From positions 20,584,001-20,648,000 of the forward strand of contig NC_059438.1 of the NCBI RefSeq assembly GCF_021028975.2: a DNA stretch of 64,000 nucleotides. Reading direction: 5' to 3'. The DNA comes from Sphaerodactylus townsendi (taxonomy: Eukaryota). The notes beneath the pieces were generated by a model, which was not told the DNA's origin, searched no databases, and saw only the letters and a program-made list of their open reading frames with translations. Shown here one piece after another: positions 1 to 64,000 of the stretch. The translations under genes were made by a program, and so were the position numbers. Positions within the stretch are counted from its first letter, which is position 1, and each line of letters opens with the position of its first letter.

Positions 1-168
1 GGCAGCACTTGAAACATCTTCAAATCGACAAAATTAACATCTGTCAGATTCAGAAGGCAGCCCTACTGGTATCCGCATGAATACTACGTCGATACGTTAC
101 AACTACCTAGGCCTCTGGGTGAGGCTCGAATTGTAAAGAAGGCCAACAACCAGGTAAAGAATTGGCAG
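1..168 (-). CDS. Probable first coding exon (5'UTR plus ATG at 17, MFQVLP...) of a minus-strand gene running off the left edge; possibly PDPR
   Basis: Minus-strand acceptor with upstream pyrimidine tract (tgtgttttgtgcatttccccctcccctttattatgattggttgatttcacag|ctgcc, AG at 170-169). ATG at 17-15 in context gaagATGt, open to the window edge. PDPR is suggested only by recalled mouse gene order (Aars-Exosc6-Clec18a-Pdpr). Only about 6 codons are visible. Confidence 0.35.
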
Positions 169-521
169 CTGTGAAATCAACCAATCATAATAAAGGGGAG
201 GGGGAAATGCACAAAACACATTTCAGTTTCACAGAGAATACATTAAACCTCAATGTTCCAGAACAATTTCCTTCAACTTTGAAAAGCTAGTTAATCTTTT
301 GTGGAGAGTGAAAGGGGGGTGGGGGTTGGGGGTGGGGAGAGAGAAATGGCAGTTATTATCAGATTCAGGGTTTCTAAAGGATCCTGGATTACTCACTTCG
401 CTTTCCACTTAGTTAAAAAGTCTTCTTCTGCATCCACTAATACAACTTTTGCAACAACCTGGATTTTTTTTTAATTACACAGATATGCTTAGGGGACTAC
501 ATACACTTCCCTGAACTCCTT

Positions 522-829
522 GGGAGCAGCAGTGGCGTAGGAGGTTAAGAGCTCGTGTATCTAATCTGGAGGAACCGGGTTTGATTCCCAGCTCTGCCGC
601 CTGAGCTGTGGAGGCTCATCTGGGGAATTCAGATTAGCCTGTACACTCCCACACCTGCCAGCTGGGTGACCTTGGGCTAGTCACAGCTTCGCGGAACTCT
701 CTCAGCTCCACCTACCTCACAGGGTGTTTGTTGTGAGGGGGGAAGGGCAAGGAGATTGTCAGCCCCTTTGAGTCTCCTGCAGGAGAGAAAGGGGGGGATA
801 TAAATCCAAACTCTTCTTCTTCTTCTTCT
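522..829 (+). mobile_element. Full-length tRNA-derived squamate SINE (Squam3-like)
   Basis: A box (tggcgtaggagg), B box (ggtttgattcc), body ending ggatataaatccaaac plus a (TTC)n tail. Near-identical copies elsewhere in the window. Confidence 0.85.
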
Positions 830-2401
830 TGAAGGAAGGATAAAAATGTACAAGATTCTTTTTGGGAACTACTTAAGACAAGGCTATTTTATTAGATTAA
901 AAACAAACAAAAACAAATTAACCCAAACTCCCTTCCGGCTGTTGTGAAAACCTCCGACAATACATAAAACCCTTCCTTAGGTTGCTCAGGGTCCCTTTCC
1001 ACATTTTGTCCTGACAATAAACTGCTGTGATAGGGTAAACTGAGGCACAGTCACTAAGCTGGGTTGCCAGCTGTCCTGCAGAAAAATGCCTCTTTAGCAG
1101 AGTTTTAAATGAGTAGGAGAAGGCAATGGTATGGAGGTAAAGAACATCCACAAGGTGAATATAAGAAGGGCCATGGTGGGCCAGACCAAAGACCCATCAA
1201 GTCAAGCATTCTGTCCACACAGCAGCCAGCCAGCTACCTCTAGGAAGCCCACAAGCAGGAAAAGGGACGAAGGTTTTTTCCCTAGCCACTCTCTCCACAC
1301 CACCACAAAATTTCATCGATTTCTGCCAAGTCGCCCCCAATCACCATCTTTCTAGGCTAAAAAGCTTAGTATTTTAACCAGCTGCTCCAAGCTCCGGATT
1401 ATTTTGGTTGCTCCTTTCAGCACCTTGTCAAGCTCTCCTGTTCTTAAAGGGACTGGATGTTTTTCTCCGGTCAGCTCATAGCAAAGCGGGGCATTAAACA
1501 TGCTCCTTTAACCACAGCACCGCTTTCTTCTCGGTGTATTTAGTGCTCAAAGCATTTTACATTGTGAGGAAGTTGGGGAGGTTCCGGGTGCGAGACGGCT
1601 TCACCGCAACCATACAAAGCCCTAGAAGCACTAGCTTAGTACAACTCAGGGAATCTCATCTCAAAAACCACAAACATGGTATCAGCTCTCACAATTTTAA
1701 AGGTGATTCATTTATCCAACCCCCCATTTTGTCTATCTCCGTCAAGGTTAGGGGTGCATTTTTGTATATAGCTCATGCTTAGTTTCCATGGCTGAGGCCA
1801 CCATTCCAGAAAAGCTCCACGTTATTAATTTTTAGTCCAAGTAAGTCAGCTACAGTGTCGCCCCTTCCATAGACCGCTCTGCTATCACTTTGCACATTTC
1901 TGTTTCCTTCTTTCTGGTTTCTTCTTTATGCTCCATCTGTTTTTAAAAGCAAAGGATGGTGTATGACAAGGCCATAAATCCAAAGAAGGCCGGCCGATAA
2001 TGAATATCACTTCAAAATGAAAAGTTTGCTGCAAACTGCAAGGTCAGCTTATCTCCTGTGTGTCCTTTATAAGCCAAAGCTACAGAAGGCCACGGCTCTG
2101 TGAGAAAGAGCATGTTTTGTCTGAAGAAGGATTGAAGTTCAGTCTCTGGCCGTGCCTGCTCAAGGGTCTCAGGAAACAGGAATGGAGATAGATCTCTCCC
2201 TGCCTGAAGCTCTAGAGAACAGTAGGGAGCCAGAGCATACAAAAATTAGCAAGGAACAACCAGTTTCACTCCTTACGCAGTGAAGAAATAATAATTGCAC
2301 CAGGTCATACCATGACCCACCAATCCAGATGGCGGCATACTCCGTGGCTATTTCAAGGGAGGGTTGGGGAGCCCACTCTGTTTTGCAGAACCTTATAGCT
2401 T

Positions 2402-2646
2402 NNNNNNNNNNNNNNNNNNNNNNNNNNNNNNNNNNNNNNNNNNNNNNNNNNNNNNNNNNNNNNNNNNNNNNNNNNNNNNNNNNNNNNNNNNNNNNNNNNN
2501 NNNNNNNNNNNNNNNNNNNNNNNNNNNNNNNNNNNNNNNNNNNNNNNNNNNNNNNNNNNNNNNNNNNNNNNNNNNNNNNNNNNNNNNNNNNNNNNNNNNN
2601 NNNNNNNNNNNNNNNNNNNNNNNNNNNNNNNNNNNNNNNNNNNNNN
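2402..2646. other. Assembly gap (245 N)
   Basis: Run of N. Flanks are locally CpG-containing, and a strong plus-strand donor (ACAG|GTAAGT) lies at 2683. Confidence 0.99.
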
Positions 2647-3483
2647 CATCCCCGGAGGGCTCTGGGCGGATGTGTTTGACAGGTAAGTAGGACCAAACGT
2701 TCAATCTAAGTTTCTTGCTTTTGCAAGTTAGTACCAGCAACTGCATGATCTGGGAGAAGTCGAATGCGTGCTGCTACACGAACCCCCTTAAAGAAGATTC
2801 AGTGGCTGCAGCTCAAGCAGTAGAACGTCCTCTTTGTGCGGAAAAGATCCCAAATTCAGTCCCTAGCATCGCCAGTTAAAAGGATCTGGTCGTCAGTGAT
2901 ATGAAAGACCTCTCTCTAGGAATCTGGAATGCCTCTGCCAAACACAGCAGACAATACTAACCTTGTTGATCAGTGGCTTGACTCAGTAGAAGGCAGCGTT
3001 GTACACTGTACTTGTCAACTATCTTCCGCAAGGATTCAATCCAGCACTTTGCAAATTAGCAAGGCACCACTGCCCCAGTATGTGCTTCTAGCATGAGGAA
3101 GCCACAGCTGAACTATCTAATTCTCTCCAGTCAGTCACAGCTGGGTTCCTTTGCAGCTCCCTCCCTTGCATTGGAAACAGCCTGGTGGAATCCATCGTTG
3201 GCACAATACTGACACCTTGTGTGCAGCTATGGAAGTGTCACCGATTTAAACCTCAAGTATTTTCTCTGATTCCATCAGGAACACTCAAAGAGAAGCGAGG
3301 CGCTGCCATTTCCTTGCATAGGGCCCAGTGTCTTTACATGCATGCTGGCTGCTGACTTAGGACAGAGATGTCAGCCTCAGGAAGCTTCTTCAAAGAGATA
3401 AATAGCCAGGTGTCAACAACGTATCGGTGACACTTCACTGCAAAGTTATGGATGATCTCTTTTACGGACTTCATACAGACATT

Positions 3484-3759
3484 AAGAAGAAGAAGAGTTG
3501 GATTTATATCCCCCCTTTCTCTTCTGTAAGGAGACTCAAAGGGGCTTACAATCTCTTTTCCCTCCCCCCCAACAAACACTTTGTGAGGTGGATAGGGATG
3601 AGAGAGCTTCAAAGAACTGACTAGCCCAATGTCACCAAGTGTTCGAGTGCACAAGCTAATCTGGTTCACCAGATAAGCCTCAAAAGCTCAAGGGGCAGAG
3701 TGGGGAATCAAACCTGGTTCTCCAGATTAGAGTGCACCTGCTCTTAACCGCTACACCAT
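3484..3759 (-). mobile_element. Same tRNA-derived SINE, reverse orientation
   Basis: Reverse complement of 522-829 with a (GAA)n tail. Confidence 0.8.
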
Positions 3760-5369
3760 ATTAAACGTGTAAGACTCCTATTCCACTTGCTTTAAGTCAG
3801 CTTGAAGTGAAATCCTTTATTGGGTCAACGAGCCTCAAATTCTTTAGTGGAACAACGAGCCTCAAATTCTTCCTCTGATTTGGGATTCAAATATCCTGTG
3901 AGGTCATGGACCAGGCGTGCAGAACTTGGTAGCCCACCAGTCATCTGTTGGGGCTAGCCAGATGTTTGATAACTCTTCTCTTTTTACAGGCCCAGGCAAG
4001 CAGCAAACTCAAGTACTTTCTTGAACTTCTGACAGACTACTGTACCTGGCTGCCATGTGGCTTGAACTGAGCCAACCAGATGTGAAGGTCAGAGTGTCAA
4101 ACCACTCTGGATCGAATCCTGCCATTGAAACTACCCTTGGGCAGTCACACTCTCTCAGCCTCACCTACAATCTTGTGGGGACAAAATCAGAGAAGGGGAA
4201 CAATGATTCTGTAAGCCGCTTTGGGAGCCAATTGGGGGAAAGCTGAGTGTAAACAAACAAATATATACTGTCAGACACAATCGAGCCTATTGAGTCTAAC
4301 AGAACTAGACACATCTAACTTTGCATAGGATCACGTAGCCAGGCGGGGCCTATTCAAGGTGGAAATCATGATACTGTGCGATGATGTCTCATGCAGCTTG
4401 TTGTGTCTCATGTCTTACTGTGGTCATCTCCAGACCTAACAGGGAGATAATGTTGTTTAGGCTGTTTGGAAGTTAATCCTTCCTCATCTCCATGGCAATA
4501 AGTAGTGATGATGAGAGGTTTAAAACAACAGCCGGGGATGCAGAGCAGAATCAGGTGAGGTTCTGGAGAAGCGTGGTCCTTCGTACCCAGACAAAGAGGG
4601 GAGAAAAACCACCAGTTAAATCTGGGCTACATGTTTTTAGAACACTTTCAACTCATGGAGTTGTCTCATGGAGACTGTTATTTTAGGGTGGGACTGTGAT
4701 TGTGGGGTTTCCTGCCCCCGACTACTCGGAATTTCACCCTGAGGTCCCTCCCCTCCCGAAACCCCACTGACTCCAGGCATCCACCCCATAATCTCCTGGT
4801 ATTTCCCAATCCATAGCAGCCACAGCTAGTCACAACAATAGCTGTCTACTTTCAGATAAAGTCTTGTTATAAGTATATGTGTACAAAACCACAAACAATA
4901 CAACAATACCACAAGGTATCTGAAATACGGACTCTGATACCACTGATAGTAATCCTGCATAGTACAAAACAAAGATCTTGTGCAATACAATAAAAGTCCA
5001 CTAAGCTAACTGGAAGCCAGATGTGTACGGGCCTCATCCAAGTTTCAAGTCCAGTGGAACATAAATGCCATATGTCTGTGCTTCCAAAATGTACAAAATA
5101 TTGTCTGAATGGCAATAGTTTGAAACCATCAGGAATTGCAGTTGGCTCTGAAAACTCTGGCTGCTGCAGAATGTTAAAGGGCGAGATGGGTACACATTCG
5201 GGTTCTGGTTAGCTTGTTTTGCACAGGACCTTCGTTTCATACTACACAGGATTTTTATCAATGTTATTAGGGTCTGTATTTCAGATATCTTGTAATACAG
5301 TTGCATTGTCTGTGGTTTTGAACACTTAGCCTATACTTATAACGAGACTTCATTCTATATAACAAGAAT

Positions 5370-6230
5370 TCTAATCTGGAGGAACCGGGTTTGATTCTCC
5401 GCTCTGCTGCCTGAGCTGTGGAGGCTTATCTGGGGAATTCAGATTAGCCTGTGCACTCCCACACACGCCAGCTGAGCGGCCTTGGGCCTTGGGCTAGTCA
5501 CAGTTCTTCTGAGGTCTCTCAGCCCCACCCACATAAGAACATAAGAACATAGAAGAATAGAATAGAATAGAATAGAATAGAATAGAATAGAATAGAATAG
5601 AATAGAATAGAATAGAATAGAATAGAATAGAATCTTTATTGGCCAAGTGTGATTGGACACACAAGGAATTTGTCTCCGGTGCATATGCTCTCAGTGTACA
5701 TAAAAGAAAAATACATTTGTCAAGAATCATAAGGTACAGCAAGGTACAGAACATAAGAACAAGCCAGCTGGATCAGACCAAAGTCCATCTAGTCCAGCTC
5801 TCTGCTACTCGCAGTGGCCCACCAGGTGCCTTTGGGAGCTCACATGTAGGATGTGAACGCAATGGCCTTCTGCGGCTGTTGCTCCCGATCACCTGGTCTG
5901 TTAAGGCATTTGCAATCTGAGATCAAAGAGGATCAAGATTGGTAGCCATAAATCAACTTCTCCTCCATAAATCTGTCCAAGCCCCTTTTAAAGCTATCCA
6001 GGTTAGTGGCCATCACCACCTCCTGTGGCAGCATATTCCAAACACCAATCACACGTTGCGTGAAGAAGTGTTTCCTTTTATTAGTCCTAATTTAGTGTTT
6101 CCTTTTATTAGTCCTAAACACAGGGTGTTTGTTGCGAGGGGGGAAGGGCAAGGAGATTGTAAGCCCCTTTGAGTCTCCTGCAGGAGAGAAAGGGGGGATA
6201 TAAATCCAAACTCTTCTTTTTCTTCTTCTT
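5370..6230 (+). mobile_element. tRNA-SINE (5370-5532 and 6118-6230) interrupted by a CR1-like fragment and a second LINE tail with (AATAG)n
   Basis: The SINE halves are collinear with 522-829. The insert holds a (CATAAGAA)n tail plus CR1-type 3' sequence (5750-6117, minus), and (AATAG)n-ctttattggccaagtgtgattggacacacaagg (5556-5749), which resembles Rex1/RTE-type tails. Confidence 0.75.
5556..5633. repeat. (AATAG)n microsatellite
   Basis: About 15 perfect pentamer units. Confidence 0.97.
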
Positions 6231-9200
6231 CATCTGAAAGCAGACAGCAATTGCTGTGAGCCTTCTTCAATGTAAATTCTATTGGGCTGCACAGTGTGCA
6301 CTGATCCCCACAATTCAAATGGTGTTGGTCCTACAAGCTAGAACTGGACTGTTTGATTTCTAAATCCATTGTTCAATGGCAGATGCAAGATCTGAGCTGA
6401 GCTCAGCGTGTTTTTCCTTCTCCAGTTGCAGGACCTACTGTGAGGCCTTTAGATTTGTGAATCTCACCGTCACCTTCTCTCTTTCTCACTCTGTTCTCCA
6501 CAGTGGTTGGCCTCATGCCCCAACATCCGTACCACTTCCTCGAGCTCGGTCTCCTGCCTGCACATGACTGATACCTCTGTGCATGAATCCTGAGGGCTCC
6601 TTATGAAGATGGATTCACAGTTCACACCACTGCTGCCCCCTTTTTATTTCAAATAAATAAATTGCCTGTCATTTTCAATTTCTTCCCGTTGTGGTTTTTT
6701 CCCCTTCCCCATCTTCAGTTTTTCTTTCTTTCGCCCGGCATCGCCACTGAAGCAGACACGAGCCCCGAGTGCAGTTTTCTCAACAGTAATATGAAAGGTT
6801 TGCTCTCGAATCAGTATCACGTTTTCATGAAGATCCGTTTTACTGCTGTTAGTTCATATTCAAGTCAAGTCAAGTCAAGTAGTATTTATTGTTTGAGCCA
6901 TTGGCTATAACATCCAAAAATACATACAGTTAAAACATTCAGATTAAAATAATAAACTTATCTTTAGGTTACAATATAAATGATTTATTCTCACTATATC
7001 CGAATTAAAATGCCCCATCAAATACTTCCCATGTCGGGTGTTTTTACAGCTTCTTCATACTAAACTAAGTTGACCACAAGCTCATTGAATCATCAGTTCA
7101 AACAGTGCTTTAAATACTCTGCTCGCATTTTCCTAGCTGCCAGTTCATATTGATAGTAGTCAATGTTTTTAAAATATTTTAAATAATTTTTTACTTTTGT
7201 GTTGTTATAAATATTTTTTTAAATTTTTTAAGAATGATGCAGTTGTGCTGAGATGGTAGAATGGGGGAAAATACACGTAAACATACCTGTTTAAGACAAC
7301 AAGGTGTCATAGGAAAGACTTTGTTCCAAACAGGAGTAATCTCCTCAACTGAACCATCACACCACCGTTTTGCAGCTTTGACAAGAAAGCTCAACAACAG
7401 CCCACACACGGTGACCAGGGAGATTAGGGTTGCCAACCTGCAGGTTATCCTCCTGGGATAATGATTGATCTCTAGGCAACAGAGATCAGTTCACCTGGAG
7501 AAAACAGCAGAGAAGATGGACTCTGTGGTGTTATACCCCATTGAAATCCCTCCCTTCCCCAAACCTCTAACTGTTAAGATAACTTTATTCACAACAAATC
7601 TGAATGCTGGGTAAGTATTCCCCCGCTTCTCTGAATGATGGATATAAAAGCCAAAATACACAATACACATGACCTTGAGTTGGGATACTCACAGGCGTCC
7701 ACCCTGACTCAGCCAGATGTTCACACAACAGCTTTAAAACTTCTCAATCCCTCCTTGTGGCTCATGTGCTGTGAGGAAGATGGGGTGGGTTCAGGCTTCT
7801 CCTCTGCACCATTTGAGACAGGATGCTTTTTTGGCCTTCCTTGGGCTCCGCATGCTGGGATGGAAGGGGCAAACTGCTTTTTTTTCACCTGTAACTGACC
7901 TGACCTTTCAACTGGGTGAAGGGCCACCTTCTTTAGGATCTGATGGATGCTTGAATGGAGTCATAGTGGACTATCAGAACCAGTGTAGTGTAATGGTTAA
8001 GAGTACTGGAGACCCAGTTTGTCAGTCTGTGAGACCCAGTCTGTGAGACCCAGTTTGAGTCCCCACTCATGGCATGGAAGATGGCTTGGTACCTTGGGTC
8101 AGTCACACTCTCTCAGCCTAGCCTACTTCACAGGGTTGTTGTGAGGATAAAATGGAGGAGAGTAGAATGATGCAAGCTACTTTGCGGAGAAAGGCAGGGT
8201 AAAAATGAATTAAATAAATTAAATTAAATTAATAAATAATGTTAAAGAAATATCCGTAGTAGTTAAGGAATGTTAATGTTCTTTTTATGATAGGGCCTGG
8301 ATCCAGTCTCCTTAAGCCAAAATAGTTATACTAATTATTGTTCTTATGATTAATGCACTGTTCCTTGTTGGGAAGATATAGGGTTGCCAACACTAGCATC
8401 AGGAGATTCCTGAACATCTGGGGGCAGTACCTGTGGAGAAAAGAATCTGAGGAGAGGTTTCACCTAGAATCTATGGTATACCATTGAGTTTGCCTTCTGA
8501 AGCTGCCATTTCCTCCAGAAGTGATTTCTGTAATCTGGAAATCTGTTGTAATTCCACAACTCCAGGGCCCATCTGGAGATTGGAAACCCTAGGAGGCGAG
8601 CATCCCCCACCCCCCAGACATGTTTCACAGATGAAAACAGAGATGCTCTGGTAATCCTCCTGTTCCAAAGGATCAGGGCTTGATCCCCCTCCTACCCTTA
8701 CGGTTTGTCATCCTTACCTGCCTTGGAATCATAACCTTCCCTCTTTTTTTTTAAAAAAAATCAGTGTTTCATCTCACAGTGGCCCTGGCTGCAGCCTGCA
8801 GGTATTAATAAACTGCACCAAATCATACCCATTCTGCAAAATGTAGTCTGCACCAAGATAGGTACGGAGAAGGACAGATAGAAAACACAGTGGTGCATGC
8901 ATTGGACTCAAGCTACATCTCCTCTCAATAATAAGGTCTCAGGGACGACCAAAGCCAGAGGAACTCAAGGGCACATGACTGACAACATTTGCAAACTTCT
9001 GCCCCAAGACAGAAACAGTGGTTGTTTTTTTTAAACAGGGCAGATCAGAACACAGGAAGGATCAGAGCATAGAGTGAGTGAGCTTTGTCCACATCTGCCT
9101 TTAATTTGCTTCTTCCCTCCCTCCGAAAAGAGAGGCAGTCACACTTCCAGCATCCTGTCCAAACCCCTCCTCTTCTCTCCCCTGAACCAATGACACTGAG

Positions 9201-9477
9201 ATCACCATTACAGAAATACTTTGCTATTCTGGCTCCGCGCACCCCTGTGCAAGTGCCGGAGACGGTTTGCTGGGCCTTCTCATCCTCCATTTTCTCCCCC
9301 CCACCTTCAAAGGACAGATGGTACATTCCTCTGGTACAGCATTCAGACTAGAGATCCATTCTCTAGTAAAGAGCTGCTGGCAACCCAGCGTCTGCTCGCA
9401 GAGAGATCCCCTCCGGCTGGGCAGAAGCGATTCCAGAGCCTGGCACCGACCCCTCCCCCATCTCACTCCAGGGTGGC

Positions 9478-12400
9478 ATGACACTTTTTGGCAGCAGAGA
9501 AGCGTGCTGGAGATGTAAGTACCGACTGTGCTCCCCTGATCCCATTGTGTGTGTTCTGCATGCATTTTTTCTTGCTGCCTTTCAACCCCCCAAAAAAACA
9601 AGATGGCAAAGATGCTGTCTCCAGAAGGCAAAATGAGTGGGGGGTCTCAGAACTGGTGACGCCCCCCCATCCCCCACAGTCCTCGCTTGAACGCTATGCA
9701 CACGGAGATGTTGTTCCCAAGGGTTAAAAAAATGGGGGTTATTTCATTGCATTTTGATTGGAGTGTGAAGGGTTTTTTGTTGTTGTTGTTCCGGCTTGCA
9801 AATGGAAGCTAGCAATTCTGCAGAAAATGTCCCTCACTTGCTGGAAGAAAGTTAGATTGGAAGGGGAATGAGAATGTGGAAGGTCTGACTGCCCTGGAGC
9901 CGTTCCAGAGATGGTTAAGGCCACTGGGGTAGTGTGTTTTGCACCGTGGGCTACCAAAAACAAACCAGAAGGGATCCTCTTGGAGGTTTGTATTTGAAAC
10001 TCAAAATAAATTGACACAGGATGCTGATCCATAGGGACGTTCAATTAAATTTTTTTGTTCTTCCATTCGGGGCATTCTTAGCCTATATCATGAAGATCTC
10101 TCTTCCCTATATATATGGGGAAATGATCTGTATACCATAAATTTGTATGCCAAATAAAGCATCTTCGGAACTGAATGGAAAAAGAGAAGCTAAATCAAAT
10201 GGGGCTCAAGGCAGAGGGATATTGTTTGTAGTTCTGCCACTAACTCACCATAGGGCCTTGGGCAAATCCCTTAATGTCAGATTTCTAAGTATGCCTTTTT
10301 TAGATTTTAGATGCCTGAGCCCAAGTTGCAGAAGTGCTGGAAGAATTTAGTATCAATGACAGTAGCAACTACCCCACATTTCTGGCAGTCACGAAAAAAC
10401 TGTCTCAGGCAGACAGGAATCCCATTGATGTGGGCTCTGGTGTCTAGAGGGGACGTGGGGGAGGAGCATTTGTCTGGGCAAATGAGGGCTGAAGTCGGAG
10501 AAAGCAAACTTCATTATACCTATTAAATGTTTCCAAATGGCAACCCCTATTCTCCTGTGTTACATTAATTCTCTGGTCCTAAGTGTATTTACCAGAGATA
10601 ACTTATGCTGACTTCAAAGTGATTATTTGCACCAGAGTAAAATATGTTCAAGCTTTGCTACTGTAATTAAAATTTTAATTGAAGGTGATATTCTGTTCAT
10701 TTAAAACAGCTGCAAGAACTAGGAGCTGGTGTTTTTTTTGAACGAAGAATTATTCTTATTTTTATATGGCAACTTTAACATGCACGGGGCTTTTCAGAGT
10801 AACAAGACAAAAAAGCCCCTGCCCCAAAGAGCTTACAATCTACTATTTGCATCAGGGGAGGCAAGAGAAGGTGGGGTAAAAGACAGAAGCAAGAGTAAAC
10901 AGGAATCTTTCCTGGTCTTTCTAATAGGTTTTGCCATTAATTTGAGCCATGGGGATGAGTGGATTTTTTTGTGGGTGAGTCAGCATTATGAGTGAGCAGC
11001 GGTCTCCTTGCTGTCCCCTTTGGCACCCCCTACACTGGTATAAGTGCCATCTCCCGGAATACCACCCAGATTTTTTTTCATGAGCCTGAAAAGATGAATT
11101 CTCCTACCTGTGAAGCTGCAGACAACTGCATGACCTTTGAGACAGGCCTTGCAAGTTTGTTGGCATCATTTTGCCTGCTTCGTGGAGAGCCATCCTGAGC
11201 AGTGCCTTCCTCACCATCCCCACCTCTCCTCTGCTGTTTCTCCCTCTTTGTCACATTTTCCTTTTTTCCTAGATCCAGACATGGCCCAAGAACCTAAGCT
11301 GAGCCATACCCGGTCTGGTCAGAAGAGGCAACATAGTGGAGGCCTGTACCAGTGAGTTAACGTAACAATTCTTCATGTGGGGAAGGATGGTGAATAAGGA
11401 TGGGTCCGTTTTTGGAAACTGGAGATGCTCCGCAATTGATGGTCAAAAGGCTAGAGATGAATGAAGAATTTGTTCATAATTAGTTTCAGGAAGGTATACT
11501 CTGTTTCAGATAAAGTTGTTAGTACGGTCAGTTGAGATGCAGCCGTCAAGAAAATGGTATGTTTTCACATTAGAATATAGTCCCGAATGCATGAGTATTT
11601 ATAGTTCATTGAACGACTATCGTAAAACTTTCAAACGGATAGGGGGGAGCAAGGCTAGGTAGGCACTAGGACCCAGGGAGAGCATTCTACAACAAAGAAG
11701 GTCCGGCATATTGAGTTCTGTGGCGGAGGAATATGCAATCTACTAACATCTTTTTGTGAGACAGTCTATAGCCATGTTGGTCATCTGTTAGGGTTTCCTG
11801 GTCCCCTCTAGCCTCCAGCTGGGGCCTAGGATTGGCAGCTCCAAGTTGGGGAACTCCAGGAGATTTGGGGGTGGAACCTGCGGAAGACAGGGACCTCAGC
11901 GGGGTACAATACAGCAGAGTCTACCCTCTAAACCAGAGGCGTTCCTCCCATTGGGCAAAGTGGGCAGTTGCCCAGGGCGCCAGCTTGTGGGGGGGCGCCA
12001 AAAATGCAGGTGGGATTTTTTTAAATTTTCAGTGTTTTTTTCTGTTTTTGGCCTGCAGGGGGTGCAGTTTTTAGGCTAGCAGCACCAAAATTTCAGGGAT
12101 TTTTCGGGAGACTATCCTAATGATATCACCCAGGTTTGGTGAGGTTTGGTTTAAGGAGTCCAAAGTTATGGACTCCCATAGGGAGTGTCCCCATCCCCCA
12201 TTGTTTCCAATGGGAGCTAATAGGAGATGGGGGCTACACCTTTGAGGGTCCATAACATTGGACCCCCCGAACCAAACTTCACCAAACCTGGGTGGTATCA
12301 TCAGTAGGGGCTCATGAAGATACTCTGAAATTTTGGTGCTGCTATCTTAATAATTGCACCCCTGACAGCAGGCACACCCTAAATTGCCCCAGATTCTCCT

Positions 12401-15400
12401 TTTAAATCCACCCCCTTCCTGCCAATGCTTGTTTTCTTTCTTTCTTTCATTCTTTCAATGCCTACTAAAGGTTGTTGTTGTTGTTGTTGGGGGGGCATCA
12501 AACGCAGGTTTTGCCCAGGGCTCCAGTTTGCCTAGGTACGCCACTGCTCTAAACCATTCATTTCCAGGAGATTTGATCACTGTGGTTTGGAGATGAGCTG
12601 CAATTCTGGGAGATCCCCACATCCCCATCTAGAGGCTGGCATCCCTATCTGCAGTAGCTTTGAGTCCCAGCTTATACTCTGCAAATATTGTTGATCTCCA
12701 ATGTACTACTGAACTCAGATGTAGATCTTCACAATTAGGAAAAGGAGGGATTTTGGTGGCTAGAGTTGGACCTGCTCAGAATAACTGGGACGCTCCTGTC
12801 TTTTCAAATCAGCATACCAACACATGAGCTTTTCAGGAGTGTGTGTAAATAACCAGGATAGGAACAGGGAGTGTCATGGCCTCAGCGTGGAACATCCAGT
12901 TCCCAGGTTCAGGCTCCACGACTTTCTTCAACAGCAGTGAGGCCCATTTCATGCAGAGATGGAAATATATCCTCCCCCCCATCCTCATAAAGATCCAAGA
13001 GCCAGTTTTTTGTTGATGCGTCTGAAGATCAATGGGTATCTTTTGAAACAAAGGAATTTGGGTCTTGCAGGCTCAGCAGTCATAGATCTGTGCATAAAAT
13101 CAGAATAGGCAGAATGTCAGATGGGTCTGGCCAGATGTTTGTCTGTCACAACAAAATAAAGTAACAGTCCAGTGCCAACTCCAAGGCTAACAATATTTAT
13201 TACAGCACATATGATAAAGTGAACTCTGACTCACAAAAAGGTATACTGGAATAAATGCACTCCTGCCCGGGTCCCTGTGTGCGCCCCCCCGTGCCCCACT
13301 TATGGGAGCCAATATGGAGGCCGGGGATTGGGGGGGCAGTTCAGATTGGTGCCATGGGGCTGCCCGCTGCTGAGCCCCGCCTGCCGTCCTCCCTACAGGC
13401 CAGCGCAGGAGCCAGCCTGCAGGGGGGGCGGAAGGGCGAGGTTCGGCAGTGGGCGGCTCGGGTGCACACCGCTTTGTCACGTGGCAAAATGGTGTGCGCC
13501 TGGCAACATGGGATACCCCATGTCCCCATTAGCAGTACACTACTGAATATATTTTAAGTTGCCACTGGCCTTGTGAAGAAAAGGAAGAGTTTTCATACCC
13601 CTCTTTTTCTCTAACTTGAAGTCTCAAAGTGGCTTATAATCGCTTTCCCCATCCTGCAACAGACACTTTGTGAGGTAGGTGGACTGATAAAGAGTTTGGA
13701 GAGAATTGTGACTAGTCCAAAGTCACCCAGCAGGCTCCATGTGTAAGAGTAGGGAAACAAACCTGGTTCACCAGAGTCTGCCACTCATGTGGAAAAGTAG
13801 GGAATTAAACCTGGTTTCATTCCAGATTGGAACCCACTACTATTAACCACTGCACCAGGGGTGGGCAATTATTTTTTCCATGGGGCTGCATAAGAAACAG
13901 AAAATATTGTGGAGGGCCGGGCCAAAAGGCTGAACTCAATTCTGCATAATAGGGGCTGATAAGTGACAGACAGGTGCACAGATCAACTTGGAATCAGTGG
14001 CAACAGTTCTGCATACAACACTATTTGGCACAAAGAATCACAGGCTTAACCTACCTGCATAGTTGTCCACTGTGACAAGCAAGCAAGTGGGGAGACTTAA
14101 GTCCCTTGACCTACCTTTTTCATCGACTGGTGCTTTTGAAAGCCCCGCAGAAGCCAGTTGCCTTGGTTGCCAGCTTCTGCGGGGCTTTCAAAGGCGCCTC
14201 GCTCCCCAGCAAGGCAGGGGGGCGAGGCGCTTTTGAAAGCTCCACAGAAGCCGGCAGCCAAGGCAACCGGTTTCTGCGGGGCTTTCAAAGGAGGGGAATG
14301 CCCCAGAAGCCACTGTGCAAGGGGAGTGGCCTTTCTCAGAGGCCGTTTCCGGCGCAGTGGCAAGGTGAGGGGGGAAGGGGGAGGGTTAGCGGAAGAATGA
14401 GCGGCGCGGTTCTAAACAGGTCCTCTTAGGCCAGGGCCAGGTCTGTCATACGGGCCAGTCAGGGTCATCCAGCGGGCCGGATGTGGCCCCCGGGCCGTAT
14501 AATGCCCAGGTCTGCACTACACCATACTGGCTCTCCTGTCTTAACAACCAGAAAAAAAGAAAGCAGAGATTAAAGAAATTGCCGTTTCACCAATAGTTCT
14601 GGCTGTGATCGTACATGGCCATTGTACCCCTATAGTAGTTACAGGAACCACATGTGAAAATCCTACAACCCTTGGTTCTCAGCCCCTGGCTGGCTGACCT
14701 TGGAATTTAGAATAGAAAGCTAATTTTAGTCCAGATATGCTGATAACAACTGCAAGGGTTTGTGCCTTGAGTCTTTCTTGCTCTTTCCGTATTTCGCCCA
14801 TGCGAAGAAAATTCCCAGGGCTAGTCTTGATTTAGCATGTGACATATTTCAGCCCAGTGTGGCTTAAAAACTAAGCTATCTACTACGCTATGAGGTAGGC
14901 TTTGCTGTTCTAATTCACAAGCAGAAAGAACCGCAACTGCTAATCACCAAACTACTGTGCTTACTGAGAGATTCATGCGTGACTTCAATGTGAATATCTG
15001 CTTGACAAAACCTAAACAAAGACATCTCCCCGAAAGCAACCTGAGAAATGTAATTCTGTAAGCTTAGGGAACACTCAGCATAAAATCCCTGTGATCTTAA
15101 CCCTGGTTATGGCATTGGAAGCACATCTGTAATATAAATGTGCGCATTATTAGGCATGTTTGACACTTATTCCAGTCTCTGTCTTGGCTGCACATATGTT
15201 TAAGTGTCATAGGTTAGTGCAGAAAGCAAAGCACTTTTAGTTCAATTCAATTCAATAAGCCTTTATTGGCATATACACGATAGTATAAAAATACAGTTCC
15301 AGTTAAAAAGTGAATAGTAAAAAACTTCGCGTTTGTCATACATTCAGTTTACAAACTTCTGACAAAAACTTTGCCACTATAAGGCAACAATGAAAATCCT

Positions 15401-18400
15401 GACAATTTAAAAGCATAACTACTTTATCTGATTCAGTATAATCAATCATAGGGTCTATAGCTTGGGATAGCAGGCTGGATTGGAGTTCTTGGTATAATAA
15501 GCAGTTCAGGAGAATGTGTGGGATAGAATCCAGCTGTCCTATGCTACAGGTACAGAAACACTTTTAGTTCTAGGCTTGCTCCAGTGTCTTGAAGCAGCAG
15601 CTGAACACCCAGAAATTTAGAAGGTGAAACATTTATGAGCATGGTGACAACCTGATAAAACTTCACCCTGTTTCATTTTTTCATTGGTATGCTTCTATTT
15701 AAGACACAGGAGCTGTAGGCTAAGGGAGAGGGAATGACTGTCCCATATACTCAATGGCAGGGAAGGATTTGATCTGGATCCCTCCAGTCCTAATCCAGTC
15801 TCCCTATTCCACAATTCTTTATTGCAAAGAAGAAGAAGAGTTTGGATTTATATCCCCCCTTTCTCTCCTGTAGGAGACTCAAAGGGGCTTACAATCTCCT
15901 TTCCCTTCCCCCCTCACAGCAAACACCCTGTGAGGTAGGTGGGGCTGAGAGAGCTCTGAAGAACTGTGACTAGCCCAAGGTCACCCAGCTGGCATGTGTG
16001 GGAGTGCACAGGCTAATTTGAATTCTCCAGATAAGCCTCTGCAGCTCAAGCAGCAGAGCGGGGAATCAAACCCGTTTCCTCCAGATTAGAATGCACCTGC
16101 TCTTAACCACTATGCCACTGCTGCTCCGGCATATGTGTGCTTTAACAAATGCTGACACAGAATCTTCAAAGCCTTGTTTGTTTGTTTGTTTGTTTGTTTG
16201 TTTGTTTGTTTGTTTGTTTGTTTGTTTGTTTGTTTGTTTGTTTGTTTGTTTGTTGTGGTCTGCTGACCCACACAAGTAAAACAATTATGTACAAATCGTG
16301 GAAAACAATGACAGTTGAACTGAGCGGCAAATAAATTCTGTAAACCTGCTCTAGAAACAAACTATTAGTCAAAGTCTTGTTAGCAGCAAATGTATCTAGT
16401 ATTACTATTTTTAACCTATTTAACTATTTTTAATATGCCAAATGCTGACCTCTCAGCAGCAAGGTAGGGAGAAAAGAGCCAGTTGCTTCTCTGGAATATC
16501 TTGTTCCCCCATTTTTTCAGAAAAGGACAAACTGAGTCCTGTTTTATCACAGCTTTACAGTTTGGCTCCCACTCAATTGGGGTTTCTTCCGTTGCCAATA
16601 CAGCAGATTAGTACCCTGGGATTAAGGGGGTTTGTTGCATGTATTTATTTATATAGCTGGTAATGAAAATTATTTGGCTGCAGCTGTTTCAGTCATGAAG
16701 GCAATAGGCTGCTTTTCCATCTCCTAGGTGGAATATGGGAGTAACCAGCCAACAGTAACCACAGTCTAATCTTTCCTTGTGTCAAGAGCTGGCCACAGTT
16801 TGAACATCATTGAAAAGATCAGGTGAAGAATAGAACTGGAGCTGTAGTACAGGCAAGACAGGACAGGGTACAGAAAACAAAGACCCTACAGAAAGTAAGA
16901 GAACAGGAAAGATCAGGAATGGGGACTGGGAATGAAACACATAACCCAGGTAAGGGTCTTAGAAAGAGAGTTCACACAGTTGTCAAAAAGAACAAGAAAA
17001 GGGAGTTGGAAGCCACCTATGCTGCTCTTTATGAGCTTCATGGAGAAAGGGATGAGACAAATGAAGTTATGAATTAAAAGTTCCATGCCTCAAACAGTTT
17101 GTTTAGCCAGCCATCCTTATTGTTTCCTGAAGAGTACAAAACCCTGATTTGGGTGGCCCAGGCTAGTTTGATCTCATCAGGTCCCAGAAGATAAGCAGGG
17201 TTGACATCCATTGCAATGGCGTACTTAGGAGGGGAGAAAGGGGGCAGATGCCCCAGGCTCCACTTTCAGGTGTGACGTGGGGGGCACAGATCAGCCAGTT
17301 CTCCCTCCCCCATATCACTGTGGGGGTGGGGACAATTTTACTGTTTGCCTCCAGGTACTATTTGCTATACATACGTCACTGGCTGGTACTTGGATGGGAG
17401 ATCACCAAGGAATATGAGGGCTGTTATGCAGAGGAAGGCAATGGCAGACCACTTCAGTTAGTAGTTGGTGGCCTTGAAAACTCTGTAGGGTTGCCATTCG
17501 TTGGTTGTGAGTTGCTGGCACTTTACACATCCACACAAGATTAGGGGTGGTCTTTAAGTCATGTTTCTACCAAGCAACTGTTTTGGTTATGTTCTAGATT
17601 TTCCTCTCCCTTTCCATTCTCAAGGGAACATCTGTATTCTATACATTCATATCAGTTTTATATGATCTGTCTGTCCCAGCTCCCCCCCCCCCAAAGGATC
17701 CTGGGAACTGTAGTTCACTGAGGGTGATGAGAATTCTTTGTCGGAGATATTCCATACACAACTGTGTTTCTCAGGGTTTCCTAGACATAGGGAAAGACTG
17801 TCAAAACAAAATAAGAGCATAATGTGACCACACCTAAAGCAGTGTGATGAGGGGAGGGTAAAATGATTGCTGAAAAATGCTTAAATGCTCAGGTGCCGAA
17901 CAGCTGCCTTACAGTTCTAAATGGTCCTGCTGACAAGCTAAGAGATGGGACCAGCGGCCTAACAGATGGAAACTTGGAAAACAAAAGGACTGAACAAAGA
18001 GTCCCAAAATAACTTCCAGGGGAAAACAATAGCCACCGCACAACAGCTTTTCCCAGATTCCTGGCTTCAGCTCTTCCTGTGCCTGCCAGTATGCCGCCTA
18101 AACGTGCCTTTAAAAGGAGGAGTGTTGCTATTGCCGGCCGGCGTGACCCATTGTTAAATCCCTCGGACATACCACAGGTATCTTTGTCCTGGAATCCACA
18201 GCTACCCATCTGGGGAGGTAACTCATCAAACATTCCCAAGCTTTCAGATCTCCCTTTCCATTTGGGCGCAGCGTGGATTTGGCACTTCTGAAGTGTTGGG
18301 CTCTTCCCAGACATACAATAAAGCCTGTGAAAGAGGAATAGGAAAAATATAATTCATTCTGGCCGGATCATTCACAAGCAGCCCCCTCCCTACTGCTGCC

Positions 18401-21400
18401 TCGTGTGTCTAATGCCATGCTTTCTCTCTGAGGCTGTTGTTTACAAGAGCTTACGCTGCAATAATTTGTGACCATGAGCGTTGCTGCTATTGGGTGCTAT
18501 CTGCTAAATGCAGCTGCTCTCTTAGAAGTGGCCCTTGAATTCTTTGGTCTGCTGGGGCAGAGGAGCAAGGATGTGACTCAGAGGAAAACATGCCGAAGCA
18601 CAGCTGCATGTGTGTTCTGCTCCCAAAATAATCACGAGCGCACACAGACCTGTGTGCGTATATTTGGCAGAATTTATCCTGCTTTTGCTGAGGGCAAAGA
18701 GGTCTGCCCACTCACTGGAAATCCTACAAGAGCCTCCATTCAAGTTTTTGAAACTTTGCCAGGCGTTTCCAATGCACTTTCAAAACCTGTTCATGTGGTT
18801 ATCAGGATTAAAAACCTGCTTTGCTATTTTGCTTTTTGTGGTAGCTGAATACTCAGAATGATGAATTTTGCACACATTTTTGATACCAAAAATCACCGTG
18901 ACCTGCATAAACCCACAGAGGAATTGAACACAGGAGATGCGATATACTGAGACAGAACACTTGCCCATCTATTTCACTCAGCCAAGTTACTCTCATAGTT
19001 AGTAGCTCTCCCATACAAGAGAAACTCCTCAAGGAGTGCTCTAAGAAGCTCATGTGCATACGGAGTCCCCTCCCCCAGCCATTCAAGATGTACAAATGAA
19101 ACTCTGTTTGAAGTTCCATCTTATATGGAGGTTTCTGCACAAGAAGCAGGGCCTCTTCTGTGGTAGCCCCAGAATTCTGGAATGTTCTTCTGCAGCAGTT
19201 ACATTTGCTCCCCACCCTTGTTGTCTTTTGGAAGCAAATTAAGACCTTTGTGTTTCACCATCTTTGGTTATCTTTTTTGCTCTGCTGTTTTTGTTTTAGT
19301 TTTAAGCTATACTATTTTTAAAAAATATTGTGTTTTGGTTGCTTTTAATTTACTTTGGAACTTTGCACTGGAAAATGGTAAGAAAAATCTTGTAGAATAG
19401 GATAGGATTATCCCATAGCCTCTTTTACCTTTCCAAATACAGCCATTGGCTTCAAAGAGCCAGGAGGTGCCTCGTTTGAACAAAATTGTCCTTAAATGTC
19501 ACCTCAGGATCATTTTGACTTTGTAAGGCTGAGACAAAGAAGAAAGTGCAGAAAAAGGACTTGACAACTCTCCGAACTACAGATTTGTCAGCACGGTTCC
19601 CTGATTTAAATGACAATCGAGGGAGCCACTATAGGGAGGACAAAGGCACAATCCAAAGAGCGCACTGCACGGTGGCAGGGGCATTTCACCGCAACAATTG
19701 CTGAGTAGAAAAAGCTAGGCAAACTCTTCTCTTTTGCCGTCAGCACATAAGCTGCTGAGATTGATGGCAAAATCATACCGAGGGGGAGAGGCTTCTAGGA
19801 GGAAGTGAAGCTGAAAAAAATTTCAATTATTCTGCAAAACATTCCAAGCATATGTCTGGCAACTCGGCTCCCACGCACTCCCTTGTGGGTTGACAATCAC
19901 TTTCCAGCTACATGGATAGAATTTTTAAAGAAAACTTAACTTGAATATGTGACCCAACAAAAGATGGCAGGAATGCAGCTTCCTCAAAAGAACCCCTGCC
20001 CCTCAAATTCTGGGCATATTTCTGGGTGATGAAGTGGCTTTCCCCCCTTTTTTTGTGTAATCTGTTGTGTGGTGGAAGGAATTGCAGGGAAGAAAAGACT
20101 GTCACATGCAGAATTCAAGCTTATTCCAAGACAGGGCCCAAACCAGCTTATTTCCTAGGGAATCAAATTAAGCTGTTAAATCAAACGAAGAGGGGAAGCC
20201 TGTATCCTCAAATAATTGTGTAGAAAAGGGAATGTTAGCAGGTTCTCTTTGCTGCATTGCACCTGTCAAAACCTCCTCTTCTACAAGGATATTAAAGCCC
20301 CATTCTTTCCCCATTGTCAGCTATCACTGCCCAGTACCAAGTTGGCCCACAAGTATTTCTCCAGAACCTTCCTTCTTCCCCCAAAGTGTGACAGGCATGT
20401 CAGCTTCCTTCAGGCAGGTATTCTTGCAGATAGCTTCTTCATTCGGATCTGAGGGGCAGACACTTTGTGAGGCAGAACTACCGACCGTGAAATTTAACTT
20501 CGAAAATCTCTAACTGAAGATCTGCAGAGTGACAGGGCCCGTTCCGCTCCTGCAGGGACGAGATTCTTCATTGAAACCCAAAGCAGCTTCACCCCAGAGT
20601 CTCAAAGAAGATGCTAAGGCATCCCGGGTGTGAGATCTAGGGAACCCTGAAAAACCCCTTTCTTCACACACAATTCTTGTAGATTAGCCCCCTTAAAGAA
20701 CTCCAGGATTTACCTTCTCATCTCTTCAATCTTCTCTGGTATTCCAGGGCAGATTTTACTTCAAAAACAAACTGAATCAGATAAGAACACACAAATGCCC
20801 CAAATCTGAATTGTGGAGGTTGATTGATCTGATATCACTTTGTTCGCTGTACACAATATTCTGTCACATACCCACAAGGTTTACCCGTTCCAAAAGGCGA
20901 AGTATTCTTTCTTCTTTTGTAATCTTCCCTTGATTTTACAAAAAGAAAAAAAGAGTCCTAGTGGTTTCTGTGGTCCAGAAGTTAAAAAGCTGTGATATGT
21001 GTGAAGAATTTGCACTGAGGTTGTAACTTGAGGTCCATTTGAGAAAAGAAAGGGAACATGTAAACTGCAAAAGACTAGCAAAACTTACACAGGTTGAACA
21101 CACGAAGTTCACAGGTTGAGCATGTCTTTGCATGTGGAACACCCCCACCCACCCCCCAAATTCAAGCTGTGGCATCTCCAGCTAAAAGCCTCAAGGATAG
21201 CAGATTCAGGGAAAGACCCTTCTACCGAAGACCCTGAGCGGTCCCGCCAGTCAGAGCAGACAACATGAAACAGGATGAACTAATGATTTGACATGGTATA
21301 ATAGTGGGTGGGTGGACTGCACATTAGTCAACCAATCCACTCAGCATCCAAGGCTAACACACTTGTATAAATACAAGGTTTCTTTCAACCATTTTTTAAT

Positions 21401-24400
21401 AATGTGAAAATATTTTAAGTTTGTTTACAAAATGTGGAAATTAATTTCCACATTTTGTAAACAAACTGAAATATTTTCATATTGTAAAAAAAATAATTAA
21501 AACAAACTTTGTATTTATACAAGCGTGTTTGCCTTGGGTGCCAACTGGATTGGTTGACTAATGGACATGGTGTAAGGCAGCGTCACGTGCAAGTTCTTAC
21601 TATATAAGATGGTACCATTTGAGAAGTGACAGGGTGACTAGTTTTGGAAAACTTGAAAGTGGTTTGCATTGAATTACCTGCATTCTTTCTCCTTTTGCAA
21701 CAGCTGTGATCTGGACTATGAAGTATACAAAGAGGATTTTCCATACAGGTAGGTTTAGTCCTTTGGCCTCCCCCCCTTCAGTATCTACTCTTCCTATTCT
21801 TTGGGTATCATCACAGTGAAAGATAACACAATTTTAACCAATTACAGGCCTTAATATCTACCCTCCTTTAATACGAGCTGCTATATTTGAAGAATTGTCA
21901 AAATGGGCTTTCTCCCCATCTTCTCCTCTGTAGGGTCTATGAATACCAGAAGATCCCTCCTCTTATCAGTCATATCCCTGTCAAGACCAAGCGAAGCCAC
22001 CTAGGGTCTGGGGGCAAGAGCGCTCTGGGCCCTCACACAGGGTTGAGGAGCAGCAGCAACTCCATGGCAGGCCGTACAAAGTGTGAGTGTTTTGACAAAA
22101 AGACTATGGAAAGGGTTTTTGATGTCAAGGTCCCTTGGGTCATCTTTACTGTTAGCCTATTTGGCATGGTGGTCCTTCATTTTATCCTATCCTACCACCT
22201 CTATGCTATATTTGTCTTGTAACAGCAAAGCCGCTGGCATAGATTAGGCTGAGTGAGTGAAATAACATAGAATATTCACTAACATTCCAATTGCTTGCTG
22301 GACAAAACGGTGAGTATGCAGTTCAGCTTCTCTGAGGTAGGGGGAAGCCTTCAAAAATCGAAAGGAAACCCAGTAAGAAACAAGATGTGGATTGCTGCAA
22401 GCTCCATATTGAAGTTTTACAGGTCCTGCAGAATTGAGATAGATCCCTCAGGGCCCAGGTCTCATTTGAAAAAGTGTTTCGCCAGGCTGGGGCCAAAGTT
22501 GAAAAGGCTCTGGTTCTGATTGAGAACACCCAGACACTTTTCGAGCCAGGCAACGCCAATAAGATGTTATTGGCTGAGCATAATGCCCTTGGAGGTATAC
22601 TGGGTCCTCTGCCACCTCATAGGACCCACCCCCTCATTCAAACTTGCCACCTCATGACTTCTGGGGGAGATGGTGCTTCGGTTGCTTTGAGCTCTCTAGA
22701 GCTCCCTGCCACACATTACTGAAAAGGGCAATTATGCCTGCATAACAGCAGACAGGTTTGACTATAGCCTCCCTAGGAGCTCTGGGGACCTTTAGTTTGA
22801 CAGGGGAATTAGTCAATAGAGCCACTAGTTCTGGAAACATCCAGGATCAGTAGGTATGAGCTTTCGGCTTTCAGAAGTAGACTCCCCGACCTTTCCACTC
22901 ATTAGTTCCGTTTTCCCTGTGGTTTTTTTTAAATTTTCATTTGTTTCTAATCTTTTATTCTTAAATCCTTTTTAGGTTTTTGTAACTCTTTGTGAAAAAT
23001 AATTTTTTTTAAAAAAACCCTTGCAGCCTAATTAGCCTGCTTTTGGCCTTTTTAAAGAAGTCAGTTTTATGACTTCCTAACACACGTGCCAGTGATTTAT
23101 GATTTTCCTTTCCATGACAGACAAATGAACTGCAGTCACAATTCTGTAGCTCCACCCCTCTCCCTGGGCATTTGAGAAGTAGTGATAGTATAACTTAACC
23201 CAGCCATGCCATATCTTTGCAGTACGAGCAGAAGAGCTACACTCCATCAAAGGGGAACTAAGTCAGATCAAAGCCCAGGTGGACAGTTTACTGGAGAGCC
23301 TGGATCGGATGGACCAAAGGCGGGAGCATCCGACAGGTGAGGAGATTTGCATGTGTTTAAGAAGCCAGCATTGTCTTATTGCAGAATTCAGTGTATGAAT
23401 TAACACCTCCTCCCCCACCCCTCAGCCTCAAAGCAATTGGGCGTCTTCCACCTTGGTAATACTCTCTGGTATGTTTTTCATTTGCATTGTTTTCCAGTTC
23501 ATCAGTCCCAGTCTCCACTTCGAGATCTTCACTTTGATAGAATTGTTTTTAGTTATATTTCATAGTCTGCCTCAAATCTCCATGAGAAAGGCAGGTTATA
23601 AATGAAGTTCATCAATATTATATTTAGCACCATCGTTATGCCTGACACTTTATAGTGTAACATATGAAAAATAATAATAATTAAAGAGAGTCCCTGCCCC
23701 AAAGAGATTACAGTCTATTTACAGCATGGGAATAGCAACAGAAGGTGAAAAAGGAGAGAAAACTATGCATTTACCGGTATGTAGTGGTGAAAAGGAAGCA
23801 GTGTTGCCCAAAAAAGAGCTTGCAAAACAAATAGGTTTTAAGGACACAAATACAGCAGGTACTCATAACCGTTTCAACATGCAAGAAAGTTGTGGCGCTT
23901 AGAAGAAGAAGAAGAAGAAGAGTTTGGATTTATATCCCCCCTTTCTCTCCTGCAGGAGACTCAAAGGGGCTGACAATCTCCTTGCCCTTCCCCCCTCACA
24001 AAAAACACCCTGTGAAGTAGGTGGGGCTGAGAGAGCTCTGAGAAGCTGTGACTAGCCCAAGGTCACCCAGCTGGCACATGTGGGAGTGCACAGGCCAATC
24101 TGAATTCCCCAGATAAGCCTCCACAGCTCAAGCGGCAGAGCTTGAAAAATATCCAGTTCAAGTCAACATTTGGGGCAATTCTATAGTGGCAAAATGCTGC
24201 ATTTTGGCAGTGTAACATCTTTGCAAACACAGACCATAGATAATATCTTTTATGTTCTTATCAACATTTTATTTATCTATTTGAATATTTTTAGTCTTCC
24301 TCCCCCGCCCCCTGCCCCATAGGGCCTCAAGGCCTACCCTGCAGGATTACAGATAATTTTAGCCAGCTTCACAACAGATTTGTGAGGCAGGCTAGGATGA

Positions 24401-25904
24401 GAGACAGACTGGCCCAGTCATCCAGTGAATTTGAAGACATGATCAGCTATATTGAGTCTCTTCAACTTCAGTACTGCCTGGTCTTTTCAACTGGAAATGC
24501 TGAGGATTGGACCAAGGACTTTCTGCATGCCAAGCAAATGCTGTACCACTGAGCCACAGCCCCTCCCTTAGCCAGCTTCATGACTGCGGGGAGATTTGAA
24601 CCAGAATGTGCCCAGGGCCAGCACAACACTGTATTACACCACACTCATTATATAGACGTGGTCTTCGGGAAGATGTCTTAGAAGCTTAGGGGGGTTTGGA
24701 GGCTCTTCAGCACTTTTCATGCACCCAACATAACTTTGCAGGCCTGAGCACCCTTCTCAAGTGCTCGCACACAACTTCACTAGGCCTAGGAAACTTATCT
24801 GGTGCTACCACCCACCTCTGAATCACCCTCCTCCTCCTCCCGCAGGTTCCAAAGAAGGCAAGAAGAAAAACCTCTCCAGTGGGGAGTCTTCGTATTCACC
24901 TAGTGATACATCCCAGAAGAAGGAGAGCGCAACCAACGACAGACACACTGCTACACAGGAGGTCGACAGTGCCGACGAGAGCACAGATACCGAAGAAGCG
25001 GTAAGGAGATCACACCGAGCTTTGCCCTGCCAGAGTGAAATCTCAAAGATAAAATAGGCAGAAAGAAATGTTGTTTCCCTCTCTCGTGGAAATTCAAGTG
25101 TACTGAACCATGAACAGTGATGATATTCCATGTTCTACCAGGCAAAGAGACAACAGACCGCATCCAGTGGTAGGATCCAAAAATGTTAATAACAGGTTCC
25201 AATGGTGGTGGGATTCAAACAGTGGCGCCGCCGCACACACGCACCTCCAGTCCCTATTGGGCAGGGAGGTTGCTTTAGTAACCCCTTCTCGGCACTCAGA
25301 AAAAATTAGTAACCACTTCTAGAGAAGTGGTGAGAACTGGTTGGATCCCACCTCTGACCGCATCTACCATATAGTCACCAGATCTAGCCGTGACCTGACT
25401 GAATCAGACCTTCCATGGCTGTGATATTCCTACACCAAACAGAATTGCCCACCTATCCAGAATGCTTGCCATCCTTCTAAATAGATGTTGCAGGACAGAG
25501 TGAATAGTCCCAGCACACACCCCACCGTTGCACCTGAAATTTTGAGATTATTTATGTCCATCCCACCTTTCTCTCCAATGGGGACTCAACTTCTCACTTC
25601 CATTTTATCCTCACCAAAGCCCTGTTAGGCTAAGAGTGCGTGACCGCTCCCAAGGTCACCCAGCAAGCTTCCTTGACGGTGTGCGTGTGTGGGGGGGGGG
25701 GGGGGGGTTTCCCAGTTTCTAGTCTGATACTTTTAACAGCTACACCACGTTGACTCCTGTATCTCCCCACCCCAAACAATCCCATCTGCAAACTGTGGTT
25801 TTAAAAATCCCAGAGTTGTGACTTCTGAAGAGAAGGGTGGATAAAAGCATCTTGTTTCTTTGCAGGCAAGAAATCACAGGTTGGATCCCGAGAGCAGCCA
25901 GTAA
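9478..25904 (+). CDS. hnRNP C / RALY / RALYL-family protein lacking an RRM in this window (205 aa; 190 aa from the Met at 11281)
   Basis: join(9478-9514,11273-11351,21704-21748,21934-22082,23223-23336,24846-25000,25866-25904). All introns are GT-AG, phases 1,2,2,1,1,0, total 618 nt. Protein: MTLFGSREACWRYPDMAQEPKLSHTRSGQKRQHSGGLYHCDLDYEVYKEDFPYRVYEYQKIPPLISHIPVKTKRSHLGSGGKSALGPHTGLRSSSNSMAGRTKLRAEELHSIKGELSQIKAQVDSLLESLDRMDQRREHPTGSKEGKKKNLSSGESSYSPSDTSQKKESATNDRHTATQEVDSADESTDTEEAARNHRLDPESSQ*. It matches family motifs DIN(L/M)AxEPK, DLDYDxxRxDxYxR, PxKRxR and the zipper [30 protein letters not shown]. The first exon (9478-9514) is less certain than the rest. Confidence 0.85.
11934..12546. 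mobile_element. hAT-type non-autonomous DNA transposon with a long internal inverted repeat, nested in an older MITE (about 11789-12648)
   Basis: Perfect 8-bp TSD CTCTAAAC (11926-11933, 12547-12554), termini CAGAGGCGT...ACGCCACTG, internal arms about 12050-12370. Confidence 0.85.
13856..14514. mobile_element. hAT-type DNA transposon inserted in a reverse tRNA-SINE (about 13587-14535)
   Basis: TIR CAGGGGTGGGCAATTA / TAATGCCCAGGTCTG; TSD CACTGCAC / CACTACAC. The SINE resumes after the insert. Confidence 0.85.
15828..16127 (-). mobile_element. Full-length tRNA-derived SINE, reverse
   Basis: Reverse complement of 522-829. Confidence 0.85.
16174..16254. repeat. (TTTG)n microsatellite
   Basis: About 20 tetramer units. 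Confidence 0.97.
17146..17525 (+). mobile_element. 5S-rRNA-derived SINE with a nested small DNA element (about 17214-17381)
   Basis: 5S-like head (gatctcatcag..agaagataagcagggt...gtacttggatgggag) and Sauria/BovB-type tail (gaggaaggcaatggcagaccac). Nested piece has termini CAATGGCGTA / TACGTCACTG. Confidence 0.6.
21322..21563. repeat. Spacer-less 242-bp inverted repeat (121-bp arms)
   Basis: Centre GGAAATT|AATTTCC at 21442/21443. Arms run cattagtcaaccaatcca...tggattggttgactaatg. Confidence 0.92.
23902..24143 (-). mobile_element. tRNA-derived SINE, reverse, 5'-truncated
   Basis: Reverse complement of the 3' part of 522-829 with a (GAA)n tail. Confidence 0.85.
25165..25356. mobile_element. hAT MITE (CAGTGGT[A/G]GGAT family)
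   Basis: Perfect TSD ACCGCATC; TIR CAGTGGTAGGATCC / GGATCCCACCTCTG. Related copies at 45885-46022 and 58457-58593. Confidence 0.85.
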
Positions 25905-26215
25905 GTCCTTCAGAGCACCGTAATCCCTTGCCCTGCATTCCCTTACCTGTGTTTTGTATTTCTTTCAATGCGTCGAAGTTAAACAGTGCTTTAGTTACGT
26001 CAGCAATCGGTTCTGGTGCGGAGAAGAGCAAGGATTGAGCCCCGATCAACCAGCTCCTTTCTCCGGTCTGGAAGAGAGGCGAGAGATTCGTAGGACGTGC
26101 AGGAGAGGAAGCAACGTGTTCTTTGTTGTGAAAACTTAAATATGCCAACCTGGGAGGAGGGTGGGAAAAGCAGGCAATAAGAGGGCCCAACTGAACCTGC
26201 CCACCATGAAACAGA

Positions 26216-26221
26216 AATAAA
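26216..26221 (+). terminator. Candidate polyadenylation signal for the RALY-like gene
   Basis: AATAAA about 310 nt after the TAA at 25902-25904, followed by a GT-rich stretch (tgtgttgtttaggtgtgtgg). Confidence 0.5.
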
Positions 26222-26842
26222 AACAGTAGCAGTCTCCTATGGCTATTATGTGTTGTTTAGGTGTGTGGCTTCGTAAATATCCTGGGCAGCCATTAACTTT
26301 CCTGTCTTATGTCACATCAGAGATGCTTGCATTCTACTCTCACATCTTATTAAAACATTTTTACCTTGCCTTTCCTCGTGGTTCAAGGAGGCGTACAATA
26401 CTAGTGGAAAACATTTTTAGTTTTCAGTCTCCCACACGGACCTTGTGATCGGCTACTTCCTAAGATCCGTGTCTCGAAAACGACCGGATAAATGACTAAG
26501 CAGAGCACTTAGCTGAGGCGTGAGACTGTCGATTATTTGATCGCAGTCCATGAAACCAAGAATACCCTCATGTAGGAGTCGGCCTACCTTTTAAAAAATC
26601 ACCTTATAGCATCGTCCAACAACAAATGGAGGCATCTGTTATCTGACTGCACTGCGGAAGTATTTTGGATCAAAGGCTCATTATTGAGAGCTCAGGATGT
26701 GGTGGGCTGCCCCTCTCCCTCCAGCAGAAGAGCCTCTCCCAGGTAGCCACATACCCCATCCAGAATCTTCCCAGCAAGGCCGCTCTGTGGTTGGGAAACC
26801 ATCTTTTAAAGACGGTCTCCTCCTCAAATAATGAGTCTAGAC

Positions 26843-27167
26843 CAGTGTTTCCCAACCTTTTCGAGGTCAGAGTACCCTTGACCTCACTCTTCATATCTCA
26901 CGGTACCCCTGCCGCCACCCTCCACCTTCTCCTCCCATTGCCCCTGCTTGCCACACACCCCACCTTTCCCTCCCAGGGTGAAGGGTAGCACTGGGGGTGG
27001 TGGTGGCTGCTGACCTTGTGGCAGGCCCTGCCCCATGGGCCAGCTCCATGTCCTTGCTGGCGCCGGTGGAAGACACCACAAAAATGAGGGGGGGGGGAGG
27101 TAGTGTTGCCACAGTACCCCTGGGACATGCTCACGGCACCCCAGGGAACCCTGGTTGAGAATGGCTG
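26843..27167. mobile_element. hAT-Charlie-type MITE
   Basis: Perfect TSD GTCTAGAC; termini CAGTGTTTCCCAACC / GGTTGAGAATGGCTG. Confidence 0.85.
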
Positions 27168-27429
27168 GTCTAGACAGTGTTCCCCTTTGTGCTTCTGTAG
27201 CAGTTTCCAGGAGCGTACTTCAGCCACACAGACTGTTTTAAAATATTTTAAAATGCCAAAAACCTTTAACCACCCTTTAGGAATATCTAAAAATCCCTCA
27301 GTGGAGGTGCCTTCTCTTCTAGCCTGGCTGATACACATGAGAACAGTGTCCTTTTAGTCTAGTCTAAATTCAGTGTGCCAGGGATTTTATTCATTACTGA
27401 CCCATGTGGTGACATCATATCATGATGTT

Positions 27430-27650
27430 TACTAAGCAGACTCTGTTTATGGGGTTGTTTGCCATTGCCTTTCCCAGTTGTCTACACTTTACCCCAGCAA
27501 GCTGGGTTCTCATTTAATGACCTGGGAAGGATGGAAGGCTGAGTCAACCTTGAGCTACCTGAAACCCACTTCCGTCCGGATCAAACTCAGGTCGTGAGCA
27601 GAGCTTTGATTTCAGTACTGCAGCTTATCGCTCTGTGCTGCAAGGCTCCT
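27430..27650 (-). mobile_element. Sauria SINE
   Basis: Characteristic tttgccattgcctt...caagctgggt..tcatt..gacct.ggaaggatggaaggctgagtcaacct core. Confidence 0.75.
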
Positions 27651-29291
27651 ACTTTAAGGTTTTACAGGATATTTACTGGTGTTTTTTCCTTCTCACATGA
27701 AAATAATTGTTTTCCTCCATACATGGAGTCCCCACCAATTTTTCAGCTTCATACAAACCTTTACACTACAGTGAAATGTAAAAACCAGAGCCAGAAAATT
27801 GTGAAATAGATTACCAGTGATTAGGCCTCTTATCAAAGTCCGCCCACAACCACTCTAAGTCTGTCTTCTAACTGTTACTAAGTCTAGCTATTTATATTTC
27901 CCTGAACATCCCCTGCTTTCTTGGTTCCTTTACTAAGTGCCAGTCTTTGGGCTGGGATGTAGCACACATTCTGAAAAATGTTGCGTATACTGATATTAGA
28001 TCAATTGTTATCTAATATCCAGTATGCTTTTCCTTCCAGGATAGATTCTCAAAACATGGTTATGAGATCCACTGATCCCAGGAAAACAGGCCTGAGTCAG
28101 TACACTTACTACACATTTAACATGAAGCTAATTACTAACCTCTGCTATAACATGACTCTGTATCATTTACTGTATATACATTTTCCGATGCATATCCCAC
28201 TTCTTCAGGAAGGAGCCCAATTTTATTTTAAGTATCCTACTGGTGGTGAGCTTTCTAGCTGTAAAATTTAATTTGTCTACCAACCCCCCCCCCCAAAAAA
28301 AACCCCCCCTGCTGCACAGAGCTGTTCGTAATAACAAAAATTCCCTTTTTAAGGAAAAAAAGAAACTCAAGGGGATTTGCAAATGCAAATTTGTTTTAAC
28401 TGCCCAGAAGCTTGAGAAGAAATTCCCCAAGAGGCAAAAGTGTTTTCCTTTGATTTTAGCAAAGTGTTAAAAAAATTTAAATTAACATAAACCATCTGGA
28501 AAACATTTAAACAAATTTACTGGCACCGTAACTCGAAGCATATCTCCCTGGGGAAAAACACCTTTGAAACTACTGGTACTTTGGCTGAAGTAAGAGGAAA
28601 AACACATACAGACGCCAGGCTTTGAGTCAATGCATTTTTTAAAAAAAACATGTTTAATGTGTGACATTTTAAAGACCTCCACAACCAGGCGAAAATGCAG
28701 CTTTTCAGGGTCAGTCCATGGAATGTGCCTTCCAGAACCAAAAGCTCAGTCAACAAATCCAGAAGTCCGTCTGCCACAAACCACTAATTCTGTTTCCTCT
28801 TCACTGAAATAATAACAGCAATTCAAAAGCTCTTCCCAGTTTCCCCTAAATCTCTCTGAGCAAACTACAAAAATAATAGGGATTCAGCAGTCTTTCAACA
28901 GAAGGCTGGAGATGCTGTTCCTGGGTTTCAAAAGCGTCTCCTGCAACTGTTCTCGAATGTCCTTTAATGCAGCCTCCCTCTGGAGTTTCCTGGCATCGAC
29001 AGCTCTGCTCTGAAAGGCTGATGCCAGTTGCTTCGGTGATGACCAGCAGAGGAAATATACAGCTGGTCCCTCACGAAGGAAGGAGTCGCGCGCTGGGCAC
29101 AGGGTGGTGCGCCAGGGAGCTTCAGGCGGATTAGTGGCATTGCCCCAACCCTGCTCCAGGTCTTTGGATTTCGGAGTCCTTGCCAGAGCAGATTCCCGGG
29201 GAGAGCGAGAGAGATGGCCGGGCGGTGGACCCCAGCAGCGCCTCGTCTAGTGGTGACCACCGGGTGCCAAGGATGCCCAGATGCCTCTGGT

Positions 29292-30152
29292 TCAAGCGGT
29301 GGGCGCAGCAGGGGGCTCCCCCGTCTCCCCCTCGGACGGCTCTTGGGTCGTCTGGGCGCTTTTGCGCTTGGCGGCGCGCAGGAGGCTTTGGCGCAGCAGC
29401 GGGTAGAGGCGCTGGCAGCCGTCGAGGCCGAGGCGCACGGCCTGAGCCCAGCTCTCCGGCTCCCCGCCCTGCCCGCTGCCCAGCAAGCCCGAGACCTGCC
29501 CCAGCGCCGGCAGGAGCGCCACGGTGAGGCTGGCGGCGGCGCCGCGCTCCTCGGCCTCGCCCGGCTGCAGCAGCCACTCGCCCCCCGAGGGCGGCCGGCA
29601 GAGCGCGCAGGCGGCCACCAGGTCGTACAGCTCCACGCCGGCGTCGGCCAGCGCCAGCCCCGCGGCGCACAAGGCGGCCGCCAACGCGGAGCCGCCGTCC
29701 TGCAGGAGCAGCGCGCTCACGTCCAGCTGCGCTCGCGGGTAGCGCGCCAGGCGCACGGCCGGCTCCAGCGCCTCCTGCAGCGCCAGGCTCAGCTCCGGCT
29801 CCCGGTCGCTCGGCCGCCCGCGGGCCCCGCGCCCGGAGAACGGCGCCCGGCGGAACTCGCACGCCAGCCGCCCCCGAGGCTCGCCGCCGCTCGGCCCGCC
29901 GCCCCCGCCGCCCCCCGCTTCGCGCGGCCCGGCCACGGCGCACAGCACTTTGGTGCCGCCGTCCAGCTCCACGTAGGCCGAGCCTTTCGCCTGGCTCAGC
30001 AGCCCCACGCGGGCGAACAGCGGCTGCAGCGCCGTCGGGTCCCGGCGCGCGTCTCCCGGCGGAGGCTCTGCATCCTGGGCTGCCGCGGGCACGAACAGCA
30101 GCGGCGCCTGCGACTCCTCCGGGCCGGGCACCCGCCTGTGGTCCAGCGGCAT
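29292..30152 (-). CDS. EXOSC6: Exosome complex component MTR3 (RNase PH-like), single exon, 286 aa
   Basis: MPLDHRRVPGPEESQ...LFARVGLLSQAKGSAYVELDGGTKVLCAVAGPRE...GRLACEFRRAPFS...LQEALEPAVRLARYPRAQLDVSALLLQDGGSALAAAL...ALADAGVELYDLV. Intronless, GC-rich, and directly downstream of AARS1 as in mammals. The start is the ATG at 30152, not the ORF-track start at 30203. Confidence 0.97.
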   Translation of the reverse strand: MPLDHRRVPGPEESQAPLLFVPAAAQDAEPPPGDARRDPTALQPLFARVGLLSQAKGSAYVELDGGTKVLCAVAGPREAGGGGGGGPSGGEPRGRLACEFRRAPFSGRGARGRPSDREPELSLALQEALEPAVRLARYPRAQLDVSALLLQDGGSALAAALCAAGLALADAGVELYDLVAACALCRPPSGGEWLLQPGEAEERGAAASLTVALLPALGQVSGLLGSGQGGEPESWAQAVRLGLDGCQRLYPLLRQSLLRAAKRKSAQTTQEPSEGETGEPPAAPTA

Positions 30153-30290
30153 GGTCTCTCCGCGAACCGCGCTCCGGAAGGGACGCAGCGGGGAACCTCC
30201 CACCGGCCGGCCCGCGCGCGCCCTCTGGCGGCTCCCGCGTGTACTTTCAGAGAGCGAATCGTAACCGGAACCACTGGGCGCTGCTGGGGA
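29300..30290. promoter_or_regulatory. CpG island covering the EXOSC6 CDS and promoter
   Basis: Very high GC and CpG density compared with the rest of the window. ETS-like CCGGAA motifs near 30174 and 30265. Confidence 0.85.
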
Positions 30291-31255
30291 GACTCACAAC
30301 GTTGGTGCCAGCCTAAAGCGATCTGGCTCAGAGCAGCCTTTGTCAAACGAGTAGTTTCCACGGGCAAATCCACAAAATGGTTGGAATAAATGCTGTTAGC
30401 CTTTGACGTGCCCCTGGACTCTTGTTTCAGATTACCCACAGTGCAATTTTGTGCTTGCTTTCTGGGGGTTTTTTTGCTGGCAAATTGACCCTGGACTTCC
30501 TTGGGTGGACTCCCACCCAAATGCGTACCAGGGCCAAACCTGCTTCTTGGCTTCTGAAATTGGATGAGAGTATGCTAGCCTGGGCCATTCAGGTCACGGC
30601 ACTGATATTTGATCCCACAGACTTCAGTCTGTTTAGACTAGTGCAGCTTTAAATAGAATTGTACCATAACAGGACTATGCCTCTGGGTGATGCTTGTAAG
30701 GGGAAGAAAAAAATCTCCCTTGTATGTGACGGAACTGCCTTGGAACTGCTATGTTTTGGAAAAAACTAACAAAAGCCACAGTCTCCCAATTCAATTTTTA
30801 TACCACTTTCATGGGTCATTAAAGAACCCCCCCCCCCCAATAATATCACAAACAGACTGCACCAGCAGTAATAGTCTTGCAGCTTGGGCTTCCTGGATAG
30901 GCTTCACTCGTACCTTTCCCTCTCTTCTGTGGCTGGGCCCTGAACAGGCTGGTGACTAAATGGCACGAGATCTGCTTTGCAAGGAGCTTGTCCAGATTCA
31001 GGCATCTCCATCTGCAAGACCTTACAGAGCTGCTGCCAGTGAGCAGGCAATACTGACCTCAGTGGACCAATAGACTGCCTCGGTACAAGGAAGCTCCATG
31101 TGTGGGTTATTATGGGATGATGCTATGGCTCAGCGATAGAACATCACCTTTGCACGCACCATGTCTCACGTTCAGTCCTCAGCATGTGATGCCACAAACC
31201 TCTACTTGAGACTCTGAAGAGCTGTGACTAATCAGAACAGACAATGCTCAGACCC

Positions 31256-31722
31256 TAAAGAAGGATATTTGACAAGCTGGAATGTGTCCAGAGGAGGGCA
31301 ACCAAAATGGTAAAAGGTCTGGAATCCATGCCCTACGAAGAGAGACTAAGGGAGCTGGGGATGTCAAGTCTGAGAAAGCAAAGGTTAAGGGGGGACATGG
31401 TAACTATGTTTAAATATTTGAAGGGATGCCATGTCAAAGAGGGAGCAAGCTTGTTTTCTGCTGCTCCAGAGACTAGGACACGAAGTAATGGATTCAAGGT
31501 GCAGGAAAAGAGATTCCACCTAAACATTAGGAAGAACTTTCTGACTGTCAGGGCTGTTCGATAGTGGAATTCGCTGCCTCGGAGAGTGATGGAGTCTCCT
31601 TCTTTGGAGGTTTTTAAACGGAGGCTGGATGAACATATGTCGGGAGTGCTTTGATTGTGTGTTCCTGCATGGGGGGGGATTGGACTTGACGGCCCTTCCA
31701 ACTTTATCATTCTATGATTCTA
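31256..31722 (+). mobile_element. CR1 LINE 3' fragment (ORF2 C-terminus plus 3'UTR)
   Basis: Peptide MVKGLESMPYEERLRELGMSSLRKQRLRGDMVTMFKYLKG...TRSNGFK...FHLNIRKNFLTVRAVR is typical of the CR1 ORF2 end; tail TTCTATGATTCTA. Confidence 0.92.
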
Positions 31723-31842
31723 AAGCATCACCTTTTTTAGTTTACAACACTATAAAAGTCACATCCTTTATCAAGCAACTGCTCGCACAGACACTTTGTT
31801 TTGATAGCCACAAATGCCCAAAGACACACTTGCATCTTTACT

Positions 31843-31848
31843 TTTATT
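31843..31848 (-). terminator. Candidate AARS1 polyadenylation signal
   Basis: TTTATT on plus (AATAAA on minus) about 540 nt past the AARS1 stop. The downstream minus-strand sequence is GT-rich. Confidence 0.55.
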
Positions 31849-32385
31849 TAGCAGTCAACCTAGTGGCCACAGTTCCCCATGACGAAGAGAATGAGCCCAC
31901 CTAAGGCTTTGCTACAAACAACACAGGTTAATACTACGATTAGCAGCCAGAGCAGCCACAGTTACAGAGACGAGAGCAGCCTTGAAGTTCACACCTCCGT
32001 CTCATCACGTGACAGCAACCGTCTCAAGTGCCAAAGCACGGACGAAAGTTGGGAGTTCAGAATCTTGGACACGATTCTTTAAACTGCGCTGGGGTTGGGC
32101 AGCACTTCAGAGCACTGAACTTAACCATCTCAGGAAGCAAATGACAAACATTTGGGCACAAAAAAAATATCTGAGGGAGGTAACTGATGGCTGGCTTCAC
32201 AGGGCGGGTCAGTTAGTACCACAAGACTAGATTAGAATCTGTGCAGTGCTGGCATTTTGTGCTACATCTGGGTCACTGTCTGAGCTGGCGTATTCAGAAG
32301 GGCAGCAACCCCGTAGCCTACATTCTCCACTAAAAGTCAGCTCCGAACCTTACAATTCCCTTCTTCGGTGGGTGCCAGATTGAGG

Positions 32386-51023
<18,638 letters not shown>

Positions 51024-52702
51024 CTTCAGAGCACCACTCAGTACTGGTCAGAGGAAAAACAAACAAACAAAAAAAGCAAACAAGACTTGAGGGCAAGGCT
51101 AAATTTCTATATAAGGATAAGCCGCTGTGCTCAGATCTGGAATTTCAGGTTGCAGCAGTAACCGTTACGGAGGCAATCGGAGTAAATGCAAAGAGGTTGC
51201 AAATGTAGTGACGTTCAGACCTAATAACAACCATCTATTTCAGAATAGTCTTCCCTTCCCCACATATCTGGTGTGATATGAAAGGAGGGGGGGGGATTCC
51301 TAAAGATATCTAAACCATCCTCCAGACAATGCTATTTGTGAACCAAGTCCATATAAAGAGTTGCTCTCAATTTAATCTCTGCCTCTCTGCATTTGGCCAT
51401 TTCTAGCAGAATGACCAATGTATCTTCCAAAAGCGCCATCATATTTTTCAAGCAGGAATGCTTTTTAGTGGCTGCAGTTATCCTTGTGACCAATCATTTT
51501 TGATTATGGGAATGCATATAATTATAAATGACAATGCGGATACCTGGAAATATATTTATTTACTTCACTTATATCACACTTTCTCTCTCGATAGGGACCC
51601 AAAATGACTCGTTACAATCTCTTCTCCATTTTTATTCTCCCAACAACCCTAACAGCCCTAGACCGAGGGGGTGACTAACCCACGGTCACCCAGTGCATTC
51701 CCACAGCTGATTGGCAACTTGAATTAGGTCTCGCAGACACTCTAACCACTACACCATGTTGGTGTTACACCGGAAGCAAGATACAAGTTGACTATAAACT
51801 TGCTATATTTACACACCTTTCAAAAAATTAACAAAGAGTAGTACCGGGGGGGGGGGGGGAACTAATGCACAATGCAGAAATGGCCTGTTTCCTGCAGTTT
51901 AGTTGCAGTCTCGACGGTCAGCCATTTCTCCCTGATGACAGCTCTCTACTCTGTGAACCCACACAGTGCTGCAACACTGATATCAGTGCACACCTGCTTT
52001 CAGGGAAATGATGAGCCAACAGAAAGAACAGATCTGAGCCTTGTTTCCTAAGCAGACACTACTCAAGCCAGAAGCCTCCCAAAGCTACAAGCAAAGGCAG
52101 AAATCTCCAGCGCAAAATCCACATGGCATTTGTAGAACAAACATCTCTCCAAATAGCTCCAGCCAAAATTATGTCTCAGCAAACATTTTCCAAGATTCAT
52201 CACCATTTCTTCTCAGATCCCGTTCTTAAAACCCACCCAGGAACCCCTTACAATGGAGATGTTAAAATCATACAACCCCACACCATTTTTGTGCACTATT
52301 AGCCTCGATTTCCCATGGGGCAGAAAAAAATGGGAAAGAAGAGATGGGGAAGAGGCAAGATCCTACATTAAAAAAAAATTCACCTGCCCAATGAGTCACA
52401 ACCATGGGACCAGAATAGAAATGACGCTACATCAGCATGTACCTTTGGAAGGATGATCAAAAACTAACAAAGCAGTGGGCTGGTTTAGTGGTTAAAGGGG
52501 CAGATTTTGGAAGACACAACTTCAAGGAAATTGATGTTGTAGACCTCTTTGGGTCCCACTGGGGAGGGAAAAAAAGGAACTAAGTACCAAAATAAATACA
52601 GGGAATGATTTGCAAACTGATAAGTTAACCATGGTGCGCATGAAACCATTCAGGAAACAGACATGATCCATTTCCCAAGTGGTTTCATGCATGTATGTAG
52701 AT

Positions 52703-52889
52703 CAGTGGTTCTCAACCTTTCTAATGCAACAACCCTTTAATACAGTTCCTCATGTTGTGGTGACCCCCAACCCTAACATTTATCCATTTTACAGATGGAG
52801 AACACTGATGCAGAAAGTCTTAGGCGACCCCTGTGAAAGGGTCGTTCGACCCCCCAAAGGGGTCCCAACCCCTAGGTTGAGAACCACTG
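52703..52889. mobile_element. SPIN-like (Space Invaders/URR1-type) non-autonomous hAT element
   Basis: Perfect TSD ATGTAGAT. Starts CAGTGGTTCTCAACCTT.CTAATGC...CCCTTTAATACAGTTCCTCATGTTGTGGTGACCCCCAAC and ends GGTTGAGAACCACTG, matching recalled SPIN/URR1 termini. Confidence 0.8.
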
Positions 52890-53432
52890 ATGTAGATACA
52901 TAGCATCTAAACTATAGTAGGGAGACCTCACTTGGTCAGATTCCTGAAAAAAGTATAGAAAGATCCCACACTACCACTGGGGGGAGGGGGGAATGCAGAT
53001 GCCCGGTTTACCAAGCGCTTTACACTGACCCCATAACAAGCTACCACGTGGCAAAATGTCATCTTCATTCGGCCACGCAGCCAGGGACATGCATTTCTGC
53101 CCCAGTAAAAGCAAACTACTGGTCTGTACTGCTGGCTTTAGATTACACCCACCCACCCCTTATGAACTACAAGGATTAACCCTCATATCACACTTTGCTT
53201 CCCAAGCCAAAGACACACACATCACACCGTCTTGGCAGGAACCAAACTCCCAGCATTCTCTGCAGCTGTGGCCCTAGTGCAGGGCTTATGGAAGAATCTG
53301 GGAACCCACTTTATCTTGTAATGCAGAGCAAGACTCCTGAAGGAACCTCCGCAGAATTTCATTCATTCGTTCGTTCTTCCGCCCCTCTACCCCACAACAC
53401 AACCACACCCCGCTTCCCGATCCCAACCCTAC

Positions 53433-53500
53433 CGGTCTCCTAGCAGGCTTTCCTCCACCAGCTGCTGCAACGCTGCCACCGTGCATCCAAACCTGTTACG
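53433..53500 (-). other. AARS1: Candidate non-coding exon 1 of AARS1
   Basis: Minus-strand donor ctaggagaccg|GTAGGG at 53432-53427. The first coding exon has an acceptor 20 nt upstream of its ATG (AG at 51045-51044), so an upstream exon is required. The 5' end is approximate. Confidence 0.55.
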
Positions 53501-53720
53501 GCATTGCCCCGCCCATCCCATCAGCAAGTGACAGTCAGAACTGGCTTGTAATTGGGCAAAAGCAATGCCTGTCACCATCCCACTCCCAGGATTTGCAGAG
53601 TTGCAACCGTCATAGTGAACCAGGACTTTGGAGCGGCTGATGCAACGGCTTTGAAAGAGTGATCACGTGGCCAACAAAAGGGCTGAGGGCAGGCAGGAGG
53701 GGCGCCATTGTGGGCAAAGT
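53500..53720 (-). promoter_or_regulatory. AARS1 proximal promoter: GC box, CCAAT, CARE/AARE, E-box
   Basis: CCCCGCCC near 53507, ATTGG near 53551, TGATGCAAC at 53638-53646 (C/EBP-ATF consensus TGATGxAAx), CACGTG near 53664. Confidence 0.55.
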
Positions 53721-54059
53721 TTCTGACTGAGGAGAAATGTCGTTTTCTTTTTTAATGTCCTGTGTCCTGTCTCGTTTTTCTGTTCTTTGTAAGCAGAAGA
53801 CCACAGGGAAACTACAGGGGTAGTTATTCAAGGAGTAGTTCTGTAACTGTACCGTTTTGGCAACGTCATGTCTCCAGCTATAATGGGGAATGATGACCAA
53901 CGTTTCAATTCTGCATCCATGCAATAATTCCCACTTGTCCCACACATATTTTTGCACTTGAATGTTGGAGAAGGAGGTGGGATTCCTTTCAGTTATACCC
54001 AGTAGTCTTTGATTTGCTCACTTTTTAATTTTCTCTTAACATGCTGCATGAAAATGGTT

Positions 54060-54198
54060 TGGCCGATTCTGCGCATGCGGAATAATGCACCTTCAATCCA
54101 CTTTCACAATTGTTTGAAAGTGGATTTTGCTATTCTGCACAGTAAAATTCAGCTGCAAAGTGGATTGAAAGTGCATTATTCTGTGTGTGCGGAAGGGA
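54060..54198. mobile_element. Palindromic MITE (PIF/Harbinger-like)
   Basis: ttctgcgcatgcggaataatgcac.ttcaatccacttt paired with aaagtggattgaaagtgcattattctgtgtgtgcggaa. Confidence 0.6.
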
Positions 54199-56770
54199 AC
54201 TTTGTGAGGTACAGTACAGATGCCCTTGATCTAGTGATGGTGATCCTTTTGGCCTTGGCGTGTAAAAAATCTGGAAAACGCCTAACTTGACTCTGTGGCG
54301 TGAACAAAACTACTATTTACATATTCATTTATTTTAAAAAATGCAGTCCAGTCATGTGTGGCACTATGTATTAAACGTCAAATAATTACAAAAATGACTT
54401 CAACAGGAATAATAGTTGTTGCTGGCTGTTGATGAATGCTGGCATGTCACCTTTGACATGTGTCATAAGTTTACCATCACTGATCTAGAGCAATGTAAAC
54501 TGTCTGTGCTCTTCCAGCTCTAGCAAAATATATTTCCTTTCTCCCTGAGAGCCACAATGAGCAGATTTCCATTGTTCATGAGCATTTATATCTAATCCTT
54601 CCTTAGAGTTAGAGTGAGTATAGTACAAATGGGAAAATACAGACGTTTCAGAGTAGACCTAAGGTTATTTGATATTTCTTGCGGGGAAACCATATCAGTG
54701 TGGACAGGACAACTGAATATTCTCTTTGTCATTTATAGAAAACCTGTACAGCAGGAAATTAACCGATACAAAATTAAAATGGAGATTGTGTCTTGAACAG
54801 AAGTGAAGACTTAGGACCCAATCCAGATGTGGGGGCAGAACAGCTTGCTGGAGCAGTGGAGGGCAGCATGTTTGCCCGCGCCAGCAGAGGAGCACCTATG
54901 CTGATGGAGAGATCAAAGATGCTGTTGTGCGGGTGCTGCACAACTTTGTGGCGCCCAAACTCGAATGTGTCCGCTTAGCAGATTTCTGTTGCCTGGAGAT
55001 CAGTTGTAACTCCAGGAAACTTCTTGAAAGTTGGCAACCCTAGTCAGTGCTGGGATGGGAGACTGAAGGAAGTCTGGGGCTGCTATGCAGAGGAAGGCAA
55101 TGGCAAATCACCTCTGCTCATGTCTTGCCTTGAAAACCCTATGAGGTGGACCTTCATGGAGTCTCCATAAATCAGTGGTGACTTCATAGCACACTTTACC
55201 TATAATCTCCAGTAAATTATATGGTAACTAGAAACGCTGAGAGGGCTTCTTGGTATTGAGTTTAATCACACCGATACTATTTTCCTGCCTGAGGTCTTAC
55301 CATTTGGACTCAAAGCATTATCTCCTATAAAAGCCACATTTAAATTTTACAATATCTGTATGTGATCTCTACATATCTCTACTAAAAATCTGCCTACTTG
55401 ATGTTTTTCTCTTAGGGCTCTGGTTTGACAAGCACTTTCCTCATCCATAAGGAGGAGTTAATGACCATCACGAGATCAAGGGCATCTGTACTGTACCTCA
55501 CTTCCTGCTTTTGTCAGCCTCTTTATGCAAATAAAGGGACTCCTCGCTTCTCTCCACCTATATTACAGTGCCCCAAAAGTATCGTGAGTCAAGAGAAAAT
55601 ATGTGGCTTGTGTAAGGAAGACCTCAGTGGAATGTCAGGGTGGTTCAGGGGGACAGGCAGAGCAAAACTAGAGACAGACCTACTCCCCCAGCCTTCCTAA
55701 AGTTGTTTGGCTAATGCTATTCCTTGCCCCAATGCAATAGAGTAGACGCACACTCTCAGTGGGTGGCCGCCACCATGCCTGTTGCAAAGAACTTAAACAG
55801 AATCTGACAGGCCCACCTCTATCTCTCTTTCTCACACATACCCCCCTCATTCAGTCAAACACTCAGCCTGGTTTAATTGAGAGCTGGCATTCAAGAACCC
55901 AAATTTTATTTGGAAGACAAGGAAAGGGTTGCATAAAACTACTTACATGGAAAAAGAAGAGTGAGGAAGGATTTCAGACATGGGGAGAATTAGAACCAAA
56001 AAAATCATGGTGGCCACTGGCCAGGATGGAGAATATATGGTTGCCATCTTCCAGATAGCACCTGGAGATCTCCCACTGTTATGAAGGATCTCCAGGTGGA
56101 GATCCAGATGGGGAAATGTCTGCTTTTGAAGGTGGACTTTATGCTATTATACGCTGCTGAGGTCCCTCCCTCCCTCCCTCCCCAACCCCCACCCTCTCCA
56201 GGCTTCCCCCCTGCCCCCGCCAATCTACAAGTATTTTCCAGCACTGAGCTGGCAATCCTAAGTTCCTGGCAGCCAAGCCATGGTCAGCAAATCATTACAG
56301 GATGGCATCCTTATTTATTTATTGTAGGGCGTTGAGCACAATAGCCAAGCTAACTTTAACAGGCTTGCCAGGAGGAGGGAGAAAGTCTGGAAAATTCAGA
56401 ATTTTGGTTGGTGCAGAACAGAGCCCAAGGTGGAGTGGCAGCTGGTCACTCCTCCAATCAGAGAAGAAGAGGAGGAATTAGAGATGTGAAGGAGGCTTGC
56501 GTGGTTTATTTGAATGAGAGCTGGGTAGGAAGAATCTAGTTTAAATGGGAGATTCTTAGTATGAAGGAAATCAACGCAATCCCTTGATTATATCAAAATA
56601 TGCAACATAATCATCATGCTGCTTTGGGTGTGCTGGGCTGAGTTCACTAACCAGGATCTGCATTTCTGAGGTCTTTCTTTGATGAGTCACCCATTGTCTC
56701 AGGGACTCATCCAGCTGCGTGGGTAATCTCTACATTCCTTTGACTGTTCCACTTCCATTTCCCCCTAGAA

Positions 56771-57280
56771 CCGTGGTGGCAAACCTATGGCATGGGTGCC
56801 AGTGGTGGCACTCGGAGCCCTCTCTGTGGGCACGCGCAGAGTCGCCCCCCCACACACACATCTAGGCTGGCCTGGGCCGCTGGGCTTGATTATTAGCATT
56901 AAACTTAAGACCTAGTTTTGGGGAAGCAGTGTAGGTAACCCTGTTAAGCACTGTTAAACCCCACTGATTTTCATGTGAAGAACTAAAGCGTGATCCTTTA
57001 CCTGGGAGTAAGCTCAGTTGCTGGCAATGGGGCTTGCTTCTGAGTAAATCCTCCTAAGGTCGTGATTCACCAGTTGGAAGAGTTGCACGGTTGCTTCAAA
57101 GCAAAGCCACCAACTAGCACCGAGCTTACTCCCAAGTAACACACACCTCAGAGCCAACCGTTTTTTCTAAACTAAAACCTCAGTATTCAGGTTAAATTGC
57201 CATGTTGGCACTTTGAGATAAATAAGTAGGTTTTGGGTTGCAATTTGGGCACCCGCTCTCAAAAAGGTTCTCCATCACTG
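56771..57280. mobile_element. hAT non-autonomous element upstream of the SDR gene
   Basis: Termini CCGTGGTGGCAAACCT / AGGTTCTCCATCACTG; TSD CCCTAGAA / CCCAAGAA. Confidence 0.8.
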
Positions 57281-58033
57281 CCCAAGAATTTGTAAAATCT
57301 AGCAGACCACTCCAGATCTGGCAAAGGCAGTTTGTCCAGGGGCTAATCAAAATGGCAGGGAGTCATGCCAACAAAATGGAGGTAAAGCAGTCTGTCGGCC
57401 CCCATCTTATTAATGAGAACTGCTTTGCAATAGAAAAGACCACTAAGAATGTATGGATGACAAGTGCCCTTGCGTGTTTGGAAAAATCAACCATTATACC
57501 AAAATCAAGTAACATGTCAACATGTACAATATGCCCAAGCCATGATAATCATGAACAAAAGGCCTGTACTTCCCCGAGTTATAAAAATGTTTCTTCAGAC
57601 ATCAAGGCTTCTTACTGAATATCCATCTCATTTGTTCTCAAATCAACAAAACCAGTGTCTTGCAGAGTTCAGAGCTAACTATGTGCCAAATCATGAGATA
57701 CTCTAAACTAGTGCTGTCTCCTCTGCTTGGCAGTAGCTTTCCCAGATCGACAGAGATTAAACTTTAAACAAACAACATAAATGTTAGCCCCTCCCTCCTT
57801 CCCTCCCTCTCTTCAATTTCACCATACCAGGAACAATATTTTTCCTTATAGCAAATTCACAAGATTGCAAACCTAGCCCAGCTCTCCAGTGAGTAAGATG
57901 CTGGTGTTAGAGCCTCGGGAGGCACAGCTGCAAATAGGTGTACACACCCTTGCTATTGAGCCTCACTGATTTATATTTATCCAGGCAGGGGAACAAAGTC
58001 CAGTTATTCTGGGAGCGAGAGCTACACAGCACA

Positions 58034-59900
58034 ATGGCTCAACTGGCTCACAGCGTCCTGGTGACAGGCTCCAACCGGGGAATTGGACTAGAAATGGTGA
58101 AGCAGCTTGTGGAGATGACAGATCCTCCAGAGCACATCTTTGCAACTTGCCGGGATCCCACCGGACCCAAAGGAAAGGTCTGTAGAAAGACAAAGTGTAT
58201 AGAGTTGGAAGAGACCACAAGGGCCACCCGCTACGTGTTCCTGAATTGAAGGGGTTGGACTTGATGGCCCTTGTGGTCTCTTCCAACTCTATGATTCTAT
58301 AAATAGTGTGTGTGTGGAGTGAACAGAGGATTTTGACCAGTATATTCTGGGGTAGGCAGAGTTCCGCGGTAATCCAGTAACCTTTTTATGGTTTGTGTAG
58401 TGACACAGTAAGGTCTCTGATTACTACGATGGCACTCAGAATTCACAGGTTTAAACCAGTGGTGGGATTCAAATAATTTAACAACCGGTTCCGGTGATGG
58501 GATTCAAGTAATTTAACAACTGGTTGTTTTACAAGTATCATTTTAACAACTGGTTCTGCCAAAGTGGTGCGAACCTGCTGAATCCCGCCACTGGTTTAAA
58601 CGCACAGAGATGACAGACTACATCTGATTGGAGCAGCAAAGTTGGCAAAAGGAAAGTCCTCAAGGGCATCTGCTCCCTCACAGAGAGAGGGGAAACCTGG
58701 CCAAATTGTCTGCACAGTTCGATTGGCAACTGGGGAAAAAATGGATTGGATGAAACTGCGGATATCCATTTGGATTCGACTATTTACAACCCAAATGTGA
58801 ATGAAATTTACTTCCTCATTTGCAGGTCCAAACTTGATCTGGCTTTTGGGTTTGTTTATGTTTTTTTTTGTGGTGCCACAATGACTGTGTTTGCTCTGTG
58901 CTTTCAGTTTTCATTTCCCCCCTTGATAACTGTAGAGGTAAATTTCCCCAAGGAGGCAAGGGACAGTGGAGGGACATCAAGGGGAGAGGGGAACAACAGG
59001 GTCACTATCCAACCAAAACATTTACCTCATGTTCACACAGCAGTGGTTCATCCCTGCTTAGAGTTCAAGTGCACACTGTTTCCCCCAGTTATTTTGGTTT
59101 GGAGTGTTCCTTTGGAGTGTTAAAGATCTTCCAGTTTCTGGGTGCTAGCCAGATATATTCTTTTACGAGAATAGCATATGTAGGCAAATGAAGCGAATGC
59201 TCAGATGATCATTATTGTTCTGATTTCGAAAGCATTTAATTTTGCTCAAGCAATCCTATCTGCTCATCACTGAATACCAAGAAGTGTGTGTGTGGGGGGG
59301 GGGGGGGTAAGAAAAATGAAAGGAATTAACATAGCACTGAGTTCATGCAAGTGAGCAGAGTTTAAAAGGGGGGACATTTAATCCCAACAGGGGAGGAGGG
59401 TTACAGAAGTGAACATAGGGTTGCCAACCTCCAGGTGGGACCCAGAGATCTCTTGGAATTACAACAGATCTTGTGATTACGGAAATCAGCTGCCCGGCAG
59501 AAAACTGCAGCTTTGAAGGATGGATGTTATATCTGACTACACCTTCCCTTCCCTCCCAAAATCCTCTCCTCTCCAGGCTCTCCAGGTGTTTCCCAGCCAG
59601 GAGTTGGCAACCCTATAGCTACCATACTGGTTAACTAATCCAGACCTGTGCAATGACTACTTAAAATAATATAAGATTATCAACAAATAAAATAACCAAA
59701 CCTGACAGCCTTCAGACTGGGCCAGTTTGGGGAATACAGTCCCCCAAAGGTCAATAACATGGCATGGCAGTAAAGAAATTAGATGTCCCAAGTAGTTTAA
59801 TGCTATTTAAATTAATTTGATATTATTTTTTTTACTGTGTACTCTATCTGTATGTTTTGTTCACCTCCCTGAGCCCTTCGGGGGAGGGTGGTTTATAAAT

Positions 59901-59940
<40 letters not shown>

Positions 59941-62900
59941 GTCTGTCTCTGTTTGACATACTATTCTTGTCTCAATTACCTCTTTGTTTCCAATTCCAGG
60001 TCCTGCGTGATTTGGCAGATAAACACTCCAGGATTCATGTGATTCAGTTGGGTATGGAATATATTCTTTCCCCATCCTGTTCCTGAAAGAACCCATTCAT
60101 TTCCTAGATGTCATGCTATCTATTGCAGGGTAAACTGGCCTTTTCAATGCACTTTGATAGCTCTAGATGCAGGGTCTCGAACCTTCTCTTTAATGAGAGC
60201 GAAACTTGTATAATAAAAAAATCCCCAGCTACTCCTCCCCCAGGATGAGCACATGAAGCAGCCTTATATTGAATCAGATAGAAAGAAGGAGGAGGAGGTG
60301 GAGGAAGAGGAGGAATTTGGATTTATATCCCACCTTTCTCTCCTGTAAGCTCCTTTCCCTTCCTCTTCCCACAACAGTCACCTTGTGAAGGCTGAAAGAG
60401 TTCCAAAGAACTGTGACTAGCCTAAAGTCACCCAGCAGGAATGTAGGAGTGCAGAAATACATCTGGTTCACCAGATAGGCCTCTGCCACTCAAGTGGAGG
60501 AGTGGCAATCAAACCCGGTTCTCCAGATTAGAATCCACCTGCTCTTAATCACTACACCACACTGGCTCTCATAGACTGGAAGCAGCTGTCCAGGGTCGCT
60601 GTCCAGGGTCTCAGTCCTGAATTTCTCACATCGTGTATTGTCAGATCCTTTAACTGGAGGTGGTGTGGATTAAATTGGTGACCTTCTGCATGACCAGAAG
60701 ATGCTCTACACTGATCCACAGCCCCTCCCTGGCATATTCCCTGGAAACAGGACATGAAGAGCACCCGAAATATATCTATCAGTTAAGCAGCACAGAGAAG
60801 AATTCTGACATAGAAACGCTTTTAAAAGTTCTGGATCAAATTTTTTTTAAATAATCCTTTCCAGGATCTTCTAGAAGGTGTGTTGAGATACAGCAGCCAA
60901 CGACCTGCCGGCAACTCGCAAGCTAGTTGTTCTAGATGTATACTTATTGCTGAGTGCATTTGCCACATCATTATCAAAAGCGTTTCCCACATAATTATCA
61001 AAAGCCAGTATTGTAGGCAGTACACCACATTGATCTTTTCATTTCCACTCTGATTCCTGTCTCATCTGCTCACCTGTCTGCACAACAGAAGTGGAAGACC
61101 AGTCCAGTGTGAAGGCTTCCGTGGCACTGGTGGAGTCCCATCTAAATGGCAAAGGCCTCAATTTGCTCATCAACAATGCTGGAGTAAACTCTTATGCCTC
61201 CCTGGAAACTGTGCAACCAGAAGAAATGCTGTCTGCGTTCAACACCAATGTAGTAGGTCCCATTCTTGTGGTGAAGGTGAGAATTTCCCCCTTTGTGTTA
61301 TAGAATACTGTTTATTGTTTAATCCTGTCCAATTCGGTCTGCAGCAATATATTATAACCTGTATTATGATAATGCACTGCTGAAATCTTTGTTTCCCCAT
61401 CCCCAGTTTTATGAAGTTTAACTTGACATCTAAATATGCTGCTATGCCTGTTAGTACCATTTCTCTCCAAATAATACATTTAGTTTGCAAAAGCAGTGGC
61501 AGGGAAGATATACGGCCCTGCATTACAAATGTCTGTACTGTTAATAGCCTGGAGTTTTCTTAATGATTGGGACGATCATTGCTTTCACATCCTGCATGTG
61601 CGCTCCCAAAGGCACCTGGTGGGCCACTGCGAATAGCAGAGAGCTGGACTAGATGGACTCTGGTCTTATCCAGCAGGCTTGTCCTTATGACAAGAATCCC
61701 TGATTTCTGCAGCCTGCTACTTGATCTACCTTGTAGGAATTCCTGCCCCTACTGAAGAAGGCAGCAAAAGCAACGTCGACGGAGGAAATGAGCTGCAGGA
61801 AGGCAGCCATCATCAATATATCCTCCAAACTGGCCTCTATTGGAAGGGGATTTGAGGTTATGTTGAACCCAATGTTGCCGTACCGTGCAAGCAAGGTATG
61901 CCTGTCAGAGAACTGGATATTCCATTATTGTGTGGAAGCCCAGGATTTAATTAATCATGCAGACCTCCGGTCCTCTGTCCTAGTACCTTTCAATCAGTTT
62001 GAATCTTGGGGAATTGGAAAGAAAGTCTGGAATGAGACTGTTTCTTCAAAGTCTGGTTTCATTTTGCAGGTTGCATTGAATATGGTGACTGTATCCATGG
62101 CGCTGGAATTGAAAGGAGATGGGATCTTGTGCACAATAATCCATCCTGGGTGGGTGAAAACAGACATGGGAACCGAAAAGGTATGTAGGATATGAGGAAG
62201 GATGCTATATCCCTACATACCCCACCTGCCACTAGAATAGGCTTGCCATTTGCCTACCAATGGACGCCGGGGGAAAGAATGATGGCTTGGAAGCCATAAT
62301 TTACAACAGTGATTCCCAAAGTGGGTGCCACCGCCCCCTGGTGGGTGCTGCAGCGATCCAGGGGGGCGGTGATGGCCACAGGTAGAAACATTAATACATA
62401 TATCTTTCTGTTTAATTGCTATTAAAATTAAAAAAAATAATTTCCAGGGGACGCTAAGTAATATTTTTTCTGGAAAGGGGGCGGTAGGCCAGATAAGTTT
62501 GGGAACCACTGATTTACAATGTTTTCATTACTCAGAAGCAAAAAGGTTTGCCTCTGTGGTCAATAGCTTTACTTGATAGTTTTGCACCAATAGAAAACCA
62601 GCATGCTAGGGAGTATGATAGGAAAGTAAAATTATGCTGGACAGCTAGGCAAATTAAAATATATATATATATTGCAAAGCTTCTCTTCAGGAAAGCCCCC
62701 TGTGTGCATGTGTAAAATGGAATTGGTCATGAGGCCAGTCTTACAAAAGGAACAAGGCTGTAGTTTTGCATGTTTTGCACCAATTTGCTAAAAGTTTTGT
62801 AATCCTCTTTGAGTCTTACTGAGAAATGCAGACTATAAATGAACCCTACAATGAGGCTGAATCCATCTTACTTCCCTCCATCTGAGTGGAGCCGAGATTG

Positions 62901-63688
62901 TCTAGAAGCTGGAGGTGGAGACAAGTCCAAGAAGGAGTTTGCCCTCCCTGGCCTTGTCGCCACCCACAGTGAGTTTCTGGGCGGGCCTCAGAACACTCGA
63001 CTTGAACTAAAATAATATGACTTTTAAAGGCACCAAAAGGTGGGGGGGGGGGAGTTTAGCTGGGGCACACCTGTGGGGAGCACGTTTTTTTAAAGCTACG
63101 TCCCTGTCTGCTCCCAGCCGCCATTAATCAGCTGGCTGATGTGGGGACTTACCAGCGATGGAGGGAACCTAGGCTGGCATTACAGTAACAGTGACACTTC
63201 CAGCATGCACCAGAGGTGACATCCTCATGTTGCCAGTGGAGGGGGATGATCTAGTATTTGGGCAACAGCTCCGTGGTACAAACAGCATCTTCCATAGAGT
63301 TTTTCTCCAAATGCCAGAGCGTCCTGGGTGATCAGCACTACAATGATGTAGCTTGTGGGGAATGCCAGAAGTGACGACATGACTGACATGCTGGCCTGGA
63401 CCTCCCCCTGCTGCCTGTGTCCCACCTCCTGCAGCCTGCCAGTTGCCAGAAGCGACCTGTCAACCCTATAATGAGGCAAATAAGTGCCCACTACATTTGC
63501 ATTCACTCTGAGGACTGGACCAGTCCTTGAAGGTCTTCTTCAGGACAGTAACTCTTGCTTTTCTTCTCTCAAAGGCACCTTTGTCCGTGGAGCACAGTGC
63601 GCAGGGCATCCTCCAAGTCCTTGCTAATTTATCCTCATCAGAAACAGGAGCTTTTCTGGACTGGGAAGGAAGGCGCCTCCCTTGGTGA
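58034..63688 (+). CDS. C-factor (CsgA)/sniffer-like classical short-chain dehydrogenase/reductase, 255 aa, 6 exons
   Basis: join(58034-58177,60000-60051,61089-61276,61737-61895,62070-62180,63575-63688), 768 nt, GT-AG and in phase. Motifs: VLVTGSNRGIG (TGxxxGxG), ATCR (NADP-type basic residue), LLINNAG, catalytic NISS and YRASK (YxxxK), IHPGWVKTDMG, C-terminal FLDWEGRRLPW. Confidence 0.93.
58457..58593. mobile_element. hAT MITE (CAGTGGTGGGAT family)
   Basis: Perfect TSD GTTTAAAC. Confidence 0.85.
59907..59940. repeat. (AAT)n tract, tail of an old LINE/SINE 3' end, just upstream of SDR exon 2
   Basis: About 11 units following ccctgagcccttcggggagggtggtttataaat. Confidence 0.9.
60300..60570 (-). 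mobile_element. tRNA-derived SINE, reverse
   Basis: Reverse complement of the 44936-45230 type. Confidence 0.8.
62307..62511. mobile_element. hAT-Charlie-type MITE
   Basis: Perfect TSD ATTTACAA; TIR CAGTGATTCCCAAA / TTTGGGAACCACTG. Confidence 0.88.
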
Positions 63689-63953
63689 GGGAATTCTGGT
63701 CAGAGATCCAAGGCTGGCCACATCTCCTCTAGCTCTCAGTAGCCCCTGCACACCAGCTCTACAGAACATGATTTTGGTCCTCAAAACCTTACAAAAAATT
63801 CGAACGATCACATTTAAATTCAATGAGGGTTAACATTGCCTGGGTACAGTTTGCTCAAAGTCTTTCCTAAAGTCACTCATACATTTTAGTACATATTTGA
63901 TTTTTTTCTTTGAACTGAAAATGGCTTCCAGAAAAAGCTGTTTAGCTTCAATG

Positions 63954-63959
63954 AATAAA
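63954..63959 (+). terminator. Polyadenylation signal of the SDR gene
   Basis: AATAAA about 265 nt after the TGA. Confidence 0.55.
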
Positions 63960-64000
63960 CTCATGCTCAAAAGTAAAAGTGGTTTTCAAGTGCATTTTTT

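Follow-up and report, generated by a model that had tools for sequence, protein, structure and literature searches.

The hnRNP C family is described in PMC11288931 as three members built around an RRM. According to PMC9943658, the hnRNP C reference protein has a basic region of ~40 residues in front of its leucine zipper, with 11 K/R and no acidic residues, and hnRNP C1 lacking the RRM (deltaRRM) retains tetramer formation and binding to long RNA, while a preference for U stretches comes from the RRM. PMC6889891 states that the RRM is required for the promotion of Ron exon 11 by hnRNP C1. In PMC5499869, RALY deltaRRM pulls down no RNA, and a review (PMC13147222) attributes the formation of RALY oligomers to the coiled coil.

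We analysed a stretch of 64,000 nt from the gecko Sphaerodactylus townsendi (NC_059438.1:20584001-20648000), which is called the window throughout, with positions counted from its first letter. Judged from its sequence, the window holds a fourth hnRNP C/RALY/RALYL paralogue, which is related to the other three by descent and is not a canonical RRM hnRNP. The gene model, its protein and both of the first exons that are compared below are already in the databases, and what is new is the link between these two exons. The RefSeq names of the fourth gene are automatic ('RNA-binding Raly-like protein', 'hnRNP C-like'), therefore it is easily confused with RALYL.

Results

The reading frame of the window gene consists of seven exons, namely a mini-exon and six more with AG/GT ends, and encodes 205 amino acids with the stop at 25904. 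It is identical, letter for letter, to the RefSeq gecko model XP_048372044.1 (P0125). The features of the gene are the following:

9277..9477, + strand: likely 5' untranslated part of the first exon or proximal promoter, from mapped orthologue extensions
9452..9471, + strand: acceptor-like pyrimidine tract (15/17 pyrimidines) and CAG, 6 nt before the ATG; candidate acceptor of an internal exon
9478..9514, + strand: coding mini-exon, 12 codons and 1 nt (phase 1), which replaces the RRM exon; from the frame and the RefSeq match
9515..9521, + strand: splice donor GTAAGTA after AGAT, with the letters of the RALYL mini-exon donor, from the exon comparison
11273..11351, + strand: exon 2, 79 nt, ends in phase 2; homologue of the RALY/RALYL exon after the RRM exon, with the invariant second methionine (M16)
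21704..21748, + strand: exon 3, 45 nt, DLDY motif; the RALY/RALYL counterpart is the FDYDY exon of 48 nt
21934..22082, + strand: exon 4, basic region; its last 40 residues have 7 K/R and no D/E
23223..23336, + strand: exon 5, leucine zipper, 114 nt in all four paralogues
24846..25000, + strand: exon 6, start of the acidic tail
25866..25904, + strand: last coding exon with the stop; AATAAA at 26216

The initial annotation of the window had placed an ATG at 9478 (ggcATGa), 37 open nt, a GTAAGT donor at 9515 and an AG|11273 acceptor with an in-frame junction, and all of these are exact. It had also described the mini-exon as an alternative N-terminus. The exon is indeed real, but in the window gene it is the main start and not an alternative one.

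The window gene lies upstream of EXOSC6-like (RNase_PH) and AARS1-like (DHHA1) genes, both on the opposite strand, and its head-to-head neighbour is, judged from its motifs, a putative SLC7A10-like gene. Between the latter and the window gene, positions 6504-6660 (+) have a strong acceptor (long pyrimidine tract and CAG), an AATAAA near 6652 and no nearby donor, and look like the terminal exon of some + strand transcript. Further upstream, at 2647-2689, the readable letters that follow a run of N contain a donor (cagGTAAGTA, 2683) that is stronger than any other from 2.6 to 11.4 kb, and an acceptor-like site precedes the run; this stretch could be an upstream non-coding exon of the window gene or of another transcript.

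A search of the gecko genome with an in-frame HNRNPC zipper query returned four loci on four chromosomes (C5, C9, C14 and C15). Exon reading assigns C15 to HNRNPC, C9 to RALYL, C5 to RALY and C14 to the window gene: the best match of the C5 RRM exon is the solved RALY domain, and the C9 exon query returns proteins named RALYL. The four loci presumably go back to the two vertebrate genome duplications, with the putative human paralogon being 8q21/14q11/16q22/20q11. In the window gene, RALY and RALYL the exon sizes are 79/73/76, 45/48/48, 149/161/164 and 114/114/114 nt, respectively, and the phases of the exons after the RRM exon (2,2,1,1) agree among the three genes, HNRNPC being comparable for the last two exons. 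An RRM query gave 11 genome matches, only three of which are strong exons: those on C5 and C9 and one on the unplaced contig C638, which reads as HNRNPC. HNRNPC is thus broken in the gecko assembly, its RRM exon being absent from its chromosome; the HNRNPC exon that follows the RRM exon was looked for in the assembly and was not found, and the HNRNPC locus on C15 (L009) has a run of N. The 5' region of HNRNPC harbors a 35-nt exon (L009:7507-7541, - strand) with the ATG frame MASNGERRR, phase 1 and a GTAAGG donor; splicing from it past the RRM exon would yield an HNRNPC start that lacks the RRM.

A protein search with an in-frame zipper query yielded the orthologue set, 103 proteins among 113 candidates, which are mostly automatic gene models. 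The start of exon 2 is present in 64 of the 103 matches, the other 39 being fragments, single-exon frames or second-Met starts. The mini-exon peptide stands before exon 2 in 52 of these 64 and has exactly 13 residues in 48 of the 52, and MTLFG and WRY are retained in 45-48 of the 48 copies of that length. The remaining 12 models have a different N-terminus: two bird CLEC18 read-throughs, two marsupial alternatives, two diverged beaver models and six others. Since the peptide is kept in 52 of the 103 matches, the reading of the mini-exon as a chance open frame is removed. The named carriers are geckos, snakes, lizards, turtles, crocodile, birds, platypus and marsupials. The conservation in other sauropsids, amphibians and fish that the initial annotation proposed to look for is therefore borne out in squamates, turtles, crocodiles and birds, but no fish or amphibian is found among the named matches of our word-based search, which reaches close relatives only; thus the age of the mini-exon is shown only to the amniote ancestor. 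Additionally, in P0218, a bird-like protein known from an assembly only, on a contig of no more than 2,575 nt, the two exons are already contiguous (the one case among 19 such proteins). This suggests spliced RNA as its source and is the only hint of the splice that stems from reads.

Two further groups of models deserve mention. In the birds P0180 and P0189 exons of CLEC18 (C-type lectin) are fused in phase onto exon 2 of the window gene, so CLEC18 likely lies directly upstream of it in birds; in the gecko a search of the window and of 60 kb upstream gave no CLEC18 match, and the SLC7A10-like gene is there instead. The beaver and squirrel copies (P0219-P0221, P0223, P0199-P0200) are far more diverged, with zippers 68-81% identical and first exons altered or missing, which suggests relaxed selection in placentals.

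The absence of the RRM from this gene is consistent across the models. The family RRM profile matches none of the 103 orthologue matches, against 67 of the 120 listed RALYL proteins that served as a control. The precomputed Pfam annotation of the orthologues also gives 0, a fresh Pfam scan gives 0 of 22 (chosen mostly by length), and the 41 further cluster members hold no credible RRM (one noise row, score -1.1). The suggestion of the initial annotation that this paralogue kept only the RRM-less isoform agrees with these counts and with the assignment of the three genomic RRM exons to RALY, RALYL and HNRNPC.

One could argue that an RRM exon persists upstream, either unseen in the assembly or too diverged, and that the mini-exon is merely an alternative start, as it is in RALYL. 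The unreadable run of N upstream does precede the strongest donor of the region, and in the same assembly the RRM exon of HNRNPC itself is off its chromosome, on an unplaced contig. Therefore the assembly alone cannot prove the loss of the RRM. However, the RRM is missing from all the orthologue matches and further cluster members as well, and the readable part of the 60 kb upstream and the window has no RRM-like stretch (best E 0.24 by tblastn and 3.6 by profile). As a remnant of the RRM exon, the readable 36 nt in front of the 2683 donor are unsupported: their likeness to RRM-exon ends does not exceed the background (18-159 of 277 background tails score equally). Also the first residues of exon 2 drift among the 52 carriers (LD in 44, IN in 4, others in 4), whereas RALYL keeps IN. 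A persisting RRM exon thus deserves very little credence. As for exon 2, the proline at residue 14 had been considered as a mark of the lost last RRM strand; it is present in 1 of 52 orthologues and this idea was dropped.

The mini-exon could also be mainly a leader, with the working protein beginning at M16 in exon 2. All 39 aligned orthologues have M16, several gene models begin with it, and the first exon of the beaver copy is diverged. However, M16 is also the ancestral residue in RALY and RALYL, while at least 90% conservation is found at 8 of the 13 mini-exon positions and all of the length variants stay in frame. We consider a start at M16 very unlikely and treat the ATG at 9478 as the start of the protein.

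A likely extent of the first exon is suggested by longer gene models. The N-terminal extensions of the skink and Komodo models (P0130, P0132) map to contiguous DNA at 9277..9477 (tblastn E 5e-7 and 2e-4), and a piece of the platypus model has a weak match at 9287-9334 (E 0.03). The more likely reading of this sequence is a first exon of at least 240 nt. In the alternative reading the mini-exon is an internal exon (9472-9514) that follows an upstream non-coding exon, and the short form arises by exon choice and not from an internal promoter. This would fit the good acceptor-like site 6 nt before the ATG (a weaker one lies 34 nt before the RALYL ATG), the strong unused donors at 2683 and 4555, and the lack of a TATA box or CpG island near the ATG. 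However, the extended skink and Komodo models read through the acceptor-like site over ~200 contiguous nt, and extended RALYL models from anole, bat and mole-rat resemble, by eye, contiguous DNA upstream of the gecko RALYL exon. Additionally, the ~500 nt around the ATG show a hint of constraint in the genomic variation of a related organism (organism B; four contig runs, one study): positions 9078-9564 have 2 of the listed substitutions versus 9.4 expected (Fisher p 0.009; ~0.07 when corrected for the scan). An internal exon is unlikely in our view, and the first-exon reading is kept below. The same comparison counts 30 substitutions over 1,751 nt, none of them in the 308 coding nt (p 0.003), and the 69 nt around the mini-exon have 0 versus 1.1 expected, an interval that is too small for power.

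The RRM-less RALYL isoform which the initial annotation cited does exist: the curated human NP_001400253.1 (P0267, isoform 18) starts with MTMYKSKRRHQRY and continues with INMAGEPK. The short-start peptide without an RRM motif is found in 27 of the 120 RALYL matches listed (204 were found). The gecko RALYL mini-exon has a length of 37 nt and a phase-1 end, and it sits in the 94.8-kb intron that separates the RRM exon from the one after it. This mini-exon is the single match of a scan of RALYL (120 kb) and RALY (80 kb) for M-T...R with a phase-1 GT, which is a directed test, since the motif was taken from the window mini-exon; the database proteins confirm the exon independently. Comparison of the two gecko mini-exons gives 23/44 identical nt, with the common start ATGACA and the common donor AGAT|GTAAGTA (the last four exon and seven donor letters). 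The RALYL short isoform (human NP_001400253.1; gecko XP_048363641.1) therefore has the same 37-nt phase-1 exon and 13-residue M-T...R-Y start as the window gene, joined to a homologous next exon without an RRM. In contrast, in RALYL this start is one of two and is basic (KSKRR), whereas in the window gene it is the only start seen and is not basic. In the basic and zipper exons the two genes have 30 of 87 aligned residues in common.

How far this likeness exceeds chance was estimated in several ways. Open 37-nt ATG..GT stretches as such are common, with 490 in the 928,000 bases scanned and 4.2 expected per 8,590 nt by simulation. The M-T...R+T|GT signature, which was defined only after both exons were known, is expected 0.003 times in the available 8.6 kb by simulation, and its strict form occurs 0 times in 20 Mb simulated. 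On the + strand from 2683 to 11272 the mini-exon is the better of only two phase-1 ATG/donor candidates. When ranked by likeness to the RALYL exon, the window exon is first against 11 other 37-nt candidates with a fair donor (928,000 bases); among all 490 candidates with any donor it is joint second by letters and joint third by residues. Across species positions 2, 3, 4, 6 and 12 agree, while positions 5 and 7-11 disagree, with codons 7-11 being basic (KRR) in RALYL and not in the window gene. When the Met and the junction Tyr are left out, 10 of 200,000 column shuffles reach the score of the profile match, and of 488 local decoys one beats the gecko peptide and two lie above the orthologue mean. 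The flanks of the two mini-exons (200-500 nt) align no better than background (for the upstream 500 nt, 51 of 299 pairs reach the score).

Some partial likenesses were also seen in these scans. There is one MT..R+T|GT on the minus strand of the window, and a second 37-nt ATG..AGAT|GTAAG lies in the RALYL intron (L032:4026, - strand), ~300 nt before the RALYL acceptor; the latter stretch is in no listed RALYL protein and is therefore treated as a decoy. An ATGGTA is present upstream of both mini-exons (window 9318; RALYL -145). In the gecko the open frame that begins there runs across the main ATG in another frame, and in the gene models of some other species this stretch is in frame.

In RALY the first-exon comparison proposed by the initial annotation gave a different outcome from RALYL: a search of the 12.1-kb intron behind the RRM exon gave no counterpart of 37 nt, but one weak 34-nt candidate. 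The latter (ATG..T|GTAAGA, MSAF...K, with Tyr at the junction) lies in L023, 424 nt upstream of the exon at 3907 (+), and is possibly a decayed counterpart or a chance occurrence. The HNRNPC intron was scanned for a mini-exon over 2.6 kb only.

It could be that both mini-exons are real but independent, each gene having gained its own intronic ATG and phase-1 donor, so that the likeness comes from shared constraint (phase 1, GTAAGT) and chance. The differing middle codons, the flanks that do not align and the lack of a clear copy in RALY are what one would expect then, and candidates with an ATG and a phase-1 donor are frequent (25 in the RALYL intron at a donor score of at least 3.5). However, across amniotes both genes hold 12 codons and a T, the M-T, the M/L, Y/F and S positions and the R before the donor. 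Chance is also opposed by the shuffle and decoy tests and by the simulated rate given above. Two independent gains seem improbable to us, and the mini-exons of the window gene and RALYL are likely homologous, a reading that rests on ~5 of 12 codons.

The age of the shared exon depends on the relationships of the four genes. Trees were calculated from the 96 columns of the basic and zipper exons; they are unrooted, and the window gene is placed on a long branch. A tree of 17 sequences (nine chosen orthologues of the window gene, six RALYL, one RALY and one HNRNPC) joins the window gene with HNRNPC against RALY with RALYL (SH-aLRT 95 / UFBoot 97), and the alternatives have AU p values of 0.039 and 0.044 and KH p ~0.05. 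With four sequences the same pairing has UFBoot 96, and the AU test rejects no topology (p 0.10 and 0.12). If this split is right, the ancestor that the window gene shares with RALYL lies at least two duplications back under any rooting, and if the root is between the two pairs, this ancestor is at the root of the family. Since the RALYL short form starts with a matching exon, the origin of the short form likely lies before the gene duplications of early vertebrates. The proposal of the initial annotation that the RRM-less form predates the duplications thus appears likely, as inferred from the homology of the 12-codon exon and the 96-column tree, but no matching exon was found in RALY.

The zipper is the best-kept part of the protein: in 39 full-length orthologues the mean frequency of the top residue is 0.92, compared to 0.65-0.82 elsewhere. 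Its best PDB match is the helix of the hnRNP C tetramer (1TXP, E 3e-4). In the AlphaFold model the sole helix spans residues 106-138, and the confidence is low overall (pLDDT 59.8, pTM 0.23) except for residues ~101-140. Before the zipper there are 7 K/R in the window gene, 11 in HNRNPC, 10 in RALY and 9 in RALYL. An Atlas search with P0125 returned three unnamed clusters from chordates, which have no Pfam family in common, and, as a lead only, one RRM cluster at 0.83.

Discussion

Our data indicate that hnRNP C1/C2 (HNRNPC), the nearest paralogue in the tree, has the basic exon, the 114-nt zipper exon and the acidic tail in common with the window protein. In contrast to HNRNPC, the window protein has no RRM, fewer basic residues (7 vs 11), a shorter acidic tail and a long branch, and its oligomers are predicted only. 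In domain content it corresponds to engineered hnRNP C1 deltaRRM and RALY deltaRRM (PMC9943658, PMC6889891 and PMC5499869). However, these mutants are laboratory deletions, whereas the window protein is natural, and they differ in RNA binding, which hnRNP C keeps (PMC9943658) and RALY loses (PMC5499869). Since RALY deltaRRM gives no RNA pull-down (PMC5499869), the basic region of the window protein may be inert.

We propose the following explanation. The ancestral gene would have made a long form with the RRM exon and a short form from an internal promoter, the latter with a 13-residue start, with both spliced to a common following exon in phase 1. RALYL would have retained the two forms after the early duplications in vertebrates, while the window copy would have lost the RRM exon, leaving the short form as its sole product. 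For the resulting protein of 205 aa, disorder is predicted everywhere but in the zipper helix, by which it could form oligomers alone or mixed with hnRNP C, RALY or RALYL subunits. Such mixing would lower the number of RRMs that read U tracts in each particle and thereby its sequence specificity, and the basic region may retain a weaker, sequence-independent contact with RNA. In our judgement the whole explanation, in which an ancestral internal first exon led to an RRM-less fourth paralogue acting as a zipper subunit and is still used by RALYL, is likely, although with less assurance than the homology of the two exons.

Duplicated genes can partition the splice or promoter isoforms of their ancestor, with one duplicate keeping a single ancestral isoform. 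The case proposed here differs from this concept in two respects: RALYL, which keeps both forms, is not the closest paralogue of the window gene, and the retained form is without the defining domain of the family. We found no literature on the shared first exon, on the isoform-to-gene reading or on the human RALYL short isoform in the scope searched, which lay mostly outside subscription journals.

Taken as a whole, and with somewhat less than an even chance of being right in all of its parts, the evolutionary scenario would be as follows. The hnRNP C ancestor, before the genome duplications, made an RRM-less subunit from an internal promoter, and this subunit became a gene of its own. The gene would persist with a nearly frozen zipper in reptiles, birds, monotremes and marsupials, and would be eroding in placentals. 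Its product would tune the specificity of hnRNP C/RALY/RALYL particles, and the human RALYL short isoform would do the same job.

If the two exons are homologous, RRM-less subunits would be an ancient and selected part of hnRNP C biology, and this would be a clear case of an isoform becoming a gene. The contribution of the RRM to the tetramer, specificity versus affinity, would then be testable with a natural protein. Also, studies of RALYL may be measuring two functionally different proteins.

What the first reader, a model, noticed from the sequence alone, without database searches (positions are those of the whole stretch)
9478..25904. RRM-less paralog of the hnRNP C/RALY/RALYL family: a possible zipper-only modulator of hnRNP C-type oligomers
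Seen: seven small exons, absent from the ORF track or present only as unlinked fragments, splice in phase into an intact 205-aa protein. It carries the post-RRM linker (DMAQEPK), a DLDYEVYKEDFPYR motif, a basic PVKTKR segment, a clean heptad zipper (LRAEELHSIKGELSQIKAQVDSLLESLDRM) and an acidic tail. I found no RNP1/RNP2 exon (VFIGNL, KGFAFVQY) in 1-11273. Established: hnRNP C tetramerises through this leucine zipper, its basic region and PSKRQR-type NLS precede the zipper, and the recalled HNRNPC exon layout matches the one here. Inference: the protein is too divergent to be HNRNPC, RALY or RALYL and sits at none of their mammalian loci, so it may be a fourth family member (ohnolog) lost in mammals. 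Lacking the U-tract-binding RRM, it could hetero-oligomerise and change the valency or specificity of hnRNP C-type particles.
Basis: partly seen in the sequence, partly recalled or inferred. Interest (0 to 1): 0.85.

Follow-up and report, generated by a model that had tools for sequence, protein, structure and literature searches.

The report
RRM-less hnRNP C-like gene, already annotated
The seven exons are a real gecko gene, conserved under selection, for a 205-residue relative of the RNA-packaging protein hnRNP C that keeps the self-assembly zipper but has no RNA-recognition domain; databases already list it across reptiles, birds and many mammals under a misleading name, but I found no study of it.

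Summary
Observation confirmed. The seven exons (9478-25904, +) have canonical AG/GT sites and fitting phases and sum to 618 nt. Each exon is 100% identical, in order, to RefSeq XP_048372044.1, 'RNA-binding Raly-like protein' of Sphaerodactylus townsendi (205 aa).

- **No RRM: supported.** Sixty orthologues have no RRM hit. Spliced transcripts of relatives carry in-frame stops before the conserved MTLFGS start. The window has no RNP1-like motif.
- **hnRNP C zipper: supported.** The only solved-structure match is the hnRNP C tetramerisation helix (1TXP, E 3e-7).
- **Selection:** dN/dS is 0.13-0.14 overall and about 0.02 in the zipper exon.
- **Separate locus:** the gene lies beside EXOSC6 and AARS1 in geckos and dog, so it is not RALY, RALYL or HNRNPC by position.
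- **'Lost in mammals': refuted.** Platypus, marsupials and many placentals have it. Only haplorhine primates and Mus/Rattus are missing from the hits.

Function is inferred: a mostly disordered, probably nuclear protein that oligomerises through the zipper. A four-copy model scored 0.64 against 0.11 for the best control, but this may echo 1TXP. Co-assembly with hnRNP C or RALY is untested. The gene is annotated, misnamed and apparently unstudied.

The parts
9342..9514 (+). Exon 1: 5'UTR (at least from 9342) plus the start codon at 9478. It codes MTLFGSREACWR and one further base (phase 1). Donor is GTAAGT.
   Evidence: Transcript L001 positions 1-150 align collinearly to 9342-9514. There is an in-frame TAA at 9367-9369 and no in-frame ATG between it and 9478. 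The MTLFGS start is conserved in squamates, turtles, crocodile, birds, platypus and marsupials.
11273..11351 (+). Exon 2: homologue of the post-RRM linker, (Y)PDMAQEPKLSHTRSGQKRQHSGGLY(H).
   Evidence: AG/GT sites. L001 151-229 aligns exactly to 11273-11351. 100% identical to P0080 residues 14-38.
21704..21748 (+). Exon 3: acidic-aromatic motif CDLDYEVYKEDFPY(R).
   Evidence: L42, Y44, Y47, P52, Y53 and R54 are invariant or nearly invariant in 60 orthologues.
21934..22082 (+). Exon 4: the VYEYQKIPPLISHIPVKTKR motif, then a basic stretch free of acidic residues (residues 67-104: 7 K/R, 0 D/E), which may act as an NLS or RNA-binding region.
   Evidence: Y58, Q59, I61, P62, P63, L64, I65, P69 and K71 are invariant or nearly invariant.
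23223..23336 (+). Exon 5: leucine zipper (L)RAEELHSIKGELSQIKAQVDSLLESLDRMDQRREHPT(G), homologous to the hnRNP C tetramerisation helix (CLZ).
   Evidence: PDB 1TXP is the top hit, E 3e-4 for the single exon and 3e-7 for the profile. AlphaFold2 gives a helix at 106-138 with pLDDT 85-98. dN/dS is 0.015-0.02. The exon is 93-99% identical to birds, turtles, crocodile, platypus and marsupials.
24846..25000 (+). Exon 6: variable Ser/Lys-rich spacer followed by the conserved acidic cluster DSADESTDTEE.
   Evidence: D182, S183, T188, D189 and E191 are nearly invariant. The cluster fits the S/T-x-x-D/E pattern of CK2 sites (my inference).
25866..26363 (+). Exon 7: the last 12 codons ARNHRLDPESSQ, stop TAA at 25902-25904, then the 3'UTR to about 26363. 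ATTAAA lies at 26349 and AATAAA at 26216.
   Evidence: L001 683-1166 aligns to 25865-26363. Poly(A) signals come. The C-terminal ..NH..D.E.SQ is conserved across amniotes.

Best explanation
The locus is the gecko (Sphaerodactylus townsendi) copy of a distinct protein-coding gene of the hnRNP C/RALY/RALYL family. The gene is single-copy in most species and sits beside EXOSC6 and AARS1. It is conserved across amniotes, with a likely coelacanth relative. It encodes everything that follows the RRM in hnRNP C-type proteins, but no RRM: the linker, an acidic-aromatic motif, a basic NLS-like stretch, the CLZ-type leucine zipper and an acidic tail. Shown here: the gene model, the absence of an RRM, homology of the zipper to the hnRNP C tetramerisation helix, purifying selection and the synteny. 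Inferred: the protein is largely disordered and nuclear, and it assembles through its single helix into an antiparallel coiled-coil oligomer like the hnRNP C tetramer. With no U-tract-reading RRM, it would act in one of two ways. It could form an RRM-free homo-oligomer that contacts RNA only through its basic region. Or it could co-assemble with RRM-bearing C-type subunits and lower the number of RRMs per particle. All hydrophobic core positions of the zipper match hnRNP C, so co-assembly is plausible but untested.
For: - **Model:** all seven exons are 100% identical to XP_048372044.1. The junctions match transcript L001.
- **No RRM:** 0 of 60 orthologues hit RRM_1 at E<=0.1. None of the listed orthologue clusters has a precomputed Pfam domain. 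Transcripts L001, L003 and L004 have a stop 0-2 codons before MTLFGS, and L002 has one 41 codons before it. The window has an in-frame TAA 37 codons upstream, inside the stretch collinear with the transcript 5'UTR. The window has no RNP1-like motif.
- **Family:** 1TXP (hnRNP C CLZ) is the only PDB match of the profile, E 3.1e-7, with I, L, I, V, LL, L at matching core positions.
- **Selection:** dN/dS is 0.144 (dS 0.45) and 0.127 (dS 0.90); for the zipper exon it is 0.015-0.021.
- **Descent:** the gene tree follows the species tree.
- **Locus:** the order gene(+), EXOSC6(-), AARS1(-) holds in the window, in Heteronotia and in dog.
- **Structure:** one confident helix at 106-138, the rest at low pLDDT.
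- **Oligomer:** four copies of residues 96-146 scored 0.64 against 0.11 for the best of 3 controls. The three runs agreed in at least 81% of contacts, and partner pLDDT was at least 69. In the tool's calibration the mark was reached by 21 of 30 proteins solved as pairs of one chain and by 0 of 23 solved as single chains. The contacts are antiparallel, for example 116 with 127 and 113 with 130.
- **hnRNP C domain roles:** bZLM, CLZ and NLS as described in PMC8994388.
Against: - No RNA reads of this species were available, so its own junctions and expression rest on RefSeq's model and on relatives' transcripts.
- The complex prediction may simply recall 1TXP, and its calibration was for two copies, not four.
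- No gene tree with HNRNPC, RALY and RALYL could be built, because the paralogues could not be fetched. 'Fourth paralogue' therefore rests on locus, divergence and architecture.
- Nuclear location, RNA binding and any partner are untested.
- Placental copies evolve faster (zipper 75% identical to gecko, long branches), and at least one (naked mole-rat, P0034) looks degenerate. The function may therefore be dispensable in some lineages.
Confidence: 0.75

Rival explanations
1. Autonomous RNA-binding oligomer. The protein does not modulate hnRNP C or RALY. It forms its own homo-tetramer and binds RNA through the basic stretch next to the zipper, as the bZLM does in hnRNP C. It would then be a sequence-unspecific RNA packaging or chaperone factor with its own targets.
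For: In hnRNP C the bZLM (residues 140-214), not the RRM, is described as the major determinant of high-affinity RNA binding (PMC8994388). Residues 67-104 here have 7 K/R and no D/E. The homo-oligomer model passes its controls. Surface residues of the zipper are almost invariant over about 300 My, which fits a dedicated interface.
Against: The basic stretch is only moderately conserved (mean majority frequency 0.64; 35-67% identity to non-gecko groups), and by my recollection it is less basic than that of hnRNP C. No RNA-binding test exists. The zipper core is identical to hnRNP C at every hydrophobic position, so mixed assemblies are not excluded.
Confidence: 0.3
2. Short isoform of a longer RRM-containing gene. 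The RRM exons lie upstream of the window or in the 2402-2646 gap, and the 205-aa product is only an alternative-promoter isoform.
For: The window starts only 9.5 kb upstream of exon 1 and contains a 245-bp gap. Family members can have very long introns. The coelacanth model P0178 is cut at its N-terminus and begins DINVAGEP, like the end of an RRM.
Against: None of more than 100 annotated orthologue clusters has an RRM. Four assembled transcripts from three samples start in a 5'UTR collinear with the DNA just upstream of exon 1 and have in-frame stops before the ATG. The start codon and the 12-residue N-terminus are conserved across sauropsids, platypus and marsupials. No gene is called in the 10 kb upstream in dog or Heteronotia.
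Confidence: 0.04
3. It is simply RALYL (or RALY or HNRNPC) of the gecko, as the database name suggests.
For: RefSeq and UniProt call it 'RNA-binding Raly-like protein' or 'hnRNP C-like'.
Against: These names are assigned by similarity. The gene lies between unrelated neighbours (EXOSC6, AARS1) in gecko and dog. From established gene maps (my knowledge, not tested here), RALYL, RALY and HNRNPC lie at 8q21, 20q11 and 14q11 in human, and AARS1/EXOSC6 at 16q22. It has no RRM. Its zipper is only 15/26 identical to that of hnRNP C.
Confidence: 0.02
4. A decaying, functionless remnant of a partial duplication.
For: It lacks the family's signature domain. It is missing from the hits for haplorhine primates and Mus/Rattus. 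Some mammalian models look damaged (P0034).
Against: The reading frame is intact in dozens of lineages. dN/dS is 0.13-0.14 and about 0.02 in the zipper. The zipper is 93-99% identical between gecko and birds, turtles and marsupials. Spliced transcripts exist.
Confidence: 0.02

Closest known systems
hnRNP C1/C2 (HNRNPC), in particular its bZLM/CLZ region and the solved tetramerisation helix 1TXP
   Same: The zipper aligns over 26 residues with all hydrophobic core positions identical (HSIKGELSQIKAQVDSLLESLDRMDQ against [26 protein letters not shown]). It is preceded by a basic P-x-K-x-K/R-R stretch and followed by an acidic tail. It is predicted to form an antiparallel helical bundle. The domain order after the RRM is the same (PMC8994388).
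   Different: It has no RRM and is 205 aa rather than about 300. It has its own conserved 12-residue N-terminus (MTLFGS...), its own invariant YEYQ(K/R)IPPLI motif and its own C-terminal end. It lies at a different locus (EXOSC6/AARS1). Its surface zipper residues differ from hnRNP C but are nearly frozen within this family.
RALYL and RALY (RNA-binding Raly-like protein; RALY)
   Same: The annotation pipelines name this gene after them, so they are its best named database matches. The coelacanth relative begins DINVAGEP, and gecko exon 2 begins (Y)PDMAQEPK. By my recollection of the family these resemble the DINMAGEPK linker that follows the RRM.
   Different: It has no RRM and a different chromosomal neighbourhood. 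A direct alignment or tree could not be run, because no RALY or RALYL sequence could be fetched with the tools.
Natural dominant-negative subunits that keep an oligomerisation helix but lack the nucleic-acid-reading part (for example Id proteins among HLH factors); an analogy of mechanism only
   Same: The assembly domain is retained and the specific nucleic-acid-binding domain is lost. Such a subunit could poison or retune complexes of its full-length relatives.
   Different: The fold and family are unrelated. A basic region is retained here, so RNA contact may persist. No heteromer has been shown.

Membership tests
hnRNP C / RALY / RALYL family | N-terminal RRM (RNP2/RNP1) that reads U-tracts | tested here: not met
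   0 of 60 orthologues hit RRM_1 at E<=0.1. The window has no RNP1-like motif in any frame. Transcripts have in-frame stops before the start codon.
hnRNP C / RALY / RALYL family | CLZ-type leucine zipper homologous to hnRNP C residues 180-207 | tested here: met
   1TXP is the top hit for the single exon and the only hit for the profile: E 3e-4 (single exon) and 3.1e-7 (profile of 60).
hnRNP C / RALY / RALYL family | Basic, NLS-containing stretch directly before the zipper (bZLM architecture) | tested here: met
   Residues 67-104 (HIPVKTKR...GRTKL) have 7 K/R and 0 D/E. P69 and K71 are nearly invariant. NLS or RNA-binding function itself was not tested.
hnRNP C / RALY / RALYL family | Acidic C-terminal domain | tested here: inconclusive
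   There is a conserved DSADESTDTEE cluster (6 D/E in 11 residues), but the rest of the tail is mixed (7 K/R and 6 D/E in 139-181) and much shorter than I recall for hnRNP C.
hnRNP C / RALY / RALYL family | Tetramerisation through the zipper | tested here: inconclusive
   The four-copy model scored 0.64 against 0.11 for the best control, with antiparallel contacts. This is supportive only and may reflect memory of 1TXP. No biophysical data exist.
hnRNP C / RALY / RALYL family | Groups with the family in a gene tree, as a separate fourth branch rather than inside RALY, RALYL or HNRNPC | not testable with these tools
   Paralogue sequences could not be retrieved. The word-index search with the coelacanth N-terminal part returned only itself, and orthologues fill the hit lists.
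hnRNP C / RALY / RALYL family | Shared exon-intron layout with HNRNPC, RALY and RALYL | not tested
   No paralogue gene structure was available. Within this gene's own orthologues the junctions are conserved. The zipper exon of an unidentified species (L008) ends at the same ...HTG position.

The most novel reading that the evidence does not exclude
This is the fourth whole-genome-duplication copy of the hnRNP C/RALY/RALYL gene. It shed its RRM before amniotes radiated and has been kept for over 300 My as a zipper-plus-basic-region subunit. It co-assembles with RRM-bearing C-type proteins and sets how many RRMs a tetramer carries, acting as a natural valency modulator or dominant negative of the RNA 'length ruler'. 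Its apparent absence from haplorhine primates and from mouse and rat would explain why it has never been studied.
Probability: 0.2. Interest if true: 0.8.

Novelty: new variant of a known kind. Interest (0 to 1): 0.55.

Why it matters
hnRNP C tetramers package nascent RNA, measure transcript length and police Alu exonisation. Their behaviour depends on four RRMs held by one zipper. Many amniotes, including chicken-like birds, dog, pig, horse, lemurs and reptiles, carry a strongly constrained relative that has the zipper but no RRM. A subunit of this kind could change RRM valency or compete for the same partners, and it has gone unnoticed in the human- and mouse-centred literature. The case also shows that the database label 'RNA-binding Raly-like protein' covers two different genes in many genomes, which can confuse orthology tables and expression studies. 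The practical value is modest until a function is shown, because the gene model itself is already public.

Tried and rejected
- **RNA evidence in this species.** The look-up of sequencing runs returned only four DNA runs of one study and no RNA run. I therefore did not use read laying, which could not have shown junctions.
- **Joined 205-aa model.** I neither built nor searched it. Exons were searched one by one by reference, and the comparison with P0080 was made per exon.
- **Pfam on single exons.** This gave only weak coiled-coil noise such as BLOC1_2, far below its cut-off. I rejected it as meaningless.
- **Fetching RALY, RALYL and HNRNPC for a family tree.** The search with residues 1-85 of the coelacanth protein found only its own cluster. 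Orthologues saturate the other hit lists. No paralogue tree was made.
- **Coelacanth locus.** It is not on record, so I could not see whether that copy still has an RRM.
- **Turkey locus.** AARS ends 392 bp from the gene, but two 100-N gaps flank the gene and EXOSC6 is not found there. I did not use it as proof of a bidirectional promoter.
- **Conserved upstream blocks between the two geckos.** Introns align at the same 70-80% identity as these blocks, so they say nothing about hidden exons. The stop-free stretches upstream show nothing RRM-like.
- **Earlier notes of this scan.** Nothing near this place, and nothing for the family words.
- **Literature.** Three searches found nothing on this gene, and a search for the SRA accessions found no paper.
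- **Human.** I fetched and compared no human sequence. Absence from haplorhines rests only on the species names in the hit lists.


Full report
**What is in the sequence**

Reading the DNA directly gives seven + strand exons. They are 9478-9514, 11273-11351, 21704-21748, 21934-22082, 23223-23336, 24846-25000 and 25866-25904. Each acceptor is a pyrimidine tract ending in AG, and each donor starts with GT. The lengths add to 618 nt and the phases fit (1, 2, 2, 1, 1, 0). The result is 205 codons and a TAA stop. Every search used single exons by reference.

**Identity of the model**

I searched the zipper exon alone against 1.84 billion representative proteins. It found 44 proteins at E<=0.001, eight of them at E<=1e-10. 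One later hit, P0080, matches all seven exon translations at 100% identity, in order, at positions 1, 14, 40, 55, 105, 143 and 194. P0080 is XP_048372044.1, 'RNA-binding Raly-like protein' of Sphaerodactylus townsendi, 205 aa.

**Is it really without an RRM?**

Several independent lines say yes.

- None of the orthologue clusters listed in two searches has any precomputed Pfam domain.
- A direct Pfam scan of 60 orthologues found no RRM_1 at E<=0.1.
- Four assembled, intron-free contigs from three public samples (L001, L002, L003/L004) carry the whole reading frame, so they are spliced transcripts. In L001, L003 and L004 a stop codon lies 0-2 codons before the conserved MTLFGS start. In L002 it lies 41 codons before, with no ATG between.
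- L001, from a related gecko, maps on the window in seven blocks that reproduce the six junctions. Its 5'UTR is collinear with 9342-9514 and its 3'UTR runs to 26363, just past an ATTAAA at 26349.
- In the window an in-frame TAA at 9367-9369 lies inside that 5'UTR-collinear stretch.
- A loose RNP1 pattern finds nothing in any frame of the 64 kb, and the stop-free stretches upstream show nothing RRM-like.

No RNA run of this species was on offer. The gecko's own junctions therefore rest on RefSeq's model and on relatives' transcripts.

**Family relationship**

Against all solved structures, the zipper exon's best hit is the hnRNP C tetramerisation helix 1TXP (E 3e-4). For a profile of 60 orthologues it is the only hit (E 3.1e-7). 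Fifteen of 26 residues are identical, including every hydrophobic core position. The rest of the protein follows the order described for hnRNP C after its RRM (PMC8994388):

- a linker;
- an acidic-aromatic DLDY...Y motif;
- a P-V-K-T-K-R basic stretch with no acidic residue (7 K/R in residues 67-104);
- the zipper;
- an acidic cluster, DSADESTDTEE.

The family's defining RRM is absent. I therefore file it as a variant of the family, not a regular member. I could not fetch RALY, RALYL or HNRNPC sequences, so there is no tree with the paralogues, and the exon-layout comparison with HNRNPC stays untested.

**A gene of its own, under selection**

- **Synteny.** In the window the gene is followed by a single-exon EXOSC6-like gene (29292-30203, - strand, RNase_PH E 1e-29). 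After that come AARS1 exons on the - strand from 32387 to 51020. The same order, gene(+), EXOSC6(-), AARS1(-), is seen in the gecko Heteronotia and in dog. A bird-like transcript contig ends in EXOSC6 coding sequence on the opposite strand. By established gene maps (my knowledge, not tested here) this is not the neighbourhood of RALYL, RALY or HNRNPC.
- **Selection.** Nei-Gojobori estimates from per-exon codon alignments give dN/dS 0.144 against L001 (dS 0.45) and 0.127 against L002 (dS 0.90). The zipper exon gives 0.015-0.021. The zipper is 93-99% identical between gecko and birds, turtles, crocodile, platypus and marsupials, and 75% identical to placentals.
- **Descent.** A maximum-likelihood tree of 60 orthologues follows the species tree. 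Placental branches are longer, and the coelacanth protein sits on a long branch at the base.

**Distribution**

Orthologues are annotated in squamates, turtles, crocodile, birds, platypus and marsupials. They are also annotated across placentals:

- afrotherians and xenarthrans;
- carnivores, bats, a mole and a pangolin;
- horse and rhinoceros;
- pig, camel, goat, deer and whales;
- hare, many rodents including a gerbil, and a colugo;
- strepsirrhine primates.

'Lost in mammals' is therefore wrong. With a lemur query all 99 hits were listed, and none comes from a haplorhine primate or from Mus or Rattus. This suggests loss or non-annotation there, but the word-index search does not prove it. 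I looked at no human sequence. A partial coelacanth protein (P0178, starting DINVAGEP) is the most distant relative found. It fits a pre-tetrapod origin and leaves open when the RRM was lost.

**Likely mechanism**

AlphaFold2 with the 60-sequence alignment gives one confident helix, residues 106-138 (pLDDT 85-98), in an otherwise low-confidence chain (mean pLDDT 60).

Four copies of residues 96-146 scored 0.64 against 0.11 for the best of three controls. The three runs agreed in at least 81% of contacts, and partner pLDDT was at least 69. In the tool's calibration the mark was reached by 21 of 30 proteins solved as pairs of one chain and by 0 of 23 solved as single chains. The counts hold only roughly here, because the calibration used two copies. 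The pass may also be memory of 1TXP. The closest contacts pair residue i with roughly 240-i, which means antiparallel packing as in hnRNP C.

My best reading is a nuclear, disordered protein that oligomerises through this helix. I cannot decide between two versions of its action. In one it forms its own RRM-free particles and touches RNA through the basic stretch. In the other it joins hnRNP C or RALY subunits and lowers their RRM count. The identical core favours the possibility of mixing. The nearly frozen surface of the zipper within this family favours a dedicated interface.

**Novelty and verdict**

I searched the literature three times and found nothing on this gene. Databases hold it only under similarity-derived names that collide with true RALYL. 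It is a real, conserved architectural variant of a well-known family. It is already annotated but apparently uncharacterised. The 'lost in mammals' claim is wrong, and the functional idea is still open.

Noticed in passing
window 29292-30203 (-): A single-exon, GC-rich ORF of 303 aa with an RNase_PH domain (E 1.3e-29). It is 64-85% identical to the EXOSC6 genes called in dog and Heteronotia. It lies convergent with the gene studied, about 3 kb from its poly(A) site.
   Followed up: partly
window 32387-51020 (-): About 20 exon-sized tblastn matches (50-94% identity) to dog and turkey alanyl-tRNA synthetase (AARS1). Gene order matches dog and Heteronotia.
   Followed up: partly
window 61788-62195 (+): An ORF fragment with a weak short-chain dehydrogenase match (adh_short, E 2e-5, below the curated cut-off), probably one exon of an SDR gene.
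   Followed up: no
window 9318-9518 (+): An upstream ATG opens a 66-codon ORF in another frame that overlaps the main start codon. Its first residues (MVHSSGTAFR) recur as the N-terminus of the Varanus komodoensis model, where the ORF is in frame. It may be a conserved uORF or alternative start, but transcript L001 begins downstream of it.
   Followed up: partly
window 16174-16254: A perfect (TTGT)20 microsatellite in intron 2.
   Followed up: no
window 3483-3758, 15824-15966, 23901-24043: Copies of one interspersed repeat, SINE-like, that also occurs at least six times in the 45-kb Heteronotia locus L009.
   Followed up: no
window 2402-2646: An assembly gap of 245 N, about 7 kb upstream of exon 1. 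I left it as it is.
   Followed up: no
L008:765-935 (Logan contig of SRR24765303, organism unknown): An unspliced contig holding a lone zipper exon (EELQTIKRELTMIKVQIDGLLDSLDRMDRQRQEHTG) that ends at the same ...HTG boundary as gecko exon 5. It is more divergent than any amniote copy and may be a non-amniote orthologue.
   Followed up: partly
alignment A1, columns 178-200 (exon 1 equivalent): In placentals the MTLFGS methionine is replaced (for example AVTLLR in elephant, AVRPLG in lemur). Models then start either far upstream in GC-rich sequence or at the Met of DMAxEP, so the N-terminus seems to have been remodelled in placentals.
   Followed up: no
hit list (Rhea pennata): Rhea pennata has one model on a 24.5-Mb contig and three further related models on a 9.5-Mb contig. 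This could be a lineage-specific duplication or an assembly artefact.
   Followed up: no
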